Shown here: positions 1-64,000 of the stretch, one piece after another
How positions within the stretch are numbered: the stretch's first letter is position 1
Layout: each line of letters starts with the position of its first letter
Assembly (NCBI GenBank): GCA_934153675.1
Contig: CAKPFG010000002.1
Coordinates: 32,692-96,691, forward strand
Reading direction: 5' to 3'
Length of the DNA stretch: 64,000 nucleotides
Source: an uncultured Bacilli bacterium
Lineage (GTDB): Bacteria > Bacillota_I > Bacilli_A > RF39 > UBA660
Position numbers and translations under genes: made by a program
The notes under the pieces: generated by a model
What the model was told of the DNA's origin: nothing
The model's input: only the letters and a program-made list of their open reading frames with translations
Database searches by the model: none

Positions 1-685
1 CTAGTTTTTTAGTAGCAGTAAGAAAACCTTTTTTTGCTCCACCCTTTTTAACTAATCCTAATTCATAAAGAATAGTTGTAAAAGCAGTTTCTATTGATTT
101 TGATATTTCATCAATAGCACTTATTCCTTTAACTCCATCTTTGGTATTTCTTAAAACTGTAATAAAATTATACAATTCATAATCTTTACCATAGACATTG
201 TATTTTGCATCTTTAAAAATTGGGTCATAATTTGTTTGTGGTGATACATAACTAGGTTCAACATATTTTAATGCTTTAAACTCATTTCTATATTTTTCAA
301 TATAAACATAAGCACCTTTATTGGTAAGGTAATCATTTACAATTGATTTTTTTAATTGAAATGGGTCAAGTAAATCACCTGTATCTTGATTTAATATATA
401 TAATCTATTATCATCAAGAACTTCTTCAATTTTTCTATTACCTTTATCATCTGTAACATATTTATACATTCGAATAGGTAACATTGCAATCAAGTTTGAT
501 ATTCTATCAACTGCACTTGATACTGCAGGAACTGAAAGTGCCTTATCTCTTGTTATTTTTTCACCTCTTAATAAACTTTTTAAAAGTAAATCTTGAGGTG
601 TATCTGTTGTTTGTTCAGTTGTTTCATTTGATGTTGACTCTGCACTTTGTTCATCTCTTTTAAATATTAAATCTATGATTGACAT
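1..685 (-). CDS. Phage portal protein (partial, N-terminal part; gene runs off window)
   Basis: ORF starting at ATG 683-685 (RBS aggtga) immediately downstream of terminase large subunit; translation MSIIDLIFKRDEQSAESTSNETTEQ...; position and length typical of portal. Confidence 0.55.
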   Translation of the reverse strand, partial: MSIIDLIFKRDEQSAESTSNETTEQTTDTPQDLLLKSLLRGEKITRDKALSVPAVSSAVDRISNLIAMLPIRMYKYVTDDKGNRKIEEVLDDNRLYILNQDTGDLLDPFQLKKSIVNDYLTNKGAYVYIEKYRNEFKALKYVEPSYVSPQTNYDPIFKDAKYNVYGKDYELYNFITVLRNTKDGVKGISAIDEISKSIETAFTTILYELGLVKKGGAKKGFLTATKKL

Positions 686-797
686 GTTTTCACCTCTTTT
701 CTTTCAAAAGTAAAAACAGACATTTCTGCCTGTTTCATTTTATTTCATTATCTCACATTTACATTATAACATAATATGAGTGTGAAAAATGTGAAAG

Positions 798-2543
798 TTA
801 AGCAACTTGAACAAAAAAGTTTCCATTTTCAAGAAATACTTCTTGTTGCAATAAATAAATACTATTTATAAGTGCTACAACCATATCTATTTTTCCATTT
901 GATTTCTTTTTATTAACATATCTATTCATATTTGTATCAAAAACACATCTTGCATTTTGAAAATTAATTTCAAGTAATTTATTATCTTCATATCTAAACT
1001 TACCATCCATTATTTTTTCATACAATAATTTTGTAGGTGGATGTAATGTATCAGAGTGTTGTCTTATTTGAACTGTCTGATATTTTTCATCCCATTTTTG
1101 AGCAGATGATAATGCATTATATCTATCATATCCTATAGCCATAACAACAACATCATATTTTTCTTCTATTGCAAACACAAAATCTTCAATAACTTTATAA
1201 TCAACTGTTTTATCACCACAAGCGATGCATTTCATAGCATTAATAAAATCATAATAATTAACTTTTTCAAATTGATTTTTTTCTTCTATTCTTCCCTCTG
1301 GAATAAATGATATTGCTTCTGCTAATATTACATCATCATCATTACTTGTCATTGCTACTGCACAGTTATCATTAGTCATAGCAAGGTCAACACCAATATA
1401 TACTTCTTTACCTGACCAATCAATTTTATCAACTTTGCATTTTTGTACTTCTGTTACATCTACAAAACTTTCAGTTCCTGCACCTTGATAAATAATATTA
1501 CAATGTTTTGTAAGAAAGTTTTCTCTCTTACTTTCCATTTCAATTGCTTTAGTTCTTTTATCTAATAAATCCCTAAATACTGCTTCAACTTCAATTGCTA
1601 ATGGATTTGATTGTAAAATAATATTATCATCATTAGTCCAATTTTTAGTTTCATTAGGTTCAAACAACAATGCAAATACTTTTTCATCATCGATTATATC
1701 ATCCAATACTTTTTTGGCATAAGTTGTTTCAGTTTCCATTGGATTATCTACTGTAGGATATTTAGTTGAAATAATAAAACCTAATTTATTAAATACCAAT
1801 AATTGTCCTGACCTCATCGCTTCAATGGCATAATCTGTTGGTAATGCACCCACCTCATCTGCAACAAATACATTTGGTTCTTTACCATCCATTCTATCTT
1901 TTGAATAATTTAAAGGTGTATAAATTGTTTCAGTTAAACTATGTCTGATACAATCTCTTAATATTTTAAATTCACCCTCTTCAAAGACACTTGTATTTGC
2001 TTTGATTAATGGTTCTAGTGCTTTTTTAATTTCTTTAGCCAATGCTCCATCAGGTGCAACTGAATAGAATTGAGAATATTTTGGTTCAAGGTAAAATAAC
2101 AATAATATTACAAGTGCAACTATAAATGTTTTACCATTCTTTCTGCATATCTCTAGTATTATTGTTTCATATCTTCTTTTATTTTTATTATCTCTATACA
2201 CAGTACAAAGACTAGCAACTATAATAAGCCATTGATATCCTGCCAATGCTTCATATATTTTTCGACCTCTTTTTATACCTTTTGCCATTACTAATATTTT
2301 TAATATTTTATCTATTCTTTTCAATCTGCTAATATCAATTATATATTTGCTAGATTTATTATCTGCAATATCTAAAAATATCTTACATTGTTTTTTAACA
2401 TACTTTGGCGATATAAATTGTTTTTCACCATTTAATTCATAATACAATGGTGGTGGTTGTAATGTTCCATCAACTATCTTTTTAGCATAAATATAACTTG
2501 GATGAAGTTCTATATTATTGTTCTTCATTGTCATCATCTTCAT
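798..2543 (-). CDS. terL: Phage terminase large subunit (true start probably a few codons inside the ORF)
   Basis: 581-aa ORF, terminase ATPase/nuclease architecture, follows small subunit and precedes portal. Confidence 0.85.
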   Translation of the reverse strand: MKMMTMKNNNIELHPSYIYAKKIVDGTLQPPPLYYELNGEKQFISPKYVKKQCKIFLDIADNKSSKYIIDISRLKRIDKILKILVMAKGIKRGRKIYEALAGYQWLIIVASLCTVYRDNKNKRRYETIILEICRKNGKTFIVALVILLLFYLEPKYSQFYSVAPDGALAKEIKKALEPLIKANTSVFEEGEFKILRDCIRHSLTETIYTPLNYSKDRMDGKEPNVFVADEVGALPTDYAIEAMRSGQLLVFNKLGFIISTKYPTVDNPMETETTYAKKVLDDIIDDEKVFALLFEPNETKNWTNDDNIILQSNPLAIEVEAVFRDLLDKRTKAIEMESKRENFLTKHCNIIYQGAGTESFVDVTEVQKCKVDKIDWSGKEVYIGVDLAMTNDNCAVAMTSNDDDVILAEAISFIPEGRIEEKNQFEKVNYYDFINAMKCIACGDKTVDYKVIEDFVFAIEEKYDVVVMAIGYDRYNALSSAQKWDEKYQTVQIRQHSDTLHPPTKLLYEKIMDGKFRYEDNKLLEINFQNARCVFDTNMNRYVNKKKSNGKIDMVVALINSIYLLQQEVFLENGNFFVQVA

Positions 2544-3015
2544 TCAATATATCCATCAAAGTTTTCTTCTTTGTTGGAGTCGCATTGATTGATATTTTTG
2601 CTCTTGCTTGTGGTGATAATGACAATTCATTACAACATCTAAAAAAGTCTTTAGAGTACATATCCCTAACAGACTTTAGATTTATAATAGTTTTAACATC
2701 TAACTTATCTTTTACTTTACCATCTTCATCAGTTATCTTACTAGACTCATTTATCTCTTTTTCAAGACTCTCTAATCGTTCAATTGTGATTGCAGTTTGA
2801 TTTAATAAATAAGTATCTAAATTACTTAAAATATCTTGATTAAGATTATCTAAGATGTCTTTAAAAATTGCTTTTTGTCTTTTGTTAAGATACTTGAATG
2901 GTTTTATTTTATCATTAGCACCTCTTAATTTTTTTTCACTTTCTTCTCTTTCTTTTCTTTCCTTTTTACTCATTTTCATTGAGTTCGTATCAATCGCTTT
3001 TGCAGGTCTTGCCAT
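2515..3015 (-). CDS. terS: Phage terminase small subunit
   Basis: Small basic protein just upstream of terL; RBS ggaggtga before ATG (MARPAKAID...). Confidence 0.7.
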   Translation of the reverse strand: MARPAKAIDTNSMKMSKKERKEREESEKKLRGANDKIKPFKYLNKRQKAIFKDILDNLNQDILSNLDTYLLNQTAITIERLESLEKEINESSKITDEDGKVKDKLDVKTIINLKSVRDMYSKDFFRCCNELSLSPQARAKISINATPTKKKTLMDILNEDDDNEEQ

Positions 3016-3123
3016 GATTATCACCTCCTATTTTTTTCAACAATTGATGGAAAATTTTCATTTTAGGCATTTTTTACACTTTTAGGGGATGCGTAGGTTT
3101 TGAAAGTTTTATAAAATTCTTAA

Positions 3124-3561
3124 TTAAAAGGCAGGGGGGATGGTTGCTCCACCCTCTACTGCCTCTACTTCTACTTTTATTTTCTTTAAATCACAATCTT
3201 CTTTAATTAATTCTTGCAATATTTTTCTTGGTATGACATTATTATCACTTAATTTATGATGATAACAACACAAAGTTATAAGGTTTTCATCATCTAATCT
3301 TCGGGAATAATCTTCTTCTAATGGAATTATGTGATGAACTTCTAACTTGTTGAAGTTATAAATACTAGAGGTATTATAGATATCTGCGATGCAACATCTA
3401 CATAAATGTTTATCTCTATTTCTTATATCTTCACTCTTTTTATGCCATTTATAAGTTTTTCTGAACTTATCTGCATCTGTTAAACCTCTAACCTGTCTAT
3501 TCTTATAGCATGTCTTATTAAAATCGTGTATCTTTCCACACCTACTACAACTCTTTAGCAT
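3124..3561 (-). CDS. HNH endonuclease (packaging-associated)
   Basis: HHIIPLEEDYSRRLDDENLITLCCYHHKLSDNN motif with Cys pairs; position beside terminase. Confidence 0.85.
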   Translation of the reverse strand: MLKSCSRCGKIHDFNKTCYKNRQVRGLTDADKFRKTYKWHKKSEDIRNRDKHLCRCCIADIYNTSSIYNFNKLEVHHIIPLEEDYSRRLDDENLITLCCYHHKLSDNNVIPRKILQELIKEDCDLKKIKVEVEAVEGGATIPPAF

Positions 3562-3733
3562 AAAAACATCTCCTTACCTAAAATTAAGCATAGCACCTTT
3601 CTATGCTTATATGAGAGTACGATAGGAGATAATTGATACACAGAAAGGAAAAAAGGTGCTATATTTTTTCTCATACTCTCATATAAACACAGAAAAAAGA
3701 CAACATATTAGTTGCCTTACTATTCACCATACA

Positions 3734-4138
3734 TTATAACACAATTTTAGTGTGAGTTTTGTGATTTTTACTGAATATAATAACTTCCAATCCATCTTGT
3801 AGTTGCGATAATAACTCTCTAATATCTTCTTCATATTCATCATAATCTTCTAACCAACTACACAAAATAAATGCATTACTATCATTTTTAAATATAATAT
3901 GGCATCCATCAATTCCTTTTAAAAATGTTGGAAAAGAACACCATGTTCTTTGTGGTCTTAATTCACTACATCCATTAATTATTAACATAAAATTATAATT
4001 GCTATTATTAAAATAGTCTTTTAAATTACTTATATCATTTTCTGATAATTTTTTTTCAGTATTATACCAACAATATGCATCTTTTTCTTTATTATAATTT
4101 TTAGTTATAAATTGCTTTATTTTTCTTGTAATCATCAA
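3734..4138 (-). CDS. Hypothetical phage protein
   Basis: ORF in phage gene array. Confidence 0.5.
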   Translation of the reverse strand: MMITRKIKQFITKNYNKEKDAYCWYNTEKKLSENDISNLKDYFNNSNYNFMLIINGCSELRPQRTWCSFPTFLKGIDGCHIIFKNDSNAFILCSWLEDYDEYEEDIRELLSQLQDGLEVIIFSKNHKTHTKIVL

Positions 4139-4322
4139 TTACCTCCATATCGAATATTGTTAATTGTTTATGTTCTATGGTAGCGACATTATTGTCGGTA
4201 GCACCTATTTCTTTTCTACATTTAGGACATAAACACTTATTATCAATTCCTTTTAAATAATCAAATTTTCCACATCCATCACATTTATCTTTAAATCTAT
4301 TCTTGTGGCATTTCATATACAT
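4101..4322 (-). CDS. Hypothetical phage zinc-ribbon protein (two CxxC pairs)
   Basis: CDGCG...CPKC motifs. Confidence 0.45.
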   Translation of the reverse strand: MYMKCHKNRFKDKCDGCGKFDYLKGIDNKCLCPKCRKEIGATDNNVATIEHKQLTIFDMEVIDDYKKNKAIYN

Positions 4323-4638
4323 AACTATCTGCTAATTCTATTTTTTCCAATCTCTTATCACCTACAATATAATCTTCTTCAAATTGATTTTTAACTTGTT
4401 GCATCATTTCTGCATTTAATAAACAATCAAACTTAATTATTCCTCTAGGTGAATAAATTTTTTGTATTTCATCTAATATTTCTAATGCTCTTTTTTCGGT
4501 TTTATATCTACCAACATGTCCGACATTTTTTATTCCAATGAATGAGTCATCAGTATCAGTAAAACCATTAGCAATAAATAATCCATCATTAACTTTTAAT
4601 AACTGTTTCTTATCTTGACTTCTAATCAATAATTCCAT
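4297..4638 (-). CDS. Hypothetical phage protein
   Basis: ORF in phage gene array. Confidence 0.5.
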   Translation of the reverse strand: MELLIRSQDKKQLLKVNDGLFIANGFTDTDDSFIGIKNVGHVGRYKTEKRALEILDEIQKIYSPRGIIKFDCLLNAEMMQQVKNQFEEDYIVGDKRLEKIELADSYVYEMPQE

Positions 4639-4849
4639 TTTTTACCTCCTTTTACTACTATAATGAATTTAACAAAATGACATAAGTCGGTTAAATTCAC
4701 TTTTTTAATTCAAAATGTCATTTTTTCCTAGATTTTACAATCATTTTCCTGTTGTCAGGAAAATGTTATTTTTTATTTGAATTTACAAACTCTCATTTTG
4801 TAAAATTAGTAGTTTTTAATTTAAGTGATATGCTATTGCATACCACTAT

Positions 4850-5479
4850 TTAACTTCCTAAATAAAAGTTCTTTCTTTTAGTATTTTTATCATTATTATC
4901 CCAACATATATATAATAATGTGACTCTTTCGTTAGAGTGATTTAACATTTCTTTTAATCCTATGATGTCGCCTGTTTCTTCATAGTATGACCTTGCAAAA
5001 TATTTTCTTAATGAGTGGCATCCAACAGGATATCCTACTTTTACCTCATCTGATAATTGTTTTATAACCTGCCATGCTCTTTGTCTTGTAATTGGCATAT
5101 TAATACCTTTTCTACTCTTAAATAAATATTCACCCTCAATTAATTCATTTCTATTAATATAATCTGCTATATCCTTTGCTAATGATGGATGTAATTCAAA
5201 TGATTGTTCTTTATTTGTCTTAAATTCTCTTGTATATACAGAACCATTTTTAAAATTATCAACTTTTAACTGTAAAATATCCTCAATTCTAAAAGCAAGG
5301 TTCATACCAATAACTAATATCATATAGTTTCTATCCCATAGATATTGTTGCTCTTCATTGCCATCATCTTCTGCTTGGTTTCTTCTTTTTTTACAATTGA
5401 TTATCATATTATCAATATCTGCTTTTTTAAATGGTTGCACTGTCTTTCTACCGAACTTAATTCTAAAAGTCCTACTCAT
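4850..5479 (-). CDS. Small tyrosine recombinase (phage-integrase-family catalytic domain only, no arm-binding domain)
   Basis: R...HSLRKYFA...LNHSNERVTLLYI catalytic signature (R, H-x-x-R, H, Y); RBS ggaggtga before MSRTFRIK. Confidence 0.7.
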   Translation of the reverse strand: MSRTFRIKFGRKTVQPFKKADIDNMIINCKKRRNQAEDDGNEEQQYLWDRNYMILVIGMNLAFRIEDILQLKVDNFKNGSVYTREFKTNKEQSFELHPSLAKDIADYINRNELIEGEYLFKSRKGINMPITRQRAWQVIKQLSDEVKVGYPVGCHSLRKYFARSYYEETGDIIGLKEMLNHSNERVTLLYICWDNNDKNTKRKNFYLGS

Positions 5480-5483
5480 TTCA

Positions 5484-5747
5484 TCACCTCCTATTTTTTC
5501 TCTCATTATTCAAGTAGTTTAGAAATTTTATCATTTCTAATAAAGATTTGTCATCAAATACTGTTTCATCATCAGGATAAAAACAATATTTCCTCCATCG
5601 AGAGTTGTATTTGACATATCCTAGTTTTATAAATTCATTTTGTTGATTTGTTATTTCATATATTGGTGTTTTTCTTCCATCAATATATTCAGGGAAAGCA
5701 GTCATATATTTACCTAACTTCATAAATGTTATTCCAATACTATTCAT
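5484..5747 (-). CDS. Hypothetical phage protein
   Basis: ORF. Confidence 0.45.
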   Translation of the reverse strand: MNSIGITFMKLGKYMTAFPEYIDGRKTPIYEITNQQNEFIKLGYVKYNSRWRKYCFYPDDETVFDDKSLLEMIKFLNYLNNERKNRR

Positions 5748-6007
5748 TTCATCACCTCATTATCTAATTTTCTACCACAAAAAGGGCAATAATTAATATC
5801 AACATATCTTGCACCATCTAAAGTATCTATCATTAACCCTGCTTTTTTATCTGCTTTGCCTTTTAATATAAATAATTGAAGATAGTCTTGTAATAAACAA
5901 CTTCTGCTTTTATAACCTGCAGTTGGTTTTAATTCTGCTTGAGTGATTGGTTTTCCTGAAATATGATTATTAGACTCTTGACAATAATTACATTTATTCA
6001 TATTCAC
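5744..6007 (-). CDS. Hypothetical zinc-finger protein
   Basis: CNYC...CPFC pairs. Confidence 0.45.
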   Translation of the reverse strand: MNMNKCNYCQESNNHISGKPITQAELKPTAGYKSRSCLLQDYLQLFILKGKADKKAGLMIDTLDGARYVDINYCPFCGRKLDNEVMK

Positions 6008-6305
6008 CTCTTAATAATTTATCTAAGTATTTTTCATCAGTATTTTTATAATCTACTTGTCTGCCTGTTTCAAAAAAATATTGAAGCATCGCTTTTGCAC
6101 AAGCACAAGGTAAATCACTACCATCACAATAATCACATGCATACCAATAACCACAAGCATTAAGCCCTGTTAAATCACTTTCTTTTCTAATTTTATCACT
6201 ATCACAATAATTTTGAAATGCCTCTTTCCATTTCTTTTTATCATAATCAGTAACTACTGTTCTATCTATATATGGTGTATCATCAAACAATTTATTTTTA
6301 TCCAA
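5994..6305 (-). CDS. Hypothetical Cys-rich phage protein
   Basis: ORF, multiple Cys. Confidence 0.45.
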   Translation of the reverse strand: MDKNKLFDDTPYIDRTVVTDYDKKKWKEAFQNYCDSDKIRKESDLTGLNACGYWYACDYCDGSDLPCACAKAMLQYFFETGRQVDYKNTDEKYLDKLLRGEYE

Positions 6306-6416
6306 ATTGTTACCTCCTATCGATTATCAAAATATAAATAAACTATCAATCCTATTAAACCAATTAACCATCCAATATCAAACCAAATTATAAATTTTAC
6401 TACTTCTGCATCCATA

Positions 6417-6965
6417 TTAAATACTGTGTGGAGTTTCTACATATACAAATATTGCTTTTTTATAAGGAAGATTATTAGTTATTCTTGTTGCATCCTCTTC
6501 TGACATATCATCATTATTATCTAATAAATACTCTATATAATCTTCTTGTTCATCTTTATAAACAATATTCATATCATTCCACCCATAAGGTTCAACTGTG
6601 GCATATTCTTTAATTTTTGCTTTTCCAAACTCACCCATCCAATAGCCACAATCACCACCTACTATTTCATAATCAACATAAGCATATATTGGTAAATTAG
6701 GATTATTTTTAATTAATTCTATAAGATTATTATTATTTATATCATTGTTTATATTTTCAACAAGTTCCATAGTAAATTTAATATTTTTACTTTGATTTTC
6801 ATAGTTAAGTGTATTACAATAATATTTCGCTTTATCTTCTTCATAAATACCTGCTTCTTCTATTTCCATAGTTGGTATAACTCTTAAAGTAGGTTCTATA
6901 TCAAATACTATTGCTTTAACATAACCATAATTATCAATTCTAATTCTATATAATTTATTTTTCAT
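6417..6965 (-). CDS. Hypothetical phage protein
   Basis: 182-aa ORF. Confidence 0.5.
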   Translation of the reverse strand: MKNKLYRIRIDNYGYVKAIVFDIEPTLRVIPTMEIEEAGIYEEDKAKYYCNTLNYENQSKNIKFTMELVENINNDINNNNLIELIKNNPNLPIYAYVDYEIVGGDCGYWMGEFGKAKIKEYATVEPYGWNDMNIVYKDEQEDYIEYLLDNNDDMSEEDATRITNNLPYKKAIFVYVETPHSI

Positions 6966-6988
6966 TTTATTTTCCTTTCTTATATATC

Positions 6989-7234
6989 TTAAAATGGTAT
7001 AGTTGTTGCTAATATTTCTATAATTTGTATATCAGAGTTATTTTTATGTACCAAATCATCAGTATATGTTTTTTGATAATACTCTAATTTAGTATCAATA
7101 CTTTTGTTGTAATTCATAATGATTTCAGGTTCTTCTTGATTAGGCATTTTTAATTTAATAACCATATCTAATCCTTTTTCTTTAACATCTTTAAAGAATT
7201 GAACCATTTCTTTCATTGTTAGTTTATCTTCCAT
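6989..7234 (-). CDS. Hypothetical phage protein
   Basis: ORF. Confidence 0.4.
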   Translation of the reverse strand: MEDKLTMKEMVQFFKDVKEKGLDMVIKLKMPNQEEPEIIMNYNKSIDTKLEYYQKTYTDDLVHKNNSDIQIIEILATTIPF

Positions 7235-7519
7235 CTATTTCACCTCGATTTCTTGATATGTTTTTAATATTTCATCAAATTCTTTAGATGTTTCTTTTAA
7301 ATTACATAAATAATAAATAGATGCATCTTTATTAAATGAAAATACTTCTTTATATAAATTTTCAGTAAATCTTCTATCTTTTGCATATACTGTTACCTTA
7401 TCTTTTCTAGGTATAATATGTAAATCAATACCTCTTATCAATGCTCTACCTTTAAAAATGTGTATAACTTTTTTATATAAATAATTATTAATAATCTTTT
7501 CTATTTTTCTTTCTATCAT
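7235..7519 (-). CDS. Hypothetical phage protein
   Basis: ORF. Confidence 0.4.
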   Translation of the reverse strand: MIERKIEKIINNYLYKKVIHIFKGRALIRGIDLHIIPRKDKVTVYAKDRRFTENLYKEVFSFNKDASIYYLCNLKETSKEFDEILKTYQEIEVK

Positions 7520-7678
7520 TATCTATACCTCCAATATTTTTGACATATTTCATTATCAAAAAATTCATTTAATGGCATTGTTGAACACTTATAATCAATA
7601 ATAAAATCATTCACCTCATAGATTATGAAACACACAAAGGCAAATATAAATAAAATCAATAATATTAATAATATATTT

Positions 7679-7900
7679 TTAATCTTTTTGTTCATTTTTA
7701 TCCTCCTTTGGTTTTACATAGGTAATTCCTTTATCATTCTTATCTCTTGAAGTAAATGATATTTTACATAGTTTACTTTTGGCTTTAAAATACTTTTGTT
7801 TTTCTTTAAAATCCAATTTTGCAACTTCTTCTTCTGATATGTTAGTTATTTTTAATAATTCTTGTAATTTCTTTTCTCTTTTAATAGCATCATTTATCAT
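7679..7900 (-). CDS. Hypothetical phage protein
   Basis: ORF. Confidence 0.35.
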   Translation of the reverse strand: MINDAIKREKKLQELLKITNISEEEVAKLDFKEKQKYFKAKSKLCKISFTSRDKNDKGITYVKPKEDKNEQKD

Positions 7901-8246
7901 TTTTGCTTACCTCCTCATTAATTCTTTCTATTTGTCTATCAACTTTAAATTTCATAATTTCCTTAACATCTGCATCAGAAATGTTATAGTATAATTGCAT
8001 TTGTTTTAACATCACCATTACATCTGCAATTTCTTCTTTAATAGCATCTGTAATACTAACTGCTTTTCTATTATTTAAACTAGCCATAATTGGCTCTAAT
8101 GCATTACATACAATATCAATGGGGTTTCTTTTCCTTTCTTCATATTGAATAACTGCTTCATTTAATTCAAATATTTCACTTTGAAAATACTTTAATTGTT
8201 TTTTAATTCCATAGTAATTAATTATTTTTCGTAATCTCTTATTCAT
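7890..8246 (-). CDS. Putative MazG-like nucleotide pyrophosphohydrolase
   Basis: About 118 aa with EIFELNEAV and EEIADVMVML acidic helices typical of small phage MazG-like proteins. Confidence 0.35.
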   Translation of the reverse strand: MNKRLRKIINYYGIKKQLKYFQSEIFELNEAVIQYEERKRNPIDIVCNALEPIMASLNNRKAVSITDAIKEEIADVMVMLKQMQLYYNISDADVKEIMKFKVDRQIERINEEVSKNDK

Positions 8247-8355
8247 ATAGCATAGTCCTTTCTTTTCATCTGCATAATTAAATCAATTTTAAATTTATCT
8301 TTATTATCTCTATAACAAATACCTTTATAGGTATCTAGGCTAGACATATAACCAT

Positions 8356-8631
8356 CTAAAAGAATTGTGAGGGTTCAATGTTTTCCATAATGATTTCACC
8401 TTTATAGACTCTATAAACTAATTCAATTGTTCCATAAACAAATTTAAACTCTTTTGATGCTTTTAATTCTCTACGATATATACCATCAGGAACTGATGCA
8501 TCTAATTCTTTTTTAACTTTAAATATTAATTGTTTATAGGCAATAGGACAATATATTTTTAGACTTCTTAACTTTTTATTAAAATCATTCTCATCTATAT
8601 ATAAAAGTCGCATTGTATTCCCTCCTTTCAC
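8356..8631 (-). CDS. Hypothetical phage protein
   Basis: ORF. Confidence 0.4.
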   Translation of the reverse strand: MKGGNTMRLLYIDENDFNKKLRSLKIYCPIAYKQLIFKVKKELDASVPDGIYRRELKASKEFKFVYGTIELVYRVYKGEIIMENIEPSQFF

Positions 8632-8870
8632 TACTTTTCACCTCTTAATAAAGATTTTAATGTCTTATTTTTGGCTCTTAAATTCTTATTTTCCTTTCTT
8701 AATCGTGATATCTCACTTGGTTCTTGTAATTTTTCCATAAATGTTTTAAATAATTCATCTTTGATTATATCTTCTAATGCACCTTTTTCTACTTCTAATG
8801 AATTTATTTTATGGATTAATTGAATTTTACTGAAACTAAAGATGTCTTTGATTTTCATTTTATTCGCCAT
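8631..8870 (-). CDS. Hypothetical coiled-coil phage protein
   Basis: ORF. Confidence 0.4.
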   Translation of the reverse strand: MANKMKIKDIFSFSKIQLIHKINSLEVEKGALEDIIKDELFKTFMEKLQEPSEISRLRKENKNLRAKNKTLKSLLRGEK

Positions 8871-9267
8871 CTTCTCTTAACCTACCTTTCAAATACTTTT
8901 TTAAATGATAATATGGGGTAGTTCTTTCAAAATTAAGTTCTTTACCTATTTGATGCCAATTCTTGCCATCTATAAATCTTGCTCGGATAATTACTCTGAC
9001 ATTACTATCCTCGATTGTTTCAAGAAAATTTTCTATCTTTAATTGTTCATCTAATAACTTATCTTGTTTCTTTTTAAGTATCATTTCTAATTTTGATTTT
9101 TTAATAACTAAACTTTCCACAGGATTACCAACATGTCCTGAACCTTGTGGCATTCCTGATATTTTTGGACTTCCAATCGTTGTATCATCTAATTCTTTTA
9201 AATTTGCTTTTATTTGCTCTATTTCAAGTTTTATTACATGATACTTTGATAATTCATCTATTGTCAT
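8860..9267 (-). CDS. Putative phage transcriptional regulator with sigma-70 region-4-like HTH
   Basis: C-terminal RVIIRARFIDGKNWHQIGKELNFERTT resembles a sigma region-4 HTH. Confidence 0.4.
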   Translation of the reverse strand: MTIDELSKYHVIKLEIEQIKANLKELDDTTIGSPKISGMPQGSGHVGNPVESLVIKKSKLEMILKKKQDKLLDEQLKIENFLETIEDSNVRVIIRARFIDGKNWHQIGKELNFERTTPYYHLKKYLKGRLREDGE

Positions 9268-9683
9268 TTCATCACCTCTTTATATTCAATTTCTTTTATT
9301 TGATTGTAATTTAATGCTTTAATATCAGATATAACATCATTTGGTATATTTTCAGGAAATTCTTTGTGTAATGAATACCAATCAACCATATCTAATAAGT
9401 ATTTTTTATTTTTAGGATTACTATTTTCAATTACTTCAATATAATAGTTTTTTAGACTCTTTCTATATTCATCTATAATATCTGCTAATGTAGGCATAAA
9501 CTTATTATTTCTAATAATTACTTTAATAGCATTTAGTAAGGCAATAGGATGAAAAATACCTAATTCTTCCTGATATAAACTTACTAATCCTAGAAACTCC
9601 TCATCGGTCAAATCTTTAAAATAGTAAGGGTAAGCAATTTTAAATTTTGCTATAACAATACTAATTAACTTTGATTGTTCCAT
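9264..9683 (-). CDS. Phage replication protein (partner of replisome organizer)
   Basis: Translationally coupled downstream of replisome organizer. Confidence 0.4.
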   Translation of the reverse strand: MEQSKLISIVIAKFKIAYPYYFKDLTDEEFLGLVSLYQEELGIFHPIALLNAIKVIIRNNKFMPTLADIIDEYRKSLKNYYIEVIENSNPKNKKYLLDMVDWYSLHKEFPENIPNDVISDIKALNYNQIKEIEYKEVMK

Positions 9684-10455
9684 TATGAATACCTTTTAAT
9701 ATTTCCATTTGACTATCAACCTTGACCGATTTATTAGTAGAATAGTCATCATTCCAACATTTTTGATTGAACCATGTTGAACCATGTTTTATAAACTTAC
9801 TATCAACTTTTTCTAATTTAATGTAATTAATATAATTCTTTAATCCTTGTGCAATTTCTTCATAAGTTGTTCCTTGTTTTCTAGCAAGTATATATTTATT
9901 TTTGGCTTGGTCTTTTCCTTTTTTATTAGGATAGTGTGACCATAGTTTTTCAAATTCTTCTTCATATTGTTTTTTTAATTCATTGTTATCAGAGGCAGGT
10001 AAAAGTGATTGCTCATTATTATTAACCTCATCTATACTATACTGACTTATACTATCCTGTCCTATCCTATCCTGTGTATCCATTTGGTATCCATTTGGTA
10101 TACCATTATTATTTTTTAATACATAACCATCATTAGGTTTTAAGTCTAACATTGCCTTTTCTTCTGTATATACAGTAGGCTTATATCTATCGTTTCTAAT
10201 ATAGTTGTGAATTTTCCAATGTTTAATAACAACAATTCCTTTATCAAATGGAATTATAAATTTTCTTAAAATTAAGATGTTCATATCATCGTTAGAAGCA
10301 CCACATATCTTCATTATTTTTTTAGGACTATTTACAAAACCATCATCATCGGCTCTCATTCCTAAATCATAGTAAAGTAGTCTTGCACTCATTGGCATTT
10401 CTAAAAATGCATCACTATCTATTATTGTTTTTGCAAACATTCTTCTTTCTGCCAT
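9661..10455 (-). CDS. Phage replisome organizer / replication initiation protein
   Basis: N-terminal MFAKTIIDSDAFLEMPMSARLLYYDLGMRADDDGFVN matches the phage replisome-organizer N-terminal domain; internal direct repeats (candidate ori). Confidence 0.7.
   Translation of the reverse strand: MAERRMFAKTIIDSDAFLEMPMSARLLYYDLGMRADDDGFVNSPKKIMKICGASNDDMNILILRKFIIPFDKGIVVIKHWKIHNYIRNDRYKPTVYTEEKAMLDLKPNDGYVLKNNNGIPNGYQMDTQDRIGQDSISQYSIDEVNNNEQSLLPASDNNELKKQYEEEFEKLWSHYPNKKGKDQAKNKYILARKQGTTYEEIAQGLKNYINYIKLEKVDSKFIKHGSTWFNQKCWNDDYSTNKSVKVDSQMEILKGIHNGTIKVN
10030..10105. repeat. Cluster of short direct repeats inside the replisome-organizer gene (candidate iterons / phage ori)
   Basis: tatactat x2, cctatcc/tcctgt repeats, tatccatttgg x2 in tandem. 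Confidence 0.4.
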
Positions 10456-10579
10456 TATGCCACCTACTTTACAATCTTTTTTTTAATTTCTTTATACATT
10501 GAAATAAGTAAAATACTTAATATAAACATCCCTAAACTAATTAAAATTACTGCTCCAAAAAACTTTAAAATACTTATAA

Positions 10580-10822
10580 TCATATATCTTCCACCTCCTC
10601 TAAATCCTTTACAAGGTGATAGATTGCATAACTTGTAGTATGACCATATCTATTTTTGCCTTGAACCATTTCAGTTTCTATTCCAAAACCTCTTTCTCGT
10701 AAAATAAATATTATTCCTGATAATCTAGTTGCTCCAAATCTTTTGATTGCCTCGTAAGAAGTGATTTGTTTATATTTTCTTAAATATGCGATTATTTCGG
10801 ATGTTTGACTCTTTTTACTCAT
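10580..10822 (-). CDS. Helix-turn-helix domain protein
   Basis: Small HTH-like ORF in early region. Confidence 0.45.
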   Translation of the reverse strand: MSKKSQTSEIIAYLRKYKQITSYEAIKRFGATRLSGIIFILRERGFGIETEMVQGKNRYGHTTSYAIYHLVKDLEEVEDI

Positions 10823-10824
10823 AA

Positions 10825-11022
10825 CTACACCCCCAAATAATCTGCAACTTCTTTACTACCTGTACAAACTTGGATAATTCCACCTTTACATGTGTAATTT
10901 CCTGCAGGTGTAGTTTTAGTTGTTTCTAAAGTAAATAATTGATATATAGCGATTGATACAATTGCACTTACAATTGCTACTAATGTATATTTAACCCATG
11001 GTCTTAATCTTCTTTTAGTCAT
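10825..11022 (-). CDS. Small membrane protein
   Basis: One TM helix. Confidence 0.35.
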   Translation of the reverse strand: MTKRRLRPWVKYTLVAIVSAIVSIAIYQLFTLETTKTTPAGNYTCKGGIIQVCTGSKEVADYLGV

Positions 11023-11206
11023 TTTTTTCTGCCTCCTTTATTCCTAAATATTGATAAAACATATCAGGGTAAATAATATAGTTCCATCTTTTATTTACTT
11101 TTACTGCCGAACCAAATGGCAATCTTCCTGTTTGTAATCCAACTCGAATAAATTGAGCAGATTTATGCATCAATGCAGATGCTTCTTTAATTGTGATTTT
11201 CTTCAT
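11015..11206 (-). CDS. Excisionase-like / HTH DNA-binding protein
   Basis: 63 aa, ITIKEASALMHKSAQFIRVGLQTGRLPFG (Xis/MerR-like HTH). Confidence 0.5.
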   Translation of the reverse strand: MKKITIKEASALMHKSAQFIRVGLQTGRLPFGSAVKVNKRWNYIIYPDMFYQYLGIKEAEKND

Positions 11207-11236
11207 AAAAAATCCATTCCTTTCTTATAATTTGTT

Positions 11237-11264
11237 TTTTGTTTTTTAGTTTGTCAGACTAATT
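11237..11264. repeat. Left arm of 28-bp perfect inverted repeat flanking the cro-cI module
   Basis: ttttgttttttagtttgtcagactaatt; reverse complement present at 12626-12653. Confidence 0.8.
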
Positions 11265-11499
11265 ATTGAGTTTTCTCAACTTTTTCTTTAAAAAAATATA
11301 ATGGGATATCATGTGCTTCAATATTTAATAACTTACTTGATTTAATGATTTCAGTTTGAGTAAATGAAACACCTTTAGATAATTTCTTGTATAAACTATA
11401 AGTAGATATTCCCAACTGCTCTGCAAATGATGATTGTGTATTAAATACTTCACGAATTTTACCTTTTAATTTACTATAATCAAATTCTAGTTTCATCAT
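11263..11499 (-). CDS. cro: Cro-like XRE-family repressor
   Basis: 78 aa HTH (SFAEQLGISTYSLYKKLSKG), divergent from cI. Confidence 0.7.
   Translation of the reverse strand: MMKLEFDYSKLKGKIREVFNTQSSFAEQLGISTYSLYKKLSKGVSFTQTEIIKSSKLLNIEAHDIPLYFFKEKVEKTQ
11266..11280. promoter_or_regulatory. Operator-like site TTGAGTTTTCTCAAC (copy 1, downstream of cro)
   Basis: 15-bp palindromic site identical to copy in cro-cI intergenic region. Confidence 0.55.
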
Positions 11500-11676
11500 C
11501 TTTCACCTCCCTCTATCTTGTTGAGTTTTCTCAACTACAATAAAAGTATAGCAAAATAATTTTTAAATTACAATAGAAAAAATGATTTTTCTCAACTTTT
11601 TTATTTTTTTTGATATCTTTTGTTGATTTTTCTTAATTTTATGTTTATAATAATTAATGTAAAGAGGTGGTATTTT
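11500..11676. promoter_or_regulatory. cro-cI divergent promoter/operator region with operator copies at 11521-11535 (TTGAGTTTTCTCAAC) and 11582-11596 (ATGATTTTTCTCAAC)
   Basis: Repeated palindromic sites between divergent repressor genes. Confidence 0.65.
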
Positions 11677-12366
11677 GTGATTGTAGATACATTTGCAAGT
11701 AGGTTAAATATTGCAATGAAAGAATGTAAAATGAAGCAGGTTGACTTGGCAAATAAGACAGGAATAGATAAATCTCTTATAAGTAACTATTTGTCAGGAA
11801 ACTATCAAGCCAAACAAAACAACATTTATAAATTAGCAAAAGTATTAAATGTTAGTGAGAGTTGGTTGATGGGATACGATGTTGACATGGATAGAGAATG
11901 GTTTGATGATAAAGAACCATCTGAAATATCAATTGACAATGCTATATATCTAGAAGCAACTACAAAGACAGTTAAAATACCTCTACTTGGCAAAGTTCCT
12001 GCAGGTATACCTATTGAAGCAATAGAAGATATAATCGGTTATGAAGATATTCCTTATAAATGGGTACAAAATGGTACTAGATACTTTGCTCTTAAAGTTG
12101 ATGGAAATAGTATGTATCCTGATTATCATACAGGCGATACAATAATAATTAAACAACAACCTGATTGTGAGTCAGGTGATGACTGTGTTGTTATGGTAAA
12201 TGGTGATGATGCAACATTTAAAAGAGTCATTAAACAAGAAAAGAGTATAATATTGAAGCCATTAAACAATGAATATGAACCATATTTATTTAATGAATAC
12301 GATATATTAACAAAACCTGTTAAAATCGTAGGTGTAGCAGTAGAAGTAAGAAGAAAGTTGAGGTAA
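11677..12366 (+). CDS. cI: CI-like repressor: XRE HTH + S24 (LexA-like) peptidase domain; start GTG 11677 or ATG 11716
   Basis: N-terminal HTH (QVDLANKTGIDKSLISNYLSG), C-terminal GNSMYPDYHTGD...K S24 motifs. Confidence 0.85.
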   Translation: MIVDTFASRLNIAMKECKMKQVDLANKTGIDKSLISNYLSGNYQAKQNNIYKLAKVLNVSESWLMGYDVDMDREWFDDKEPSEISIDNAIYLEATTKTVKIPLLGKVPAGIPIEAIEDIIGYEDIPYKWVQNGTRYFALKVDGNSMYPDYHTGDTIIIKQQPDCESGDDCVVMVNGDDATFKRVIKQEKSIILKPLNNEYEPYLFNEYDILTKPVKIVGVAVEVRRKLR

Positions 12367-12625
12367 TTATATGGGTGCTAGAGTAAGAACAATTAATAAA
12401 ATCGGAAATGGTAGATATTTTACTACAAGTTGGAAAGTAAGCGACTACTTAATATGTAATATATTATATTTTGTATTCTTCTACTCTTATTTTTTAATTT
12501 TTAAATATTTATTCTATGTTCCAATTAAATGGTGTGTAGTAAAGATAATTGATATTTTTAAATCCAAAAAACAATCATAAAAAAAAGACCTACTGCTCGA
12601 ACAGTAAGTCAAATGAAAAATCACA

Positions 12626-12653
12626 ATTAGTCTGACAAACTAAAAAACAAAAT
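12626..12653. repeat. Right arm of 28-bp perfect inverted repeat flanking the cro-cI module
   Basis: aattagtctgacaaactaaaaaacaaaa = reverse complement of 11237-11264. Confidence 0.8.
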
Positions 12654-12736
12654 ATAAGATATAATGTTATGGATTTTTCTATTTCATTATATCAAATATT
12701 CACCGAAAACACAATGGAAATGGAGGATTTTGATAG

Positions 12737-13780
12737 ATGAAATTACCTAATTCTTTCGGCTCTGTACAGAAGTTGAGTGGTAATAGAAGAAAACCTTATC
12801 GAGTAGTCAAAACTGTTGGATGGGATGAAAATGGAAAACAAATCAGAAAGACTATTGGATATTATGAAACTAGAACCCTCGCATTACAGGAATTAGCCTT
12901 ATTTAATGAAAAACCTTATGATATAGATGCAAGAAATATTACAGTAGATGAATTACATCAAAAATGGCAAAATGAGAAATATCCTAAAATAGCATATAAG
13001 ACTCAACAAGTATATAATATGTGTTGGAATTATTGTCAAGATGTTAAGGATATGGCATTTGTAGATATCAGATTAAATCATTTACAAGCAATCGTTGATG
13101 GTATGGGTAATAAATGGTCTGCTAAAAAGGCATTTAAGATATTATGGCATCAGATGTACGATTATGCTATTAAAAATGATATGGATGTAAGAAAGTATTC
13201 AGAATACATCGATATAGGCAAAAAAACCACTAAATTAGTGCGAATACCATTTGAAGAGGATGAAATAGACAAGTTATGGGATAATGTCGCTAGAATGGAC
13301 TTTATTGACACGATATTAATACTAATATATACAGGAATGAGAGTCGGCGAACTTTTAGATATTAAAGTAGAAAATGTTCATATAAACGAAAAATATATGG
13401 TTGGTGGCTCTAAAACCGAGGCAGGTAAAAATAGAGTCATACCATTCCATGAGAGAATAGTACCATTAGTAAAGAAATGGTATGATAATGCAATTAAAAA
13501 TGGTAGTGAATACCTAATATACAATCACGAATATAAACAAATGAAATATTGGAACTATTATCATGAGAAATGGGAAAAGATTATAGAACAATTAGAGTTT
13601 AGTCCTGAACATAAGCCTCACGATACTAGACATACATTCTCTACTCGTATGGATAGAACAAATGCTAATAAATTATGTATAAAAAGAATACTAGGACATG
13701 CTAGTAAGGATATTACTGATAAAGTATATACACATAAAGACATTGATGACCTATTAGAAGCAGTTAATATGTTAGAATAA
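12737..13780 (+). CDS. int: Phage integrase (tyrosine recombinase)
   Basis: 347 aa; HDTRHTFSTRM ... ILGHASKDITDKVYTH catalytic signature; N-terminal arm-type domain. Confidence 0.9.
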   Translation: MKLPNSFGSVQKLSGNRRKPYRVVKTVGWDENGKQIRKTIGYYETRTLALQELALFNEKPYDIDARNITVDELHQKWQNEKYPKIAYKTQQVYNMCWNYCQDVKDMAFVDIRLNHLQAIVDGMGNKWSAKKAFKILWHQMYDYAIKNDMDVRKYSEYIDIGKKTTKLVRIPFEEDEIDKLWDNVARMDFIDTILILIYTGMRVGELLDIKVENVHINEKYMVGGSKTEAGKNRVIPFHERIVPLVKKWYDNAIKNGSEYLIYNHEYKQMKYWNYYHEKWEKIIEQLEFSPEHKPHDTRHTFSTRMDRTNANKLCIKRILGHASKDITDKVYTHKDIDDLLEAVNMLE

Positions 13781-13842
13781 CTGCTTTTTTTATGAAAAAA
13801 ATAAAAAAATTCACTTAAATTATCACTTTATGATTGACAACT

Positions 13843-13875
13843 ACCTAGGTAGTATGGTACAATTAGTATGTAATC
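13843..13875 (+). promoter_or_regulatory. Sigma-A-like promoter (TTGACA-18-TACAAT) with perfect 12-bp palindrome CTACCTAGGTAG in the spacer
   Basis: ttgacaactacctaggtagtatggtacaat. Confidence 0.55.
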
Positions 13876-13910
13876 AAGAAAGATTACAAATAAAAAAGAA
13901 AGGAGGTCAA

Positions 13911-14015
13911 GATGACAATTTCATTAAAGGTTATCAATATAAAGATAACAAAAAAAGGAATAACCTTAAAACTCGAGTTAGGCATTCCCTTTGGTATTAG
14001 CAAGAGTGGTAAATA
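13911..14015 (+). CDS. Small hypothetical protein (34 aa) with strong RBS
   Basis: aaaggaggtcaag ATG; MTISLKVINIKITKKGITLKLELGIPFGISKSGK. Confidence 0.4.
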
Positions 14016-14070
14016 AACCACTCCTCCTGCTAGTAATAATACCATAAATAATGAGATTTGTCAAAAGTCT

Positions 14071-14439
14071 ATGGAAAAGTCAAAAAAAACTAAATACGAT
14101 ATAGAGTATCGTAAAAAACACAAAGTGCAATTTAATGTAGATTTAAACAAAGAAGAAATGCAATCTCTTAATGAGGCACTTAAAGCATCAGGAACTAGAA
14201 AGGCAGACTTTTTAAGAAAAGCAATTAGAAAAGAATGCAGAGAAAATAATATCTTATACTTTGATAGAGTCGCTAATTGTGATTGGTGTGGTAAAAGAGA
14301 TTATGTATCTATTACTCACTATGGAACATCACACTATAACAGATTAATATGTAGTGATTGTGCTAATGATATTATCCAACATCATAAGAATATAGATGGC
14401 ACTACTCCATCATGGTATAGACCTGATGATGAGGACTAA
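14071..14439 (+). CDS. Hypothetical zinc-ribbon protein (prophage-end accessory gene)
   Basis: CDWCGK...CSDC motif; followed by terminator. Confidence 0.5.
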   Translation: MEKSKKTKYDIEYRKKHKVQFNVDLNKEEMQSLNEALKASGTRKADFLRKAIRKECRENNILYFDRVANCDWCGKRDYVSITHYGTSHYNRLICSDCANDIIQHHKNIDGTTPSWYRPDDED

Positions 14440-14446
14440 TTAAAAA

Positions 14447-14480
14447 TGGCTAGGAATATATCCTAGTCTTTTTATTTTTT
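14447..14480 (+). terminator. Rho-independent terminator
   Basis: ggctaggaatatatcctagtc hairpin + T-run. Confidence 0.6.
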
Positions 14481-14481
14481 G

Positions 14482-14514
14482 TGTGTGCTACTTGTGTGCT
14501 ACTTGTGTGCTACA
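14482..14514. repeat. 3 x 11-bp tandem repeat (tgtgtgctact) between prophage end and rpsI
   Basis: tgtgtgctact tgtgtgctact tgtgtgctaca. Confidence 0.8.
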
Positions 14515-14555
14515 TACTAGATTTAATGAGATTTATTGAGTATCTTAATATAAGA

Positions 14556-14592
14556 AAAACCCCATAAACATTGAGTTTATGAGGTTCGTAAT
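14556..14592 (-). terminator. Terminator of rplM-rpsI operon
   Basis: ccccataaac...gtttatgagg hairpin followed by T-run on minus strand. Confidence 0.55.
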
Positions 14593-14603
14593 AGGTATGT
14601 TTC

Positions 14604-15014
14604 CTATCGTTTTGAGAATTGTGGTGCACGACGTGCTGCTTTTAGACCCGGTTTCTTTCTTTCCTTACTTCTTGGATCTCTTGTAACAAAACCTGCTCTT
14701 TTTAATATTTTTCTATAACTATCTTCATTTTCTTCATTAGCCTTATCATATTCCAATAAAGCACGAGTAATTGCTAATCTAATAGCTCCTGTTTGACCGG
14801 TGAATCCACCACCGTTAACTTTTACGTCTATATCAAATGTTTTTTCATTATTTGTAGTTACTAATGGTTGCATTAAATCCATTACATTTGTTTCATGTGG
14901 CATGAATTCTCTAACATCTCTACCATTAATTGTGATCTTACCAGTTCCTGAAGTCATTTTAACTTGAGCAACTGCAGACTTTCTTCTTCCTGTTGCAGTA
15001 AATATTTTAGCCAT
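14604..15014 (-). CDS. rpsI: 30S ribosomal protein S9
   Basis: [10 protein letters not shown] ... [17 protein letters not shown]. Confidence 0.95.
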
Positions 15015-15023
15015 AAATTCCTC

Positions 15024-15458
15024 CTATTTAACTTCCATAACAGCTGGTTTTTGTGCCATGTGTGGGTGAGTTTCACCACTATAAACAAATAACTTCTTTG
15101 ACATTTGACGACCTAATCTATTATGAGGAAGCATACCCTTAATAGCTCTTTCTACCATTTCTACTGGATATTTTTCCTTCATTTCACGAGCTGTTCTTTC
15201 TCTTAATCCACCAGTATATCCACTGTGATTATAATAAATTTTATTATCTAACTTATTACCAGTTAAATTTACCTTTGAAGCATTAATTACTATTACAAAG
15301 TCTCCACAATCTACATGAGGTGTATAAGTTGGTTTATGTTTACCACGTAGTACAGTTGCTACTTTAGTTGCTAAACGGCCCAAAGAAATGCCTTCTGCAT
15401 CTACAACATACCAATTACGCACAACATCTTCTTTTTTTTGCATAAATGAATTTTTCAT
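15024..15458 (-). CDS. rplM: 50S ribosomal protein L13 (start at internal Met of listed ORF)
   Basis: [29 protein letters not shown]. Confidence 0.95.
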
Positions 15459-15741
15459 ACTATTTTCCTTTCTCCATTTATTAATAAGTTTTCCCACAAC
15501 TTATTAAACTGGGAATTAAATGTACCAATTAAAATAATACTAAAAATATAAATAAAAGTCAATAATTTACGTGTTTTTTTTTAATATTTAAGTTTAATTT
15601 CCAATAAGTACTTATAAAGTAACTTAAAACATAAATAAAAGTCAACTAATTATATATAATTATCTCTATTATAAAAACATTTATAATTATTCTTAAAAAA
15701 AGACTATTAACAAAAAATACATTGTAAATAGTCCTTTTACA

Positions 15742-16194
15742 CTAAATATTATAATTATCTTTTTCTATTTTTACTACTCTTCTTTTTTCCTCTAGCATGT
15801 AATTACTAACACTATTTTGAATTTCTGCTAAAGCTCTTTTATCAATATTATTGATAATAACTTGTTCCTTTATAGTATCAATAAATACTTTCCCCCAAAT
15901 CATACCAGATTGCACGGATAAATCATTAAACATTTCCGGTGTTACCGAAATAAAATAATATCCAAATAAAAGTCTTTTTTCTGCAACAAGTATTCTTTTA
16001 TTAGTTAATGCTACCAAATACGTAGAAAAAATATCACCAAAAAATTGACTTTTTTGTCCTTCAAATACATATAGTATAGATTCATCAGCCGCTAAATGCT
16101 TTTTGATAACTTTACTATGACTATTTAATCGCCATGCGACCGTTAAAGGATACTTCTTTTTAAATATTTTTGCCTGTTCACATACATAGTTCAT
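15742..16194 (-). CDS. Bacterial PH-domain (YdbT/DUF304-like) protein
   Basis: 150 aa, PH-like pattern. Confidence 0.45.
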   Translation of the reverse strand: MNYVCEQAKIFKKKYPLTVAWRLNSHSKVIKKHLAADESILYVFEGQKSQFFGDIFSTYLVALTNKRILVAEKRLLFGYYFISVTPEMFNDLSVQSGMIWGKVFIDTIKEQVIINNIDKRALAEIQNSVSNYMLEEKRRVVKIEKDNYNI

Positions 16195-16203
16195 AATATC
16201 TCC

Positions 16204-17034
16204 TTATTCAGAAATAATTCCATATTTTTTAAATTGTCTTGTGAAATAACTTGGTGGATTTTCACCTTCTATACTGCCCTCTATATGTTCATTTTTAACA
16301 ATTATAGTTAATGGTGTCCCTAAATTATCTGCATCAGTATATCCCATATTTTTTAAACTTGCAATTAAATCTGTTTGATCATCTGCTGACATATCAGTTA
16401 AATTTAAATAATTAATTGTTATATCATTATTTTTTGCAACTCTACTCAATACTGGTTTTACTGCAATACAATGACTACAAGTAGTTTGTCCAATAACAAT
16501 TACAGTAGGTTCTGATTTTTTTGTTAACTCTTTATATTTATCATATGTTATAAACGTTAAATCTTCTTCTGGTTTATACGTTGCATCATCACTTAAAACT
16601 TTATTTTTCTTGAAAAATTCTACAGTATTTTGTCCATCCATATATCCAACATTAACATCAATAACTTCGTCATTTTTTACAACGGCAATTGTTGGCGTTG
16701 AACCCTCAACATCAAGAACCCTTAAAATTTCTTTTTTATCATCTGATGAAAGCTTTGTAGCATCAATATATAAATAATCAAGATTATAATCTTTTTTTAT
16801 CTGTTTCATTATAGGAGTTTGTAACTCACAATAACTACAAGATGAACTACCATAGTATATAACAGTTTCATCCTTACTACCCATACTTTTATAAAAACTA
16901 TCTAATATCTCAGTTGATTCTTTAGTACTTTTTTTACTTTTATTATTAGATGTAATAAATCCCATTATTAAAGCAATCAAAGCAAGAAGGGCAACTGTAA
17001 TTATTCCTATTGTTTGAATATTAATTTTCTTCAT
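16204..17034 (-). CDS. Membrane-anchored tandem thioredoxin-fold thiol-disulfide oxidoreductase
   Basis: N-terminal TM, two CxxC active sites (CSYC, CSHC). Confidence 0.65.
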   Translation of the reverse strand: MKKINIQTIGIITVALLALIALIMGFITSNNKSKKSTKESTEILDSFYKSMGSKDETVIYYGSSSCSYCELQTPIMKQIKKDYNLDYLYIDATKLSSDDKKEILRVLDVEGSTPTIAVVKNDEVIDVNVGYMDGQNTVEFFKKNKVLSDDATYKPEEDLTFITYDKYKELTKKSEPTVIVIGQTTCSHCIAVKPVLSRVAKNNDITINYLNLTDMSADDQTDLIASLKNMGYTDADNLGTPLTIIVKNEHIEGSIEGENPPSYFTRQFKKYGIISE

Positions 17035-17459
17035 ATTAAAATACCTTCCTTCTTAATATAATTAGTATAACACATTTTATAAAAATTTGCATTTTATTTT
17101 GATATTTTCATATATTATTCATAAAAAAAGTAAAGATTTAAAATTTATATATAATATTTAACCATATTATATAATAAAAATTCACTTTAAAATAATATTG
17201 AAAATATAAAGATTTTTTATAAGTTCATTATACAATAACTTTAAATAATTTATTTTTGTTATACTATATAATAAATCTAACAGTCCATTACTTCTATTAT
17301 TCAGTCTCTATGATTATATTTTCATCTTTATCTATATTAGCTTTTACTATTTCTCAAGTTACTCCTTTTAATCTGGTTAAATTTTGTTCATCTGTTAAAG
17401 TACAATCAGTTAATGAAAATATTAATCCAAACATAAATAATAATATACCAATTTTTTTA

Positions 17460-17693
17460 TTATTTACCTACTATTATACTAATTACTTTATAATCTAATT
17501 TAGCAATTGCATTATTAATATCTTGATTATTAATATTAATTTTTGAATAAATAATTGCTATTTTATCCTTCAAACTTACTTTTACTTTAAAAACTCCTTT
17601 CAACGCTAATAAAGACGCCTCTACTTTAGATTTACAATGTTCACACATCATACCTTCAATAGTAACTATTTTCTTAAATTTTTTACAAAACAT
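17460..17693 (-). CDS. copZ: Copper chaperone CopZ (heavy-metal-associated domain)
   Basis: GMMCEHC metal-binding motif. Confidence 0.8.
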   Translation of the reverse strand: MFCKKFKKIVTIEGMMCEHCKSKVEASLLALKGVFKVKVSLKDKIAIIYSKININNQDINNAIAKLDYKVISIIVGK

Positions 17694-17696
17694 TGA

Positions 17697-19898
17697 TTAT
17701 TTCTCCTTCCATTTTTTTAATCTTAAAGCGTTTATTATAACAGTAAAACTAGATAATGTCATAGCAAAACCTGCTATCATCGGATTCATTGAAATATTAA
17801 TAAATTCTAAAAGCCCACATGCGATTGGAATTATACAAATATTATAAAAAAATGCAAAAAATAAATTACCTTTTATATTACTTAGTGTTTTTTTGCTTAT
17901 AACAAACAAATTATATATTGCATTCAAATCATTTTTCATTAATATAACATCAGCAGAATCAGCTGCTATATCAATAGCAGAATTTAAACTTACTCCTATA
18001 TCTGCAAAAGACAAACTTGGAGCATCATTTATTCCATCTCCAACCATCATAACTTTTAACCCTTTATCCTTTAATTCTTTAATTTTATTTGATTTTTCTT
18101 TAGGAGAAACGCTTGCTATTACTTCTTTAATGTCAATACTTTTAGCAATTATATTAGCAGTAATTCTATTATCTCCTGTAAGCATAATAACTCTCTTGTT
18201 TAGATGTTTTAATTTACTTATAACATCAGTTGCATTATCTCTAATAATATCTTTTACACCAATAAGTGCGATTACTTTTTTATTTTCTATAACATATACA
18301 ATACTATTACCATCCAAAGACAATTCTTTTTCTTCTTTAGAGACTTTATTATCTATATTATACTTCTCAAGCATTTTATTATTTCCTATTAAATATTCTT
18401 TTTCGTTAATAACACCTTTCAATCCAATCCCCACTATATTTTTAAATTCACTAACACTTAATTTTTTCAAATTATTTTCATTAGCATAATTTTCAAAAGC
18501 ACTAGCAATAGGATGTGTTGATTTACTTTCTAATGACGAAACAAGTTCTATCAAATCATTATCTGAATAAACAGAGCTATTTATTATTTTTGATATTCTT
18601 AAATTACCATAAGTTAATGTACCTGTTTTATCAAACACTATTACATCAATTTTATTTGCATTTTCAAATATTTCAGATTGCTTTACTAAGATGCCATTTT
18701 TAGCACATATTCCTTCACTTACTACTATGGTAAGTGGCGTTGCCAGACCTAATGCACAAGGGCAAGCACAAACAAGTACAGTTACAAAATAAACAATTGC
18801 TTCACTAAAACTAAATCCTAAAATTAAATGAATAACGAGGGCTATAACTGCTAAAATAATAACGATTGGAACAAATATTCCACTTACTTTATCTGCAATT
18901 CTTGCAATTGGTGCTTTTGTATTTATAGCTTCAACTACCAATCTTACTATTTCCGATATTGTTGAATTCTTACCTATATTTTCTGCTTTATACAAAACTT
19001 CGCCCTCTAAATTTATTGAACCTGCAACTACCTTATCATTTATATTTTTTCTAACAGGGGCTGATTCACCATTTATAAATGATTCATCTACGTATGAAAA
19101 ACCTTTTACAATAGTTCCATCCACAGCAAATCTATTCCCCGGTTTAACAATTAAAACATCCCCTTTTTTAACTTCATCAATAGAAACTTCCTTTTCTTTA
19201 TTATTAACAAATAATATTGCCGATGTTGGAGTAATAGTTACTAACCCTTTTATAGCCTCTTTAGTTTTTTCTTTACTAATACCATCTATATATCTACCAA
19301 ATTTAATCAAATAAAGAATAACACAAACACTTTCAAAATATAAACTTTCTACACATTTATTATTTCCTTTTAATATCATAATTATATTAAATAAACTAAA
19401 TCCAAAACTTGAAATAACTCCTAATGTAACTAATGTATCCATATTAAGAGATTTATATTTAATATTTTTAATACCATTAATAATAATATCTTTTCCAAAC
19501 CATATAAAATATAGACTAAATATAAATAAACATAATGAATAATTTACTGGATAATTTATCTTGTGCAAAAAAGGAATTACAGGTAAATGTAACATATATG
19601 ACATTGAAATATATAAAACTAATAAAACTAGTAAGCCATTAAATATAAAATAAATATTTTTATTAGTATCACCATTTCCTTGTTCGTCATAAATCCCCAA
19701 TGATTTAAATCCTGCTTCACTTACAAATCTATTCAAGTCATCTATGTTAATATTATCATCATAACTGATACTTGCTGATGACATTACTAAATTTACTAAA
19801 GCATCATTTATACCTTTTTGTTTTAAAAGATATTTTTCTAAACTTGACGAACAAGCACTGCAAGTCATACCATCTATTTTTAAAATTATCTTCTTCAT
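17697..19898 (-). CDS. copA: Copper-translocating P1B-type ATPase
   Basis: GMTCSACS HMA domain, CPC, DKTGTLT, GDGINDAP. Confidence 0.9.
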   Translation of the reverse strand: MKKIILKIDGMTCSACSSSLEKYLLKQKGINDALVNLVMSSASISYDDNINIDDLNRFVSEAGFKSLGIYDEQGNGDTNKNIYFIFNGLLVLLVLYISMSYMLHLPVIPFLHKINYPVNYSLCLFIFSLYFIWFGKDIIINGIKNIKYKSLNMDTLVTLGVISSFGFSLFNIIMILKGNNKCVESLYFESVCVILYLIKFGRYIDGISKEKTKEAIKGLVTITPTSAILFVNNKEKEVSIDEVKKGDVLIVKPGNRFAVDGTIVKGFSYVDESFINGESAPVRKNINDKVVAGSINLEGEVLYKAENIGKNSTISEIVRLVVEAINTKAPIARIADKVSGIFVPIVIILAVIALVIHLILGFSFSEAIVYFVTVLVCACPCALGLATPLTIVVSEGICAKNGILVKQSEIFENANKIDVIVFDKTGTLTYGNLRISKIINSSVYSDNDLIELVSSLESKSTHPIASAFENYANENNLKKLSVSEFKNIVGIGLKGVINEKEYLIGNNKMLEKYNIDNKVSKEEKELSLDGNSIVYVIENKKVIALIGVKDIIRDNATDVISKLKHLNKRVIMLTGDNRITANIIAKSIDIKEVIASVSPKEKSNKIKELKDKGLKVMMVGDGINDAPSLSFADIGVSLNSAIDIAADSADVILMKNDLNAIYNLFVISKKTLSNIKGNLFFAFFYNICIIPIACGLLEFINISMNPMIAGFAMTLSSFTVIINALRLKKWKEK

Positions 19899-20048
19899 TT
19901 TTTCACCTCAAAATATTTCATTATCTAGATAATATACAATCAAACAGATTCATATCACTTCTCATATAATATTAGTATATCACAAATAATACGGTATTTA
20001 TAATTCAAAAAAAGTTTTTATAATGATTGAGTTTTAACTTCTATATTA

Positions 20049-20075
20049 AAAAAAATCATAGAACAATCTATGATT
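20049..20075 (-). terminator. Bidirectional rho-independent terminator ending the sipW-type operon
   Basis: atcatagaacaatctatgat perfect hairpin flanked by A/T runs. Confidence 0.65.
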
Positions 20076-21389
20076 TTAATCGATAAAAGTTATTTTAGCA
20101 TAACCATTACCTTGTTTTGCACAATTTGCTGTTGGAGTTGCACTCGTACATGTTGTGGAAATGGTTTTTGTAGATATCTCATTAGATTTTTGACAGTTAT
20201 AACAATACATAGTTTTATTAGTTAGAAGAGGATTTCCTATGTATCCTGAACCACCTCCGCCACCTCGATAATCTGTTTTAGCAGTTCCTCCATAGAAACC
20301 GCCTCCACCAGCAAAGGTACCATTTGTTTGTCCTTGTCCAAAGGCATAACCATTTGTTTGTGTTCCACCTTGTCCTCCAGTATTTTCGTTTATTGAGCCT
20401 TCTGATGTTCCAGCATTTCCTGAAATTCCACCTCCAGAACCCCCAAAACCATAATAAGTTCCATATGAGACTGCAAGATAACCAGCTGGGCCACCTCCAC
20501 CAGATACAATTAAAATATCATCTTTGTTATTTTCAAGTGATGAAAGAATACCACTAATTTTAGCAATATGAGTTGCTCCTCCACCGCCTCCACTATAAAC
20601 TATAGTAGTTCCAGCTGATGCAGAACCACCTCCATTGTAACCACCATCTGCTTTTTGAGCTGGATTCAAATTATTTTCTCCTTGACCACCAACATTTAAA
20701 TATAATTGTGCATCTACATTTAAATCTATTTCGCCTACAGAGTATCCTCCATAACCAGATAAAATATCTGAAGATTTAGCATAGCCTCCTTGAGCTCCCC
20801 ATGTTTCTAATTTATATCTTCCATTGTAAGGAACTGTGAATGTTTGTTCTCCACCAGTATAAGCATATAACCATTCTGTTTGTTTTACTTTTTTAAAGAC
20901 ATATTGTAACACTACAGCTGTATCTTGGTTTGGTGTATTAGTTGTAAATACTATTTTTAGTTTCTTTACTGTATTACTTGGTATTATATCTCCAACACTT
21001 ATATCTTGAATTTCATATTTTATATTTTTATTTGAGTAACTATCTTCTAGTATATCACTTAAGTAATATCTAGAATTTGAATCATTTGTTATTTCTATTT
21101 CATATGTTAGTTTAGAATTACTATCAGGTAGTGTTACAAATGTACTAGTAGTATCTTTGGTATATTTGTTATTATATGTTTCGTAACCTTTGTTTTCAGA
21201 TGATAAGACTTTTATATTGGTTACTCTTATATCTGTTTCTACTTTTACATATGCTTCTCCACTTATTGATAATTCTGTATTTAGGGCTGCATATCCATAT
21301 GAGGTAAATATTATTGCTATTACTACGGCTAGATATAAAAAAGGAATCTTTGATTTAAAGGTTCCTTTCCCTGATTTTATTGGTTTCAT
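20076..21389 (-). CDS. Large secreted glycine-rich protein with SipW-cognate-like signal region and Cys-rich C-terminus
   Basis: N-terminal TM + AALNTELSISGEA; TasA/Ig-like N domain; about 200-aa GG-rich region; C-terminal CYNCQ...C...C. Confidence 0.55.
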   Translation of the reverse strand: MKPIKSGKGTFKSKIPFLYLAVVIAIIFTSYGYAALNTELSISGEAYVKVETDIRVTNIKVLSSENKGYETYNNKYTKDTTSTFVTLPDSNSKLTYEIEITNDSNSRYYLSDILEDSYSNKNIKYEIQDISVGDIIPSNTVKKLKIVFTTNTPNQDTAVVLQYVFKKVKQTEWLYAYTGGEQTFTVPYNGRYKLETWGAQGGYAKSSDILSGYGGYSVGEIDLNVDAQLYLNVGGQGENNLNPAQKADGGYNGGGSASAGTTIVYSGGGGGATHIAKISGILSSLENNKDDILIVSGGGGPAGYLAVSYGTYYGFGGSGGGISGNAGTSEGSINENTGGQGGTQTNGYAFGQGQTNGTFAGGGGFYGGTAKTDYRGGGGGSGYIGNPLLTNKTMYCYNCQKSNEISTKTISTTCTSATPTANCAKQGNGYAKITFID

Positions 21390-22501
21390 TAAAATTCACC
21401 TTTTTTATGAGTTAATGTTAATCTTTCTTGGTATGCTCTTGTAAGTGTAAATCTATATGTTGCCTTAGATCCATTTAAGACAAAATATGCTTTATTACCA
21501 GGTTCTACTTCATAGAATAATATTGGTGTTTGTTCTATTTTTTGAGCATCTATTAATTCTTCAAATGTTTCAACTCTTATTAAGTTTTCACTTTCTCTAA
21601 AATCACTCTTTGCTTTTACTATATATGTATCATAATTTTTAAGTATTTTATATAAAGCATTTTCATATGGATCATTTGAATATCTTGATAAGTAAACACA
21701 TATAGAAATTATTATTCCAGATAAACCTAATATTGATAATAATGCTCCAGATATTAATAAGATAATATTACCTATTTCTATTTTTTCTGTATATGCTAAT
21801 GCTTTACTATTATTTATATCACTAGCAGTCAGTACTATATCTACTGTTTGTTCTGATAATGGTATTCTTATTTTTAAATTATTATTACTTGCTATTTTTT
21901 CAGTTGTTTTATCATAATCTCCATCAACACTTATTATCATCTTTAATTCTAAATAAGCATTTGATGTTAAACCATAATCTCTTCTAAATGAATTAGCATA
22001 GTTATTATATTTATCATAATCTATATCTATATCTTCATTAATAATAAAGTTATTATCACTAACTTTTTTTGCTGTTTCGTTTAGTAATACTTCATCTTTT
22101 GAATATAATACTTTTTTATCATCTGTTTTATCTGTTATTTTTAATGTTCCAACTATTTTATATTTATAGTTATAATTAACATTATCTGTTGAATGCATTT
22201 CATACTTAAAATCAACATTTATTGTATTTATTAAGGATGCTATATATTGCATATTTTTACCTAAGAATTTATCTTCATAGTAATTATTTTCTTTTAAATA
22301 TACTTTATAATCTATATTTCCTTTTTCATTATAAGATAATACTGCTTTATTATCTTTTTTTAATGAACTAAAAATACATAATGCTCCGAATGCTATTAGT
22401 ATTATAGATGGTATTACTAATAATAAAACCATTTTCTTTACATTTAATCTTTTCTTTTTTACATGATATACTTTATCTGCTTTTTCATATCTATATTCCG
22501 C
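21389..22501 (-). CDS. Bitopic/two-TM membrane protein of the sipW-type operon
   Basis: RBS gaaggaggt before MAEYRY; TM near N-terminus and second TM about residue 250; translationally coupled to neighbours. Confidence 0.5.
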   Translation of the reverse strand, partial: AEYRYEKADKVYHVKKKRLNVKKMVLLLVIPSIILIAFGALCIFSSLKKDNKAVLSYNEKGNIDYKVYLKENNYYEDKFLGKNMQYIASLINTINVDFKYEMHSTDNVNYNYKYKIVGTLKITDKTDDKKVLYSKDEVLLNETAKKVSDNNFIINEDIDIDYDKYNNYANSFRRDYGLTSNAYLELKMIISVDGDYDKTTEKIASNNNLKIRIPLSEQTVDIVLTASDINNSKALAYTEKIEIGNIILLISGALLSILGLSGIIISICVYLSRYSNDPYENALYKILKNYDTYIVKAKSDFRESENLIRVETFEELIDAQKIEQTPILFYEVEPGNKAYFVLNGSKATYRFTLTRAYQERLTLTHKKGEF

Positions 22502-22505
22502 CATT

Positions 22506-23669
22506 TTAATTACCTCCTTCAAATAGCCTATTTAACCACACTGTTGGATATCCTACTAATGCTATTTTAAATCTTACCTTTCCTATTACATCTTTTTCTT
22601 GTATATCCCAACTGTCTATACTTTTGTTATTATCTCCTTTAGTATTATAAATATATTTACCACTACTATCATCTATTTTTACTATTCTATGTAATATTAC
22701 TTTATTTTCTTTTTTATAAACTAATACATCACCTATTTTTAATTTATCATAATCTTTTGTCTTTTCTACTAATACTAAATCTCCTACTTGTATTTTAGGT
22801 TCCATTGAACCACTTCCTACTGCTAGAAAATAAAACTTAAATAATCCACTCATAAAACATACATAAACAAATAATACAACTGATAATATAACCCCTGATA
22901 CTGTTTTTAATGTTTTATGTTCTTTTTTTACTTCTTCTTTCTTTTTAGGATGAAGTATCATGTTATTTGTATAAGATATTAAATAAAGTAATAAGATAAA
23001 TGGATAAATAATGTTTAAGACACATTGTAAATAATCTGATATATTTGGTATTATTGGTAAATAATAATTTGGTATTTCCATTAATATTCTATAGATTATA
23101 TTTGTTTTATAACCATAATAGTAACAATTATATGTTAACATTATATTTTTCATTATTGATGGAAATATAACGAATGCCATTAATTCAAAAACTCCTTTAA
23201 AAGTTGTTAATGAATAAATACTATAATTTATACTAAAATCTACAAATATTAACATAAGTGTTGTAAGAATTATTATTAACTTTGATGATCTTCCTTTTTC
23301 TATAAATTGGTATCTTAATATTTCCGATATTATTATAATGGATAAGGTTGGAATTACTATTTTAAATAGGTGTTGTGTTCCTAATTTATAACTACTACTT
23401 AAAAAGCCTGATTTTGAACCAAAAAATACAAATGATAAAGATAGATATAAAAGAGTAAAGACTATAATTGAAAGCATAATACTTTTTTCATTTGAACTTC
23501 TATTTTTGGTATATCCTAATAGCATTATTGATAAAATAAATGCTATTATTAATGAAATTAAACATCCATATTCTTTAATCTTGAAAATATCAAATACAAA
23601 GCTTTCTAGGATCAATAATACTATTGTAGTTATAATTATACCTAATATTCTTTTTGTACTACTTTTCAT
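22506..23669 (-). CDS. sipW: SipW-type (ER/archaeal-type) signal peptidase I fused to an about 270-aa polytopic N-terminal membrane domain
   Basis: C-terminal AVGSGSMEP ... ILHRIVK ... GDNN S26 Ser/His motifs; about 8 predicted TM helices N-terminal; 387 aa vs about 190 for canonical SipW. Confidence 0.7.
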   Translation of the reverse strand: MKSSTKRILGIIITTIVLLILESFVFDIFKIKEYGCLISLIIAFILSIMLLGYTKNRSSNEKSIMLSIIVFTLLYLSLSFVFFGSKSGFLSSSYKLGTQHLFKIVIPTLSIIIISEILRYQFIEKGRSSKLIIILTTLMLIFVDFSINYSIYSLTTFKGVFELMAFVIFPSIMKNIMLTYNCYYYGYKTNIIYRILMEIPNYYLPIIPNISDYLQCVLNIIYPFILLLYLISYTNNMILHPKKKEEVKKEHKTLKTVSGVILSVVLFVYVCFMSGLFKFYFLAVGSGSMEPKIQVGDLVLVEKTKDYDKLKIGDVLVYKKENKVILHRIVKIDDSSGKYIYNTKGDNNKSIDSWDIQEKDVIGKVRFKIALVGYPTVWLNRLFEGGN

Positions 23670-23735
23670 ATTAAATCTCCTTTCTCTTTGTATTTCATAT
23701 TTTCAGTTAAAGAAAAACTTTAACTGATTTTTTTA

Positions 23736-24320
23736 TTAGTTTTGTGAGTATACTACTGTTGTTTCTAGATTACTTATAGCAACATCATCTGTTGGTAATT
23801 CACTTGCTACAGTATCTGCACTATAAGTTAATGTTAATTTTAAGTTCTTAGTTTCTTTTGAATCTAATGTATCATTTTCTGCAATTGGACTTCCATCTGC
23901 ATATGTTAATGTATATGATAAGTTTTTACATACATTTGAAGCATCTATAGTTGCATTTGCTCCATTACCAGTACATGTTGGTGTAGGAATTACTATTGAT
24001 GATACTTTTGCATTAAATGTTCCTTCATTTGTAACATCAAATGTATAAGTTATACTATCACCAGGTGCTGTAAATGTAACATTATAATCTCCTATATGTG
24101 TATCTTCATTTGAAAGTGTTGGTGCTGTAACCTCTTGTGCTTGTCCTGTTAATGTTGCTGTTGATAGATTAGCAAATTTAATTTTCCAAGATGATGCTTT
24201 AACTTTACCAGATCCGTTTATTGTAAGATTTGTTGAAAAAGCGGCAAAACCAACTCCTACAACTACTATAAGGGCAATTACTCCAACTGCCATAATTACT
24301 TTAAAATTTTTATTATTCAT
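23736..24320 (-). CDS. TasA/camelysin-like secreted protein with SipW-cognate-type signal peptide (paralog 2)
   Basis: Strong RBS aaaggagga; signal peptide then AAFSTNLTINGSGKV; two conserved Cys; C-terminal VVYSQN. Confidence 0.6.
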   Translation of the reverse strand: MNNKNFKVIMAVGVIALIVVVGVGFAAFSTNLTINGSGKVKASSWKIKFANLSTATLTGQAQEVTAPTLSNEDTHIGDYNVTFTAPGDSITYTFDVTNEGTFNAKVSSIVIPTPTCTGNGANATIDASNVCKNLSYTLTYADGSPIAENDTLDSKETKNLKLTLTYSADTVASELPTDDVAISNLETTVVYSQN

Positions 24321-24339
24321 ACTTATTCCTCCTTTTATA

Positions 24340-24885
24340 TTACCTTTGTGAATAAACAGCGGCAATACTTAAATTACTTACATCTACTTCGTTTAATGGT
24401 AGTTGACTACCAGTATACGATAATTTTAACATTAATTGTTTTTTCTCTTTTGAATTTAAAACATCTCCAACTTTTATTTTGGTTCCATCTTGGTACATCA
24501 ATTCATATTTTATGTTTTTGCATACTAACTCAGCATCTTCTTTTCCTTGTTCTCCACTTCCACTGCATATAGGTGTTGCTATTTGAATAGAACTTAATTC
24601 AGCATTCAAACCTCCATCATTTACTACCTCAAATAAGTAAGAAATAGAATCATTAGGATTTTGTAATTTAACATTTAAATTGACAATGCTAGTTGATTTA
24701 TCAGCAATATATGGTTTAGATATTTCTATTGTATTTCCATTTATTACTGGATCATTTAGATTTGCAAAGTGGATGTCCCAATTTGCAGACCCCATCTTCA
24801 TTTTCCCCCTTATGTCTAAAGATGTAGAAACCATCGCAAATGATATAGGAATTGATACTAACATTAATATCATGGCACAAACCAT
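24340..24885 (-). CDS. TasA/camelysin-like secreted protein with SipW-cognate-type signal peptide (paralog 1; start uncertain)
   Basis: Signal peptide then FAMVSTSLDIRGKM; same conserved blocks as paralog 2 (WxIxFANL, TPxCxGxG, CKN, VYSQ). Confidence 0.55.
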   Translation of the reverse strand: MVCAMILMLVSIPISFAMVSTSLDIRGKMKMGSANWDIHFANLNDPVINGNTIEISKPYIADKSTSIVNLNVKLQNPNDSISYLFEVVNDGGLNAELSSIQIATPICSGSGEQGKEDAELVCKNIKYELMYQDGTKIKVGDVLNSKEKKQLMLKLSYTGSQLPLNEVDVSNLSIAAVYSQR

Positions 24886-25093
24886 TATCACTTTTTGATT
24901 TTTCAATATATCACCACACTTTCTAGAATAACCATAAAGCACTTATTATTTTTATGTTATCCTATTATCATTAGTATACCATATAATTTCATTTTTTTTA
25001 CAATTTTTTGATTTTTTCCAGTGAAAAAGAGTAAATTTTCTTTGCAAAGAAATTTGATATAATTACTACATAATAAAAAGGTGGTATGAAGTA

Positions 25094-25438
25094 ATGAATA
25101 GAAAAGAAAGAAGAACTTTAAAAAAAGATAAGGATTTGGTAAAGGAATTATATTCTATTATTAATAAATATCTTCCTAAATTATTTGATATGTTTGAGGG
25201 CTTGACTGATTCTAGAAATCAAAGTTATGTTACTTATAAAACGAAAACTATCTGTGTAACTAGACTATTCAGTCTTCTTTGTGGCTTAACTACTATGACT
25301 GATATTTCTTTTGATGACTTTAACTCTGATAATTGTATAAAGAATTTATCCAACATATGCAATCAAGATTTAGAAGAGATTCCTTATTGGAAAACTATTC
25401 AGGATGTATTTGTAAAAATCAAAACATATGAATTCTGA
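25094..25438 (+). pseudogene. Transposase N-terminal fragment (ISAs1/IS4-like DDE_Tnp_1-associated domain), truncated
   Basis: FEGLTDSRNQSYVTYKTKTICVTRLFSLLCGLTTMTDIS resembles H-repeat/ISAs1 N-terminal domain; no DDE domain follows. Confidence 0.4.
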
Positions 25439-25544
25439 TACTTTTTTGTCATAGTTTCCCCATAAAACAGCATCATATAAATAATTGAATTCTTCAACAC
25501 TATTAACATTCTCTTTTATTGAAATCATTTATACCACCCAAAAT

Positions 25545-26027
25545 CTATATTTTCTTTATCATCGTTTCCATTCTTGTATGATAATTTTTCTCATTATAAA
25601 AACTCTTACCTATTTCATTATAGGCAAAAACATCAACTATTACATATTCACATCCAACGGATTTAAAATATTCTTCCATTTTATTTATTAGTTGTTGTCC
25701 TATACCTTTACTTCTAATTTTGTTTGTAACTATTAATTCTGTAATTTCTCCCCTTTTAGGACATTTATAATCTAAATAATCATATTCATCATAAGGAAAT
25801 ATGCAACCCATAATTAAACCAATTGCCTTATTATTTTCTACTGCTAAATAACATTTACCATTGTTCTTATTAACTTCTTCTAAATCTATAATTGCCATTT
25901 TTTCTCGATATTCAGAATGAACTTGATCCAAATGATCTTTATCTATTGATACGATATATTTCTCAAGTTCAACTAATAAGTCTTTAACATCTTCTAGATA
26001 TTTATCTTGATATTCTATTATTTTCAT
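25545..26027 (-). CDS. GNAT family N-acetyltransferase
   Basis: RSKGIGQQLI ... acetyl-CoA binding motif. Confidence 0.75.
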   Translation of the reverse strand: MKIIEYQDKYLEDVKDLLVELEKYIVSIDKDHLDQVHSEYREKMAIIDLEEVNKNNGKCYLAVENNKAIGLIMGCIFPYDEYDYLDYKCPKRGEITELIVTNKIRSKGIGQQLINKMEEYFKSVGCEYVIVDVFAYNEIGKSFYNEKNYHTRMETMIKKI

Positions 26028-26392
26028 TTTTTAATCACCTCAAATACTTCAAATATAACTCTTGTGTTTTCATTAAAATTAGGATCTAATTTTTTAAAAT
26101 AATTTGTATGACTTTCTTTCCATTCGTTTAACGATTTATTCTCACCCTCAAATTTTGCTAAATTCCATGTAATATTTTTAAATTCAGTAACAATAACATT
26201 ACTTGTTTTTATAAAGCATACATTGTTATCTTTTGTATCTGTCATTATTGATATATCTCCAACCTCTGAAATATTATCTAGATCATATAATGATGTAGTA
26301 GCTATCTTTTTACCATCTAACACAAGATTAACTAATCTATCTACATCAATTTCAAAAATCCATCTATCAGGTTCATTTAATAGCACTATCAT
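26024..26392 (-). CDS. ASCH-domain protein
   Basis: GKKIATT ... EWK ... FEVFEVI pattern. Confidence 0.5.
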   Translation of the reverse strand: MIVLLNEPDRWIFEIDVDRLVNLVLDGKKIATTSLYDLDNISEVGDISIMTDTKDNNVCFIKTSNVIVTEFKNITWNLAKFEGENKSLNEWKESHTNYFKKLDPNFNENTRVIFEVFEVIKK

Positions 26393-26427
26393 TTTTTCTT
26401 TATTACCTAATGTGTCTGATCATACAT

Positions 26428-26890
26428 ATTCATCCACTATTTCAAAGTCACATTTTTCATAACATTTGACTATACTTTCGTTTCTTTTAAAAGGTCTTAA
26501 TACAATACAGTCGCATAAGCAATTTTCATAAATATAATTATTAACATATTTAACAATTTGTGTTTTAATTCCTCTAGATAAGCATTCCGACTCTCCAATA
26601 AATATATCATATTCATATATACTATCATATTTTATAAATGCTTTGCTTTTCTTATCATCATATTTATATATTTGAACAAATCCTATTTTATTATCATTAT
26701 AATTTATAAAAAATAACTGTTACTGATTTGCTAATAATTTATTCTTATATTTTTTTCTATCTACTCATAGGAAAGTTTTCTTTGTTCAAACCACTTATAA
26801 ATAAATTCTTTACTACACCATTTATACATTAATTCATAATTATCTTTTTTATCAGTGAATTCAATTAAATCTATTTTGCTCATAATCTCA
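26428..26890 (-). pseudogene. Disrupted AAC(6')-like GNAT acetyltransferase (N-terminal 40-aa ORF + out-of-frame C-terminal part)
   Basis: MSKIDLIEFTDKKDNYELMYKWCSKEFIYKWFEQRKLSYE-stop, then ...FIGESECLSRGIKTQIVKYVNNY...NESIVKCYEKCDFEIVDEYV in another frame. Confidence 0.55.
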
Positions 26891-27053
26891 CCAACTTTCA
26901 TACATAATTATACCATGAAACTATAATATATTTTTATTTATGTAACCATACACTAAATCAAAGTGGGCTCCAAAGTGGCTCAGCTTTTTTTTGAACTATT
27001 TTTTGGCAAAAAGAAAAACTCGCTTTTCCCCTTTGTTTATGGGACTTTACGAG

Positions 27054-27116
27054 TTATTTACCACAACATTGCTTATATTTTTTACCACTTCCACATGACT
27101 TTTTAATATATGTCAT
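27054..27116 (-). repeat. Fossil secA 3'-end copy A (20-aa mini-ORF MTYIKKSCGSGKKYKQCCGK)
   Basis: Nucleotide and peptide identity to the secA C-terminal SEC-C tail. Confidence 0.8.
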
Positions 27117-27203
27117 TCTGCTCCACTTTAGAGCATTTTATCCTATAAATTTGCACTTTTTTGCACTTAGCTACACTCTGTTACACCCCGCTTCACTAGC
27201 AGA

Positions 27204-27225
27204 ACGTATCTAAAAACGTATCTAA
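27204..27225. repeat. Tandem motif ACGTATCTAAAAACGTATCTAA (copy A), overlapping stop of upstream gene
   Basis: Direct sequence. Confidence 0.85.
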
Positions 27226-27722
27226 TTTTTAACTGATTTTATTTGAAATAATGTTACTATATTTGCAATAATATTCATAAAATCAAATATTGCTGATGTA
27301 TATGATTTTATTACTATATCATATATAAACCACATAAGCATAGTAAAAACAATTAATAATTTGAATCTTTTGACATTTTTTATATTCATTAACCATATAT
27401 AAGTGACTGTACTGATTAAAGGCAATAATCCAATATACCTTAAATTATTGAATTTTAAAGTTAAAATTATTGCTAAAATTGTTATTACTATTTTTTCTTT
27501 TAGTCCTAGTTTATCTTTATAGCATAATATATTTCTAATCAAACTTAATGCATTTATTATAGCCCCAGTTATTCCACCCAAAATAATATTACTAATTACT
27601 GACATTCCTATTTGTACTGTCTGAAAATATAATATTTTTTTCTTTTGTTTTAATGTGCCAGAGTATACCATTAATATTGAAGCAATGAGCGCAATTATAT
27701 TCCCTATTATTATACTTACCAT
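27222..27722 (-). CDS. YgjV-like polytopic inner membrane protein (paralog 1)
   Basis: 166 aa, 4-5 TM, similar to adjacent paralog. Confidence 0.4.
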   Translation of the reverse strand: MVSIIIGNIIALIASILMVYSGTLKQKKKILYFQTVQIGMSVISNIILGGITGAIINALSLIRNILCYKDKLGLKEKIVITILAIILTLKFNNLRYIGLLPLISTVTYIWLMNIKNVKRFKLLIVFTMLMWFIYDIVIKSYTSAIFDFMNIIANIVTLFQIKSVKN

Positions 27723-27744
27723 TACTACATCCTAATTTTATTAA

Positions 27745-28260
27745 CTATTTTACTTTATTATTTTTCTTTTCATTATATACGGCTATGCCTGTTGAAATTA
27801 TCGAAATAATGTTTGAGATTATTCCTGCAATAGAAACAACAAAAATATTATATGATAACCACAAAAAATAGCAGAGTAAAGCTGTCTGCTTTACAACTTT
27901 TTGATCTCCATTCCAAATAGGTATTAGATATATAATTGCTGCAATTAAAGGAAATAAAGACCATATATTTTTATATGTAAAAATACTAACGATTATATAA
28001 ACTATTATAAAAATATATAAATATATTGATTTATTATACTTTTTATTTCTATCTTTCATTATTATAAAACTATCTCTAAAAATAGCCAAACCTTTTGTTA
28101 TACATCCTGTATATGCACCTAATAATAAATAATGTATTAAATTTAAAATATTAGATATAACCATGTTTCCTAATATTTTTTCTTTTTTACTTTTATGATA
28201 TGCAAAAATTGAAACAAAAAAGGAAGCAAAACCAATGAATTGTGAAATTATATAAACCAT
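27745..28260 (-). CDS. YgjV-like polytopic inner membrane protein (paralog 2)
   Basis: 171 aa, 4-5 TM. Confidence 0.4.
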   Translation of the reverse strand: MVYIISQFIGFASFFVSIFAYHKSKKEKILGNMVISNILNLIHYLLLGAYTGCITKGLAIFRDSFIIMKDRNKKYNKSIYLYIFIIVYIIVSIFTYKNIWSLFPLIAAIIYLIPIWNGDQKVVKQTALLCYFLWLSYNIFVVSIAGIISNIISIISTGIAVYNEKKNNKVK

Positions 28261-28287
28261 TATTATTCTCCTTATTACTTAAATATT

Positions 28288-28590
28288 TTATATTATTTCC
28301 TTATCTATCCATTTTAAATAATTATCATTTATACTTGTTAAATCAAAAATAGCAAATTCAAAACATTCATAGCTATGTTTGCTCTTAATAACTTCATATA
28401 TTTCTTTTAGGCAGTTTTTCTTAGTTTTCATTTGAAGTAAATATTCTTTTGCTTCTTCTCTTTCATTATTCCAATTCCAACTGCTTTCACTTTCAAGAAT
28501 GTGACAACTAGCAGCTAATTTTTTATCTAACAATTCTTTTGCAATACTTTCTTTATCGCAAAACGTTGTTACAATTATATATTTATCCAT
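28288..28590 (-). CDS. cutA: CutA1 divalent-cation tolerance protein
   Basis: IVTTFCDKESIAKELLDKKLAASCHI ... HSYECFEF ... YLKWI matches CutA family. Confidence 0.7.
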   Translation of the reverse strand: MDKYIIVTTFCDKESIAKELLDKKLAASCHILESESSWNWNNEREEAKEYLLQMKTKKNCLKEIYEVIKSKHSYECFEFAIFDLTSINDNYLKWIDKEII

Positions 28591-28593
28591 TTT

Positions 28594-29385
28594 TTACTCC
28601 TCAATAATATAATTTTTAATTACATTTACAACTTCATCATGCACTACCCCATTACTTATTAGAGCTCCTTTTATACTTTGATCATATCTTTGTTCATTTC
28701 CAAATAAATCAGTTACTTTTCCCCCTGCTTCTTCAACAATGACTTTTACAGCAGCAATATCACAATGTTTATGTTCTGTTCCTGTAAAAATTGTTAAGCT
28801 ATAATCTCCAGTTGCTACACAACAACTAGCTCTTGTAATACTTCCAATATCATTCAATCTGGTTTTCTTTCTTAATTCTTCAAATACTTTACAAACATTA
28901 TATTTTGCTTTAGACCACATATCACAATGACAAACTGTTCTAATATCATCTAAAACATAATTATTTACTGATATTTTCTCATTATTTTTATATGCCCCTT
29001 CTCCTTTTATGGCTGTATATAAACTATCTGTAAAAGGATCATAAACAACTCCTACTATAGGTTTTCCATCAATTACTAAAGCAAGTGAAAACACGGCAAC
29101 AGGAATATGTCTCGCATACATTGCTGTCCCATCAACAGGGTCACATACCCATTTATAATTACTTTCTCCAAATTGTTCTTCTTCTCCGTCGACCGCATGG
29201 CTTGGATATTTCTCTTTTACTCTATTAATTAAATAAGAATTAATTTCTGTATCGGCTAAAGTTACAATTGTTTTATCTCCTTTATATTTTTCGCCATTAT
29301 CTTTACTAAAATACTTTAGCATTATTTCACCTGCATATTTTGCAATATCTTTTGCAAAATTTAAATATTCACTATATGTACTCAT
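28594..29385 (-). CDS. Inositol monophosphatase family protein (SuhB-like)
   Basis: WVCDPVDGT metal-binding motif. Confidence 0.8.
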   Translation of the reverse strand: MSTYSEYLNFAKDIAKYAGEIMLKYFSKDNGEKYKGDKTIVTLADTEINSYLINRVKEKYPSHAVDGEEEQFGESNYKWVCDPVDGTAMYARHIPVAVFSLALVIDGKPIVGVVYDPFTDSLYTAIKGEGAYKNNEKISVNNYVLDDIRTVCHCDMWSKAKYNVCKVFEELRKKTRLNDIGSITRASCCVATGDYSLTIFTGTEHKHCDIAAVKVIVEEAGGKVTDLFGNEQRYDQSIKGALISNGVVHDEVVNVIKNYIIEE

Positions 29386-29542
29386 TTTAAACCACCTATT
29401 TTAAATATATTTCAAATTCATTATATCATACTACCAATTTATTTCAACCTTTTAAATTATTTTTACCAATGTCACAGTGGCAGTGGTTCATGTCTTCCGA
29501 AAGTATTGGAAATACTGGAATTTAATTTTCAAAATTCTTTCT

Positions 29543-29559
29543 AGATACGTTTTAGATAC
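29543..29559. repeat. Tandem motif copy B, inverted orientation (agatacgttttagatac)
   Basis: Reverse complement of gtatctaaaacgtatct. Confidence 0.8.
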
Positions 29560-29642
29560 TTTCTTGCAACATATTTAGTAACATATCTAAATAATATTGC
29601 CTAATTTTATATATAAAAAAGCCTCTATTTCAAGGCTTTTAA

Positions 29643-29750
29643 CTACTTTCCGCAACATTGTTTATATTTCTTCCCGCTTCCACAAGTTCCGTTCAATCTA
29701 GTATTTATGTTATTTATAGTATTTATGTTACTTATGGTACTATATATATT
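29643..29750 (-). repeat. Fossil secA 3'-end copy B (...NINTINNINTRLNGTCGSGKKYKQCCGK, no Met start)
   Basis: Peptide/nucleotide match to secA tail including upstream Asn/Thr-rich codons. Confidence 0.8.
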
Positions 29751-29902
29751 CTATAAAATGAGGTAAATTACCTCTTTTCCCTATTTTTGAACTTTAAATA
29801 GCTTTTTAAACTACTCCTTCCTTTCAAACTTCATTATAATTATACCATATTTTTAACTTTTTAACAATGAGCTTAATGGTTATTTTAAAAAAAAGGAGAT
29901 AA

Positions 29903-30133
29903 TTAAAATATATCATATTTAATTATATCGTTAATTATCTCTGAATGTGTCATTTCTTCAAAAGCATTTGTTGCTTTTATTTTAGAATTTTCGGTACTAG
30001 AAATATAATAATTTTCAGTTGTTTCTATATTACCATGCCCTAGTAAATCTGCAACATCTCTAATCTCTACACCATTCTTTAAAATTTTCGTAGCATAACT
30101 CCCTCGTAGATCATAAAATCTACAATTTTCGAT
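29903..30133 (-). pseudogene. Tyrosine integrase C-terminal fragment (after in-frame TGA)
   Basis: IENCRFYDLRGSYATKILKNGVEIRDVADLLGHGNIETTENYY = box II / catalytic Tyr region; same frame as 30134-30502 across a TGA. Confidence 0.75.
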
Positions 30134-30502
30134 TCATAATTCCTCATGAATAATTTTATATGGATATTTAGTTAAATTTGTACCCACATATTTTCCATCA
30201 TCTTTTGTAAAAACTAACTTTATTCTTTCTTTATCTTCTTCAGTATTTTCTACTATTCTTTGTTCAATGACTTTACCATATTCATTCAAAACATCTTCTA
30301 AATGATAATATTTATATTTTATTCCATACATTTTTTCAAAATTTTCCTGTTGTTTTTTATAGTTTGTTAATGCAATAAATAAAGTATTACTGATATATAT
30401 TTTTCTTTTTCCGTTAAATGTTTTATGTTCGCCTATATACCATCTTCCTTTTTCATCTATTAAACCATTATACATCTTATTTAAATTCTCTTCATTTATC
30501 AT
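30134..30502 (-). pseudogene. Tyrosine integrase middle fragment (catalytic domain, 5'-truncated)
   Basis: GEHKTFNGKRKIYISNTLF...LVFTKDDGKYVGTNLTKY matches integrase Lys-hairpin / box region; continues in-frame into 29903-30133 after TGA. Confidence 0.65.
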
Positions 30503-31503
30503 TTTCTAATTCCTCCTTGCTTTCTTTTAAGTAAAAGTTCTTTACTTTCAGACATGCCTTCCTTATCAAATTCATCAGATAATAGAACAGGATACATTGT
30601 TAAAATATCTTTTGTTCCAATCATAGTAACAACGCATAAATCACTTGTTATATCATCACCTTTAAAACCAATTGGTGTATCTAATCTAAATCTATACATA
30701 TCTGAAACTTCAAAATGATTTGAGTTCATGCCCTCAATTTTTTCTCTTGCATCTATTAATAATTTTTTTAAATCAATATATTTGAAAAAGCATCCATTTG
30801 TAGATTTTTCTCTTTGATTCATGTGTTTACTTATATGTCTCAAAAGCAAGTCTTCACTATCATCAAACAAACGATATATCATATAATCTTTTATTGGATC
30901 AAAATGATTGTCTGATTGTCTCAATTTTCCCAGATTCCGAAGTAAATACATTTCTAGTATTTGATAATGCTGTAGCAATTTGGGTGTTAAACGCTCAGAA
31001 TTTATTGCTTTCAAATATTTATAAGCATCTCTATAATTTTCTTTCAAGATATTTAAGCATACTAATCCAATTGTTGATTGAATATAAAACTTTCTATTTA
31101 ATTGTAAAGTTTCTAACATCTTTCTAGCAACTTCATTATCTCCTGTTTGAATATATAACTTTGCTATAGCAAGTAATGATTTATTTTGCATATCAGGATC
31201 AATCATACATTGACTATAATATGTTTTACTTTTCTCAAAATTATTTTCTATATTTTCTAACAATCCATATACTTGTTTAAATTCTATAGCATCACTTTGA
31301 TTATTCCTTAAAAGATTTCTTACCTTTGCATATTTTCCTTCTCTTAAATCTATTTGAATTAATTTTGATAAGGATAAATCGCCAAATTCACCATTATATT
31401 TGTAAGCCTTTTCAAAATAATAACGAGCATTTATATAATCATTATTATTCCAAAATTCTATTCCTTTAAAGTAAGCATCTTTTTCACTCAGTATATTCTC
31501 CAT
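30499..31503 (-). CDS. TPR-repeat protein (N-terminal TPR, C-terminal domain of unknown function)
   Basis: Start at MENILSEK; TPR-like helices; operon with sigma factor. Confidence 0.55.
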   Translation of the reverse strand: MENILSEKDAYFKGIEFWNNNDYINARYYFEKAYKYNGEFGDLSLSKLIQIDLREGKYAKVRNLLRNNQSDAIEFKQVYGLLENIENNFEKSKTYYSQCMIDPDMQNKSLLAIAKLYIQTGDNEVARKMLETLQLNRKFYIQSTIGLVCLNILKENYRDAYKYLKAINSERLTPKLLQHYQILEMYLLRNLGKLRQSDNHFDPIKDYMIYRLFDDSEDLLLRHISKHMNQREKSTNGCFFKYIDLKKLLIDAREKIEGMNSNHFEVSDMYRFRLDTPIGFKGDDITSDLCVVTMIGTKDILTMYPVLLSDEFDKEGMSESKELLLKRKQGGIRK

Positions 31504-31667
31504 TATTACCCCCCTTTTTTTGGTAAAAAAGAGTATTATAGATGGCAAATTTGATGCAAAAAAATCACAAAGTGATTTACTTTGTGATTTTTATTGTTTA
31601 ATAGTTAGTATTAATTATATAATTAAATTTAGACCAAAATCATTGTTTTTTATAAATATGTTATTAC

Positions 31668-33209
31668 TTAATCTTCCTTCTTTTTTAAAACTAAAGAAGA
31701 TCCTGTTGCTACTTCAACAGCCTTATCAATAAATTGATTTATATTTTCTTTATAAACTAATAATACCTTTTTCGTAGTTTCTATAACTTCACTTGTTTCT
31801 ATTCCTAAAAAACCTGCTACTGATTCTGTTGTGAAATACTTTCCATCTACATATCCTAATTTTAAACAAATTATTACTGCTTCTTTTGGTGTTAATGATT
31901 TTAACATTTCGCCAAAACTTGGTGTTCTCATTAATTCTAAAATTTTCAAACAATCATCTTTTTCTATTTCCGAAGTTGTTTGAGGTGAAATTGTTTTTGA
32001 ATTTTCAACTTTTTGTGAAATCAATTCTGGTTGAGTTACTTCTTCTGCTTTTGTTTTTTCTAGTGAAAGAATACTAGATCGGTTATTTGTATCTGAAACA
32101 TTTTGTGTTCTTCTTTTATATTTTTTTCTTTTTCCTTCAGGATTAGATAATAATCTTTTCATCTTGGGAATTAAACTACCATAAAATTTGTTTGTTTCTT
32201 CTTTTGCCCATGTTGATGAAGTAACTGGATTATCTAAATCCTCACCATATCTTAATTTTACTAAAGATTTTTCTTCTTCTGTTAATTTGCTTAACATTGC
32301 ATCTATTTCTTCCCTTGTATAACCTTTTAAATATTCATATATTGTTTGTAATTTTTTCCCTCTCATTTTTTCAAATTTCCTTTCTTCTACATTTATACTA
32401 GATTTCTCTATAGCATCATTATTTTGATTAACGAACTCTATCTTTTCTTGAAGTTGAATGTCTATTGCTGGAGTAATGCTAGATGGTTGTAATGGTAATT
32501 TATTAGATTTTAGATTTTTAGTTTTTTTACCAGGTCTTCCTACTGTTTCTATTACACCATTGTCTTGTAATTGTATTCCAATTCTTTTTACAATTTTTAT
32601 TATCAACTTTGACACATACGACTGAGTAATATTAAGTTTATCTGCAATTTCTTTTTGTGTATATGAATGGTCATTAATAAACCCAAAATAAAGCAAAATT
32701 ATTTCTCTATCTCTATCTGGTAAATTATAAACAATTTTTCTGACTTCATTATAAGTAATTTGATCTTCATAATCTGAAACAAAATCTGATATATCATCTT
32801 CTAAAATATCCTCAATCTTTTTTTCATTTCCCTCTTTGTCTGTTCCTATTGGAGTATTAATACTTTGATCAAAAGCAGATTTTTTACCTTTTCTTAAAAA
32901 CATTAATATTTCATTATCAATACACCTTGTTGCATAAGTAGCAAATTCAAAATTTTTATCAGTATCAAATGTATCTACACTTTTTACTAAGCCCACTACT
33001 CCTGTTGAAACTAATTCTTTTTTATCATAACGTGTATTAGCAAACTTTTTACTTACTTGATTCAATACTAATCTAATATTATGAATTATCACTTGTTCTC
33101 TAGCTTTTAAATCTCCCTGCTTATATTGTTCTAAATAAGAATATAATTCTTTCTTTGACAATGGCTTAGGAAGTTTATTTGACTCTATGAATAATTCTTC
33201 ATAATTCAT
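31668..33209 (-). CDS. SigE/SigK-like (group 3) sigma-70 family factor with about 290-aa C-terminal extension containing two extra sigma-4-like HTH repeats
   Basis: LPKPLSKKE...AREQVIIHNIRLV...ATYATRCIDNEILMFLR (region 2), YTQKEIADKLNITQSYVSKLI (region 4), then repeats LSKLTEEEKSLVKLRYGEDL and LTPKEAVIICLKLGYVDGKYFTTESVAGFLGIETSEV. Confidence 0.7.
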   Translation of the reverse strand: MNYEELFIESNKLPKPLSKKELYSYLEQYKQGDLKAREQVIIHNIRLVLNQVSKKFANTRYDKKELVSTGVVGLVKSVDTFDTDKNFEFATYATRCIDNEILMFLRKGKKSAFDQSINTPIGTDKEGNEKKIEDILEDDISDFVSDYEDQITYNEVRKIVYNLPDRDREIILLYFGFINDHSYTQKEIADKLNITQSYVSKLIIKIVKRIGIQLQDNGVIETVGRPGKKTKNLKSNKLPLQPSSITPAIDIQLQEKIEFVNQNNDAIEKSSINVEERKFEKMRGKKLQTIYEYLKGYTREEIDAMLSKLTEEEKSLVKLRYGEDLDNPVTSSTWAKEETNKFYGSLIPKMKRLLSNPEGKRKKYKRRTQNVSDTNNRSSILSLEKTKAEEVTQPELISQKVENSKTISPQTTSEIEKDDCLKILELMRTPSFGEMLKSLTPKEAVIICLKLGYVDGKYFTTESVAGFLGIETSEVIETTKKVLLVYKENINQFIDKAVEVATGSSLVLKKKED

Positions 33210-33404
33210 ATTTTTCCCCCTCCAAGTTTTCTACAAGTACATAACTTTGTGATTTTTTCTCACAAAAAGTGTTTTTATAATAACATCTTTTTTCAAAACA
33301 AGCAAGATTTCAACTTTTTTTTGTCAAAATTATTAAATTAATATATTTTTATCAGACTTTAATATACCTCTCTTTAAGTTATGTACTTTGAGATTTAATT
33401 GCTA

Positions 33405-33437
33405 AAAAAACAGCTTATAAAATTTTAAGCTGTTTTA
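33405..33437. terminator. Bidirectional hairpin terminator
   Basis: aacagcttataaaattttaagctgtt. Confidence 0.55.
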
Positions 33438-33439
33438 AT

Positions 33440-33720
33440 TATATTTTTCTTTTGACTAATTGATATATATCATTGTGAATTTCATCAAGAGTACGCATCC
33501 TATTATTTTCAGCACATTCTATTTTGTTCCATCCTAAATATTCAGAATATAACATATTACATTCTTTTGTACTTTCTCCACTAATAAATTCTTCATATAC
33601 TCTTTGTCCTGCTATATATGCATCTTTTTTTGTCTTAAAACCAGATTTTGATATTTGTTTTCTTTTACCATTAACCTTTCCTGCTTCAAATCTGTATTCA
33701 TACAGATTATTTCTTTTTCT
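33440..33720 (-). pseudogene. Tyrosine integrase N-terminal fragment (arm-binding + start of core-binding domain), no Met start
   Basis: RKRNNLYEYRFEAGKVNGKRKQISKSGFKTKKDAYIAGQRVYEEF... Confidence 0.7.
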
Positions 33721-33789
33721 AATACTAATAATAATTCCTCATCTCCTTTACAAAAAAATGTTAGCATACACATACTAACATTTTTTATT

Positions 33790-34782
33790 TTAAATACTAA
33801 GTCCTACTTTTTCTTTTACTATTTTCATTTTTTTAGAAGCATATACTCTAGCTTTATTAGCACCATTTGTTAATATTTCTTTTAAATGTTTTTCATCATT
33901 TCTATATTGATAAAATTTGTCTTGAATACCTTTAATAAATTTACAAACACTATCAGCAACTTCAATTTTAAAATCTTTATAATTATAATTCTTATATTTT
34001 TCATTAGATTCCTCTATAGTCATATTATTAACCACACATACTAATGATATTAAATTAGATATTCCCGGTTTACTATCCTCATCATAATAAACTTTTCCCT
34101 CACTATCTGTACACGCAGACATTATTTTCTTTCTTGTTATTTCTATATCATCTAACATAAATATTGTCCCTTTATCATCCTTTGGAGCAGATTTACTCAT
34201 TTTAACGCTTGGATCTTGTAAGTTCATTATTTTAGCACCTATTTTAGGTATTTGATATTCTGGTAATTTGAAAGTATTACCATAAATATTATTAAATCTT
34301 TCTCCAAAATCTCTAGTTTTTTCAATGTGTTGTCTTTGATCTGCACCTACTGGTACTATTTCAGCATCATATAATAATATATCTGCTGCCATTAAAGTTG
34401 GATAAATAAATAATCCCATATCTTTTTCACTTTTTCCTAATTGTTGTTTTTTAGATTTAAATTGTGTCATTCTAGATAATTCTCCAACACTACATTGAAA
34501 TGACATTAAAAATCCTAAATTACAATGTTCTAATACATTACTTTGCATAAATAATGCCGTATTATTAATATCGATTCCACAAGCCATATACATTGCTGTT
34601 ATATCTAATATATTATTTCTTATTTCTTTTGGATCAATATAAGTTGTCAATCCATGAATATCTGCAATAAATATTAATGAATTATATTTATATTGTTGTT
34701 CTACAAATCCTTTTATTCCTCCAATATAGTTTGCTAAAGTTATACTTCCTGTAGGTCTTACACCTGTAATCATTGTTTTCAT
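33790..34782 (-). CDS. trpS: Tryptophanyl-tRNA synthetase
   Basis: Class I aaRS HIGH-like (GVRPTGSITLANYIG) and KMSKS motifs; 330 aa. Confidence 0.9.
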   Translation of the reverse strand: MKTMITGVRPTGSITLANYIGGIKGFVEQQYKYNSLIFIADIHGLTTYIDPKEIRNNILDITAMYMACGIDINNTALFMQSNVLEHCNLGFLMSFQCSVGELSRMTQFKSKKQQLGKSEKDMGLFIYPTLMAADILLYDAEIVPVGADQRQHIEKTRDFGERFNNIYGNTFKLPEYQIPKIGAKIMNLQDPSVKMSKSAPKDDKGTIFMLDDIEITRKKIMSACTDSEGKVYYDEDSKPGISNLISLVCVVNNMTIEESNEKYKNYNYKDFKIEVADSVCKFIKGIQDKFYQYRNDEKHLKEILTNGANKARVYASKKMKIVKEKVGLSI

Positions 34783-34784
34783 AT

Positions 34785-35080
34785 TTTTTTCCTTCTTTCT
34801 TATATTTTTATATTTTAAATCAATGATTAATATAACTTATACCATCGTTTCAAATACTTTTCCATACAACCATCTCCTTCTTATAAATAAAAAAAGATTC
34901 CAGTCTAAAAATTAAGACAAGAATCTTGTACCACCTAATAATAGTTTCATTTCATATACCATCATATATGTTCACTTGATAACGGGTAGAAACTCCCGAT
35001 TTTTCATACTTTAATTAATTTCTGAAAAACTCTCTTTGGTCCATTCAATATTCATCCATTGCAACTTTCCATCAACCAGT
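34785..35080 (-). ncRNA. T-box riboswitch leader of trpS (Trp specifier UGG candidate, T-box AUUAGGUGGUAC, terminator)
   Basis: Minus strand reads ...attaggtggtacaagattcttgtcttaatttttagactggaatcttttt (T-box + terminator hairpin); upstream aauggaccaaagagag stem I-like AGAGAG. Confidence 0.6.
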
Positions 35081-35317
35081 TGCTTTCTATAAATTTCATA
35101 AATATCTACTTCTCCAAATCACTGATTTAAAATATGGTTAGATTATAGCACTAAACTTGCATTTTGTCAAAAATCAAAGTAATAAAAAAGGATGTCCACA
35201 TTTGAAATGTTGTCTACATCCTTGTTTTACTTATGTTTTATTAGTATTACGTGGACAAGTTATCAAACTCGAACCAACTTAATATTCTTTGAATTTCTTG
35301 TTTTCCCTTATTTTATC

Positions 35318-35371
35318 TTACTTTCCGCAGCATTGTTTGTATTTTTTTCCCGAACCACAAGGAATAAGTTA
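35318..35371 (-). repeat. Fossil secA 3'-end copy C (LIPCGSGKKYKQCCGK, no start codon)
   Basis: Match to secA tail. Confidence 0.8.
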
Positions 35372-35464
35372 CAATTTTTGAATAATTTTTTCCTTTTAAA
35401 GTGGTGTTTTTTATTTTAAAATTATAATTTTTTGTTGAATAATTGTAAGATTTTATTCAAGAGT

Positions 35465-35487
35465 GTATCTAAAAACGTATCTAAAAT
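35465..35487. repeat. Tandem motif copy C (tgtatctaaaaacgtatctaaaa)
   Basis: Direct sequence. Confidence 0.85.
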
Positions 35488-35504
35488 AATAGATTTATAT
35501 CTTG

Positions 35505-36497
35505 TTAATATAAGTCTTTTATTGGCATTACCATCTCTTTACCATCTTTTAATAACGCAATACTCGAATTCTTTAATTCTTCTTTATTAATCAGTTGATT
35601 AGAAATGTAATCAAAGAACATATCATTTATTGAATTTAAAAAAGTATTTACTTCATTTAATAATCTTATACCTGAAGAACTATAATCAAACCATATATCA
35701 CTGTCAATTATGTTTACTACTGGATATTTTTTATTATATCCAGATGCAGATTTATTTGGAAAAATCAGGTCAAACGGATTATCCCTTGTGACAATCGCTT
35801 CTTCTATCTTCTGCTTTACATAATTATCTTTATATATATCTATTAAAGTACTATTTATTATAATGTTGCCATTTTTATCAATACCTACCATATTACATTT
35901 AGAACTAAACGAATAATAACAAGTACACTCTTCTTTTCCAGATATATATCTATTTTCAGTATAATGAACAACTCTATTTCTTAACATATACACTTCCCAC
36001 CAAAGGCCAAATTCATTTCTGTTTGGATAAAAATCAAAAGACTTATCTTTATTAAAATAATGTTGTAATTGAATTCTTTGTTCAGATTCAAAAAGAGAAT
36101 ATAATTGTGTTACTAAGCTATCAAAATAGAATGAAAATTTATCATTTAATGGTGGTGAAAAAATATTTCTTTCATCGGTCTTTATAGTACCAACTGCAAG
36201 ATTTATATTATTTAAAAATTGAAAAATAAAATAAATTAATTCCTTTTCCTTATACAAAAATTCTTCAATAATACGAAGTTCATCATACCTTACTATGTGT
36301 TCTTCATTTTTATACTTTTCAATACTTAAAGTCGTTAATGCTAATAAAATGGATTGTAATTTAAATTCAATTTTATTATAATTTTCTCTAATGTTATTAA
36401 TTTCATTATTAAACTCTGTAATTGTCATGTTAATTTTTTCACACTCCTCCAAAGATGGCGCAAATATCCAAATATTACTATAGCAGTTTTTTATCAT
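35505..36497 (-). CDS. Hypothetical protein (330 aa), operon with APH-family kinase
   Basis: ORF, overlaps upstream gene end. Confidence 0.5.
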   Translation of the reverse strand: MIKNCYSNIWIFAPSLEECEKINMTITEFNNEINNIRENYNKIEFKLQSILLALTTLSIEKYKNEEHIVRYDELRIIEEFLYKEKELIYFIFQFLNNINLAVGTIKTDERNIFSPPLNDKFSFYFDSLVTQLYSLFESEQRIQLQHYFNKDKSFDFYPNRNEFGLWWEVYMLRNRVVHYTENRYISGKEECTCYYSFSSKCNMVGIDKNGNIIINSTLIDIYKDNYVKQKIEEAIVTRDNPFDLIFPNKSASGYNKKYPVVNIIDSDIWFDYSSSGIRLLNEVNTFLNSINDMFFDYISNQLINKEELKNSSIALLKDGKEMVMPIKDLY

Positions 36498-37401
36498 TGT
36501 TTAATGATACTACTTTAGCTGCTGATAGCACATCATTCTTTAATTCATCTGATTCAGGATGTTTAACTAATTGGGCTAGAAAATAAACCATGTCATATAT
36601 TCCTAATCTTTCATATAAATTTGGAGTATTAATCAATTCCGGATAAAAATGACTAACATATGACATTATATTCAAATACTGACTAACATCTGTATAATCT
36701 TCTGTTTCTTCACTAGCAAATTTCCATGGTTTCCTTATCATTCTATAAAATATATCCAATTCAAAATCTCTTGGTGCATACATTGATCTTTCAAAATCGA
36801 TTATTTTTATTTTTCCATTGTCTACAAATATATTATCAAAGTGAAGATCATTATGTACTAATACAAATTCATCAGATTCAAGATACTTATCAAAATCAGA
36901 ATATGCTTGTTCTAATAATTTTTGTTCCTCCTCATTGAAAATATTTAATTTTTTTTCTTTTGCATATAAGGGATTAAATTCTTTTTTCATATATTCAGAC
37001 CAGTTATATCTCTCACCTCTAATGCTATGCATTTTTTTCATGGCATCACATAATTGTCTTATTATATCCTCTCTTTGTTCTTCTGTATAAGTATGCCAAA
37101 CATTATATAACGAAACTCCATTTACTTTTTCAAGAATTTCATAAAAATAAGGAACATCTACCTTATCTGTATTTGAATAGTATAACTTAGGTATTAAACT
37201 ATTATCTTTATTGGAATTGTAAAATGCAATTTCTTTTTTAAATTCTTCTTCATTATCAACATCAGTGCATACTTTGACTATGTAAGAATCATTTACCCTG
37301 TATAAAGTATTTGTAAATCCAACATTTATTTTTTCAACTCTTGGATTTGTTCCAAATAATAATTCATTGTTTTTTATTATTAAATTTATAATTTTATCCA
37401 T
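36478..37401 (-). CDS. Phosphotransferase-family (APH/choline-kinase-like) kinase
   Basis: LVHNDLHFDNIFV ... IIDFERS catalytic (Brenner) and metal-binding motifs; RBS aaggaagtga before MDKIIN. Confidence 0.7.
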   Translation of the reverse strand: MDKIINLIIKNNELLFGTNPRVEKINVGFTNTLYRVNDSYIVKVCTDVDNEEEFKKEIAFYNSNKDNSLIPKLYYSNTDKVDVPYFYEILEKVNGVSLYNVWHTYTEEQREDIIRQLCDAMKKMHSIRGERYNWSEYMKKEFNPLYAKEKKLNIFNEEEQKLLEQAYSDFDKYLESDEFVLVHNDLHFDNIFVDNGKIKIIDFERSMYAPRDFELDIFYRMIRKPWKFASEETEDYTDVSQYLNIMSYVSHFYPELINTPNLYERLGIYDMVYFLAQLVKHPESDELKNDVLSAAKVVSLNNDKKLL

Positions 37402-37465
37402 AATTATCACTTCCTTTTTAATTATATCATACACACCTCATTTTAAGGCTAATCGGGGCAAAAAA

Positions 37466-37486
37466 ACGTATCTAAAACGTATCTAA
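37466..37486. repeat. Tandem motif copy D (acgtatctaaaacgtatctaa), just upstream of -35 of APH operon promoter
   Basis: Direct sequence. Confidence 0.85.
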
Positions 37487-37568
37487 GCGCCTTTTTTGAG
37501 GTAAAATTGCCTAAAAATTGTAAGTAGCAAAAAGCTCGCAAGCCCTTTATTTATAAGGCTTTACGAGC

Positions 37569-37616
37569 TTATTTTCCGCAACACTGTTTATACTTGCGTC
37601 CACTGCCACATGTTCA
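37569..37616 (-). repeat. Fossil secA 3'-end copy D (TCGSGRKYKQCCGK, preceded by stop)
   Basis: Match to secA tail. Confidence 0.8.
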
Positions 37617-37829
37617 TCCTTTTCTAGTATTATTTGTACTATTTTTACTATGTGTTTTCTTCTCAATGAACACAAAATGCACACAATGTATCCATTCGTT
37701 CTCAAGATTAATTAATTTGAGTATATAAATAATATATACTGCTGACTAAATTATACTATAAAAAATAGTTAATTGAATAATTTAATCAATTAACTATTTT
37801 TTATAGTATAATATTAGTGGTGAGCTATT

Positions 37830-38531
37830 ATGTTAAACTTTTCAAAGAAATATATTGTTGTTATCATATTGAGCATAATTATTTTTCTTACATTATATTT
37901 TTGTTGGATATTTTTGTTAAAAAAAGAATATAACTACAAAAATGGAGAAATTGGAATTTATCAATATAATGATAAAATAAAAGTATCTGAGTTGGATTCT
38001 TTCTTTTTGGATTCTTTAATTGTAAATAATAATTATTTATCTTTTTATGATGATGCAATTATTCAAATAAATAAAAATGATTTTCGTAAGCGAGTTATTG
38101 GAGAAGTATCAGTATTTGCTAAATATGATACTATAGAAAATTTAGTTCAATTTTTAAAGGAAAATGGAGTAGAAATTCAATCTAATCTAATATTAGAAAA
38201 TCGAAGGATAATTATATATAGTAATGAGAAAACAGTGTGTATTTTATTTTTTGAATCTGAAAATAAGGTTAGATTAAATTTTAGAACAGAATTACCTTAT
38301 GAAATATCTAATATGTACACTAGTGATGATGAATTTGAAAACTATTATTTAAAAATAAATGAAAAAACTCACTCATCAATAAAAGAACAATTAAAATATA
38401 ATTTTATAAAGATAGCCATTGTAATAGTTTGCTTTAATTTGATTTGTTTGATATTTCTTACATTAAAAAAATTAATAATAATAAAGTGTAAAAAAAGCTC
38501 AGTTTCAAAACTAAATTCCACTTCTACTTAA
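37830..38531 (+). CDS. Hypothetical membrane protein (N- and C-terminal TM helices)
   Basis: 233-aa ORF, plus strand. Confidence 0.5.
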   Translation: MLNFSKKYIVVIILSIIIFLTLYFCWIFLLKKEYNYKNGEIGIYQYNDKIKVSELDSFFLDSLIVNNNYLSFYDDAIIQINKNDFRKRVIGEVSVFAKYDTIENLVQFLKENGVEIQSNLILENRRIIIYSNEKTVCILFFESENKVRLNFRTELPYEISNMYTSDDEFENYYLKINEKTHSSIKEQLKYNFIKIAIVIVCFNLICLIFLTLKKLIIIKCKKSSVSKLNSTST

Positions 38532-38668
38532 ATTAGGGTGGAATTTAGTTTTACAGCACAGCAGTTATTTAAAAAATTTCACTTTGTCCGTTGACTGTCC
38601 TAAAAAAATGTCCTAACATGGTATTATAGAGAAATTGTAGAGAGAAATAAATAGACATAATTTCGTGT

Positions 38669-38941
38669 CTATTTTTTTTGTTTATAAAGAAAGGGGATGA
38701 GAGCTAATTTTAAAATATTTTTAAGTATTACCAATTTATGACATGTATTAAGAAAAAATCTTTTACCTGTATTCATATATTCATTAAATGATTTCATCCC
38801 AGCAACATAAGCATCCTGTTTTGTCTTGAAACCTGATTTGTTAATAAATTTTCTAACTCCCCTTTGTGGAGCTATTTCAAATCTATATTGATATAAATTC
38901 CCTCCTTTTGTTACATTCACTTTTCCCATAACTTCCTCCAC
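38669..38941 (-). pseudogene. Tyrosine integrase N-terminal arm-binding domain fragment (truncated after about 63 aa), adjacent to secA 3' end
   Basis: GNLYQYRFEIAPQRGVRKFINKSGFKTKQDAYVAGMKSFNEYMNTG then unrelated tail. Confidence 0.7.
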
Positions 38942-39163
38942 TAAATTTCTTTAGAGAACGAAAAAATCAGCACGAATGCTGATTATTGTGAATTTGTGTT
39001 CATTGAAAAATTCCTTGTTTTATAAGGTTTAAATCAATTGTGTGCATTAATTTTTTATTTTACGCACACAAATTGCACACAAGTGTGCGTTTTGAGCTGT
39101 TTTTTGTCTATCTTTTTGACTTTTTTTACTGCTGTATTACTGCACAACCCCTTATAAATCAAC

Positions 39164-41653
39164 TTATTTACCACAACATTGTTTATATTTTTTCCCTGAG
39201 CCGCAAGGGCAAAGTTCATTACGTCCTATTTTATTTACCCTTTTTGGAGTATTTTTCTTAACAGTATTTTTATCCTCATTTGTATTAATTTTATCAGATA
39301 CTTGTTTTCTCTCTATGTTTTGTCTTACTTCAGCTTTTAATAAATATGTTGTTATCTGGGCATCTATTTTAATAAGTAATTTTTCAAATAACTGATATCC
39401 TTCATTTTTATATTCTCTTAGAGGATCATTTTGAGCGTAACCTCTTAAATATATACCTTCTCTTAAATGAGACATAGTATTAATATGTTCCATCCAGTAT
39501 GTATCAATAACCCTTAGTGATATTGCTTTTTCAAACTCATCTTTAATCTCTTCTGGTACTTTATTTAATTTTTCCTCATACTCTAATTTTAATTTATTAT
39601 AAATGTAGTCAGACATATCATCAATATTCATGTTAAATACTTCATCAATAGATATTTTATCTTTTAATACATCATTTATTGCTTCTAACATTTCTGATAC
39701 ATCATTTCTATTTACATTTTCCATACTGATATGTGCATCTATAGAATCGTCAATATAATTATGAATAGAATTTAATATTTCATCATGAATGGAATTATTA
39801 TCTAAAATGCTATTTCTTTTTTTATAAATAATTGTTCGTTGTTCATTCAAAACATTATCATATTCCAATAATGTTTTTCTAGTATCAAAGTTATTACCCT
39901 CAACTCTCTTTTGGGCAGATTCTAATGAATTTGATAACATTTTATTTCTAATTGACATATCATCATTAAAACCTATTCTTTGTAACATAACTTTGGCTCT
40001 ATCGGTACCAAATCTTACCATTAAGTCATCTTCAAATGATACACAAAATTGACTAAAGCCTGGATCTCCTTGACGCCCTGAACGTCCTCTTAACTGATTA
40101 TCAATACGCCTTGATTCATGTCTTTCAGTACCTATAACACACAATCCACCCAATGCTCTTGTTTCTTCTGTCAACTTAATATCAGTTCCACGACCGGCCA
40201 TATTTGTAGCAATTGTTACAGCACCTTTTTGTCCTGCATTTGCAATTATTTCTGCCTCACGGGCATTATTTTTAGCATTCAATACCTCATGGGGAATATG
40301 TTCACGTTTTAATTTGTCACTTAAAAGTTCACTTGTTTCTACTGCTACAGTACCTACTAAAATTGGTTGACCCTTAGAATATCTTTCTTTAATCTCATTA
40401 ATAATGGCTTTATATTTACCTTCTTTCGTTGCAAATAATAAATCTCCATAGTCTTTTCTAATTATTGGTTTATTTGTTGGTATTGTAATAACATACATAT
40501 TATATATTTCTCTAAATTCTTCTTCTTCTGTTTTAGCAGTACCTGTCATTCCCGATAATTTTTTATACATTCTAAACAAATTTTGAAAAGTAATAGTTGC
40601 TAAGGTTTTAGTTTCTTCATTAATAGTAACACCTTCCTTAGCTTCAATAGCTTGGTGTAATCCATCTGAAAAACTGCGCCCTTGCATCAATCTACCAGTA
40701 AATTGATCTACTATAACAATTTTATCATCACTTACGACATAATCTACATCCTTTTTCATTCCAAAATTAGCTTTTAATGCTTGATTGATAAAATGAACTA
40801 ATGTAGTATTTTCAATATCATATAAGTTTTCTAATTTAAAATGCTTTTCAGCTTTTTTTATACCCTCATCATCTAATGATACAGCCTTCGTTTTTTCATC
40901 ATATATATAACCATTATTTTCTTTTAATGACTTAGCAAATTTATCTGCCTGTATATATAAATTAGCAGATTTCATAGCGCCACCCGAAATAATTAATGGA
41001 GTTCTAGCCTCATCTATCAATACTGAATCTACTTCATCTATAATAGCAAAATTAAGTGGTCTTTGAACTCTATCATCCTTTTTGATTACCATATTATCTC
41101 TAAGATAATCAAAACCTATTTCATTATTGGTTGAATATAAAATATCACAATTATAAGCCTCTCTTTTTTCAGCAGAACTTAAATTTCTATAATTTACACC
41201 AACTGTAAGACCTAAATATTTATATATTTCTCCCATCCATTCTGCATCACGACCAGCTAAGTATTCATTAACGGTAATAATGTGAACACCATTACCAGTT
41301 AAAGCATTCAAATAAGCAGGCAAAGTTGATGTTAATGTCTTTCCCTCTCCAGTTTTCATTTCTGCAATATTACCATAATGAATTGCAAGTCCACCAACCA
41401 ACTGAACAAAGAATGGTTTTTCTTTTAAAACTCTATATGCAGCTTCTCTAACTGTTGCAAATGCTTCAATCTTAATATCTTCTAATGTTTCACCATTTTT
41501 TAATCTTTCCTTAAATTCAGCTGTTTTATTTTTTAGTTGCGAATCAGTTAAATTGGAATATTCTTCATCTAATAATTCAACTTTTTCAGCAATCTTTTTA
41601 AATTTTTCTAGTTCTTTATATTCATGATCAAATATACGTTTTAAAAATTTCAT
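39164..41653 (-). CDS. secA: Preprotein translocase subunit SecA (with C-terminal SEC-C zinc-binding tail)
   Basis: 829 aa; DEAD-like motor, C-terminal CPCGSGKKYKQCCGK. Confidence 0.97.
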   Translation of the reverse strand: MKFLKRIFDHEYKELEKFKKIAEKVELLDEEYSNLTDSQLKNKTAEFKERLKNGETLEDIKIEAFATVREAAYRVLKEKPFFVQLVGGLAIHYGNIAEMKTGEGKTLTSTLPAYLNALTGNGVHIITVNEYLAGRDAEWMGEIYKYLGLTVGVNYRNLSSAEKREAYNCDILYSTNNEIGFDYLRDNMVIKKDDRVQRPLNFAIIDEVDSVLIDEARTPLIISGGAMKSANLYIQADKFAKSLKENNGYIYDEKTKAVSLDDEGIKKAEKHFKLENLYDIENTTLVHFINQALKANFGMKKDVDYVVSDDKIVIVDQFTGRLMQGRSFSDGLHQAIEAKEGVTINEETKTLATITFQNLFRMYKKLSGMTGTAKTEEEEFREIYNMYVITIPTNKPIIRKDYGDLLFATKEGKYKAIINEIKERYSKGQPILVGTVAVETSELLSDKLKREHIPHEVLNAKNNAREAEIIANAGQKGAVTIATNMAGRGTDIKLTEETRALGGLCVIGTERHESRRIDNQLRGRSGRQGDPGFSQFCVSFEDDLMVRFGTDRAKVMLQRIGFNDDMSIRNKMLSNSLESAQKRVEGNNFDTRKTLLEYDNVLNEQRTIIYKKRNSILDNNSIHDEILNSIHNYIDDSIDAHISMENVNRNDVSEMLEAINDVLKDKISIDEVFNMNIDDMSDYIYNKLKLEYEEKLNKVPEEIKDEFEKAISLRVIDTYWMEHINTMSHLREGIYLRGYAQNDPLREYKNEGYQLFEKLLIKIDAQITTYLLKAEVRQNIERKQVSDKINTNEDKNTVKKNTPKRVNKIGRNELCPCGSGKKYKQCCGK

Positions 41654-41736
41654 ATATCTATCTCCTTTACATATATTATTCTAGCAGAAAAAAATAAAAA
41701 TTCATAGTAATTTTCAAAAAAAAGACTTGTTATAGT

Positions 41737-42264
41737 CTATTTTGTTTCTAATAATCCATAATTTCCATCTTTTCTTTTATATATAACATTAATACTTCCA
41801 TCTTCAGTTTTATAAACAAAGAAATCATGATCTAATAATTCCATTTGTAGTAAAGCTTCCTCTTCATTCATTGGTTTCATATCAATTGTTTTTCTTTTAA
41901 CAATATTTAAATCATTTTCATTTAATTCTTCTTCTGGAATATTAAAATCCTTTATTGACTCTTTAGAAATTTTCTTGCGAATTTTAGTTTTATTCTTTCT
42001 TATTTGTCTTTCAATTTTATCAGTTACTAAATCAATTGAAGCATATAAATCTTTATTTTCTTCCTCACCTCTTAATATTAATCCATGAGTATTTATTGTA
42101 ACTTCAACGCTCTGCAATTTCCCATTTATTTTCAATAATACATTAGCAGAAATATTATCTGGATTTGAAAAATATTTGTTAAGTCTTCCTAACTTTTCTT
42201 CAATATAAGCCTTAATGGCATCAGTTACTTCTAACTTTTTTCCTCTAATATTAAATTGCATATT
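41737..42264 (-). CDS. hpf: Ribosome hibernation promoting factor (long form)
   Basis: MQFNIRGKKLEVTDAIKAYIEEKL...; start taken at internal Met. Confidence 0.85.
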   Translation of the reverse strand, partial: NMQFNIRGKKLEVTDAIKAYIEEKLGRLNKYFSNPDNISANVLLKINGKLQSVEVTINTHGLILRGEEENKDLYASIDLVTDKIERQIRKNKTKIRKKISKESIKDFNIPEEELNENDLNIVKRKTIDMKPMNEEEALLQMELLDHDFFVYKTEDGSINVIYKRKDGNYGLLETK

Positions 42265-42407
42265 ATAACCATCCTCTCTACTATAATTATAGCATTCTAA
42301 ATTATTTAGTTCAAGTCTTTTAACAAACAGAATTACTTTTTTCAATTTATTATCACAAAAAAAATGACCTTTAAGTCATTTCAAAAGATAATGGCACCCT
42401 TACTTAA

Positions 42408-42626
42408 TTAAACAAGTGCGTCTTTAAGTTCAATAACATTTTTAGCTTGCAAACCTTTGTCAGTTCTAACAAGATCAAATTTAACATATTGTCCTTCAAC
42501 AAGTGTTTTATAACCTTCTGACAAAATAGCTGAATAGTGAACAAAAATATCTTCTTGATCATTATACTCAATAAAGCCGAAACCTTTATCATTGTTGAAC
42601 CATTTTACTTTACCAGTAATCATCAC
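42408..42626 (-). CDS. cspA: Cold-shock protein
   Basis: [15 protein letters not shown] ... VHYSAI. Confidence 0.9.
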
Positions 42627-42926
42627 ACATCTCCCTTCTAGTAATCTCTTACAATATCAGTATAACATAAAATATTAAACTGATAGTAAGTTTTCAATCA
42701 ACAAATTTTGACATCTTTTAACTGAAAACAAATAAATTATACACTATTCATATGTTTTTTGCACTATGTTTTGCATAAAACAGATATAATTAAGTTTTAA
42801 ATGTTAAAAATTATAACTTTTTCTATTAATTTATATACTTAATACATATTATTTCTAATTTAATAATTTTTTTATTGATTTGTTTTGCATTTTTAATTAT
42901 AATGCAAGCAAATAGGAGTAAGTAGT

Positions 42927-43532
42927 ATGCAAAAAATTATTATAAATCATTGGATGAATTTAATAACAAAATATAATTCATATGATGACATCAAATTAGA
43001 ACAAATCAAATATGGATTAACTGGTTTATATATGACTATATCTAAAGCTATAATAATATTTATAATTTCATTGTTATTAAATGTTGTTAAAGAGTCAATT
43101 ATATTACTCTTATGCTTTAATGCAATAAGAGTAACATCATTTGGTATCCATGCAAAAAAAAGTTGGATATGTCTAGTTACATCAATTATTTTATTTATTG
43201 GAATACCATTAATAATTAAAAATATATATTTAAATTTTACACTAAAATTAATAATAGGCTGTATCAATATTATATTTATCTATAAATATAGTCCAGCTGA
43301 TACAAAAAAAAGACCTATTGTCAATAAAAAAAGAAGATATATATATAAATATATATCTACAATAACTGCAACAATATTTGTATTATTAAGTTTAATTATT
43401 AAAAATAATTACTTAATAAATAGTTTGATATTTTCTTTAATCATACAAAATATATTAATATCACCATTTACATATAAAATATGTAATGAGCCGTATAATA
43501 ATTATGTTAATTATATAAAAAATAAAATTTAG
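42927..43532 (+). CDS. agrB: Accessory gene regulator B (AgrD-processing membrane peptidase)
   Basis: 201 aa polytopic; RVTSFGIHAKKSWICLVTS with conserved His/Cys. Confidence 0.75.
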   Translation: MQKIIINHWMNLITKYNSYDDIKLEQIKYGLTGLYMTISKAIIIFIISLLLNVVKESIILLLCFNAIRVTSFGIHAKKSWICLVTSIILFIGIPLIIKNIYLNFTLKLIIGCINIIFIYKYSPADTKKRPIVNKKRRYIYKYISTITATIFVLLSLIIKNNYLINSLIFSLIIQNILISPFTYKICNEPYNNYVNYIKNKI

Positions 43533-43581
43533 TATTTAATATTATTAAATTTTCGAGTATATAGAAGGAGGAGTAGTAATT

Positions 43582-43701
43582 ATGGGATTTTTAGCAAATT
43601 TATTAGCAACTATCGGTATTGGTAGTGCATCTACTGGAAGTCAAGCTTGTGTTTTATTCTTTGTTGACGAGCCTGAATGTCCAGAATCATTAATTAAATA
43701 A
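43582..43701 (+). CDS. agrD: Autoinducing peptide precursor AgrD (39 aa)
   Basis: RBS gaaggagg; MGFLANLLATIGIGSASTGSQACVLFFVDEPECPESLIK: amphipathic leader, Cys-containing core, acidic DEPE tail. Confidence 0.7.
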   Translation: MGFLANLLATIGIGSASTGSQACVLFFVDEPECPESLIK

Positions 43702-43713
43702 GTCTAACTTGAC

Positions 43714-45006
43714 TTATTTTTTTATTATTAATTTTTGTTTAAACATTTTATCTTTAATAGTTCTTTCATTTAACAGATCGGAATTTGCCTTTAATATTTT
43801 ATTTACTAATGATAATCCATAGCCATGCATTCCGTCTTTTGTAGTATAACCAAGCTTATCTATTTTATTTATATCAAATTCTTCTGTAAAATTATTTATA
43901 ATTTCTATAACTATATCATCCAACTTATAAATATTAACTATAATCATTTTATTATCACAATTTTCAACTGCCTCTATAGCATTATCAATAAATACTCCTA
44001 TTATTTGACAAATATCTAATATTGTTTTAGAGGAAATATTTTTAATTAATTTACTATTAATTTTTTTATCAACATATAACCTGTAACTTATATTTTTATT
44101 TTTCATTACAACCATTTTAGAATATAACAACCCTCTAAGTCCACCAGTAGGTATCAAAAGTGCTTGATTTAATATTTCCTTATTTTCACTTTGTTTATTT
44201 TGCATAATTTCATTAATATAACTGTGTACCTTTTTATTATTTGTCATACCCTTTATACAATTTAATTGATTTTTGTTTTCGTGATTAATTACCCTATATT
44301 CGTTGATAATATTTTCATATTCTTCAAGTTCATCTAATGTATTAATATATTTTATATAGATAATATTATATTTTCTTTCCTTCATTATCACTATTAGAAT
44401 AATAATTAAATATATAGTAATGATTAAAAAATTAACTATTAAAGTAAAGGCACTATTAGAATTATAATATGATATATAAAATAAAAAACTACTACAAATT
44501 ATTATTACACTAAAACTAATTATTATCTTATAAACCGATACGGTATCAATAAATTTTATCATTTTTTTATATATTAAACTAGGCATTCCAGTGAAACTAA
44601 TAATAGTCATAATAATACCGATAATTAAATTAGAAATAATTTGTCCTTGATACGATTCTATAAAAACTTGATTATCTAAATTTTGTAATAAGTTTATAAC
44701 TACTGCAAATATTCCATCAGAAAATATTACTATTAATTCCATTATAAATGTTAATACAATGCTGTTTTTTATATTCATTCTAAACAACATTGAAATAACT
44801 ATAAACATGATTATTATTGTCAAAATTACTTTATATAGGTTATTTATAAACATGTAATTTAAAGAAATCAACAAAACTAGTAAAAAGTATGATAAATATA
44901 AAGTAAAATTTTTTAAATTTAATTTTTTATTTATAATTTTATAACAACAAATAATTTCATAAGCATTTGTTATTGTACTAGATATCAATACATTAACAAG
45001 GCTCAC
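43714..45006 (-). CDS. agrC: AgrC-like (HPK10) sensor histidine kinase
   Basis: 6-7 N-terminal TM helices, H-box RVINHENKNQL, GHKL ATPase (GYGLSLV). Confidence 0.75.
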   Translation of the reverse strand: MSLVNVLISSTITNAYEIICCYKIINKKLNLKNFTLYLSYFLLVLLISLNYMFINNLYKVILTIIIMFIVISMLFRMNIKNSIVLTFIMELIVIFSDGIFAVVINLLQNLDNQVFIESYQGQIISNLIIGIIMTIISFTGMPSLIYKKMIKFIDTVSVYKIIISFSVIIICSSFLFYISYYNSNSAFTLIVNFLIITIYLIIILIVIMKERKYNIIYIKYINTLDELEEYENIINEYRVINHENKNQLNCIKGMTNNKKVHSYINEIMQNKQSENKEILNQALLIPTGGLRGLLYSKMVVMKNKNISYRLYVDKKINSKLIKNISSKTILDICQIIGVFIDNAIEAVENCDNKMIIVNIYKLDDIVIEIINNFTEEFDINKIDKLGYTTKDGMHGYGLSLVNKILKANSDLLNERTIKDKMFKQKLIIKK

Positions 45007-45713
45007 ATAATCACTTCTTTTCTATACTTATTTGATATTAAATCTATTTTATTTTGATTATCAAATAATATTAATTTATTTGCAAAATCTATCTTCACAG
45101 TTCTGTTTCTATTTATTATGCATGCTCTATGTGTTTGTACAAAATTATCATCTAATAATTCTTTAATAAAGTTTAATGATTTATTTAATCTAAATTCTTC
45201 TGTATCTGTTACAATAATGGTTTTTCTTTCATAACTATCTTTTGTTATATATATAATACTATCAATATTTATTGTGTATAATGAACAACCATCCTGTATT
45301 TTTAATATTCTATTTCGACTTACTTTTCTTATAATATTTTTAAGACATTTTTTTAATCTATTTTCGCAATTAACAAATTTATTAATAAAAGCGGTAAATG
45401 GTATATCTTCATTTAATACTTCTAATCCTAAGTCATTATGGCCAGTTAAAAATACAATTGCACTATCTACATCTTTTTTTCTAATTTCTCTTGCCACATC
45501 TATACCTGACCTAGACTTTGTTTCAATATCTAATATATAAATTTTAAATGGAATTTTTTTGTTTACTATATCCATAAATGAATCATCGTAGTCGTTAAAA
45601 ATATATTTCTCATACTTATAATCATGATTATCCATATAGTTGGTTACAACATTATAAACTTTTTGTAAATCTCTTTTATTATCATCACACATTATTACAT
45701 TAAACATAAACAC
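45003..45713 (-). CDS. agrA: LytTR-family response regulator (AgrA-like)
   Basis: REC domain + C-terminal LytTR DNA-binding domain. Confidence 0.75.
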   Translation of the reverse strand: MFMFNVIMCDDNKRDLQKVYNVVTNYMDNHDYKYEKYIFNDYDDSFMDIVNKKIPFKIYILDIETKSRSGIDVAREIRKKDVDSAIVFLTGHNDLGLEVLNEDIPFTAFINKFVNCENRLKKCLKNIIRKVSRNRILKIQDGCSLYTINIDSIIYITKDSYERKTIIVTDTEEFRLNKSLNFIKELLDDNFVQTHRACIINRNRTVKIDFANKLILFDNQNKIDLISNKYRKEVIM

Positions 45714-45829
45714 ACTCCCTCGTTAACTATGCGCTAAAAATTTATGATATAATACCACAATTTCAATTAATTTGCAATTAAAAATAGTATAAAAGCCAAA
45801 AGATAGACTATTAATGAAAAAGAAGATGC

Positions 45830-46186
45830 TTATTTAACATCTTCTTCTACTAATTCTAAAATTACCATTAATGCATCATCACCACGACGCTCTGTTAATT
45901 TTAATATTCTTGTATATCCACCGTTACGATTAGCATATTTTGGAGCTAATTCATCAAATACTTTTTTAACAACAACTGTGTCATTTTGCATAAAAGCTAA
46001 TGCTTTTCTTCTTGCTACTAAAGATCCATCTTTACCATAAGAAATCATTTTATCAACAAATTTTCGAACTTCTTTTGCCCTTGTTTCTGTTGTTTCAATT
46101 TTACCATTCATTAATAGATCTTTAGTTAAGTTAGCAAGCATACTTCTTCTATGCTTATTAGTACGTCCTAATTTTCTATAAGCCAT
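45830..46186 (-). CDS. rplQ: 50S ribosomal protein L17
   Basis: [20 protein letters not shown]. Confidence 0.95.
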
Positions 46187-46203
46187 ACAAATCCTCCTAA
46201 CTA

Positions 46204-47154
46204 TTAATCATCTTCACGAAATTTAAGTCCCATGTCTTTAACTTTGTCTATTACCTCTTTTAAAGATTTTTTACCTAAATTACGAACTTTCATCATTTCT
46301 AACTCAGATTTAGCAGTTAAATCCCCTAAAGTATTAACACCTGCTCTTTTCAAACAATTATATGCTCTAACAGAAAAATCTAAATCATCAATTGAAGTTT
46401 CCAATTTTTTTAATTTAGTATCTTCTTGCTTAGCATTCATTATTCCTGTTACATCTGCTATTTCATTTAAATCAGTAATTATATTTAAATGTTCTATCAT
46501 AATTCTAGCTGCAAGAGCCATTGCTTCTTCAGGTCTAATTGATCCTTTAGTACTAATTTCCATAATTAATTTATCATAATTAGCATCTTGACCAATACGG
46601 GCATTTTCTACTTCATAACTTACCCTTTCAATTGGTGAATATATAGCATCAATAGCTATAAATCCTAATTCTTGATCTTCTAAATACTTTTTGTTTTCAT
46701 TTGAAGGAACATATCCTCTTCCATTAGCAACCAAAACTTCCATATTTAGCTTTCCACCTTTAGCTATTGTTGCAATAACTTGATTTTTATTTATTACTTC
46801 TACATCAGAATCTGTATCAATATCCCCAGCAGTTACAACGCCTTCTTTATCTGAAAATAATCTTAATTTTTTTATTTCAGTTGAATTATTTTTTAGAACA
46901 ACATTTTTTAAATTTAATACAATTGTAGTAACATCTTCTACAATTCCATCAAGAGTTTGAAATTCATGCATTACACCATCTATTTTAACAGCTATAATTG
47001 CACTACCAGGCATACTAGATAACATAATTCTTCTAAGTGCATTACCAAGCGTAGTTCCAAATCCTCTTTCAAGTGGTTCTAATTCAAATTTTCCATAGTG
47101 TTTGCTATCAACATATTCAGTTATTTTATATATTGGTTTTTCAAAATTTAACAT
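46204..47154 (-). CDS. rpoA: DNA-directed RNA polymerase subunit alpha
   Basis: 316 aa, NTD/CTD. Confidence 0.95.
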
Positions 47155-47172
47155 TATATCACTCCTTTTTTA

Positions 47173-47556
47173 TTACCCACGTGGACGCTTTGGTGGACGA
47201 CATCCATTATGTGGAATTGGTGTAACATCAGTTATAGACGTAATTTCTAAACCTGCTGTTTGAAGTGAACGAATAGCTGTTTCTCTTCCTGATCCTAAAC
47301 CTTTTACATAAACCTCAACTTTTTTCATTCCCATATCTACTGCTGCTTTTCCTGCTGACTCTGCAGACATACCTGCAGCAAATGGAGTTGATTTTTTACT
47401 TCCTTTAAATCCTAACGTTCCGGCAGAAGCCCAACTTACTGCATTTCCATCCTTATCAGTAACTGTAACAATTGTGTTATTGAATGTTGAATGAATAAAA
47501 GCTTTTCCTTCTGGTACAGTTTTTTTAACTTTTCTTTTTCTTGCCTTGTAAGCCAT
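47173..47556 (-). CDS. rpsK: 30S ribosomal protein S11
   Basis: sequence family match. Confidence 0.95.
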
Positions 47557-47577
47557 TGTTTAACCTCCTTTTAACAA

Positions 47578-47943
47578 CTATTTTTTCTTATTAGCAACTA
47601 CTTTTCCTTTACCTTTACGAGTTCTTGCGTTTCTATTTGTTCTTTGACCTCTTACTGGTAAACCCTTCTTATGACGAGTTCCTTGATAAGAATTAATTTC
47701 CATTTTTGTTTTGATGTTCATATTAACTTCGCGACGTAAATCTCCTTCAGTTAAATATTTATTTACTTCATCACGAATTGCAGATAATTCATCATGTGTT
47801 AAATTCCCTGCTTTTTTATTTACATCAATATTTGCATTTTTTAATATTGTTTTTGATAAACTTCTTCCTATACCATAAATATAAGTTAAAGAAATTTCTA
47901 TTCTCTTATTATCTGGTATATCTACACCTTTAATACGTGCCAT
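47578..47943 (-). CDS. rpsM: 30S ribosomal protein S13
   Basis: [14 protein letters not shown]. Confidence 0.95.
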
Positions 47944-47957
47944 AAAACACCTCCCTA

Positions 47958-48071
47958 TTAACCTTGTCTTTGCTTATGCTTAGGGTTTTCACAAATTACC
48001 ATTACTTTACCCTTACGTTTAATAACTTTGCATTTTTCACACATTTTTTTTACTGATGGTTTAACTTTCAT
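47958..48071 (-). CDS. rpmJ: 50S ribosomal protein L36 (not in ORF track; 37 aa)
   Basis: [37 protein letters not shown]. Confidence 0.9.
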
Positions 48072-48082
48072 CTTTATACCTC

Positions 48083-48298
48083 CTACTTTCTATAGGTTAT
48101 ACGCCCACGTGTTAAGTCATAGGTAGATATTTCTACCATTACTCTATCACCAGCTAAGATACGAATCATATTCATTCGCATTTTACCTGAAACGTTGGCT
48201 TCGATTATATGTTTGTTGGCTAATTCTACTTTAAATTTATAGCCTGGCAACACTTCCAATACTTTTCCTTCCATTTCAATCACATCATCTTTTGCCAT
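48083..48298 (-). CDS. infA: Translation initiation factor IF-1
   Basis: [15 protein letters not shown]... Confidence 0.95.
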
Positions 48299-48524
48299 CT
48301 TTTCACCTCGTTTAATATTGATACCTATTTTGATAATTAATACATATTTATTAAAGTGTAATTATGACAGATTATAAAAATATAATCTTTCAACAATCAA
48401 TATGTTGAAGTGCAATTACTATTCACTTTTTATTGGATAAGTATTTTTTACCATAGTTATTGTTTCAATTATAGTTATTTAGCAAGCATTAATATAACCA
48501 AATTGAAAATTTAAAGACACTCCT

Positions 48525-49184
48525 TTAAATAACTTTATTATTATTCAAAATTTTATTAATTTGATCATGTGTATAATACTTATTCAGATTACCATTAATA
48601 AAATAAGCTATAGATTTCTTTTTATAATAATCAATTAAAGGAGCTGTCTTTAAAAGATATTCATTATATCTTTCATCCAAAGTCATAACATTATCATCTG
48701 GTCTTTTAATTAACTCTATACCACAATCATCACATAAATTATTCTTTTTAGGTGTTAATGGTTTAAAATTAATATTATATACACGACCACATTTTGGACA
48801 AGATCTTCGTCCAATAATTCTTGATTTTGCTATTTCTTTGTCCATATCTATAACAAAAACATAAAGATTATCTAAATTATTATCTAGCATTTCATTATAT
48901 TTTTGAGCCTGGGATATATTTCTTGGAAATCCATCTAATATATACCCATTCTTACAATCATCATTTGCAATTCTTTCTTCAATCAACTTTATTACTATCT
49001 CATCACTAACAAAATCACCTTTTTCAATAGTTTTTTGTATTTCTTTTGAAAAAACATTATTTTTTTGTATTGCATTTCTTAATAAGTCACCTGTTGAAAT
49101 ATGCGGTATAGAATATTCTTGTTCAAGTAATTGAGCTTCTGTACCTTTACCAGCTGCAGGAGGAGCAAGTAAAATAATTCTCAT
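48525..49184 (-). CDS. adk: Adenylate kinase (zinc-lid type)
   Basis: GAGKGT P-loop; CPKCG...CDDCG lid. Confidence 0.95.
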   Translation of the reverse strand: MRIILLAPPAAGKGTEAQLLEQEYSIPHISTGDLLRNAIQKNNVFSKEIQKTIEKGDFVSDEIVIKLIEERIANDDCKNGYILDGFPRNISQAQKYNEMLDNNLDNLYVFVIDMDKEIAKSRIIGRRSCPKCGRVYNINFKPLTPKKNNLCDDCGIELIKRPDDNVMTLDERYNEYLLKTAPLIDYYKKKSIAYFINGNLNKYYTHDQINKILNNNKVI

Positions 49185-50449
49185 TAAATTCTGCGCCTTC
49201 TACTCTTTCTTCCATTTTCATATGTTCTACTTATTAAGCGACTTTCTAACTGTTTATATGTTTCAAGAGCAACACCAACTACAATTAAAAGTCCTGTTCC
49301 ACTAATAGATATAACGTTAGAAAGACTTGATATTTTTCCTAACAAGATTGGTAATGAAGCCAATATAGCTAAAAATATACCACCAACGATAGTAATTCTT
49401 TTTAAAACTTTACTTACATAATCAATAGTTTCCTTACCTGGACGAATACCAGGAATATAACCACCATTTTTATTTAAATTTTCCGCCATTTCTTTTGGCT
49501 TTATTTGCATAAATGTATAAAAATACGTAAATAAAATTATTAAGACTACATAAATTAGTAATCCTGTACTTGTTGTATAATTAATATACTTTGAAACTAT
49601 TAAAGTAAAAGTTTCATTTTTTACAAAACTAGCAATTATTTGTGGTATTGACAATATTGCTGATGCAAATATTACTGGAACAACACCAGCACTATTCAAT
49701 TTAAATGGAATATAGCTTTGATTTTCCATTGATACTGTAGATTTATTAGCATATTGAATCGGCAATCTTCTTTCCGCTGATTCAACATATATTACACCTA
49801 TTATAACAATTAAAAATACAATAATAAATAGGGCAAATAATAATATTCCAATAAATCCATTTGGTATCAACTCTGTCCACAAATTAACAAACATACTTGG
49901 TAATACATTTATAATACCAGCCATAATTATTAAAGACATTCCATTTCCTAGTCCTTTAATCGTGATTTGATCACCAATCCACATAAGTAAGGCTGTTCCT
50001 GCCGTTAATATTAATGCATAAAGCATATAATCCATTGCATTTCCATTAGAAATGTAAGCAAATGAATACATATACCCTTGAATAAAAGCCAAAATAATAC
50101 CAACAACTCTTGTAATTTGATTCAACTTACGTCTTCCAACACTTCCTTGTTTATTCAAATCAGATAAATAAGGTATAATATTTAAAATATCTGAAGATAA
50201 AAGTTGAATTATAATTTGAGCAGTAATATATGGAGTAACACTCAATGCAAATATTGAAGCGTTTTCAAATGCACCACCACTCATAGCATTTAAAATTTCA
50301 AAAAAATTTAAATTATTTGTTGCTATTTTAGCACCTGGAACAGTTATAGCCGTTCCTATTTTAAACACTAATAATGCCATTAATGTAAAAATTATTTTTT
50401 TTAGTAAATCTCTGTTTTTAGGACTGAATATTTGCTTAACGGTTGACAT
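49184..50449 (-). CDS. secY: Preprotein translocase subunit SecY
   Basis: 421 aa, 10 TM. Confidence 0.95.
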   Translation of the reverse strand: MSTVKQIFSPKNRDLLKKIIFTLMALLVFKIGTAITVPGAKIATNNLNFFEILNAMSGGAFENASIFALSVTPYITAQIIIQLLSSDILNIIPYLSDLNKQGSVGRRKLNQITRVVGIILAFIQGYMYSFAYISNGNAMDYMLYALILTAGTALLMWIGDQITIKGLGNGMSLIIMAGIINVLPSMFVNLWTELIPNGFIGILLFALFIIVFLIVIIGVIYVESAERRLPIQYANKSTVSMENQSYIPFKLNSAGVVPVIFASAILSIPQIIASFVKNETFTLIVSKYINYTTSTGLLIYVVLIILFTYFYTFMQIKPKEMAENLNKNGGYIPGIRPGKETIDYVSKVLKRITIVGGIFLAILASLPILLGKISSLSNVISISGTGLLIVVGVALETYKQLESRLISRTYENGRKSRRRRI

Positions 50450-50451
50450 TA

Positions 50452-50895
50452 TTACATCACCTCAGCTTTTCCACCCATTTTTTCTATTGCTTCTTTTGCT
50501 GTTAATGAGAATTTATGTGCTTTTACTGTTAATTTCTTTTCTAATTTACCATTACCAAGAACTTTAACACCACATTTTTGATTCTTTAAAATTCCCATGC
50601 TTTTTAATATTTCAGGAGTTACTATAGCCCCTTCTTCAAATTTATTTAAATCACTTAAATTAATTACAGCGTACTCTTTTTTAAATTTAGCATTTGAAAA
50701 ACCTCGTTTTGGTAAACGTCTGAACAAAGGTAATTGACCACCTTCAAAGCCAGGTCTAACACCACCACCACTACGAGCATTTTGTCCTTTATGTCCTTTA
50801 CCACTTGTTTTTCCTAAACCAGAGCCTGAACCACGTCCAACTCTTTTTTTACTTGAAAATGCCTTTTCATTAGGTTTCAATTCATGTAATTTCAT
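50452..50895 (-). CDS. rplO: 50S ribosomal protein L15
   Basis: family match. Confidence 0.95.
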
Positions 50896-50896
50896 A

Positions 50897-51520
50897 CTAT
50901 CTAATCTCCTCTACTTTTTTACCACGAAGACGAGCTACTTCTTCTACTGTCTTTTGTGCTTTTAAAGCATTTAATGTAGCATAGGCCATATTAATTTTTG
51001 TATTAGATCCAAGTGATTTTGATAATATATCTTTTATACCAGCCATTTCAAGTACTGAACGGACTGGTCCTCCAGCCTTAACTCCTGTACCTTTTGCAGC
51101 TGGTTTCAACATAACTTTACTAGCACCTTCAACACCAATTGCATCATGTGGTATAGTACGTTCATCAACTATAGATATTCTTACAACATTCTTAGTAGCG
51201 TTTTGAACTGCCTTTTTTATTGCATCTGGAACTTCATTAGCTTTTCCTGTTCCAAGACCTACTTTACCTTTTCTATCTCCAACTACTACAACGGCTGAAA
51301 AACGGAAATGACGTCCTCCTTTTGTTACTTTTGTAACACGACCTATAGATATTACATCTTCTTCATAAAGTTTTGGCTGTCTTTGACGATTTCTAGGACG
51401 TCTATCTCTTTTTTGACGAGGTTGTCTTTCAAATTTTTTATTTTGATTATCATGTGAACTTGTTTCTTTAACATTTGTTTTTGCAACTTGTTCAACATTT
51501 TCCATATTTTCTTTCATCAT
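50897..51520 (-). CDS. rpsE: 30S ribosomal protein S5 with about 45-aa basic N-terminal extension
   Basis: [23 protein letters not shown] core; Lys/Arg/Gln-rich N-terminal extension. Confidence 0.9.
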
Positions 51521-51530
51521 TTTCCTCCTA

Positions 51531-51893
51531 TTAGAATTCTAAGCCATTTTCACGTGCAGCTTCAGCCAAAGCCTTTACACGACCATGATATAGGTATCCA
51601 CCTCTATCAAATACAACTTTTGATATTTTTGCTTTTTTTGCTTTTTTAGCAAGCAATTCTCCTACTTTAGTTGCTGCTTCAACATTGCCACCATTAGTAA
51701 GTTTTAATTCTTTCTCTAATGATGATGCAGCAACTAAAGTAATACCAGCTTCATCATCAATAATTTGAGCAAAAATATTGTTGTTTGATCTAAAAACATT
51801 TAATCTAGGAACCAACTTTGTTCCAGATATTTTATTTCTTATACGATCGTGTCTTGCTATTCTAGCATCATTACGAACTACTTTTTTGATCAT
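51531..51893 (-). CDS. rplR: 50S ribosomal protein L18
   Basis: family match. Confidence 0.95.
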
Positions 51894-51911
51894 ATTTACT
51901 CTCCTCTCTTA

Positions 51912-52445
51912 TTATTTAGAAGCTTTCTTTCCTTCTTTGCGACGAATATGTTCATCTGCATAACGAATACCTTTTCCTTTATAAGGTTCTGGTTTTCTTA
52001 TTTCTCTAATTTCAGCTGCAAATTGTCCAACCTTTTGTTTATCAATACCTTTTACAAATAATTCAGTATTGCTTGGACTTTCTAATGTAATTCCTTCAAT
52101 TATTGGAACTACTACTGGATTTGAATAACCAGCTGAAACTACTAATTCATTTCCTTTTACTTGAAAACGATATCCAACACCAACTGCTTCAAGCTTTTTT
52201 GAATAACCTTCAGTTACACCAATTATCATATTATTGATATTTGCATTAGCAGTACCATGAAAATTTTTAAAAGAATCATTTTTTCTTGTTAACTTTACTT
52301 CATTTTCTAATATTTCAACATTGATGTTACTGTTAATTACAGTAGAAAGTTCTCCTTTTGGGCCTTTTACTGTAACAACATTATTATCTACTGAAACAGT
52401 TACACCTGTTGGTATATTAATTGTTCTATTTCCAACACGACTCAT
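51912..52445 (-). CDS. rplF: 50S ribosomal protein L6
   Basis: family match. Confidence 0.95.
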   Translation of the reverse strand: MSRVGNRTINIPTGVTVSVDNNVVTVKGPKGELSTVINSNINVEILENEVKLTRKNDSFKNFHGTANANINNMIIGVTEGYSKKLEAVGVGYRFQVKGNELVVSAGYSNPVVVPIIEGITLESPSNTELFVKGIDKQKVGQFAAEIREIRKPEPYKGKGIRYADEHIRRKEGKKASK

Positions 52446-52458
52446 AATATTTTCCTTT

Positions 52459-52851
52459 CTACCAAATGTAAGCTAAAACTTCTCCACCAAGTGAATTTTT
52501 TCTAGCATCTTTATCAGTCATCATACCTTTTGAAGTTGATATGATAGCTATACCAAGTCCACTTAATACAGTAGGAATTTCTTCAGCTTTTGCATAAACA
52601 CGTAAACCAGGTTTAGATATTCTTTTTAATCCTGTGATAACGCGTTGTTTGTCGCTATATTTTAAAGATAAAGTAATTATATCTTGAACATTATTTTTTT
52701 TAATTTTATAATCAGATATAAATCCTTCTTCTTTTAAAATTCTAGCTATTTCTATTTTTATTTTTGAAGCAGGTACTTCAACTTCTTTATATCGCATTTG
52801 ATTTGCATTACGAATGCGTGTAAGCATATCTGCGATTGGATCTGTTACCAT
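52459..52851 (-). CDS. rpsH: 30S ribosomal protein S8
   Basis: [17 protein letters not shown]. Confidence 0.95.
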
Positions 52852-52865
52852 AACTTTCCTCCTTC

Positions 52866-53051
52866 TTACCAACTAGATTTTTTCATTCCTGGTATTTGTC
52901 CTTTATAAGCTAATTCTCTAAAACAAATTCTGCAAATGCCATACTTTTTTAATACAGCATGTGGACGACCACATCTATTACAACGTGTATATTTACGTAC
53001 TTCGAATTTAGGTTCACGACTAGCTTTTACCTTCATACTTTTCTTAGCCAT
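52866..53051 (-). CDS. rpsN: 30S ribosomal protein S14 type Z (zinc-binding)
   Basis: 61 aa, CxxC...CxxC. Confidence 0.95.
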
Positions 53052-53066
53052 ATTATCCTCCTAAGT

Positions 53067-53606
53067 TTATTTTTTAAATGGCATACCGAATCCCTTTAAA
53101 AGATCGTAAGCTTCTTCATTTGTTTTTGCTGTTGTAACAAAAACAATATCCATACCACGTACTTTAACAACTTTATCATATTCTATTTCTGGGAATATCA
53201 ATTGTTCTGTTAATCCTAAAGTATAATTACCTCTGCCATCAAACGCTTTATTAGATATACCTCTAAAGTCCCTAACACGTGGTATTGTTATGCAAATTAA
53301 TTTTTCTAAAAAGTTATACATTTTTTCACCACGTAATGTTACCTTACATCCAATTGCTTGACCTTGTCTCAACTTAAATCCAGCAATTGATTTTTTTGCT
53401 TTTGTTGCTACTGGCTTTTGCCCTGTAATAATGGAAAGATCAGCTAATGATGCTTCTAACATTTTAGAATTTGATGAAGCATCACCACATCCTATATTTA
53501 CAACAATTTTATCTAATTTAGGTACTTCATTTATATTTTTATAATTATACTTTTCTTTCAATTCAGGAACGATACTATTTTTATATTTTTCTTTTAGGCG
53601 GTTCAT
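53067..53606 (-). CDS. rplE: 50S ribosomal protein L5
   Basis: family match. Confidence 0.95.
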
Positions 53607-53623
53607 ATATACCCTCCTTCCAA

Positions 53624-53932
53624 TTAATCAAGATTGGAATTAGATTTTTTACTAACTCTAATCTTCTTGCCATCTTTATTAGTAGAATGCCCTATTCTGG
53701 TAGGTTTCTTTGTTTTTGGATCAATAATCATTACGTTTGAAACGTGTATTGGAGCTTCAACTTCATTAATACTTCCAGTTGTTTGACCATTACCTTTAAC
53801 ATGTTTTTTTACAATATTAACATTTTCAACAACAACTTTGTTATCAGCTCTTAAAACGTTTAAGATTTTGCCCTCTTTTCCCTTATCCTTTCCAGCAATG
53901 ACAACTACTTTATCACCAGTTTTAAAGTTCAT
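53624..53932 (-). CDS. rplX: 50S ribosomal protein L24 (start after ggagga RBS)
   Basis: [20 protein letters not shown]. Confidence 0.93.
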
Positions 53933-53950
53933 TTTCATTCCTCCAAACAA

Positions 53951-54319
53951 CTATAACACTTCTTTAGCAAGTGATATAATTTTCATAAAATTTTGTTCAC
54001 GTAATTCACGTGCAACTGGTCCGAATACACGAGTTCCTACTGGACTTTTGTCATCTTTAATAATAACTGCGGCATTATCATCAAATTTAATATAAGAACC
54101 ATCAGCTCTTCTTAGACCAAACTTTGTTCTAACAACTACTGCTTTTACAACTTTTCCTTTTTGTACAGTACCGTTAGGAGTTGCCTTTTTTACGGTTGCA
54201 ACTACAATATCTCCAATATTTCCAGTCTTTACCTTACTGCCACCAAGAACACGAATTACAGATAATTCCTTAGCTCCTGAATTGTCAGCAACTTTTAAAC
54301 GACTTTCCTGTTGAATCAT
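53951..54319 (-). CDS. rplN: 50S ribosomal protein L14
   Basis: [18 protein letters not shown]. Confidence 0.95.
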
Positions 54320-54343
54320 AATTATCCTCCTATTCTTTGGCAA

Positions 54344-54604
54344 TTATAGTATAACTGCTTTTTCTATTACTTCTACTAAACGAAAATGTTTAGTCTTTGA
54401 TAAAGGTCTTACCTCAGCGATTCTTACTTTATCGCCTTTTTTTGCTTCATTTTTTTCATCATGTGCAGCATATTTTTTAGAATATTTAACTCTTTTACCA
54501 TATAATTTATCTTTTTTATATGTTTCTACTAAAACAGTAATTGTTTTATCATTTACATCACTAACTACTTTTCCAACTAATTCACGAGTTCTTTTTTCTT
54601 GCAT
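54344..54604 (-). CDS. rpsQ: 30S ribosomal protein S17
   Basis: family match. Confidence 0.95.
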
Positions 54605-54612
54605 AATTCCTC

Positions 54613-54810
54613 CTATTTACTTGATAATTCACGTTCACGTACTATTGTTTTCATACGTGCAACTAACTTTCTTAGTTCATGTATTCTTGAAGGTTTCTCT
54701 AAAGATCCTGTTGCTTGTTGAAAACGTAAGTTAAATAATTCTTCTTTATATTCTTCTATCTTAGAAAGTATTTCTTCTGTAGATAATTCTCTTATTTCTT
54801 TATTAGTCAT
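54613..54810 (-). CDS. rpmC: 50S ribosomal protein L29
   Basis: family match. Confidence 0.95.
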
Positions 54811-55231
54811 TATCTTTCACACCTTCCTTTTTTACAAATTTACATTTGATAGGAAGTTTATGCATAGCAAGTCTTAAAGCTTCACGAGCAATACTCTCTG
54901 ATACTTCTCCAATTTCAAACATAATTTTGCCTTCCTTAACAACTGCAACCCATGAATCATGAGCACCTTTACCTTTACCTTGACGAGTTTCTAGAGGTTT
55001 CTTTGTTAATGATAAATGAGGAAATATATTAATCCATACCTTTCCACCACGTTTCATATAACGAGTCATAGCAACCCTAGCAGCCTCTATTTGACGGTCA
55101 GTAATCCATGCACCTTCGCATGCCATAAGACCATATTCACCAAAGCTTAATTTTGTATTTCCTTTTGCTTTTCCTTCATAAGAAAGGCGATGAGGGCAAC
55201 GATATTTAGTTCTTTTTGGTATTACGGCCAT
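54803..55231 (-). CDS. rplP: 50S ribosomal protein L16 (start [11 protein letters not shown] after aagggagg RBS)
   Basis: family match. Confidence 0.95.
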
Positions 55232-55883
55232 CTTTATTACCTCCCTTATTCTTAGCAGGTAAGATTTCTCCCTTACAAATCCATACTTTAACACCTATTT
55301 TTCCATAAGTAGTATTTGCTTCTTTATGTGCATAATCTATATCTGCTCTTAAAGTATGCAACGGAATAATTCCATCAGTATATCCCTCAGTACGAGCCAT
55401 ATCAGCTCCACCTAGACGACCAGACACTGAAGTTTTAATTCCTTTTGCACCTGCTTTCATTGTATTTCTAATTGCTCTTTTTTGTGCAATTCTAAATGAT
55501 ACACGTCCTTCTATTTGACGGGCTATATTTTCAGCCACTAATGCTGCATCTAGATCAGGATTCTTTATTTCTTTTATAGAAATTTGAATGTTTTCTGATA
55601 CTAATTTAGATATTTCTTTTTTCAATTTTTCAATTTCATCTCCACCATGACCTATTACTACACCAGGTTTTGCTGTGTTAATAATTATATTAGTCATTTT
55701 TGGATTTCTCTCAATAAGAATACTTGAAACTGATGCGTCTTTTAATCTTTTATCTAAAAACTTACGAATTTTAACATCTTTATCTAAATATTTAGCAAAG
55801 TTTTTGTTATCTGCAAACCATTTTGATTCCCAAGTTTTATTGATACCCATTCTAAGTCCTATAGGACTAACTTTTTGACCCAC
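55206..55883 (-). CDS. rpsC: 30S ribosomal protein S3
   Basis: [20 protein letters not shown]. Confidence 0.95.
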
Positions 55884-55903
55884 AAGTTTTCCTCCTTTAC
55901 AAA

Positions 55904-56239
55904 TTATTTTTCGTCACTTACAACTATCGTAATATGACTTGTCCTTTTTTTTATTGGATCTACGTGTCCACGAGAACCAAATTTCATTCTTTTTAATGTT
56001 TGACCTTCATTAACATATGCTTCTTTAACATATAATTTAGTTTTATCTAAACCTAAGTTGTTTAAAGCATTAGCTACAGCTGATGTTAATACCTTTTTAG
56101 TAAGTCTTGCAGCTTCACTATTGATATTACTAACTATTTCATCAGCTTGTGATAGGTCTTTGCCACGAATTAAATCTACAACTAAACGAGCTTTACGTGG
56201 TGGGATTCTAAGCCCTTTTGCAATTGCTCTTGCTTCCAT
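55904..56239 (-). CDS. rplV: 50S ribosomal protein L22
   Basis: family match. Confidence 0.95.
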
Positions 56240-56259
56240 ACTATCTTCCTTCCTAGGTT

Positions 56260-56526
56260 TTATTTCTTATCTTGCCCATGACCACCAAATTTACGAGTAG
56301 CCACGAATTCTCCTAATTTATGTCCTACCATATCCTCAGTAACATATACTGGAACAAATTCTTTTCCATTATGAACAGCAAAGGTATTACCTACAAATTC
56401 AGGAAATATCGTTGAACGGCGAGACCATGTTTTAATAACTTCTTTCTTTTCAGAACTATTGATTTTTTTCACCTTTTTCATTAAACTTTCGTCAACAAAA
56501 GGTCCTTTTTTAATACTTCTTGCCAT
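56260..56526 (-). CDS. rpsS: 30S ribosomal protein S19
   Basis: family match. Confidence 0.95.
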
Positions 56527-56541
56527 AATTTCCTTCCTTTC

Positions 56542-57375
56542 CTATTTTTTACGACGACGTACTATTAAATCGTCAGAATATTTTTTACCTTTACGAGTTT
56601 TATAACCAAGTGCTGGTTTACCCCAAGGAGTAACTGGTCCTTTGCGTCCAATTGGTGCACGACCTTCACCACCACCATGAGGGTGATCATTAGGATTCAT
56701 AACTGAACCACGAACTGTAGGTCTAATACCCATATGTCTCTTGCGTCCAGCTTTTCCTAAATTTACTAATTCATGATCTTCATTTCCAACTTCACCGATT
56801 ACAGCACGACAAGTACTCAAGACTCTACGTACTTCTCCACTTGTTAAACGAAGTAAAGTGTATTTTCCTTCCGTACCTAATATTTGAACACTAGAACCTG
56901 CAGAACGAGCTATTTGAGCTCCTTTACCAGGTGTAAGTTCTATACAACAAACTATAGTACCATCTGGAATATTTTTAAGTGGTAAACAATTTCCAATTTT
57001 AATATCTGCTTTTTCTCCACTTTCAATTACATCTCCTAATTTTATACCTTTAGGAGCAATAATGTATTTTTTTTCTCCATCACTATATTTTATTAATGCA
57101 ATATGTGCTGATCTATTTGGATCGTATTCAATTGAAAAAACAGTTCCTTTGATATCATCTTTATTTCTTTTAAAATCAATAATACGATATTTTCTCTTAG
57201 CACCTCCGCCTTGATGTCTAACTGTTATCTTTCCTTGATTATTACGTCCACCATTTTTCTTTAATGGAACTAATAGTGATTTTTCTGGAGCCACTTTAGT
57301 TAAGCCACTATAATCTAAAGTGCTCATATTACGTCTACCATTAGTTGTTGGATTATAATTTATTATTGATGCCAT
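56542..57375 (-). CDS. rplB: 50S ribosomal protein L2
   Basis: family match. Confidence 0.95.
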
Positions 57376-57393
57376 ATGATTTCCTCCTTTAGA

Positions 57394-57675
57394 TTAATTA
57401 AGTTCAATAGAACTTCCTTCTTTTAATTTTACAATTGCTTTTTTAACTTTATTTGTATATCCAGAATAACGTCCAACTCTTTTTTTCTTAGGATGAACAT
57501 TTATTGTATTTACACTTTCAACCTTAACATTAAAGATTTTTTCAACAGCCTGTTTAATTTGAGTCTTATTTGCCTTTACATCGACACTAAAAGTAATAGT
57601 GTTATTGTTTTCATTTAAAGTTGCTGTTTTTTCAGTAATAATTGGAGCTTTTATAATATCTCTATAATTATTCAT
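57394..57675 (-). CDS. rplW: 50S ribosomal protein L23
   Basis: family match. Confidence 0.95.
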
Positions 57676-58298
57676 TATGCTAAAGCCTCCTCTATAGTTT
57701 TAACAGCATCTAAATCAGCTATTAAAACATCGGCAGAAACAACATCAAGAGTATTAATCTCATTTGCTTTTAATAGTAATACATTATTCAAATTGCGTGA
57801 TGCAAGCACTACATTATCTGTTAATTCATTAACTACTATCAATACATTTCTTTCTGCCTTTAAATTATTTAAAATGTTTTTCATATCTTTTGTTTTACTA
57901 GATTCTAATTTTAATTGATCTAATAAGATTAATTCTTTATCTAAGACTTTATAAGATAAAGCACTTTTTAATGCTAATTTTCTTTCTTTACGATTCATTT
58001 TAGTAGCATAATTTTTAAATTGTTGTCCAAATGCTACCGCACCATGATACCAATGTGGTGCTCTAATAGAGCCTTGACGAGCACGTCCTGTCCCTTTTTG
58101 TTTCCAAGGTTTTCTACCACCACCAGAAACTTCAGATCTACCTTTTACACTAGCAGTTCCTTGACGGGCTGAATTTTGAGCTAATTTAATTGCATCATAC
58201 AAAACAGTATCATTTGGTTTAATTCCAAAAACTTCTTTATTTAATGTAATATCACTTACTTTTTCACCATTTATATTTAATACATCGATTTTTTTCAT
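57675..58298 (-). CDS. rplD: 50S ribosomal protein L4
   Basis: family match. Confidence 0.95.
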
Positions 58299-58315
58299 AT
58301 ATAGTATCCTCCCTA

Positions 58316-59029
58316 CTAATTTTCTTCCTTAGTAGCTTCTACCGCTGGTGTTTCAACAGGATTTTCCTTAGCATAAGAAACTAAGTTTTCCATCTCTACT
58401 GTTTTTGGATTTTTTACTGCAGTTTTAATTATTACAAGACCTTTTTTTGGTCCTGGAATATTTCCCTTAACTAATATTACATTATTTTCTTTATCAATAT
58501 CTACTACCATTAAATTTTGAATTGTTACAGTAAGTGTTCCCATATGACCTGGTAACGCTTTACCCTTGAAAACACGCATTGGTCTCATTGTACCCATTGA
58601 ACCTGGTCTTCTATGATAATGTGAACCATGTCCCATTGGTCCTCTACTTTGATTATGTCTTTTAATAACACCCTGAAATCCTTTACCTTTAGTAATTCCA
58701 GTAACATCAATGATTTCACCTTTTGCAAAAGTTTCAACTGTTAACTCTTGTCCTAAAGTATATTCATTTATATCTACACCCTTTATTTCCTTATAGAAGC
58801 GCTTAGGTGTAGTCTTTGCTTTGGCTGCATGACCAGCACTCGCTTTTGTCGCTAACTTTTCTCTCTTTGTATCAAATCCAAGTTGAATAGCTTCATATCC
58901 ATCATTTTCTTTTGTCTTAATTTGTGTTACCACATTAGGTTCTACTTCAACAACAGTTACAGGAATAAGCTTACCAGATTCTGTAAATACTTGAGTCATT
59001 CCAATTTTACGACCTAAGATTCCTTTCAT
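58316..59029 (-). CDS. rplC: 50S ribosomal protein L3
   Basis: family match. Confidence 0.95.
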
Positions 59030-59042
59030 ATATCCTCCTTAT

Positions 59043-59351
59043 TTATTTTATAATTTTGATATCAACACCACTAGGAATTTCCAAATGAGCTAAAGCTTCA
59101 ATTGTTTCCTTAGTAGGATTTAAAATATCAATAAGTCTTTTGTGTGTTCTTTTTTCAAATTGTTCACGTGAATCCTTATACTTATGAACAGCTCTTAAAA
59201 TAGTAATTTTCTCAACTTCTGTTGGAAGTGGTATCGGTCCACTAACTTTTCCACCATTACGTTTTACAACTTCTACTATTTTTGCACAAGCCTTATCTAA
59301 GTTTTTGTGTTCAAATGATTTCAATTTAATACGAACTGTAGTCTTTGACAT
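59043..59351 (-). CDS. rpsJ: 30S ribosomal protein S10
   Basis: family match. Confidence 0.95.
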
Positions 59352-59617
59352 ATAATCCTCCCTTCGTCTATATCTAGTATAGACTTGCTCCGTGTAAAAA
59401 CCTGTTACTCGGTTAACAACTTAACCTGGTGTATCAGCAACCTTACACATCCTAGCACGCCACACATAAAAGATTATATATGAAAAAACAGAAAATTACA
59501 AGTCTTTTCTGGATATTTTTTTATTTTTGTGAATTTTTATTTTTTTAACATGATAATTGTTAAATTAATATTTCAAATATATACATATATTTTGAATATG
59601 ATAAATTAGGTGATGGT

Positions 59618-59932
59618 ATGAAATTAGTACCGAATACTCCAGCTAATATTTTTACATTATCAGCAATTATAATAGGTTATATATTAATAGATGAAGCAAC
59701 GCCTGCTGAACAAAATTCATTAGGAAATTGGTTTATGTTAATAGGACAAGTATTATCAACTAATTCAGCACAACAACAAGTTCTAAATAATCGAAATGGA
59801 ATATCAAATAAAGAAAAACAGCATATAATAAATGATACAATTGGAAGTGATACTACAACACAAGAGCAAATAAAAATGCTTGAAAAAATTAAAAAAGCGA
59901 TTGATGAACATATCAATTCACTAAAAAAATAA
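59618..59932 (+). CDS. Hypothetical small protein (N-terminal hydrophobic segment)
   Basis: 104-aa ORF. Confidence 0.4.
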   Translation: MKLVPNTPANIFTLSAIIIGYILIDEATPAEQNSLGNWFMLIGQVLSTNSAQQQVLNNRNGISNKEKQHIINDTIGSDTTTQEQIKMLEKIKKAIDEHINSLKK

Positions 59933-59976
59933 TTTGTAAAATAAATTTTTTATGATAAAATGTAATAGGTGATAAA

Positions 59977-60927
59977 ATGAAAGTTGGAATAATTGGTACC
60001 GGTGCCTATGGAATAGCTCTTGCTGAAATTTTAAATAAGAATAAATTAGATGTTATTTTATGGACTAAATTTGAAAAGGAATATAATGAATTAAAAGATA
60101 ATAAAATTGTTAAAACATTAAATAATCATAAAATAAGTGATAAAATAAAGTTCACATTAAATATAAATGAAATTATGAATTGTAATTTAATATATATCGC
60201 TATTCCGCAAAATGCTTTAAAAGAAATATGTAATTTTATCAAACCTCTTGTTAATAATCAATATTTTTGCATTGCTACTAAGGGAATAGGAAATAATAAA
60301 ACTATTGCAAATATCGTTAACAAATTAATAAAAACAAAGAAAATAGGGCTAATATCAGGGCCAACATTTGCAATTGATATAATTAATAATGTTCCAATAG
60401 GATTTACATTTGCTTCCTTTGATGAAAATACAATTCAAGTTATTAAAAATTCTCTAGCAAATGATAATATTTATATAGAAACTACTAAAGATATAGAGGG
60501 AATAAGTGTTTGTGGTGCTGTCAAAAATATATTTGCTATTGGTAGTGGTATTATTAAAGGACTAAATTTACCTATATCGACACAAGCTTTATATATTACA
60601 AAAGTAACACATGAAATAAGAAAGTTAATAATTTTTTTTAACGGAAATGAAGAATCTATATTAACTTTGGCGGGAATAGGGGATTTAGTATTAACATGTT
60701 TCAGCGAAAAAAGTAGAAATTTTACTTTTGGAATAATGATATGTAAGAAGAAAAAAAATGAAATTTATAATTACATAAAATCTACTACAATAGAAGGAAT
60801 AAATACTTTAAAAATGATTAATATTTTAATAGAAAAACAAAAGATAGAATTGCCAATAATAAAATGTATTTATAATATTATATATAAAAATAACAACCCG
60901 ACTGAAATTCTTAGTTTATTAAATTAA
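59977..60927 (+). CDS. gpsA: NAD(P)H-dependent glycerol-3-phosphate dehydrogenase-like
   Basis: GIIGTGAYGIALA Rossmann motif; CGAVKNIFAIGSG; GIGDLVLTC. Confidence 0.8.
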   Translation: MKVGIIGTGAYGIALAEILNKNKLDVILWTKFEKEYNELKDNKIVKTLNNHKISDKIKFTLNINEIMNCNLIYIAIPQNALKEICNFIKPLVNNQYFCIATKGIGNNKTIANIVNKLIKTKKIGLISGPTFAIDIINNVPIGFTFASFDENTIQVIKNSLANDNIYIETTKDIEGISVCGAVKNIFAIGSGIIKGLNLPISTQALYITKVTHEIRKLIIFFNGNEESILTLAGIGDLVLTCFSEKSRNFTFGIMICKKKKNEIYNYIKSTTIEGINTLKMINILIEKQKIELPIIKCIYNIIYKNNNPTEILSLLN

Positions 60928-60962
60928 AAAAGTGGTATATTGATAATTAATATACCACTTTT

Positions 60963-61181
60963 TTATTTAACAAAAGGTATTAAAGCCATGTGACGAGCAT
61001 ATTTAACTTGAGTTGCAATATATCTTTGGTGTTTAGCACAAGCACCTGTTACTCTTCTTGGTAAAATTTTACATCTATCAGAACTGATATATTTTTTTAT
61101 CGTGTCGATATCTTTATAATCAACATCTTTACCTGTACACATTTGGCATACTTTTTTCTTTTTTCTATAAAATTCAGCCAT
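60963..61181 (-). CDS. rpsR: 30S ribosomal protein S18
   Basis: family match. Confidence 0.95.
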   Translation of the reverse strand: MAEFYRKKKKVCQMCTGKDVDYKDIDTIKKYISSDRCKILPRRVTGACAKHQRYIATQVKYARHMALIPFVK

Positions 61182-61194
61182 TATTTTTTCCTCC

Positions 61195-61662
61195 TTAATC
61201 TAAGAAGTTTTCATCTATTGATACACTATCTCCAAAATCTGAAAATGGATCATTTTCTACATTCGATGTTGAACCAGAGGAAACATCATTTTGAAAATCA
61301 TATGGAGTTTCTTCTTTAATATTACCAATGTTACCTTCAGCTGTTTTCTTGCTTTCTACAAATTCAAAGCTATCTAATTGAACATCTGTAGTGTATCTTT
61401 TATTTCCTTCTTTATCTGTATAATTATTTGTTCTTATACTACCTTCTAAACAAATTTGACGACCCTTATCAAAATATCTTGAAATGGTTTCAGCATTTTT
61501 ATTCCAAGCAACAACATTTATAAAATCTGTTTCTCTACTGCCGTCCTGTCTTGCATAAGACCTATTTACAGCAACTGAAAATCTAGTATATGCTGTATTT
61601 GAAGGAGTATATCTTAATTCTGGTTTTGCTGTTAATCTTCCAAGCAAAATTACTTTATTCAT
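61195..61662 (-). CDS. ssb: Single-stranded DNA-binding protein
   Basis: OB-fold N-terminus, acidic DFxxDIPF-like tail. Confidence 0.9.
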   Translation of the reverse strand: MNKVILLGRLTAKPELRYTPSNTAYTRFSVAVNRSYARQDGSRETDFINVVAWNKNAETISRYFDKGRQICLEGSIRTNNYTDKEGNKRYTTDVQLDSFEFVESKKTAEGNIGNIKEETPYDFQNDVSSGSTSNVENDPFSDFGDSVSIDENFLD

Positions 61663-61673
61663 AAATACCTCTC

Positions 61674-61976
61674 TTATTTTTCATTTCTGATTACGATATG
61701 TCTAATAACATCAGAACTTATCAACGCTAAACGATCAAACTCTTTAATTGCTTTATCATCTTTAGATTCTAAGTCAATTACATAATAATAACCACTTTTA
61801 TAAGTTTCATTACCTTTTTTGATTTCATATGCTAGAGTTTTTTGTCCCCACGCATCTACATTTGTAATTTTTGCACCATTATTTTCTAATGTTTTTTGAA
61901 ATTTTGAACCTACACTTTTTATTGCATCCTCCTGAAGCGTAGGTTTTACAATAAACATAATTTCATATTTTCTCAT
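61674..61976 (-). CDS. rpsF: 30S ribosomal protein S6
   Basis: MRKYEIMFIVKP. Confidence 0.95.
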   Translation of the reverse strand: MRKYEIMFIVKPTLQEDAIKSVGSKFQKTLENNGAKITNVDAWGQKTLAYEIKKGNETYKSGYYYVIDLESKDDKAIKEFDRLALISSDVIRHIVIRNEK

Positions 61977-62084
61977 TATTCCACCTCCTTATGGTCTTTG
62001 GCTCATCTGAGCAAGGAGTAATTAATACTCGCGTAAATTATAACAAAAAAAAAGGCATTTGTAAATACCAAAATTTTCAATACT

Positions 62085-62735
62085 TTACCAATTTATTTTT
62101 GATTTATGCATTGTTTCTAGATAATAATTTATTTTACTAAATGGTTTACTATTAAAAAAACCTCGAGAAGCCGATAGGGGAGAAGGATGAGCACTTTCTA
62201 TTATTTTATGATTTTTATTAGTTATCAACGCCTTTTTACCTCTTGCAAAATTTCCCCATAAAACAAAAATAACTGGATCAGTTCTATTATTTAAAACTCT
62301 TATTATATTATCTGTAAAAATTTCCCATCCTTTATTTTTATGTGAAAGTGGTTTATCTTTTTCAACAGTCATAATAGAATTCAATAATAAAACGCCTTGT
62401 TTTGCCCAATCTGTTAAATCTGTGTTAGTTCTTTTAATATTTAAATCAAGGTATAATTCTTGAAATATATTTCTAAGAGAAGGGGGCATTTTAACGTTAT
62501 TTTTAACAGAAAAACTCAAGCCATGAGCTTCACCTAACCCGTGATAGGGATCTTGTCCTAAAATAACCACTTTAACCTTATCGTAATCTGTATACCTTAA
62601 AGCAGCAAATATATTATTATATGGTGGAAAAATTTCTTTTTTACGATATTCATTTTTTAAAAAAAGCACCAATTTTTTAAAATATTCTTTTTCCATTTCA
62701 TCTTTTAATACAATATTCCAATTTTTATTTATCAT
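62085..62735 (-). CDS. ung: Uracil-DNA glycosylase
   Basis: ILGQDPYHG ... HPSPLSA motifs. Confidence 0.9.
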   Translation of the reverse strand: MINKNWNIVLKDEMEKEYFKKLVLFLKNEYRKKEIFPPYNNIFAALRYTDYDKVKVVILGQDPYHGLGEAHGLSFSVKNNVKMPPSLRNIFQELYLDLNIKRTNTDLTDWAKQGVLLLNSIMTVEKDKPLSHKNKGWEIFTDNIIRVLNNRTDPVIFVLWGNFARGKKALITNKNHKIIESAHPSPLSASRGFFNSKPFSKINYYLETMHKSKINW

Positions 62736-63062
62736 AATTAATTAACGTTCCTTTCTTCGTCCTTTCAGTCCTCTGAAAGGCACACATTGTAATTAAAATA
62801 ATTAATTTTTTGATATAATAGTAAACTATTATTAAGATACTACAAAGCACGTAAAGTGAGTGGTGTTAAAGTATTACTTTAAACCCGTATAATTATATGT
62901 ATCAATTATTTTTGCTGTACAAATGAGTATTGCCTTTTTGAGCACGGAACTTTATCTATATGAAAACCATTTCTTGCATTTTCTAACTTAGAATTTTCAG
63001 TCAAAACCCTTTAACAAAATATTTTAGAAAAGAAAATATAAATATATTATTACCCATTCTAT

Positions 63063-63850
63063 ATGCCACCTGCAAATATCAGACAATTAAGAGATTTAAT
63101 GCGTTACAGAAATAAATTTATTAATATTCGTTCTGGCGAAAAAAATAGATTTCAAAACACTCTTACAATGTCTAATGTTCAAATTGCAAATATTGTAACT
63201 GATGTTTTACCAAAAACATCTCAATCAATCTTAAAGTTAATGCTTTCTAACCCTAATTTAACTTTAGATGATATCACACAATTACTTCGCAAAAATTTGA
63301 AATCATCACCAGAAGAAATTTTAAAATCTATCAATGGTAATTTTGACGAGTCTCAATCATCAAAAATGAATATTGTTCTAAAACATTACGATTCAATTAA
63401 TGAATGTATTGATGAACTAGAAGAACAAATTTTAAAACTTGCTCTCAAATATTCAACTGAAATTAATCTTCTTTTAACTATTCCTGGTATAAAAGAAATA
63501 TCAGCAATATTTACTATAGCAGAAATTGGTACAAATATGAACACTTTTGTTGATGATAAACATCTTTGCCCTTGGGCCGGACTTTCACCTAGATGTAATG
63601 AATCTGCCAAGAAAAAAATCTATTAGAATTACTAAAGCAGGTATTTATATCAGCCTTTACTTATTCAATATGCTTTATGTGTTTAAGGATATCATCCATA
63701 TATTAAGGCAAGTACGAATATTTAAAAAGACGTCGTAGTCACAAAAAAGCAATTATTGCAATAGCAAGACTACTACTTACAAGTGCATATCATATGTTAC
63801 TTACTGAGAAAGTTTTTGATTATAACAGGGTTGAAAATCTAATGAATAGA
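63063..63850 (+). pseudogene. IS110-family transposase remnant (5'-truncated, frameshifted 3' part)
   Basis: TIPGIKEISAIFTIAEIGTNMNTF...LCPWAGLSP (IS110 C-terminal domain) then continuation in other frames (...AIIAIARLLLTSAYHMLL). Confidence 0.6.
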
Positions 63851-64000
63851 AATTTTAAATCACATAAATATATTCAAAATACTCCTGAAAAAATGATTTT
63901 TTATTTAACTAATTTAGGTTACAACATTCCATTGCAGATTACCTAATAACAGTTTACTATTTCAAAGAATTATTTATTTTATAGTCTTCATTGACTTACT

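Follow-up and report, generated by a model that had tools for sequence, protein, structure and literature searches.

A putative chaperone- and usher-free fibre operon with a dedicated ER-type signal peptidase in an uncultured Bacilli bacterium

Results

Layout and conservation of the cassette

Five open reading frames, all on the minus strand, occupy positions 20076-24942 of the window, by which we mean the whole 64,000-nt stretch of DNA from an uncultured Bacilli bacterium that was analyzed. Their coordinates were confirmed and bear out the five-gene operon proposed in the initial annotation; the genes are genuine and are conserved together as a single cassette. The flanks are also as described there, with CopA at 17697-19898 on one side and a 114-aa DDE_Tnp_1_assoc transposase fragment at 25094-25438 on the other. 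Ahead of the first gene, a promoter-like site can be read from the sequence at 24973..25003 (minus strand), comprising TTGTAA, a 19-nt spacer and an extended -10, TGgTATACT; it is a consensus match only, with a long spacer, and was not listed by the program scan. At the distal end, an intrinsic terminator (20044..20077, minus strand) begins at the stop codon of gene E, where the hairpin AAAAUCAUAGA/UCUAUGAUUUU, with a stem of 11 bp, has a U run behind it; the folding energy of the 51-nt stretch is -12.4 kcal/mol (z -3.9). This terminator had been called strong, and although the hairpin and U run are present, the adjective is generous for a stem that is AT-rich. It escaped the consensus scan, which demands 3 G-C pairs.

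The five-gene unit is kept in relatives. The order of pilin gene or genes, fused peptidase and DUF5305 gene is preserved in nearly all of 54 related loci, the few exceptions being short or contig-end loci, and a large pilin-headed protein comes next in about half of them. The cassette is common to metagenome-assembled genomes of Bacilli and of Saccharibacteria (L028 and others).

Subunits A and B

Gene A (24340..24906, minus strand; 188 aa) most likely starts at the TTG at 24906, judging from the GGTGA ahead of it, the open frame itself reaching 24942. Gene B (23736..24320, minus strand; 194 aa) starts at the ATG at 24320, with a strong AGGAGG ribosome-binding site upstream. Both products have a signal anchor, with predicted cuts at ...SFA|MVSTSLDIRG in A, the proposed minor fibre subunit paralogue, and at ...GFA|AFSTNLTINGSG in B, the presumed major subunit, where AFSTNLTINGSG is the proposed donor strand and a beta-sandwich forms the core. 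The paralogy ascribed to these two small secreted proteins holds (43% identity, E 3e-56; A against the B-family profile, hhalign probability 100%), and A-type orthologues bearing SFA[SM][MF]ST.LDI are present in loci L003, L011 and L014. The shared N-terminal signature is likewise real: a hydrophobic helix and G/S-[FY]-A, then A-F-S-T-N-L-T-I-N-G in B, M-V-S-T-S-L-D-I-R-G in A and A-L-N-T-E-L-S-I-S-G in E. It recurs in nearly all of 86 distinct pilin-like open reading frames drawn from the 54 loci. The conserved Cys pair holds up as well: A has it, and in B, where it is C116 and C131, it does not vary across 36 homologues. In the AF2 model of B (pLDDT 89.9), post-anchor residues 28-46 lie unstructured beside a compact sandwich. 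The top Foldseek matches of this model are TasA (8aur) and AbpA (7ueg), and the best fold matches are the TasA, AbpA, thread and Tafi fibre subunits, with modest fold scores. Mature B has a pI of 4.3 and a D/E content of 10.7%. Between B and C lies an intergenic hairpin (23703..23727, minus strand) with a 10-bp stem (-11.1 kcal/mol, z -4.7) and, in the window, no U run behind it on the coding strand. A hairpin occupies the equivalent position in five relatives (L001, L003, L011, L012 and L014), with a U run behind it in four; the hairpin is probably an attenuator or an mRNA stabilizer.

Peptidase C, accessory protein D and large protein E

Gene C (22506..23669, minus strand) encodes a dedicated signal peptidase I of 387 aa, in which nine TM helices (residues 1-~275) precede an S26 catalytic domain (~278-387). 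The ER-type S26 assignment made at the outset stands: the score of C on TIGR02228, the model for archaeal/ER-type signal peptidase I, is 105 bits, above the 51.85 required, and its family profile matches SEC11A/C (E 2e-17). The Ser/His dyad is intact, with Ser288, His327 and Asp346 all in place, and S288, H327-R328 and T343-K-G-D346 do not vary among 26 homologues. The AF2 model of C has a pLDDT of 82.3. Structurally, the peptidase comes closest to SipA, a homologue of signal peptidases without which pili do not polymerize. The membrane part has a CPBP/CAAX-protease-like fold without the catalytic histidines; only the pair E116-x-x-R119 in helix 4 recalls CPBP motif 1, and no sequence match to PF02517 was found among 26 members of the C family. 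C differs from the CPBP/CAAX-protease scaffolds SpdC/LyrA of S. aureus, Rce1 and APH-1 of gamma-secretase in joining its CPBP-like domain to a signal peptidase. We found no description of such a fusion in the literature, and the CPBP-fold domain stripped of its catalytic histidines is possibly a new feature.

Gene D (21389..22504, minus strand; 371 aa) starts at the ATG at 22504, preceded by GGAGG, and overlaps gene E in TAATG. Its product is the two-TM membrane protein that had been proposed, with hydrophobic segments at 26-44 and 247-265, a short cytoplasmic N-terminus, an outer domain of ~200 aa and a cytoplasmic domain of ~105 aa past the second segment. It is a DUF5305-type accessory protein: PF17231 is listed for an identical protein in a precomputed annotation table, and the L003 orthologue (48% identical) scores 68 bits on that model; the window protein itself gave zero matches in local hmmscan. 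Gene E (20076..21389, minus strand; 437 aa) encodes a signal anchor with a predicted cut at ...GYA|ALNTELSISGEA, a B-like pilin-like domain to about residue 165-188, an ALK/LTK-type glycine-rich domain at 189-436 (PF12810, 121 bits) and 4 Cys near the C-terminus. The likeness of its N-terminus to the small subunits, first noted as a common signature, is upheld by profile alignment of residues 1-188 with the B family (hhalign 79.8%, E 1.5e-5, 132 columns). In many loci, large proteins in this position combine a pilin-like N-domain with different C-domains, and E is a candidate tip protein, adhesin or nucleator.

Discussion

Relation to AbpX and Tafi loci

The initial annotation offered this operon as a candidate undescribed system, which overstates its novelty, since the locus type has been outlined bioinformatically for homologues of AbpX, a Pyrodictium abyssi protein with archaeal and bacterial homologues, in a January 2026 preprint (bioRxiv 10.64898/2026.01.04.697558). 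AbpX-type loci encode a fibre subunit, a minor subunit, a tip protein, a multi-TM signal peptidase I and a DUF5305 protein, the same gene set as here, and their peptidase also has many TM helices and is of the TIGR02228 type. Sequence similarity between B and AbpX is invisible to BLASTP and phmmer; the two families align over their full length by hhalign (94.7%, E 6e-8, 156 columns), pairing GFA|AFSTNLTI with TYA|QWSETLSL and PGDSITYTFDVTNEGT with PGAEVNVTFTLENVGT. [quoted passage not shown] Moreover, both proteins are acidic, both have a Cys pair, and the unstructured segment 28-46 in the model of B has its counterpart in what is reported for monomeric AbpX. There are also clear differences. 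Of the two Cys, just one has an equivalent position in both proteins, and the D/E content is lower in B than in AbpX (14.7%). B has Thr at donor-strand position 4, where its family is variable, whereas the AbpX work deems an acidic residue in the donor strand conserved and mechanistically important; thus, from the sequence, the calcium-bridged strand site is probably absent from B. Missing from the operon are an SLH or LPXTG anchor, a sortase and c-di-GMP genes; its tip candidate bears the ALK/LTK glycine-rich domain, and it is found in uncultured gut Bacilli and Saccharibacteria. The bacterial clade of this cassette, itself uncharacterized and unannotated, is part of a bacterial branch of the TasA/AbpX fibres that has been outlined only lately.

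Genetic support for the peptidase/DUF5305 pair comes from Tafi, the Tat-fimbriae of haloarchaea, with TafA/E pilins, the signal peptidase TafD and the DUF5305 protein TafG (PMC11821415; PMC12337348); when the cognate peptidase is deleted there, neither processing nor fibres remain, and DUF5305 is found alongside such peptidases or in one polypeptide with them (PMC11821415). The present operon likewise pairs a dedicated signal peptidase with a DUF5305 protein, has several pilin-like subunits, one of them large, and is proposed to use strand donation with no chaperone or usher. It differs in lacking a twin-arginine motif, the proposed export being by Sec rather than Tat, in lacking a TafB-type regulator, and in the architecture of the peptidase: TafD has four TM helices and an N-terminal catalytic domain, whereas that of C lies behind its nine helices.

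A proposed fibre built by strand exchange, and its alternatives

We assign a probability of about 0.7 to the reading that the operon encodes a chaperone- and usher-free fibre assembled by donor-strand complementation, of the TasA superfamily and the AbpX/Tafi locus type. Most likely it builds a thin surface or matrix fibre with subunits linked by strand swapping. A, B and E would be exported by Sec and retained in the membrane by their N-terminal signal anchors until peptidase C, together with D, cuts after G/S-[FY]-A. The freed N-terminus, x-[FLV]-[SN]-T-x-L-x-I-x-G, would then serve as an amphipathic donor strand entering the open beta-sandwich groove of the next subunit, giving a head-to-tail polymer. 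B is proposed as the major subunit because it has the best ribosome-binding site and a hairpin behind the gene, and A would be a conserved minor subunit. E would join through the common strand, its glycine-rich domain acting as tip adhesin, nucleator or anchor. The membrane domain of C is most likely a scaffold that would hold the signal anchor or couple cleavage to assembly.

The most serious competitor, in our view unlikely, is that nothing polymerizes and the cassette is dedicated to processing and secreting surface or secreted proteins that remain monomers, the motif being a peptidase recognition or membrane/wall retention element. The motif lies directly behind the predicted cut and is kept across very different cargo, as a sorting signal would be; NCBIfam deems such N-termini SipW-dependent-type signal peptides, though matches to those models are weak here. 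No assembly factor is evident in the operon, nor any cell anchor (LPXTG, SLH or TapA-like), and the modest fold scores fit this reading too. Against it, the motif is in register with the experimentally resolved donor strand of AbpX, the B monomer model leaves that very segment unstructured beside the sandwich, the structures most like B are those of strand-exchange fibre subunits in particular, and major and minor subunits, a large tip protein and an attenuating hairpin are the typical layout of a pilus operon. If fibres are made, the operon could instead be a true tapA-sipW-tasA or sipW-bsaA system, making biofilm matrix in the canonical TasA or BsaA manner known from Bacillus and Clostridium perfringens; the initial annotation had drawn the comparison with those loci. 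An ER-type signal peptidase does adjoin small secreted beta-sandwich proteins, its presumptive fibre substrates, as in those loci; TasA, which polymerizes by donor-strand exchange, tops the Foldseek results, its mature A-F N-terminus and a PGD...F.F.N.G motif are in common, and sub-threshold Peptidase_M73 matches occur in 27 of the 36 family members. The membership tests, however, largely refute this equivalence, and we regard it as improbable. PF12389 reaches 13.4 bits, short of its cut-off of 22.5, and the B-family profile aligns with TasA along no more than 21 columns (probability 8.5%), so that the TasA/camelysin likeness survives at the level of fold and profile superfamily and not as family membership. 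TIGR04090 (BsaA) and TIGR04087 (TapA) fall far under their cut-offs and TIGR04088/89 under theirs. Peptidase C, at 78.9 bits against the 190 of NF046067, is no SipW equivalog; a CPBP-like membrane domain is absent from SipW. Both a DUF5305 gene and a multi-TM peptidase are missing from TasA and BsaA loci, and the present operon has no TapA-like protein. What stands is a fibre-type operon centred on an ER-type signal peptidase.

More remote still is a role in the biology of a mobile element or phage (e.g., superinfection or host contact) rather than as a chromosomal appendage. The transposase fragment directly upstream in the window, intact as a gene in L006, the tyrosine integrase directly upstream in L003, the presence of the cassette in two such different groups of hosts and the local rise in GC to 0.35 across gene E all point that way. 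Yet the neighbouring genes are housekeeping ones (copA/copZ, ribosomal proteins and tRNA synthetases), nothing of phage or conjugation type adjoins the cassette, and GC goes up just where E encodes its Gly-rich part, so that codon composition may be the cause. In any case, mobility explains distribution, not function.

In Saccharibacteria, the strand-exchange reading meets a second donor-strand fibre that needs no outer-membrane usher, the Pam pili of CPR bacteria (bioRxiv 10.64898/2026.03.03.709456). Pam relies on PapD-like chaperones anchored in the membrane, its pilins have two domains, and neither a dedicated peptidase nor a DUF5305 protein belongs to it; the cassette of L028 and others is a distinct system. 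Uncultured gut Bacilli and Saccharibacteria are hosts that a RefSeq-based survey would have missed.

Subunit affiliation and the identity of the locus

The five genes at window positions 20076 to 24942 (minus strand) constitute a divergent, uncharacterized bacterial variant of the AbpX/Tafi-type fiber locus, within the TasA superfamily. AbpX, the fiber subunit of Pyrodictium abyssi, is a TasA-superfamily protein that polymerizes by donor-strand complementation with bound calcium, and the gene content of our operon is that of the AbpX loci, which likewise feature a signal peptidase I with many transmembrane (TM) helices, a DUF5305 protein, a minor subunit and a tip protein (bioRxiv 10.64898/2026.01.04.697558). 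The Tat-fimbriae (Tafi) of haloarchaea depend on a signal peptidase, TafD, for pilin processing and for fibers (PMC11821415), and the DUF5305 protein TafG is thought to assist it (PMC11821415; PMC12337348).

The two small secreted proteins of the operon, A and B, are paralogues (43% identity, E 3e-56). In each, a single N-terminal hydrophobic helix leads into G/S-[FY]-A, behind which stands x-[FVL]-[SN]-T-x-L-x-I-x-G, and the N terminus of the large protein E has the same arrangement. A word-indexed search returned 211 homologues of B at E <= 1e-3, all of ~195 aa and unannotated; few are named, their source being "Bacilli bacterium" MAGs. Residues W45, P86-G-D88, N98-x-G100, C116 and C131 are invariant among 36 of these. 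The full family profile matched 6,797 clusters (50% identity), of which 4,094 reach E <= 1e-10; many of the matching proteins span 350 to 2,180 aa, and in these the domain is N-terminal. The family is served by neither a Pfam nor an NCBIfam model, and its annotation is "hypothetical protein" only.

The initial annotation had described the small proteins as TasA/camelysin-like, and this did not hold. On PF12389 (Peptidase_M73), B reaches 13.4 bits against a gathering cut-off of 22.5 and A has no match; sub-threshold matches to that model, on the PGD...F.V.N.G motif, occur in 27 of 36 family members (best E 3.6e-4). A scores 18.7 bits on TIGR04087 (TapA; cut-off 80), B scores 12.1 on TIGR04089 (cut-off 60), and TIGR04088, TIGR04089 or TIGR04090 (BsaA) give weak matches in only 2 to 4 of the 36. 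Searches of PDB sequences with B and its family (phmmer, hmmsearch) yielded no meaningful match. As a control, the B-family profile was aligned by hhalign with B. subtilis TasA, the sequence of which was checked against 8aur_A; the match spans 21 columns only, at 8.5% probability. With the curated models below cut-off and a TasA alignment of this length, a canonical TasA/BsaA operon is rejected.

For the comparison with AbpX, its sequence was rebuilt from the preprint supplement and found to be 100% identical to database protein P0241. BLASTP of B against AbpX gave nothing significant. The B-family profile matches the single AbpX sequence at 85% probability in hhalign, and an AbpX alignment (7 sequences, excluding the named bacterial homologues from Clostridium amylolyticum and Natronincola) at 94.7%, E 6e-8, with 156 columns aligned, virtually the whole length. 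In that alignment the cut site and the strand behind it, GFA|AFSTNLTI, pair with TYA|QWSETLSL, the core motif PGDSITYTFDVTNEGT pairs with PGAEVNVTFTLENVGT, and one of the two Cys is paired. Since the AbpX match is full length and the TasA match covers 21 columns, the family is much nearer to AbpX than to TasA.

From the perspective of predicted structure, the best matches are fiber subunits of the same superfamily. The AlphaFold2 model of B (36-sequence alignment, pLDDT 89.9) has a signal-anchor helix at 4-27, an unstructured stretch at 28-46 and then a compact beta-sandwich. Foldseek against the PDB ranked the TasA fiber 8aur (probability 1.00) and AbpA 7ueg (0.99), the bundling pilin of P. 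calidifontis, ahead of the Sulfolobus thread and Fim/Pap pilins, with modest scores and with generic sandwiches scoring alongside. Taken by itself, the model is supportive rather than decisive for a predicted TasA-superfamily fold, that is, the jelly-roll or beta-sandwich of donor-strand subunits.

The predicted cut after G/S-[FY]-A conforms to the small-x-Ala rule, and it lines up with the sites at which AbpX and TasA are cleaved. Assuming cleavage of B after G-F-A, the donor strand would be A1-F2-S3-T4-N5-L6-T7-I8, with an aromatic at position 2 as in AbpX; across the family this position is mostly F, Y or L, and it is V in A and L in E. Position 4 differs: where AbpX has its calcium-binding Glu, all three of A, B and E have Thr, and the 86 aligned relatives show a variable, non-acidic position (T, Q, R, S, N or A). 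The acidic donor-strand residue is treated as important in the AbpX preprint (bioRxiv 10.64898/2026.01.04.697558), and a variant that does without it tests whether calcium dependence is general. Mature B, acidic with a pI of 4.3, is also less rich in D/E than AbpX (10.7% versus 14.7%).

The peptidase and its membrane domain

Protein C passes TIGR02228 at 105 bits (cut-off 51.85) and scores 78.9 on the SipW equivalog NF046067, where the cut-off is 190, so that C is not a SipW equivalog. The initial annotation took loss of the Ser/His dyad, on alignment, as grounds for refutation, and no such loss is seen: both residues, S288 and H327, are invariant in 26 homologues of 350 to 400 aa, as are M289, R328, T343-K-G-D346 and D352, and in a profile alignment with human SEC11A/C (E 2e-17) these residues fall on SGSMEP, HR and TKGDNN. 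By these conserved motifs C is an ER/archaeal-type signal peptidase I (TIGR02228; MEROPS S26B) with its catalytic residues kept.

In the AlphaFold2 model of C (pLDDT 82.3), nine TM helices lead into the catalytic domain and a short helix lies at the C terminus, as against the "ten" TM helices given for the AbpX-locus peptidase in the preprint. Judged by the distribution of charges, the catalytic domain lies on the extracellular side. As modeled, the membrane domain has the CPBP membrane fold, that of the CAAX proteases. An active CPBP protease is rejected for lack of conserved histidines: residues 1-275 contain no invariant His across the 26 homologues, the only conserved positions being E116-x-x-R119, Y193 and R194, and PF02517 (CPBP/CAAX protease) has no match in any of the 26. 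Hence the domain is read, by analogy, as a putative non-catalytic scaffold comparable to SpdC, itself a non-catalytic scaffold of CPBP fold. Our literature search found no paper describing a fusion of a CPBP/CAAX fold to a signal peptidase. Neither CPBP nor CAAX is mentioned in the AbpX preprint (bioRxiv 10.64898/2026.01.04.697558), and the assignment offers a concrete, testable idea for the many membrane helices of these peptidases.

The DUF5305 partner and the large subunit

D crosses the membrane at 26-44 and 247-265 and has an outer and a cytoplasmic domain, which matches the DUF5305 layout (bioRxiv 10.64898/2026.01.04.697558). In our local hmmscan D had no match to PF17231 (DUF5305) even at E <= 10, while the identical 371-aa protein is assigned PF17231 in a precomputed table, and its orthologues in two related loci score 68 bits (L003, 48% identical) and 66 bits (L001) against a cut-off of 29. 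The local miss probably stems from filtering or composition, the protein being K/N-rich. It is the ATG-start form of D that is on record; read from a TTG start, the protein had no exact-sequence match. The DUF5305 partner in one relative, L033 (6923-9433), is 836 aa with a long extra region, and a second DUF5305 paralogue lies upstream of the cassette in L023 (1731-2861) and in L028 (2377-3450), in the latter after an extra pilin gene.

E is composite. Residues 1-188 match the B-family profile (hhalign, 79.8%, E 1.5e-5), and residues 189-436 match PF12810 (ALK/LTK glycine-rich) at 121.3 bits versus a cut-off of 24.5, over profile positions 7-243 of 243. Despite this strong Pfam match, phmmer of E against the PDB gave no ALK match, and a literature search on PF12810 and bacterial glycine-rich domains turned up nothing useful. 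The glycine-rich domain closes with four clustered Cys, CYNC...C...C (window 20076-20190, minus strand), a region with weak zinc-ribbon-like Pfam matches well below threshold.

Operon layout and transcription signals

The window is AT-rich (~26% G+C), and the five minus-strand ORFs are tightly packed. As read from the sequence, the likely gene models are these: a promoter-like TTGTAA...TGgTATACT (25003-24973, minus strand) precedes A, which starts at a TTG at 24906 behind GGTGA and encodes 188 aa. B follows from an ATG at 24320 behind AGGAGG (194 aa), C from an ATG at 23669 (387 aa), D from an ATG at 22504 behind GGAGG (371 aa) and E from an ATG at 21389 that overlaps the stop of D in TAATG (437 aa). 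An AT-rich hairpin with a U run begins at the stop codon of E on the same strand (51-nt fold, -12.4 kcal/mol, z -3.9). On one side the operon is bordered by copA/copZ, and on the other by a 114-aa DDE_Tnp_1_assoc fragment. All that the initial annotation described, from ORFs and N-terminal signature to terminator and flanks, is found here.

Between B and C lies an intergenic hairpin (23703-23727, minus strand; -11.1 kcal/mol, z -4.7). A stable hairpin in this spot, between the genes for the main pilin and the peptidase, recurs in all five relatives checked, at ~9607-9635 in L001, at ~9603-9645 in L003 and at the same position in L011, L012 and L014, with a U run next in four of the five. Conservation of position but not of sequence is what would be expected of an attenuator raising expression of the major subunit, and the arrangement, as far as sequence can tell, fits such higher expression. 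An Rfam scan of the whole window detected no riboswitch or RNA near the operon; its sole family is the S10-Clostridia ribosomal protein leader RF03136 (59364-59461, minus strand, 37 bits), which fits a Bacillota origin.

About 3 kb downstream of the operon, past copA/copZ, a membrane-anchored protein (16204-17034, minus strand) has two thioredoxin/PedC-like halves with a CxxC each (CSYC, CSHC). It could catalyze, outside the cytoplasm, disulfide formation in the fiber subunits at their invariant Cys pair.

Distribution of the cassette

The same five genes occur on several metagenome contigs with an identical C, and relatives of B occupy the same cassette in other lineages. A genome scan with a 10-sequence peptidase alignment returned 45 loci, mostly in uncultured Bacilli or "Tenericutes" MAGs (gut, rabbit, rumen), with several in Saccharibacteria, Nanosyncoccaceae or Patescibacteria, one of them (L028) on a 734-kb contig. 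Loci titled "Muribaculaceae" we suspect to be mis-binned. An iterative search over all ORFs of 54 related loci found the order pilin(s), fused peptidase, DUF5305 in nearly all, the exceptions being short or contig-end loci; the unit singled out in the initial annotation is therefore conserved, as five genes beside the identical C and as a core order more widely. About half of the 54 carry a large pilin-headed protein (~270 to 810 aa). The glycine-rich head is found only in the window's own clade (L003 to L009, L014), and the other heads are unrelated and mostly unannotated. Among the Saccharibacteria, Nanosyncoccaceae and Patescibacteria MAGs, the cassette is present in L028 (5336-9016), L010, L029, L030, L042, L044 and L053, often with a larger pilin-headed protein; the L028 subunit lacks the Cys pair.

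The adjacent transposase or integrase, together with the spread across phyla, suggests horizontal transfer of the cassette. That the cassette itself serves a mobile-element role is unlikely. The transposase-associated fragment upstream of the operon (25094-25438, plus strand) is represented in L006, from another strain, by an intact 247-aa gene (7833-8576), and by gene calls alone the window has two extra ORFs relative to that locus, at 25545-26027 (acetyltransferase-like) and 26024-26392 (122 aa). In L003, from a different lineage, a tyrosine integrase (7323-8318) lies directly upstream of the cassette.

Proposed assembly and alternative readings

In the proposed scheme, A, B and E would be exported by Sec, C together with D would cleave after G/S-[FY]-A, and the freed amphipathic strand would complete the sandwich of the next subunit. 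The major subunit would be B and the minor one A, leaving E to act as tip, nucleator or anchor. The most far-reaching reading, to which we assign a probability of roughly 0.25, is that of a distinct, calcium-independent strand-exchange pilus, horizontally spread among small-genome host-associated bacteria (uncultured gut Bacilli, Saccharibacteria). In it, the CAAX-protease-fold domain, devoid of catalytic activity and joined to the signal peptidase, would form with the DUF5305 protein a membrane assembly platform that couples signal-anchor cleavage directly to polymerization and replaces chaperone and usher. The adhesin heads on the large subunit would be interchangeable, the one here being polyglycine-rich and ALK-type. 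A processing module for monomeric, non-polymerizing surface proteins is an alternative that we regard as rather improbable.

Other pilus systems were considered and rejected. Sortase-dependent pili are at odds with the C termini of A, B and E, none of which has an LPXTG, and with the lack of a sortase among the five genes (Pfam, NCBIfam); type IV pili with the lack of a G|F-T-L-x-E leader and of an assembly ATPase or platform gene in the operon; and chaperone-usher pili with the lack of a PapD-like chaperone or an usher among the five proteins (Pfam, NCBIfam). The Pam pili of CPR bacteria have different components, and the Saccharibacteria cassette is a separate system.

Of the interpretation in the initial annotation, the fiber-type operon, the ER-type peptidase and the TasA superfamily stand, while the TasA/BsaA operon and the notion of a new kind of system do not. 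Because this kind of system has already been outlined in the literature, the locus is an extension rather than a new principle. Recognizing it broadens the range of the AbpX/Tafi locus type far past extremophiles. The surface structures of uncultured gut Bacilli and Saccharibacteria are almost unknown, and the cassette is a candidate adhesion or biofilm organelle for them. Some small genomes hold two cassettes of different subtype (L013 and L041 on OZ006981.1, 1.31 Mb; L012 and L037 on CALVZC010000006.1), the pilin being ~196 aa in one and ~171 aa in the other; both cassettes come with a fused peptidase and a DUF5305 gene of their own.

Follow-up and report, generated by a model that had tools for sequence, protein, structure and literature searches.

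One gene in the window, the whole 64,000-nt stretch of DNA that was analyzed, encodes a 387-aa polypeptide in which an ER/archaeal-type signal peptidase I is joined to an N-terminal eight-helix membrane domain (here called the N-domain) with a predicted CPBP/Rce1 fold. The host is an uncultured low-GC Bacillota (Bacilli-like) bacterium. We think it probable that the protein is the dedicated pilin signal peptidase of a TasA/AbpX-type donor-strand fiber operon and that the N-domain is a built-in, noncatalytic scaffold or substrate-docking module. The gene and its parts are as follows.

22506 to 23669, minus strand: fused signal peptidase gene, an uninterrupted ORF of 387 aa.
23677 to 23681, minus strand: Shine-Dalgarno motif AGGAG, read from the sequence; the start codon ATG of the fused gene follows after 7 nt.
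22956 to 23669, minus strand: N-domain (aa 1 to 238), predicted eight-helix CPBP/Rce1 fold with degenerate catalytic motifs, from AlphaFold, Foldseek, and conservation.
22839 to 22955, minus strand: Lys-rich cytoplasmic linker (aa 239 to 251, within a Lys-rich loop of about 233 to 258) and predicted anchor helix (aa 252 to 277), from hydropathy, charge, AlphaFold, and conservation.
22506 to 22838, minus strand: catalytic domain (aa 278 to 387) of the ER/archaeal-type (S26B) signal peptidase I, with the stop codon, from TIGR02228, invariant catalytic residues, and structural matches.

The 387-aa ORF is one genuine gene, and the fusion is far beyond chance or artifact. All 27 near-identical variants in the 90% cluster of the protein, which come from independent NCBI, ENA, and Logan assemblies, are 387 aa long, and 233 of 264 collected relatives measure 350 to 420 aa; the shorter relatives look like contig-end truncations. 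The family search returned 550 cluster representatives, and a genome scan with a closer alignment yielded seven loci. The fused architecture is kept in several hundred relatives at identities down to 25%, as is the N terminus MKxSxKKIL across the family. No free-standing N-domain was found among the best 150 of the 550 matches, which were fused proteins and fragments only, or in a further search that started from the most divergent members and gave 82 matches. An earlier note on this DNA, made from the sequence alone, had proposed that a SipW-like peptidase and a polytopic domain are fused in a single gene. The uniform variants and conserved relatives confirm this, and its question of whether homologs are fused or split is answered by the matches listed, where fused proteins and fragments are all that occur. 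A frameshift or assembly artifact joining two genes, about which the note was cautious, is ruled out by the 27 equal-length variants from independent assemblies and the conserved architecture of the relatives. Its other caution, that the N-domain might be a common annotated extension, was half right, as the domain is standard in a sizeable clade (550 cluster representatives) but still unannotated. Since a 2026 preprint briefly mentions multi-helix (ten-TM) signal peptidases, the fusion is less unique than the note assumed.

By its profile matches and motifs, the C-terminal domain is an ER/archaeal-type signal peptidase I with a complete catalytic set (Ser288, His327, and Asp346), in which His stands in place of the P-type Lys. 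For TIGR02228, whose cutoff is 51.85, residues 249 to 379 gave a score of 105 bits, and two Pfam models, PF00717 (S24) and PF10502 (S26), were matched above their cutoffs as well. The motifs GSGSMEP (residues 285 to 291), HR (residues 327 and 328), and GDNN (residues 345 to 348) are found in the C-terminal part where they had first been placed. S288, H327, D346, and D352 were 100% invariant among 234 members, with R328 also in the catalytic domain. The closest solved structures to this domain are human SEC11A/C (7p2p_A and 7p2q_A, 27% identity), and SipA of Streptococcus pyogenes is also a structural neighbor. The original label, SipW-type, was apt for the ER/archaeal class of the enzyme but not for SipW itself: the SipW equivalog model NF046067 has a cutoff of 190 bits and gave 78.9, with the match confined to profile positions 35 to 135 of 189. 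Judged from its sequence, the fused peptidase is not a SipW equivalog and is without SipW's C-terminal membrane segment.

The anchor helix directly before the catalytic domain is predicted to run N-in/C-out, which would place the catalytic domain outside the cell. AlphaFold puts helices at residues 243 to 250 and 252 to 273 in the linker and anchor region, and S274-G275-x-F277 is conserved at the outer end of the anchor helix. Since the anchor helix (residues 252 to 277) belongs to the peptidase, the extra domain is about 240 to 250 aa in size and not 270 aa as first estimated. The estimate of about eight TM helices was correct, because hydropathy and two AlphaFold models place eight membrane helices in residues 1 to 238, which makes nine crossings with the anchor helix.

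Residues 1 to 248 of the window protein and of 25 relatives matched no model in Pfam or NCBIfam, even at an E value of ≤10, and the earlier impression that the polytopic domain belongs to no recognizable family is borne out by both databases. The profile checks that the note had recommended, for exosortase, CPBP, VanZ, and rhomboid families, gave no match by sequence. PF02517 matched 0 of 25 family members at an E value of ≤10, and a PDB sequence-profile search with the N-domain returned no CPBP chain, only spurious rhodopsin matches. Structure comparison was more informative. The AlphaFold model of the N-domain (pLDDT of 88.9, pTM of 0.86) was matched by Foldseek to Rce1 (4cad_I, TM score of 0.55) and SpdC (6u0o_A, TM score of 0.50), both with a probability of 1.00 over ~262 columns and E values of 0.03 to 0.06; identity to SpdC was 16%, and every other match had a TM score of <0.3. 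CPBP, one of the candidates of the note, is therefore upheld at the level of fold by SpdC and Rce1 but not by sequence profile or by either catalytic His motif. These models suggest that the N-domain has a CPBP/Rce1 fold without both catalytic histidines, the link to CPBP being at the fold level only. No canonical CPBP gene was found in the window or in 151 kb of loci. The full-length AlphaFold model had a pTM of 0.63 and a pLDDT of only 58 to 70 in the linker and anchor; the model therefore gives no confident prediction that the anchor helix or the catalytic domain docks onto the N-domain.

Within the N-domain, E116 and R119 were 100% invariant among 234 members, as strict as the S26 catalytic triad, and in the same set D/E144 was conserved in 94% and N175 in 91%. 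Y193, G84, G88, F89, P205, and P208 are also invariant or nearly so. In the model, the conserved polar residues appear to lie on four core helices (helices 4 to 7), in the mid to cytoplasmic half of the bilayer. Rce1/CPBP (type II CAAX prenyl endopeptidase, PF02517, PDB 4cad) shares the eight-helix fold, and the helix-4 Glu and Arg of the N-domain are reminiscent of its motif 1. The N-domain differs from it in having no profile match and in its motifs. The candidate motif 1 region reads x-E116-x-x-R119 against EExxxR, with a single Glu and a spacing one residue shorter, and helix 5 carries F/L140-x-x-x-D/E144 in place of the motif 2 FxxxH. The catalytic histidines of motif 2 (FxxxH) and motif 3 (HxxxN/D) are both absent from the N-domain family. 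Among the 234 members there was no conserved His or Cys in residues 1 to 250, and no His reached 40% at any position. By the defining motifs of the Rce1/CPBP family, the N-domain falls outside it, since it has neither catalytic histidine and places Glu and Arg one residue closer together.

The genes around the fused peptidase appear from their sequences to form a TasA/AbpX-type fiber operon with a dedicated signal peptidase I and a DUF5305 accessory protein. The remaining features of the operon are as follows.

24340 to 24942, minus strand: AbpX/TasA-like fiber subunit, paralogue 2, a member of alignment A4 with the shared signal and cleavage motif.
23736 to 24320, minus strand: AbpX/TasA-like fiber subunit of 194 aa, from the A4 profile, cleavage motif, and conserved position.
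23703 to 23727, no strand assigned: AT-rich 10-bp hairpin within the 66 nt that separate the subunit gene from the peptidase gene.
21389 to 22504, minus strand: DUF5305/TafG-type accessory membrane protein, 371 aa from ATG or 377 aa from TTG at 22522.
20076 to 21389, minus strand: putative tip or minor subunit of 437 aa, with a PF12810 match of 121 bits, a pilin module, and a glycine-rich domain.

The A4 profile matched solved AbpX structures (9sj2_C, E value of 8.4e-05; 9rhp_A, E value of 0.0013), the match starting from the predicted mature N terminus, and the subunits also gave weak camelysin/TasA-family matches. The 194-aa protein, which has a pI of 4.3 and 2 Cys in its mature form, is probably the major fiber subunit; its homologs lie directly upstream of the fused peptidase in loci L002 to L005, L008, L010, and L011. 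The paralogue 2 gene also precedes the peptidase in L012 to L014, and its start is uncertain (GTG at 24942, ATG at 24885, or the 151-aa gene call in public contigs). The 437-aa protein combines an AbpX-like pilin module (aa 15 to 149) with an ALK/LTK-type glycine-rich domain (aa 189 to 436); hhalign related it to A4 with a probability of 92.6% (E value of 4.6e-07), and the gene order that includes it is repeated in L011 and in L012 to L014. The coding strand lacks a T-tail at the hairpin, which may therefore be a transcript-stabilizing or attenuating element. A promoter and terminator scan was uninformative, with fewer promoter-like sites than in shuffled sequences.

The DUF5305 gene is translationally coupled to the peptidase gene and encodes a protein with two TM helices and two further domains, one extracellular and the other, at the C terminus, cytoplasmic. 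The window copy itself was not matched by PF17231 in a direct hmmscan. A precomputed PF17231 match exists on the identical gene in L012 to L014, and phmmer of the window protein found proteins that pass the PF17231 cutoff (E values of 2.6e-42 and 6.5e-34). L006 is the only examined locus in which the gene does not directly follow that of the peptidase. The operon recurs in genomes from 26% to 51% GC; N-domain, peptidase, and DUF5305 form its invariant core, while the subunits vary.

The secreted proteins of the operon share a TasA-like cleavage site, (Y/F)-A↓A, where the arrow marks the cut. Cleavage is predicted at ...VGFA↓AFSTNLTINGSGKV in the 194-aa subunit, at ...ISFA↓MVSTSLDIRG in paralogue 2, and at ...YGYA↓ALNTELSISG in the 437-aa protein. 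A regular expression for the motif A↓A-(F/L/V/Y)-(S/T)-T-x-L-x-I-x-G found 21 matches in flanking proteins, two of them spurious or truncated; 8 of these 21 had an aromatic residue at mature position 2. AbpX is described as having an acidic residue at position 4, which these proteins do not conserve. The subunit signal peptides are unusually long, with 19 to 25 hydrophobic residues and no polar c-region, and the translations of the operon's secreted proteins contain no C-terminal hydrophobic sorting signal or anchor.

This arrangement resembles SipW-TasA/TapA of Bacillus subtilis and TafD-TafG of haloarchaeal tafi pili, in which an ER/archaeal-type peptidase in a donor-strand fiber operon is needed to free the N-terminal strand of the subunits. 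The window operon has the same TasA-like cleavage, in which P1 and P1' are Ala and P2' is often aromatic, and the DUF5305 partner is shared with TafD-TafG. In contrast, SipW has ~190 aa, TafD has four TM helices and a C-terminal outer domain, and neither has an eight-helix N-terminal domain. DUF5305/TafG has been proposed as an accessory of TafD-type and AbpX-locus signal peptidases (for AbpX loci, bioRxiv 10.64898/2026.01.04.697558). That preprint, from January 2026, also reports a dedicated signal peptidase I with ten TM helices and a DUF5305 partner beside AbpX genes in bacteria and archaea (bioRxiv 10.64898/2026.01.04.697558). It does so in one descriptive sentence that assigns no fold or family, and CAAX, CPBP, and Rce1 are absent from its text (bioRxiv 10.64898/2026.01.04.697558). 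Going by that description, the operon is of the same kind as the one in the window, whereas the window protein has nine helices and no C-terminal TM helix. The eukaryotic signal peptidase complex (SEC11 with SPCS1/2/3; 7p2p) likewise sets its catalytic subunit amid extra membrane helices and a beta-sandwich accessory subunit, but there the accessory helices come from unrelated small subunits without a CPBP fold, and no homology is implied.

The scaffold reading draws on two staphylococcal complexes, of which the N-domain may be a version in cis. SpbR of Staphylococcus aureus is a degenerate CAAX-protease-like protein (HELYMR, FIYLD, and QIVAI) that binds the TM helix and extracellular domain of SpsB and controls cleavage (PMC12260438, 2025). 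As in the window, a polytopic degenerate CAAX-protease-like protein is paired with a type I signal peptidase, and in SpbR-SpsB the pairing governs which substrates are processed. The SpbR motifs HELYMR and FIYLD, with the motif 1 Glu and Arg and an Asp for the motif 2 His, can be likened as a pattern to sEILRY and F-x-L-x-D of the fused family. The two systems differ in that SpbR and SpsB are separate proteins, and SpsB is a housekeeping P-type Ser-Lys enzyme where the window enzyme is an operon-dedicated ER/archaeal-type Ser-His-Asp one. SpdC scaffolds SagB through TM3 and the TM3-TM4 loop of SpdC, and a cavity of SpdC that is open to the membrane is available to the lipid-linked substrate (bioRxiv 10.1101/2020.05.21.109470). 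Of the known structures, SpdC-SagB (PDB 6u0o) is closest to the N-domain. In it, an eight-helix, noncatalytic CPBP-fold scaffold holds the one TM helix of an extracytoplasmic hydrolase, as we propose for the N-domain; SpdC sets how the SagB active site is oriented to the membrane, and the membrane-embedded part of the substrate is probably bound by SpdC as well. That complex is noncovalent, its enzyme is a glucosaminidase, and its substrate is lipid-linked peptidoglycan.

By this analogy, the extracellular face of the N-domain (the TM3-TM4 loop with G84/G88/F89 and the strand with LPxxP at 204 to 208) would hold the anchor helix and the catalytic domain. An intramembrane cavity lined by Glu116, Arg119, Asp144, Asn175, and Tyr193 would dock the long signal peptide of the subunit. 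Once it is docked, Ser288 would meet the (Y/F)-A↓A bond at the membrane surface, and only cognate substrates would be accepted. Cleavage would then free the N-terminal donor strand A-x-S/T-T-x-L-x-I-x-G for polymerization, with the DUF5305 protein as a putative further accessory subunit. The substrate-docking role that the earlier note had offered among several is compatible with this mechanism; nothing supports the lipid-modifying role it also suggested. Besides the merely fold-level link to CPBP and the low confidence of the modeled docking, two points count against the scaffold reading. The absolute invariance of E116 and R119 is a pattern expected of catalytic residues, and the equivalent SpbR residues can be mutated without effect (PMC12260438), so the scaffold analogy leaves that invariance unexplained. 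Furthermore, SpbR inhibits its partner peptidase, and permanent inhibition in a fusion would make little sense.

We regard as unlikely a reading in which the N-domain is an active, His-less intramembrane glutamic protease and the whole protein a two-protease machine. At the outer membrane face the cut would come from the S26 domain; the N-domain would then cleave or clear the membrane-embedded signal peptide, in the manner of a signal-peptide peptidase, or make a second maturation cut. The invariant E116/R119 pair, the acidic D/E144 in place of the motif 2 His, the conserved N175, and the modeled position of the conserved residues on helices 4 to 7 all fit such an activity, and active CPBP proteases that process membrane-anchored peptides do exist (MroQ and myxosortase). 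However, all characterized active CPBP proteases need both histidines that are absent here, residues 1 to 250 contain no conserved His or Cys that might replace them, the E-to-R spacing departs from EExxxR, and no CPBP model matches by sequence. Moreover, SpdC, SpbR, and LnsB, which are characterized CPBP-like proteins with degenerate motifs, are all noncatalytic. We are similarly doubtful, and a little more so, about a functional intramembrane site, a His-less CPBP center of Glu116, Arg119, and Asp144, that would capture and possibly cleave the whole signal-peptide helix of the subunit.

We also hold it improbable that the N-domain and DUF5305 constitute an usher- or polymerase-like assembly platform, rather than a peptidase helper, that retains the cleaved subunit at the membrane and promotes donor-strand exchange or fiber anchoring. 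The invariant core of N-domain, peptidase, and DUF5305 amid varying subunits is consistent with a platform, the conserved extracellular G84/G88/F89 and LPxxP (204 to 208) could touch subunits, and the structural neighbor SipA of S. pyogenes is a signal-peptidase homolog needed for pilus polymerization. On the other hand, the most conserved N-domain residues are intramembrane and not extracellular, and AbpX self-polymerizes in vitro with calcium and no chaperone (bioRxiv 10.64898/2026.01.04.697558). That the N-domain has no specific function, as an inert extra anchor or a two-gene assembly or annotation artifact, is very improbable: its lack of a match to any annotated family (residues 1 to 248) is outweighed by the uniform 387-aa variants from independent assemblies, by an architecture with invariant polar residues of its own kept in several hundred homologs to 25% identity, and by the absence of a free-standing N-domain among the matches listed. 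Least credible of all is an exosortase/archaeosortase-like transpeptidase that attaches fiber proteins to the cell surface, an idea already present in the earlier note as an exosortase or sortase-like module and invited by a polytopic domain of about eight helices beside secreted surface proteins, because there is no conserved Cys or His, the Cys-Arg-His set is absent, the secreted proteins are without a C-terminal hydrophobic sorting signal, and the fold search returns CPBP proteins.

Bacterial homologs of CAAX proteases are very numerous and mostly of unknown role. Three recent cases show degenerate homologs in the role of scaffold or regulator for membrane-anchored enzymes, and in one of them the enzyme is a signal peptidase. 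In the fused peptidase, a CPBP-fold domain is covalently linked to a single-pass extracytoplasmic enzyme. As a natural fusion with wide conservation, it is Rosetta-stone evidence that this partnership is general and not a staphylococcal peculiarity, and it extends the partnership of CAAX-like proteins and signal peptidases to the ER/archaeal peptidase type. The relevance is specialist rather than broad, and we infer its mechanistic part. With the fusion, the interface and the part played by the invariant Glu and Arg can be dissected in a one-polypeptide system, and the additional helices of peptidases in AbpX/TasA-like fiber operons, an emerging cross-domain class of biofilm matrix systems, may now be given a fold. 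For uncultured gut-type Bacillota, it also provides a clean substrate motif. If the intramembrane-site reading were true, one polypeptide would couple signal-peptide recognition, surface cleavage, and remnant disposal, and bacteria would possess, in self-contained form, a counterpart to the eukaryotic signal peptidase complex together with signal-peptide peptidase.

The fused signal peptidase is encoded in a co-directional, tightly packed block of five genes, with AGGAG 7 nt 5' of its ATG:

24340-24942, minus strand, small secreted protein
23736-24320, minus strand, small secreted protein
22506-23669, minus strand, fused signal peptidase (387 aa, no interruption)
21389-22504, minus strand, two-TM protein of 371 aa, its start 1 nt past the peptidase stop
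20076-21389, minus strand, 437-aa protein, its start overlapping the stop of the two-TM gene

The single 387-aa ORF without an internal stop described in the earlier note was confirmed, and all three motifs named there were found in it: GSGSMEP (residues 285-291), HR (327-328), and GDNN (345-348). Residues 249-379 match TIGR02228 (archaeal/ER-type signal peptidase I) at 105 bits (cutoff, 51.85), and Pfam S24 and S26 are both above cutoff. Residues 1-248 have no match in Pfam or NCBIfam. AlphaFold modeled the N-terminal domain (N-domain) alone with a pLDDT of 88.9 and a pTM of 0.86 and the full-length protein with values of 82.1 and 0.63. Hydropathy and both models place N-domain helices at residues 3-25, 32-51, 61-87, 98-125, 130-151, 157-185, 188-202, and 212-237. 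Short strands at 89-91 and 206-208 are paired on the outer face of the AlphaFold model, so helix 188-202 must span the membrane. A cytoplasmic Lys-rich linker and the peptidase anchor helix (252-277) follow in both hydropathy and AlphaFold. The protein therefore has eight extra helices and one anchor, and the extra domain measures about 240 aa rather than the about 270 aa first proposed.

The exact fused protein is present in public assemblies, and its 90% cluster holds 27 variants from NCBI, ENA, and Logan, all of 387 aa (27/27). A full-length search returned 297 relatives, the best 120 of which all cover the whole protein (∼375 to 400 aa). A sequencing or frameshift artifact is ruled out by the same-length variants together with these full-length relatives. 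An N-domain-only search of 1.84 billion cluster representatives returned 550 proteins (254 at E ≤ 1e−10), and the best 150 of the 550 were examined. Nearly all of these 150 are 365 to 400 aa long. About 10 shorter proteins among the matches listed break off abruptly within the linker or the anchor helix and look like contig-end truncations. The only name among the matches listed is “signal peptidase I,” attached to proteins in MAGs of Bacilli or Bacillota. A further search, with the eight N-domains of greatest divergence as seeds, yielded 82 matches, all fused except fragments. No free-standing N-domain was found among the best 150 of 550 or in these 82; on the question of whether homologs are fused or split, they are thus fused throughout the matches listed, bar fragments. 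In one relative (P0151, 812 aa), the N-domain occurs together with a truncated S26 domain and a long tail resembling metallophosphatases/5'-nucleotidases; a chimeric assembly or a frameshift, rather than a third architecture, probably accounts for this protein.

A tblastn search with the block proteins against seven reference-MAG loci found the gene order kept in genomes of 26% to 51% GC, with the two-TM partner conserved no less than the peptidase (31 to 51% identity). Gene tables of more distant members list a ∼200-aa protein, the fused peptidase, and PF17231 (DUF5305), followed by a PF12810 glycine-rich protein in locus L011 and in the public copies of the window locus (L012-L014). The two-TM partner in the window has a precomputed PF17231 match on the identical gene in these public copies and is homologous to PF17231-passing proteins (E = 2.6e−42 and 6.5e−34). 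In contrast to the precomputed table, direct hmmscan of the partner (21389-22522, minus strand) gave no PF17231 match even at E ≤ 10, a discrepancy that HMMER filters or the Pfam version may explain.

An AT-rich 10-bp hairpin without a T-run on the coding strand (23703-23727) lies between the putative major-subunit and peptidase genes and could set the subunit-to-enzyme ratio via transcript stabilization or partial termination. A 114-aa transposase-associated fragment with a weak PF13808 match (25094-25438, plus strand) lies directly upstream of the operon, and in L011, an ISL3 transposase and a serine recombinase (51-1352; 6463-8049) border the operon. The operon may be mobile between genomes; its occurrence in MAGs of 26% to 51% GC would agree with this. 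One MAG labeled Candidatus Saccharibacteria (GC, ∼0.5) holds two complete copies (L002, 7001-8185; L003, 5579-6751), and L004 and L005 are labeled likewise; either this taxonomy is doubtful or the family extends past Bacillota. In two distant members, the operon adjoins ruvA-ruvB-queA (L001, 5377-8059; L008, 4593-7254), which suggests a preferred chromosomal neighborhood in part of the clade; the window differs. Elsewhere in the window, a prophage-like block (1-13800) abuts rplM-rpsI (14604-15458) and includes the following:

798-2543, terminase large subunit
2515-3015, terminase small subunit
9661-10455, DnaD-like helicase loader
12737-13780, tyrosine integrase

Tandem paralogous small membrane proteins of 166 and 171 aa (27222-28260, minus strand) are also present, the first with a YgjV family (PF10688) match in the public copy of the locus. 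The sole Rfam match in the window, an S10-Clostridia ribosomal-protein leader (RF03136, 37 bits; 59364-59461, minus strand) preceding the ribosomal protein operon, agrees with an origin in Bacillota.

The best solved matches of the full-length model were human SEC11A and SEC11C of the signal peptidase complex (7p2p_A and 7p2q_A; E ∼1e−4, 27% identity), followed by pilus-associated SipA and bacterial SpsB and LepB. Against the B. subtilis SipW equivalog, the fused peptidase scored 78.9 bits, below the cutoff of 190, and matched only positions 35-135 of 189, so it lacks the SipW C-terminal segment. Among 234 full-length members (25 to 99% identity to the query), S288, M289, H327, R328, G345, D346, and D352 are 100% invariant. 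Judged by its sequence, the peptidase domain is catalytically complete.

A profile of 13 small secreted proteins (A4) matched solved AbpX (9sj2_C, E = 8.4e−05; 9rhp_A, E = 0.0013), with the alignment beginning at the predicted mature N terminus. AbpX, a bundling/biomatrix protein from archaea, belongs to the TasA superfamily and polymerizes via donor-strand complementation. In the 437-aa protein, residues 15-149 form an AbpX-like module (hhalign probability, 92.6%; E = 4.6e−07) followed by an ALK/LTK-type glycine-rich domain (PF12810, 121 bits), the arrangement that one would expect for a tip or minor subunit. A pilin module and a glycine-rich domain are also combined in a 632-aa L011 protein after the DUF5305 gene; such a protein is possibly a fiber tip or adhesin. 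A motif regex matched 21 secreted proteins encoded around the peptidase, in the window or in the loci; two of these matches are spurious or truncated. In the others, the signal peptide has 19 to 25 unbroken hydrophobic residues from the last Lys/Arg straight to the predicted cut. P3 is G or A in 18 of the 21, P2 is Y or F in 13, P1 is A in 18, and P1' is A in 16, and the residues after the cut read x-(S/T)-T-x-L-x-I-x-G. Within the window, the motif is confined to the fiber operon. The predicted site resembles that of TasA, which has an aromatic residue at P2' and requires the dedicated SipW (PMC10269814). It is highly probable that the fused enzyme is an operon-dedicated peptidase for AbpX/TasA-like subunits with a distinctive cleavage site.

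Foldseek matched the N-domain model to two PDB structures, SpdC of the SagB-SpdC complex (6u0o_A; E = 0.028, probability 1.00, TM-score 0.50) and the CAAX protease Rce1 (4cad_I; E = 0.06, probability 1.00, TM-score 0.55), over ∼262 columns each. These stand apart from the remaining matches, all with TM-scores of <0.3. Both are eight-helix CPBP-fold proteins; on the basis of this one program and one library, the N-domain quite probably adopts the CPBP fold. Catalytically active CPBP proteases carry EExxxR, FxxxH, and HxxxN/D motifs. In contrast, the N-domain has x-E116-x-x-R119 and F/L140-x-x-x-D/E144 without the conserved His and therefore fails the defining catalytic motifs while keeping the predicted fold. 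E116 and R119 (helix 4) are, like the peptidase residues, 100% invariant among the 234 members. High conservation is also seen at D/E144 (helix 5, 94%), N175 (helix 6, 91%), Y193 (helix 7, 94%), G84 (98%), G88 (92%), F89 (TM3-TM4 loop, 90%), P205 (97%), and P208 (outer strand, 98%), and no position in residues 1-250 has His or Cys at ≥40% (n = 234). Judged by the helix limits, the polar residues among these would fall within the middle to inner half of helices 4-7.

Haloarchaeal tafi pili require the operon signal peptidase TafD, for which TafG (DUF5305) is a proposed helper; TafD-TafG pairs are co-duplicated and sometimes fused (PMC11821415, PMC12337348). AbpX-like Bacillota proteins have been assigned to the TasA superfamily and DUF5305 described as a putative SPase I accessory subunit in a preprint (bioRxiv 10.64898/2026.01.04.697558), one sentence of which gives the dedicated SPase I of bacterial and archaeal AbpX loci ten TM helices. 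The preprint does not mention CAAX, CPBP, or Rce1; therefore, the multi-helix architecture had been noticed and its fold left unassigned there. [quoted passage not shown] SpdC, also degenerate, is a scaffold for the single-pass glucosaminidase SagB via TM3 and the TM3-TM4 loop and appears to accommodate the lipid moiety of the substrate in a cavity that is open to the membrane and leads to the SagB active site (bioRxiv 10.1101/2020.05.21.109470).

By analogy, we propose that the N-domain would serve as an internal scaffold or docking module, the equivalent in cis of the SpbR-SpsB and SpdC-SagB pairs, and that its conserved outer elements (TM3-TM4 loop, LPxxP) would sit where SpdC and SpbR touch their partners. 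It would grip the signal-peptide helix and fix the peptidase height above the bilayer. Since each substrate signal peptide is a membrane helix of full length whose scissile bond lies at the surface of the membrane, a helix-gripping module would confer efficiency and specificity. In the full-length model, which also has the lower pTM (0.63), confidence is low across the linker and anchor (pLDDT 58-70), so the N-domain-peptidase interface stays a model-level proposal. We lean slightly toward a noncatalytic role. The main rival, that E116, R119, and Asp144 form a histidine-less active site handling the signal peptide, appears unlikely; only one observation, that E116 and R119 never vary among the members, is poorly explained by the scaffold model. 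Among the roles suggested in the earlier note for this fusion, which is real, substrate docking is plausible; an exosortase-like or a lipid-modifying function finds no support. As a whole, we moderately favor a dedicated peptidase with a CPBP fold lacking catalytic histidines and with the N-domain as its built-in scaffold or docking module. Such a system would pair the peptidase of a TasA-superfamily operon with a degenerate CPBP scaffold, a combination of moderate, specialist interest.

Follow-up and report, generated by a model that had tools for sequence, protein, structure and literature searches.

Tandem copies of the secA 3' end in uncultured gut Bacilli suggest serial integration and decay of mobile elements

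The secA 3' end and its displaced copies

The secA gene considered here (39164..41653, minus strand) encodes a protein of 829 aa with the Pfam domains SecA_DEAD, SecA_PP_bind, SecA_SW and SEC-C, and hpf (41737-42345) is located upstream of it. The last 42 nucleotides of secA correspond to CGSGKKYKQCCGK-stop, that is, 13 codons and the stop codon. In the window, by which we mean the whole 64-kb stretch of DNA analyzed, the initial annotation had placed four further copies of this end on the same strand, and a six-frame scan recovers them at the same coordinates. CGSGKKYKQCCGK-stop occurs five times, always on the minus strand: as the working secA end and putative attL core (39164..39205; scan match 39167-39205), and as the fossils D (37569..37610; scan match 37572-37610), C (35318..35359; 35321-35359), B (29643..29684; 29646-29684) and A (27054..27095; 27057-27095). 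Fossil D reads CGSGRKYKQCCGK-stop, with one K->R change. A nucleotide profile made from 112 secA-type ends matches exactly these five cores in the 64 kb (E 1e-14 to 9e-12) and no further one, the next best match having E = 2.9. The similarity is clear at the nucleotide level, and a 30-mer that had been quoted as an example of it matches twice versus 0.00 times expected.

The 42-nt cores form the boundaries of every unit in the array. When the window copies are aligned, they differ from one another at 7-12 of 42 positions (17-29%), and all differences are between synonymous codon pairs, with the Lys->Arg codon in D as the sole exception. Such near-exclusively synonymous change is expected if each copy once served as the working secA end somewhere. 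The open frame upstream of the window fossils extends for only 1-34 codons and, as had been noted, includes an ATG in copy A alone, where it gives a 20-aa ORF; B, C and D lack a start codon. Terminator-like hairpins are present downstream of the core stop, directly after fossil D (~37529-37568) and following fossils A (~27010-27050) and B (29617-29640). Upstream of fossil B, an open stretch derived from the adjacent element reaches 29750.

Units of the array

Element 1 (37611..39163, minus strand) is nearest to secA and is non-autonomous. Its two ends carry arm repeats of the TGCACACAA type (38994-39082 and 37667-37686), and between them lie the N-terminal remnant of an integrase (38669-38941), which matches Arm-DNA-bind_4, and a membrane protein gene on the plus strand (37830-38531). 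The cassette between fossils D and C (35360..37568, minus strand) has no integrase; its genes are for a kinase of the APH family (36478-37434) and a hypothetical protein (35505-36497), and its two ends each bear TAGATACGT arm repeats (37466-37485 and 35465-35483).

Element 3 (29685..35317, minus strand) includes an arm with TGTCCAC/TGTGGACA-type repeats (about 35190-35260), a promoter-like site (35142-35170), a T-box leader (34966-35131), a trpS paralogue (33790-34782), an integrase N-terminal remnant (33534-33747), an inserted block with sigma-70 (31668-33209) and TPR (30499-31548) genes, and an integrase C-terminal remnant (29903-30502). Part of the latter (30134-30502) is homologous to integrase catalytic domains, and a longer conspecific allele of it matches PF00589; according to the alignment, neither the first R box nor the HxxR-Y region is present in the fragment. 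The cassette between fossils B and A (27096..29642, minus strand) is also integrase-less and consists of an IMPase gene (28594-29385), a chimeric CutA gene (28288-28590) and two YgjV genes (27745-28260 and 27222-27722), with TAGATACGT repeats at 29542-29550 and 27204-27224.

The genes found in the four intervals are those of the initial annotation, and the integrase remnants it had assigned near copy B and near the secA end are both real, although the integrases in the window are remnants only. The sigma and TPR genes it had counted as cargo are present, but their block is a later, secondary insertion within the element 3 integrase gene.

The initial annotation had described the array as far as copy A; inserted variable DNA continues past this copy to about 17035. 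A block with ASCH (26024-26392) and GNAT (25545-26027) genes (25449..27053, minus strand) is, together with copy A, 96% identical to DNA immediately 3' of secA in another locus (L065), whose working secA end is the copy A sequence. The block ends at an IS remnant (25094-25438). Further variable DNA, to which no strand is assigned (17035..25448), has no bounding SEC-C cores and carries genes for a Cu/heavy-metal P-type ATPase, a glycine-rich-domain protein, an S26-like peptidase and unknown proteins, as well as an IS remnant. Our nucleotide profile detects no recognizable att remnant in the 10 kb from copy A to the conserved neighbour, a thioredoxin-like gene (16204..17034, minus strand) that lies 22 kb from secA in the window.

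Empty and occupied sites in related genomes

The comparison sequences are metagenome assemblies throughout. In relatives, secA is followed by an empty site, by an intact tyrosine integrase immediately downstream, or by 1-4 extra fossils. Five loci lack the tract (L048, L009, L079, L059 and L016), and the thioredoxin-like gene begins 33-180 bp after secA; empty sites represent 5 of 80 species-representative secA loci. Extra fossils, 1-2 per locus, occur in 27 of the 80 and share the strand of secA in every case. In 18 an intact or decayed integrase frame starts on the same strand 0.2-1.6 kb after secA; none of the 80 has an opposite-strand integrase frame there. Intact integrases are found in six of these loci. 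Five of them (L008, L051, L034, L004 and L023) represent the integrase-bearing elements that the initial annotation had suggested looking for: their integrase gene follows secA at a distance of 220-260 bp and in the same orientation. In the sixth (L043) the integrase lies behind two fossils. An integrase gene, intact or split, also lies between cores in L050, L053, L052, L025, L054 and L006.

The intact integrases are 423-439 aa long and contain Arm-DNA-bind_4, SAM_3 and Phage_integrase domains. Those of L008, L004 and L043 match PF14657, PF14659 and PF00589, meaning that the arm-binding, core-binding and catalytic domains are all present. The catalytic set R...K...HxxR...H...Y is present as well, and YTG(L/M)R, CKT, HDFR, LGH and Y are aligned in the L008, L004, L043, L023 and L109 integrases.

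The elements of L008 and L051 are 96.5% identical versus 78% for their host secA genes, with the shared stretch setting in at the SEC-C codons, about 45-60 nt upstream of the secA stop. Window positions 27055-28550 share 95% identity with a cassette in L039, whose SecA is 70% identical, and the similarity stops at the core. The DNA after each window copy is different, and is homologous to regions downstream of secA in other species. In L071, the distance from the end of the fossil (+1435) to the start of the conserved neighbour (+1552) matches the spacing of empty sites. Among relatives the array varies; an identical array in all of them, which had been named as a counter-case, is not seen. 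The sequence set includes no circular contigs, neither an excised circle nor a free attP was seen in it, and viral contigs terminate at the junction.

Variation among conspecific strains

Ten conspecific contigs that encode an identical SecA protein differ by the clean presence or absence of units bordered by the 42-nt core. Element 1 is present in five of them and precisely absent in four (L081, L082, L084 and L087), where positions 37611-39163 are missing and the alignments on either side share the core, with an overlap of 28-45 nt (43 in L081). Other strains have different proximal cassettes with fossils of their own. The strictly proximal-first layering implied by the initial annotation is not what the strains exhibit, since their variation does not follow this order strictly.

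Relative to the window, secA of these strains has 4-9 differences in its first 2,448 nt and up to 9 in its last 42 nt, the latter all synonymous and including a TCA<->AGT serine codon switch. When the empty site of L084 is compared with the window attL and fossil D, the left and right halves are reciprocally exchanged around CAR-TGY-TGY. According to this crossover mapping, which is based on few mosaic alleles, element 1 supplied the part of the working secA end that runs from the pair of Cys codons through the stop, and in strains without element 1 this end is completed by fossil D, from the second Cys codon onward, and its terminator. Breakpoints also occur away from the cores, as in L083, which rejoins at window position 35152, and at the CutA joint (28538-28550).

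Arm repeats and integrase-less cassettes

At least eight types of arm repeat flank the secA site, and the short repeat beside the core is particular to each integrase lineage. TAGATACGT is found six times in the window versus 0.21 expected; each copy lies at one end of an integrase-less cassette (APH or IMPase-CutA-YgjV), and the same cassette layout is observed in L002, L039, L054 and L083. TAGATACGT also occurs beside a 373-aa integrase in a prophage lysogeny module at secA (L109, L188 and L218), and about 130 nt of the cassettes' proximal arm are homologous to the proximal arm in the L218 and L109 prophages. No intermediate deletion series leading from prophage to TAGATACGT cassette was found. 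All 34 TAGATACGT-armed intervals lack an integrase, and most keep paired repeats near both ends. The APH and IMPase-CutA-YgjV cassettes of the window are members of this widespread integrase-less family.

Across all loci, 60 arrays have 2-5 cores, and strands are never mixed. There are 92 inter-core intervals with a median length of 1.9 kb, in flanks of at most 10 kb, such that large elements fall outside these statistics. No integrase match is present in 77 of the 92, a cassette count that is skewed toward the TAGATACGT family because the metagenome loci were selected by the TAGATACGT pattern. Cargo ORFs are co-oriented with secA in 182 of 187 cases and fall into 127 clusters, which include GNATs, kinases, restriction-modification parts and aminoacyl-tRNA synthetase paralogues. 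Several cassettes have promoter-like sites and terminators of their own.

Proposed mechanism and alternatives

Judging from these sequence comparisons, it is very probable that the secA 3' end is an integrase attachment site, and that serial integration and decay produced the array. The site would extend from the SEC-C zinc-finger codons across the stop to about 30 nt beyond secA. The group of tyrosine integrases that target it would be encoded by temperate phages and small integrative and conjugative elements found in uncultured gut Bacilli. The attP of an element would carry its own version of the last secA codons, so that integration would restore an intact secA and shift the former end downstream as a non-coding fossil. 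Since every incoming element would bring a copy of the secA end, a row of displaced copies would accumulate between small cargo cassettes. Repeated integration and integrase gene loss, and probably also gain and loss of integrase-less cassettes that retain both att arms, would result in a co-oriented array such as the four units behind secA in the window.

The empty and occupied sites and the strain polymorphism support serial integration by elements that carry a replacement secA end, as the initial annotation had proposed. Its fossil att sites and displaced junctions are supported; its view of the units as fossils of autonomous elements does not extend to all of them: the D-to-C and B-to-A cassettes, members of a widespread integrase-less family, retain complete arm repeats on either side. 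The integrases described above presumably catalyze the recombination, with the short flanking repeats as likely arm-type binding sites, and strand exchange may take place inside the stretch of about 7 nt CA(A/G)-TG(T/C)-TG(T/C). Integrase-less cassettes may be mobilized by an integrase in trans. Near-identical cassettes in distant hosts are an indirect sign that such units may move with, or by means of, a functional neighbour. Homologous recombination, with secA and shared cassettes as flanks, could account for some of the strain polymorphisms.

A tentative extension is that TAGATACGT units are minimal integrase-less cargo cassettes that parasitize the integrase of secA-targeting temperate phages and are shuffled in trans into an integron-like array. 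Such a cassette would measure 1-3 kb, with 1-4 genes enclosed by a proximal and a distal arm, followed by a secA end. If this is true, TAGATACGT cassettes are not debris, and they form diverse co-oriented arrays behind an essential gene in many gut Bacilli species.

It is less likely than not that the integrase-less units are dead remnants of full autonomous phages or elements that decayed in situ until just cargo and att ends were left, with homologous recombination, and not site-specific cassette movement, as the source of polymorphism among strains and species. Integrase remnants do persist in two of the four window units, an IS3 element and the sigma/TPR insertion indicate continuing decay, 14 of 130 fossils are decayed, and the breakpoints outside cores also fit this explanation. 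It is harder to reconcile with the consistent lack of integrases in TAGATACGT-armed intervals that mostly retain paired repeats, with the near-identical small cassette shared by hosts whose SecA proteins have diverged, and with element 1, which has no functional integrase and is nonetheless present or absent with breakpoints within the 42-nt core. With 12 of 42 positions different between them, the copies on either side of element 1 would presumably be a poor substrate for RecA-type deletion.

Two other explanations are very improbable. Local duplication of the secA end by slippage or unequal crossing-over, with no mobile elements, would fit direct repeats on a single strand, but the copies have diverged almost entirely at synonymous positions, the DNA after each is different and has its homologues behind secA in other species, integrases and arm repeats are present, and cassettes are shared between species. 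Equally, the SEC-C segments are hardly functional small genes for metal-binding peptides or YecA-like proteins: free-standing SEC-C proteins exist (for example, a 111-aa phage ORF in L234) and copy A has its 20-aa ORF, but the other window copies lack starts, and the open length upstream of the 130 fossils is 1-90 codons (median 18) with no conserved N-terminus, the decayed ones being frameshifted or without their stop. Least credible of all is an assembly artefact of a repeated 42-mer, given that independently sampled sequences put together by independent assemblers (L081, L082 and L084) give the same 9-kb arrangement with 99% identity and that the cores, differing at 7-12 positions, are not collapsible repeats, even if contigs break right after secA in many metagenome-assembled genomes.

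Comparison with known systems

Serial integration at secA corresponds to a known mechanism: the array is probably a tandem accretion of integrative elements and their putative integrase-less, CIME-like derivatives. Our literature searches returned no report of secA as an integration target. In streptococci, ICEs, IMEs and CIMEs accrete in tandem at the 3' ends of protein-coding genes, as do ICESt1/ICESt3 at fda, for which a three-step accretion model has been presented (Guedon et al. 2017, PMC5704250); that article cites Pavlovic 2004 and Bellanger 2011 on tandem accretion. By definition, a CIME retains attL and attR in the integrated state and has no genes for integration or transfer (PMC5704250); the D-to-C and B-to-A cassettes have cores and TAGATACGT at both ends and no integrase. 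The published model and the one proposed for secA share a tyrosine integrase that targets the 3' end of a housekeeping gene, an element that restores this end, decay to integrase-less units that retain att sites, and arrays that grow when a newcomer enters the att site holding the gene end. The arrays described here differ in that the target is secA and the hosts are uncultured, very AT-rich gut Bacilli, that up to 5 cores occur with a median unit of 1.9 kb, that at least eight arm-repeat types are present at one site, and that at least one partner is a prophage and not conjugative.

Integron arrays likewise consist of small co-oriented units with very diverse cargo that are mostly recombinase-free and each end in a recombination site. 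Unlike integrons, the secA array has no resident intI, attI or Pc platform and no attC palindromes, and no integrase is located upstream of it or fixed at it, the upstream gene being secA itself. Whereas attC is a folded single-stranded site, the site here is a coding gene end with lambda-type direct arm repeats, and several cassettes have their own expression signals. The features agree with recombination of the lambda-Int type: relatives' integrases have the domains and catalytic residues, direct repeats of the target flank the units, and empty and occupied alleles differ exactly at the core.

The E. coli prophage e14 at icd carries a replacement 3' end for its protein-coding target gene. 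In prophages of this type, attP contains a near-copy of the last codons of the target, which keeps the gene intact after integration, as proposed for secA, and the displaced end stays as a pseudo-end. Unlike the secA array, e14 is a single element at a different gene, with no cassette array. Tycheposons of Prochlorococcus are tyrosine-recombinase elements that, together with integrase-less cargo, pile up at a few conserved sites, and reportedly leave partial target copies as repeats and build variable genomic islands. They insert at tRNA and tmRNA genes, and both their hosts and their recombinase families are distinct from those described here. They resemble the secA array in combining integrase-bearing and integrase-less units in tandem, with partial target copies as repeats.

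Repeated secA ends

The window, which has a G+C content of 26.8%, carries secA on the minus strand at 39164-41653, encoding an 829-aa protein in which every SecA domain is present and the C-terminus carries a SEC-C motif. In a six-frame scan, CGSGKKYKQCCGK followed by a stop codon is present five times, on the minus strand only: at the working secA end (39167-39205) and in fossil copies D (37572-37610), C (35321-35359), B (29646-29684) and A (27057-27095). A nucleotide profile made from 112 SEC-C ends matches the same five ends and no others, at E values of 1e-14 to 9e-12; the sixth-ranked match in the window has E = 2.9, and profile searching with nhmmer --max revealed no further degenerate fossils in the window. 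The repeated same-strand secA ends reported in the initial annotation are thus borne out as written, and a 30-mer that it quoted has two matches in the window versus 0.00 expected. It was also correct that copy A is the sole fossil with an ATG, giving a 20-aa mini-ORF, and that copies B to D lack a start codon.

The open frame upstream of fossils A to D extends for only 1-34 codons. Within the core, which is the last 42 nucleotides of secA, the five copies differ pairwise at 7-12 positions, and all of these differences are between synonymous codons except for one Lys-to-Arg codon in D. Terminator-like hairpins with U runs lie directly 3' of fossils A, B and D (-13.1, -11.8 and -20.4 kcal/mol, with z-scores of -2.6, -2.2 and -3.6, respectively), and integrase-arm sequence, not a hairpin, comes directly 3' of fossil C and of the present secA end. 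In the mechanism that we propose, an element would enter the secA end by lambda-type site-specific integration and bring replacement secA codons, and the integrated units would then decay and accrete in tandem.

As regards other integration targets, the region yielded no tRNA, tmRNA or Rfam RNA match at gathering thresholds. A tRNA-like fragment, AAGTTGGTTCGAGTTTGATAACTT, with a T-arm-like GGTTCGAGT, is located 3' of fossil C at 35230-35290, where ARAGORN calls no tRNA.

secA loci in related species

Using the C-terminal half of SecA as query, we gathered 80 loci from species-representative genomes, all of them MAGs labelled Bacilli, Tenericutes or Erysipelotrichaceae, the closest being 81% identical. 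One or two extra SEC-C fossils are found downstream of secA, on its strand, in 27 of the 80 loci. Integrase frames, intact or decayed, are found on the secA strand in 18 loci, starting 217-258 bp past the gene in 11 of them and 1.0-1.6 kb past it in the other 7; the opposite strand has none. Intact integrases of 423-439 aa, with catalytic residues present, occur in six loci (L004, L008, L023, L034, L043 and L051). Those of L008, L004 and L043, the three that were scanned, match SAM-like and catalytic families, and the arm-binding family is matched in L008 and L043. Neighbours of intact integrases in small elements include an HTH_36 protein and, by sequence inspection, a MazF-like toxin; the neighbours in L004, judged in the same way, are ICE-like, namely ParA- and ParB-like proteins and a large surface protein.

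In several species, integrases of the L052 lineage are split at the same position into ORFs of ~170 aa (arm and core binding) and ~205 aa (catalytic). This is seen in L052 (12198-13420), L025 (two copies), L006, L042 and L054, and could reflect an inactivating lesion that spread with the element, or a gene that is genuinely split or frameshifted. In locus L029 (2488-11200), secA-type ends occur twice, 8.6 kb apart and both preceded by long open frames, of 829 and 410 codons, which may represent a partial secA duplication or a misassembly.

Empty sites, in which a thioredoxin-like gene follows secA by 33-180 bp, are found in L048, L009, L079, L059 and L016. The corresponding gene in the window (16204-17034) is 22 kb from secA. 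In L071, a fossil ends at +1435 and the thioredoxin-like gene begins at +1552. No SEC-C fossil was detected with nhmmer --max between copy A and the thioredoxin-like gene of the window. The boundary at 25449 was considered as a fossil att site and rejected, as this search finds no core there and the boundary is an IS-associated break. The ~8 kb that separate the conserved neighbour from the SEC-C array (17035-25448) are absent in empty-site relatives and contain no att remnant. They encode an HMA-domain P-type metal ATPase, an ALK/LTK glycine-rich domain protein (PF12810), an S24/S26-like peptidase that spans the membrane many times and two unknown ~200-aa proteins, and also include a DDE_Tnp_1_assoc remnant.

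Among the species-representative contigs (L001-L080), 17 of 78 end less than 500 bp after the secA stop codon. This pattern suggests a site that is heterogeneous within populations and disrupts metagenome assembly, and gene flux at the secA end may explain the frequent MAG contig breaks right after secA in this clade.

Elements that carry their own secA end

Relatives L008 and L051 share a 7-kb element at 96.5% identity, compared with 78% for their host secA genes. Differences between the two loci cease just 5' of the CPCGSG codons, and from there through the stop codon they are identical. Similarly, window positions 27055-28550, comprising two YgjV genes and part of CutA, are 95% identical to a segment located between secA and a fossil in L039, a distant relative whose SecA is 70% identical. 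Positions 25449-27097, with copy A and ASCH and GNAT genes, are 96% identical to L065, in which the counterpart of copy A is the working secA end. Mapping the crossover from such inter-species comparisons was abandoned, because BLAST boundaries run through the conserved core either way (L065 versus L039), and the exact crossover was placed from conspecific alleles only.

Conspecific alleles and the probable position of the crossover

Ten contigs encode exactly the SecA protein of the window and have flanks that are 98.6-99.9% identical. The unit next to secA, element 1 (37611-39163), is absent in L081, L082, L084 and L087, whose alignments on either side overlap by the core (28-45 nt). It is present in L085, L086 and L088, with an IS3 inside, and L090 contains its start up to the contig end. 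The IS3-family element (HTH_Tnp_1 and rve), directly after the integrase remnant (13077-14296 in L085), is not in the window. L083 has other proximal cassettes with their own fossils (carrying GNAT, GH10 and a 542-aa protein), and then rejoins the window at trpS. C-type sequence comes directly after secA in L089 and L083.

The first 2,448 nucleotides of secA in these strains have 4-9 differences from the window, and the last 42 nucleotides have up to 9, all of them synonymous and including TCA<->AGT exchanges. The empty allele L084 reads ...AAA CAA TGC TGC GGA AAA TAA GCTCG..., window attL reads ...AAA CAA TGT TGT GGT AAA TAA GTTGA..., and window fossil D reads ...AAA CAG TGT TGC GGA AAA TAA GCTCG.... 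The left half of L084 thus matches that of attL and its right half matches that of fossil D, and this half-by-half agreement places the exchange between base 3 of the Gln codon and base 3 of the second Cys codon. From these mosaic alleles, crossover probably occurs within this stretch of ~7 nt (CAR-TGY-TGY), a size that fits the overlap region of a tyrosine recombinase.

The same strains also vary in an agr-like locus (42927-45713). A ~0.5-kb segment spanning AgrB, a LytTR regulator and a histidine kinase (44483-45002) is replaced by unalignable sequence in L081, L083 and L085, and L082, L084 and L086 align throughout. This replacement resembles agr specificity-group polymorphism.

Arm repeats and cassettes without an integrase

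The short repeat beside the core is particular to each integrase lineage: TTGTGTGCA / TGCACACAA in L008, L060 and element 1 of the window, TTGTCTACA in L023, TGTCCACA in L004 and L066, TGAGGACA in L050 and L080, TTGTGCACA in L055, and TTGTTGACA / TGTGGACA in the L052 group and also 3' of fossil C in the window. From these arm-repeat types, we infer that several integrase lineages share the secA site. In element 1, the repeats are clustered at its two ends; TGCACACAA is notable solely in this clustering, as its 11 occurrences window-wide are not above chance (12.9 expected).

A further repeat, TAGATACGT, occurs six times in the window versus 0.21 expected, always near fossils at the ends of cassettes D->C (35360-37568) and B->A (27096-29642). 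The proximal layout is a repeat pair with 11-nt spacing ~85 nt after the stop codon, often followed by an inverted copy, and the distal layout is a pair with 12-nt spacing ~110 nt before the next core. Loci L002, L039, L054 and L083 have the same layout, in no case with an integrase. A SEC-C core lies near a TAGATACGT pair in 55 of 120 loci from metagenome contigs, and 3 of 21 loci from viral contigs have a core and/or an L109-type integrase beside such a pair.

In contigs L109, L101, L188 and L218, a convergent 373-aa integrase is separated from the secA end by TAGATACGT repeats, and L108 has the same repeat-integrase arrangement on a contig that begins after the core. The integrase is intact in L109, and the copies in the other four are 60-100% identical. 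After it in L109 come a CI/Cro-like pair, SSB and replication genes (functions assigned by inspection), which together form a predicted prophage lysogeny module. The proximal ~130 nt of the window D->C cassette align with the L218 prophage junction, and viral contigs of the L109 prophage stop at the secA junction. Searching cultured phages with the L109 integrase revealed nothing closely related, the best match being 31% identical. SEC-C peptide matches in the phage collection were considered as attP candidates and all rejected, being host secA, YecA-like genes or, in a large phage, a genuine ORF of 111 aa.

Across all loci gathered, with counts biased by metagenome loci having been picked by pattern and by flanks of at most 10 kb, at least one core is present in 146 loci and two to five cores in 60, with strands never mixed. 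The 92 inter-core intervals have a median length of 1.9 kb (range 0.27-8.6 kb), 77 of them lack an integrase match, and so do all 34 intervals in which TAGATACGT occurs at least twice. Motif and stop codon are kept in 116 of 130 fossils, the other 14 having decayed.

These cassettes could constitute an integron-like system dependent on a phage integrase. Their mobility is favoured by the intact arms kept at both sides, by their presence in many species, by near identity between species, and by polymorphic units with breakpoints within the core. However, no circular contig, as a sign of excision, exists among the loci gathered, and some breakpoints are outside cores. Homologous exchange is also a possible source of the unit polymorphism.

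Cargo

Of the cargo ORFs of at least 90 aa, 182 of 187 are co-oriented with secA, and clustering at 60% identity sorts the 187 into 127 groups. Families recognised by Pfam in this set include GNAT acetyltransferases (9 and 7 members), class-I Trp/Tyr-tRNA synthetases (3), class-I LysRS, type I and MmeI restriction-modification parts, Fic, kinases and Peptidase_S51; Phage_integrase is matched by only 4 members.

For the four window intervals, Pfam results agree with the cargo listed in the initial annotation: two YgjV genes, CutA and IMPase in B->A; trpS, sigma-70, a TPR protein and an integrase fragment in C->B (29685-35317); an APH-family kinase and a hypothetical protein in D->C; and a membrane protein and an Arm-DNA-bind_4 fragment in element 1. 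In C->B there is a second arm-binding integrase remnant at 33534-33747, and an integrase of that type has left its C-terminal part at 29903-30502. The sigma-70 and TPR block (30448-33388) sits between these two parts (29903-33747). It recurs as a unit in L062 at 88% identity, and is therefore a secondary insertion that looks like a separate small mobile module. A 71-nt junction piece of the block (30448-30518) is also present in L056.

The cargo trpS (33790-35170 region) is equipped with its own consensus promoter-like site and with a T-box leader that scores 81 bits (E = 5e-18), under the Rfam gathering score of 93. It is ~33% identical to the trpS usually located 4-8 kb downstream of secA in relatives. 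The array of conspecific L081 holds a T-box tyrS, and class-I LysRS is found in other arrays. Such cargo tRNA-synthetase paralogues may confer inhibitor resistance or replace native genes.

The window cutA (28288-28590) is chimeric, with its joint at 28538-28550. Conspecific L082 has two cutA copies ~0.5 kb apart with TAGATACGT-type repeats between them, and L081 and L039 break at the joint. Deletion between two such copies appears to have given rise to the window allele.

Significance and relation to known systems

The secA end is a major site of gene flux in poorly known, uncultured gut bacteria, with cargo that includes GNAT acetyltransferases, an APH-type kinase, restriction-modification parts and T-box-regulated tRNA-synthetase paralogues. 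In an essential gene that is otherwise near-identical, the last 14 codons form a synonymous mosaic, and at the population level this is a clear trace of site-specific recombination that has happened repeatedly. Wherever it lies outside a long ORF, the 42-nt SEC-C core offers a simple metagenome marker for mobile cargo. Integrase lineages with different arm repeats and one core form a natural set for studying the evolution of arm and core specificity, and secA-site integrases are a possible orthogonal integrase source.

Full-text searches of open-access papers on ICEs, integrases, attB/attP and islands turned up no description of secA serving as an attachment site. The evidence from the secA arrays is consistent with lambda-type integration, decay and accretion, and a tandem-accretion model has been published for streptococcal ICE, IME and CIME arrays (PMC5704250). 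The mechanism is already known, and the new aspects are the secA target, the number of arm-repeat types that share secA, and the abundance of small armed cassettes.

Follow-up and report, generated by a model that had tools for sequence, protein, structure and literature searches.

The sigma factor gene described here lies in a 64,000-nucleotide stretch of DNA, the whole of which was analysed and is called the window, and encodes a 513-aa protein in which a SigK/SigE-like core is followed by a 290-residue tail with two conserved modules, A and B. We give an even chance to the reading that this is a functional sigma factor of the SigK/SigE clade, that it is cargo on an old tyrosine-integrase island at the secA 3′ end, and that its tail is a docking or regulatory handle, not a promoter reader. 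Few bacterial regulators have been studied as well as sigma factors, which are usually controlled by separate anti-sigma proteins, by pro-sequences or, in the ECF group, by unrelated C-terminal domains. If the reading is true, a widespread cassette derived from region 4 of the sigma factor itself would represent a new means of building regulation into a sigma factor. The features of the locus are collected in Table 1.

Table 1. Features of the extended sigma factor locus and its surroundings, with positions in the window.
Feature	Position	Strand	Basis or remark
secA 3′ end remnant	29644..29689	-	downstream segment boundary
Tyrosine integrase C-terminal fragment (pseudogene)	29906..30133	-	Phage_integrase positions 126-169 of 172, E 4.6e-9
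Chimeric ORF: first 17 codons of BIG gene + middle fragment of tyrosine recombinase	30134..30502	-	
TPR protein, 334 aa	30499..31503	-	Pfam TPR_19 29 bits; homolog starts
Hairpin, 15-bp + T7, between sigma and TPR genes	31560..31592	-	terminator scan, -15.4 kcal/mol
Extended sigma gene, 513 aa, SigK/SigE-like core + A-B tail	31668..33209	-	ORF list, Pfam, NCBIfam
Module B, aa 417-502, complete sigma-4 fold, acidic 'recognition' helix	31704..31961	-	
Linker 2, aa 358-416, disordered, starts GKRKKYKRR	31962..32138	-	pLDDT ~30
Module A, aa 288-357, region-4.1-like helices then basic terminal helix, no complete HTH	32139..32348	-	
Linker 1, aa 216-287, disordered, variable, basic cluster at start	32349..32564	-	pLDDT 30-35
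Canonical sigma region 4, basic HTH, aa ~146-215	32565..32774	-	Pfam, charge across family
Sigma domain 2, aa ~20-112	32874..33152	-	Pfam, 8vjl_B alignment, pLDDT ~90
Half-copy of hairpin motif, 26-48 nt upstream of sigma start codon	33235..33257	-	repeat family D5
N-terminal integrase fragment upstream of sigma gene	33442..33738	-	phmmer to integrases, E 5e-6
secA 3′ end remnant (SEC-C motif), 35/46 nt, ending in CGSGKKYKQCCGK and a stop	35319..35364	-	upstream segment boundary

The 513-codon frame is real and intact, and a good ribosome-binding site stands before it. A homolog search gave 433 matches, hundreds of them full-length, and a 99% identical protein (P0001) represents 16 sequences. 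The preliminary description had placed a group-3 sigma factor lacking a pro-sequence in the first ~215 aa, and both points were borne out. In the domain search that it had proposed over the full 513 aa, Sigma70_r2 (PF04542) was found at aa 45-109 with 43.8 bits (cut-off 24) and Sigma70_r4 (PF04545) at aa 163-209 with 58.3 bits (cut-off 24.1), both above the Pfam gathering score, and the domain 2 motifs HN..LV and F..Y...CI.NEIL.F are invariant. In NCBIfam the top-scoring models are those of SigK, with 211.7 bits, and of SigE, with 197.9 bits. Like sigma-K and sigma-E, the protein aligns end to end with the SigK/SigE models over aa 1-215 at 199-212 bits; unlike them, it has a 290-aa C-terminal cassette and remains below all equivalog and subfamily cut-offs (198.8 vs 298.65 and 211.7 vs 252 for the SigK models TIGR02846 and NF004471; 197.9 vs 339 and 187.2 vs 348.6 for the SigE models TIGR02835 and NF006158). 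The closest sequence with a solved structure is B. subtilis sigma-K (PDB 8vjl), residues 22-125 of which (8vjl_B) align to domain 2. Residue 7 of the protein pairs with residue 22 of B. subtilis sigma-K, so that there is no room for a pro-sequence, which in Bacillus-type sigma-K is removed by SpoIVFB. The sigma-K of C. difficile is reported to lack a pro-sequence, which is therefore not universal. Judged by its sequence, aa 1-215 is a complete sigma factor of the SigK/SigE clade without a pro-sequence.

The tail had been described as containing two further region-4 HTH units separated by basic linkers. The second unit stood as a full fold, namely module B (aa 417-502), and it is there that the C-terminal extension has an HTH fold. 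Structure prediction of the units, as had been suggested, gave a sigma-4 fold for this module: only sigma factors are among its top Foldseek matches, the TM against isolated sigma-4 structures being 0.73-0.77 (best example 1rio_H, TM 0.77, rmsd 1.5), its profile matches the solved sigma-A region 4 (1tty_A, E 8.5e-8), and its hhalign match to the family's own region 4 extends over 60 columns (97%, E 8e-11). The first unit, module A (aa 288-357), was reduced to a likeness to region 4.1, since its PDB profile matches cover that region only (26 columns), its hhalign match to the family's own region 4 is confined to 40 columns (92%, E 6e-7), and its model (pLDDT 80-92) has a loop in place of the first HTH helix. 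Both module A and sigma region 4 contain the 4.1 segment L-x-x-x-E-x-x-L-I-x-L-R-Y-G. The claim of basic linkers held, with basic clusters found after sigma-4 and after module A, the latter with a charge of +6 over the first 15 aa of linker 2. Neither module alone comes up to Pfam's gathering score, and the cassette defines at least two domain families missing from Pfam. Iterated HMMs of the modules absorbed canonical region 4 and were thus circular, and they were replaced by non-circular profiles.

The mean pairwise identity of modules A (0.64) and B (0.66) is higher than that of sigma-2 (0.60) and sigma-4 (0.55), and it is 0.21 in linker 1 and 0.20 in linker 2; both modules are subject to strong purifying selection throughout the family. 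Over the whole domain, module B shares its fold with region 4 of group-1 sigma factors (PF04545; 1tty, 1ku7, and 1rio), but its recognition helix is charge-reversed, and module A differs from them in lacking the first HTH helix. The net charge of the HTH is +3.4 in canonical region 4 and -2.5 in module B (146 and 126 sequences, respectively), and TRERIRQ of 1tty_A is replaced by EEEEVIE, with loss of conserved DNA-contacting residues. Module B is unlikely to be a DNA-reading HTH because the DNA-contacting positions are charge-reversed, and it is a true sigma-4 homolog that has probably lost DNA binding. Contact of the tail with DNA or RNA is possible because the last helix of module A (+3.6) and the starts of the linkers are basic.

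For the partner of the tail and its regulatory consequence, we infer the following scheme. The first 215 aa would attach to core RNA polymerase by means of sigma-2 and recognise the -10 and -35 elements, and the 290-residue tail would form a portable cassette on flexible linkers, composed of one module A and a terminal module B. Module B, in which acidic or hydrophobic residues replace the DNA-contacting arginines, probably derives from a group-1 sigma factor; it would serve as a stand-in for sigma-4 that does not bind DNA but contacts a conserved partner. This partner could be the RNA polymerase β-flap, as with phage T4 gp33; the sigma factor's own basic region 4 or its module A, which would amount to autoinhibition; or the TPR-BIG protein pair considered below. 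Module A and the basic linkers could contribute avidity or a non-specific affinity for nucleic acids. In the AlphaFold models no inter-domain packing was confident (pTM 0.28 and 0.37), which lends no direct support to autoinhibition or flap docking. T4 gp33 is a sigma-4 mimic that binds the β-flap without reading DNA, and it still works when linker-fused to a sigma-2-like protein (PMC2988020). We propose a functional analogy in which module B would likewise stand in for sigma-4 without DNA recognition; gp33, however, is described in the cited review only as a mimic, with no sequence kinship shown, whereas module B is a true sigma-4 homolog. Regulatory C-terminal extensions are also found in SigI. 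They are known from ECF41-, ECF42-, and ECF56-type sigma factors as well, an example being SigG1 with SnoaL_2 (PMC7730460). All of these resemble the present protein in that a further domain is attached C-terminally to the sigma core, a domain which in their case modulates activity in cis, but their cores are of the ECF or SigI type and the folds of their extensions are unrelated, while the family described here combines group-3-like or group-1-like cores with modules derived from sigma-4, often in tandem.

The architecture is not the singular oddity of one island that it had been taken for, given the number of homologs and the presence of the A-B cassette in at least 1,138 protein cluster representatives from MAGs of uncultured gut Bacilli/'Tenericutes', whose cluster names are uninformative. 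The window belongs to an uncultured low-GC gut bacterium of this kind, relatives of which encode sporulation genes; an origin in Clostridium was rejected, since the relatives are MAGs of uncultured Tenericutes/Bacilli. The carriers have SigK-like cores or RpoD-like cores, or are stand-alone proteins of 186-247 aa, and judged by this distribution the cassette is portable between two sigma classes and also free-standing. The RpoD-like carriers are not the housekeeping sigma factor: they reach 280-300 bits where the cut-offs are 354-572, and they have no dnaG context. The copy number of module A ranges from 1 to >10, and up to 17 matched repeats are present in a carrier. A charge-reversed cassette that is repeated to this extent and shuffled across sigma classes thus occurs in abundant but uncultured gut Bacilli, about whose sporulation and transcription next to nothing has been learned. 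Literature searches for a sigma factor with an A-B tail found no relevant description. In GenBank phages and IMG/VR, all matches were confined to the N-terminal sigma core and none involved the tail, and no viral match was found for the TPR protein; a phage or satellite origin was rejected on this basis.

An extended interpretation, which we hold to be improbable, is that the cassette is an unrecognised portable device of spore-forming gut Bacilli for docking to RNA polymerase, with module B as an acidic sigma-4 decoy, the A array as its tether, and a switch shared by all carriers. Module B would occupy the β-flap or mask the sigma factor's own sigma-4, the variable A array would tether it, and one signal, possibly sensed by the TPR-BIG pair in sporulation, could switch SigK-like and RpoD-like sigma factors together with stand-alone A-B proteins acting in trans.

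Returning to a sigma factor carried as island cargo, the decayed mobile element noted earlier was confirmed by integrase fragments and by the secA 3′ end, which recurs in five copies over the 27-39 kb part of the window, all encoding ...CGSG(K/R)KYKQCCGK before the stop. The secA end itself lies at 39165-39210 and the remnants, at 31-35/46 nt, begin at 37570, 35319, 29644, and 27055; these four successive remnants suggest serial accretion. The segment between the remnants at 35319 and 29644 contains trpS, the sigma gene, and the TPR gene, and no T-box was found upstream of trpS at Rfam gathering scores. The integrases of the window are pseudogene fragments only, which flank the sigma gene, and the translation of the upstream one reads as arm-binding-like; no intact excision function was found in the island. 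Intact integrases stand directly upstream of the sigma orthologs in three related loci (L001, L084, and L087), and the cargo at the same site varies between relatives. Integrase genes or fragments and secA-end direct repeats bracket the cargo as in tyrosine-recombinase islands at gene 3′ ends. The skin elements that interrupt sigK offer a more distant parallel, as the island carries a sigma gene and does not interrupt one. Sigma-K and sigma-E have a fixed sporulation locus, whereas the extended sigma factor occupies an integrase island and widely varying positions among relatives. The island context shows that the extended sigma factors are mobile between genomes.

As had been described, a TPR gene lies downstream of the sigma gene in the ORF list, and the C-terminal part of its product remained unclassifiable, with no match in Pfam, PHROG, or PADLOC. 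Its family comprises 117 homologs of ~334 aa, whose fixed neighbour is BIG, a ~850-aa wHTH/TPR/R3H protein. The start of the chimeric ORF matches MINEENLNK... in L001 and L018, and the BIG gene is therefore truncated in the window. With an intact sigma factor next to a truncated BIG, a partnership between the two would be non-obligatory. TPR-BIG adjoins the extended sigma factor in 6 of 15 loci sampled from the sigma side (the window, L001, L018, L084, L098, and L099), a count that includes two loci chosen knowingly, and in none of 4 sampled from the TPR side; extended sigma factors with no TPR-BIG nearby are frequent. The TPR gene of L084 is broken into fragments, so the cluster erodes. A protein in L017 fuses a sigma factor, module A, and a BIG domain, and the sampled gene orders give some support to a TPR-BIG link with the extended sigma factors. 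A defence system was considered and rejected, since the only PADLOC results were a match of sigma-2 to MzaA and, in BIG, an AbiEi-like wHTH.

The protein could instead be the lineage's own late mother-cell sigma-K, its tail replacing the pro-sequence in keeping it inactive or localised until a checkpoint; we consider this unlikely. It would fit the best matches in NCBIfam and the PDB, both to sigma-K, the missing pro-sequence, as in C. difficile, and the reportedly universal presence of sigma-K in spore-formers. MAGs with the A-B cassette also encode SigE, SigG, and SpoIIGA, and the sporulation genes of related MAGs further include CotE, YutH, SpoIIIAH, and GerE, which, together with SpoIIID, occur near the sigma gene in several loci; RpoD-like tail carriers adjoin spoIIGA-sigE or sigG. 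The SigE-like genes of related MAGs encode separate ~230-aa proteins beside SpoIIGA and SigG. No canonical SigK was found among the 80 loci kept (scan pattern CI[DN]NEILM), but this is weak evidence because the pattern may miss canonical sigK genes, B. subtilis sigma-K having CIENEILM at this position. Against such an identity, the protein falls below both SigK cut-offs, its position varies among relatives with integrases at its flanks, SigK-like paralogs adjoin each other in L083 and L003, and in a spore-former chance alone would put a sporulation gene within 9 kb. A tblastn search with the relatives' sporulation genes found none in the window, a span too small to be informative.

A still less probable view, implied in the preliminary description, holds that the extra units are added DNA-binding domains that read DNA upstream of the -35 element, as a built-in activator or UP-element reader. 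Both modules descend from sigma region 4, the terminal helix of module A and the Lys/Arg clusters that open the linkers are basic, and the hairpin downstream of the sigma gene is built on a palindrome (TCACAAAGT/ACTTTGTGA) that could be an operator, of which a 9-mer occurs only beside the sigma gene in the window, L001, L081, and L084 (motif census). However, module B, the sole complete HTH, is acidic and has lost the DNA-contacting residues, module A has no first HTH helix, and 1 to >10 copies of module A are more in keeping with avidity than with promoters of a fixed layout. The palindrome, moreover, forms a terminator-like hairpin with a T-run, which is probably the sigma gene's terminator; because it stands between the two genes, the co-transcription of sigma and TPR that had been proposed is doubtful and found no support. 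Nor did cognate promoter elements emerge, since a sigma-K/sigma-E promoter scan gave matches at or below shuffle expectation, with none upstream of island genes, and no repeated element was found upstream of these genes; a sigma-70 promoter scan (43 found vs 47 expected) was uninformative. Nothing pointed to the toxin-type (TcdR-like) regulation once suggested.

That the locus is here a decaying remnant, with a dead island, a destroyed BIG gene, and a sigma factor unused despite its intact-looking frame, would suit the integrase fragments, the truncated BIG gene, and the fragmented TPR gene of L084, but is very improbable in view of the intact 513-codon frame with its ribosome-binding site, the 16 sequences represented by a 99%-identical protein, the strong purifying selection on the modules, and the frequent occurrence of extended sigma factors without TPR-BIG. 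As a minor point, the TPR ORF was listed with a TTG start and extends to 31548, and the ATG at 31503 is the most likely start, as in the homologs.

The 513-residue protein combines a complete sigma core with conserved, portable, sigma-4-derived modules on disordered tethers, and its locus is mobile. The preliminary description was largely correct in observing a SigK/SigE-like sigma factor with an extended tail; of its interpretation, the sigma type, the extra sigma-4-like units and the mobile context are retained here, whereas the singleton status, the DNA-reading role, the co-transcription and the partnership with the TPR protein have little or no support. In the window, which has a G+C content of ~26%, Pfam places Sigma70_r2 at aa 45-109 (43.8 bits) and Sigma70_r4 at aa 163-209 (58.3 bits) of this protein. 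The top NCBIfam model is SigK NF004471 with 211.7 bits (cut-off 252), followed by SigK TIGR02846 with 198.8 (cut-off 298.65) and SigE with 197.9 (cut-off 339), all of which are below the respective cut-offs, and the closest solved structure by sequence is B. subtilis sigma-K (8vjl). By these domains, scores and the structural match, aa 1-215 form a complete sigma that belongs to the SigK/SigE clade but is uncertified as SigK or SigE. A pro-sequence is absent because residue 7 of the protein pairs with residue 22 of sigma-K in the 8vjl alignment. The idea that the protein is the sigma-K of its lineage, with the tail as an analogue of the pro-sequence, would suit the SigK top rank but not the sub-cut-off scores, and we consider it unlikely.

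Coordinates of the features discussed in the window and in the protein
Feature	Position	Strand	Remark
secA	39167..41653	minus	ends with SEC-C motif
secA 3'-end remnants (last ~46 nt)	37570-37615, 35319-35364, 29644-29689, 27055-27100		downstream of secA
N-terminal integrase fragment	33442..33738		within segment 35319-29689
Extended sigma gene	31668..33209	minus	ORF, 513 aa
Module A	aa ~288-357 of 513-aa protein		conserved block in alignment
Module B	aa ~417-502 of 513-aa protein		conserved block in alignment
Hairpin + T7	31560-31592		between sigma stop and TPR start; 15 bp, -15.4 kcal/mol
TPR ORF as listed	30499..31548	minus	downstream of sigma gene
Chimeric ORF	30134..30502	minus	122 aa; overlaps TPR stop codon
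C-terminal integrase fragment	29906..30133		Pfam Phage_integrase, E 4.6e-9

The alignment of 28 full-length homologs revealed two strongly conserved blocks in the tail, modules A and B, between variable linkers that open with Lys/Arg clusters. Mean pairwise identity reaches 0.66 in module B and 0.64 in module A, compared with 0.60 in sigma-2, 0.55 in sigma-4 and 0.20 in the linkers; the modules are conserved at least as well as the catalytic domains. Neither module is covered by a Pfam model. Since iterated module profiles absorbed the canonical region 4 and made the test circular, they were replaced by profiles built from module copies only. Compared with the family's own region 4, module B gives an hhalign score of 97% (E 8e-11) over 60 columns including the HTH, and module A gives 92% (E 6e-7) over only 40 columns, the 4.1 half; the mutual likeness of the two modules is weak (54%). 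The module B profile matches the solved group-1 sigma-4 domains 1tty_A (E 8.5e-8), 1rio_H and 1ku3, and that of module A matches only a 26-residue 4.1 segment (E ~3e-3). In the AlphaFold2 models, each module is a small helical bundle predicted with confidence (pLDDT 80-94), the linkers are disordered and inter-domain confidence is low (pTM 0.28 and 0.37). Every listed Foldseek match of the tail model in the PDB is a sigma factor, and the fit to the isolated sigma-4 structures 1ku7_A (TM 0.73), 1rio_H (TM 0.77, rmsd 1.5 A) and 6onu_H (rmsd 1.0 A) is good. An extension devoid of an HTH fold, named in the preliminary description as a possible refutation, is contradicted by the matches to isolated sigma-4.

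Across the family, the net charge of the helix-turn-recognition-helix segment is +3.4 +/- 1.2 in canonical region 4; in module B, which has the one complete HTH in the tail, it is reversed to -2.5 +/- 0.9, and the last helix of module A carries +3.6. The DNA-contacting T-R-E-R-I-R-Q of Thermotoga sigma-A region 4 is aligned with E-E-E-E-V-I-E in module B. With its HTH charge-reversed and its contact residues replaced, module B probably does not read DNA, and the suggestion of extra DNA readers finds little or no support. That the tail as a whole reads DNA, for which the positive helix of module A might speak, appears quite improbable. The tail would rather serve as a handle for protein docking or regulation. 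For such a role, T4 gp33 may be the nearest working analogy: this sigma-4 mimic sits on the beta-flap without reading DNA and keeps its function in a fusion with the sigma-2-like gp55 (PMC2988020).

The protein is no novel singleton: 433 database matches were found, many of them full-length at 45-99% identity and some encoded on contigs that are hundreds of kb long, and the loci derive from gut MAGs of uncultured 'Tenericutes', 'Bacilli', 'Mollicutes' and 'Erysipelotrichaceae'. The exhaustive tail-only search yielded at least 1,138 cluster representatives at E <= 1e-3 (743 at E <= 1e-10), 186 to 1,862 aa long and with up to 17 matched stretches. Among the fetched loci, the A-B cassette is joined to SigK-like cores in L001-L003, L012, L018 and L039, as in the window, and to RpoD-like cores in L004-L006, L008-L011, L013, L014, L016, L018, L019, L020 and L024. 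The RpoD-like carriers (717-1060 aa; regions 1.2, 2, 3 and 4) look like alternative sigmas because their scores are far below the RpoD cut-offs; one lies 5' of spoIIGA-sigE (L011) and another after sigG (L014). The largest tail-bearing proteins have an RpoD-like sigma core and match the tail in 10-13 stretches, mostly module A repeats, and stand-alone A-B proteins of 186-247 aa without a sigma core also occur (P0180, P0184, P0209, P0226 and others). No description of a sigma with such a C-terminal cassette was found in the literature, and a sigma-4-derived cassette on sigma-70-family factors is apparently undescribed so far; the extended form is absent from the phage and viral contigs searched. 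The family merits attention because it is large, strongly conserved and without a mechanistic explanation. Extended sigmas also cluster together: a 1060-aa RpoD-like sigma with at least five module A repeats adjoins a SigK-like sigma (L018 5281-8460), three sigma genes are consecutive at L013 4380-8734, and RpoD-like extended sigmas form a tandem pair at L019 5344-9679.

Related MAGs encode SigE-like proteins (300-330 bits), SigG above its cut-off and SpoIIGA, and CotE, YutH, SpoIIIAH, GerE and SpoVS lie near their loci of extended sigmas or of the TPR gene and its usual neighbour BIG; these lineages are thus Bacilli of the spore-former type. A promoter scan of the window gave no sigma-K/sigma-E-type signal near the island genes.

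The 3' end of secA is present five times between 27055 and 39210, as the genuine terminus and as four ~46-nt remnants, each encoding ...CGSG(K/R)KYKQCCGK* (...CGSGKKYKQCCGK*). These copies split the ~12 kb that follow secA into four segments whose cargo is unrelated, a pattern that looks as if integrative elements had accreted one after another at a single att site. Between 35319 and 29689 lie trpS, integrase fragments, the sigma and TPR genes and a chimeric ORF, in which the first 17 BIG codons are joined to the middle part of a tyrosine recombinase. The order in L001, whose sigma is 81% identical, is hpf - secA - integrase - sigma - TPR - BIG; an integrase directly precedes the sigma gene in L084 and L087, the sigma directly follows secA in L081 and L082, and in L095 the 3' end of secA adjoins an island with an integrase and TPR-BIG. 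These data support an island-borne, decayed locus, as the preliminary description had it. Such decay could indicate a dead remnant, but with an intact reading frame and conserved modules this is very unlikely.

The island TrpRS (33790-34782, minus) is 33% identical to that of syntenic L081, compared to 74% for SecA and 56% for Hpf; trpS is absent after Trx-bPH (15.7-16.9 kb of the window), the position of the L081 copy, and Rfam detects no T-box for the island gene, which may have arisen by xenologous replacement or may encode an auxiliary TrpRS. Between two secA remnants (35505-37434, minus), an APH-family phosphotransferase gene (318 aa) overlaps that of a 330-aa protein without Pfam or PADLOC match. 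The region 11600-14450 (plus), where the strand switches and the GC skew is inverted, contains another gene resembling tyrosine integrases (12737..13780; E 3e-11 to the island integrases by phmmer) and is probably a second integrated element. An agr-type quorum-sensing locus (42927-45713), in which the plus strand encodes AgrB and the minus strand a GHKL histidine kinase and a probable LytTR regulator (37% identical to L081 LytTR), keeps synteny with L081 and L082.

Homolog comparison places the TPR start at the ATG at 31503 (334 aa). Co-transcription of the sigma and TPR genes, as originally described, is doubtful because the hairpin and T7 separate them. The hairpin 9-mer is restricted to sigma-gene surroundings in the window, L001, L081 and L084, and the intergenic DNA of the island includes the palindrome TCACAAAGT. 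The palindromic motif AAAATCACAAAGT/ACTTTGTGATTTT, found at 31560-31592 and 33235-33257 and in L001 at 5832, 7611 and 7747-7771, is confined to the surroundings of the sigma gene in the window and close relatives and could act as terminator, as operator or in both ways.

The TPR family comprises 117 matches of ~334 aa, and in every context sampled an overlapping BIG gene (727-881 aa), encoding an AbiEi-like wHTH, TPR repeats and a weak R3H match, follows the TPR gene. TPR-BIG adjoins the extended sigma in 6 of the 15 sigma-side loci counted, two of the six chosen knowingly (window, with BIG truncated; L001; L018; L084, with TPR decayed; L098; L099), and is not adjacent in the other nine or in any of the four TPR-side loci sampled; a partnership of the TPR protein with the sigma has little or no support. 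A hint of a functional link to BIG comes from L017 (5974-7326), where module A of a SigK-like sigma is accompanied not by module B but by a domain with homology to the centre of BIG (residues ~367-501; 31-33% identity, E 1e-10), a possible Rosetta-stone fusion. The order is TPR - BIG - sigma in L018, L098 and L099, with gaps of 33-57 nt. As a gene pair, TPR and BIG are conserved in L094-L099, L001 and L018 and are probably translationally coupled; in L094 they occupy the MiaB-YlbF-CotE neighbourhood, where L085 has an extended sigma instead.
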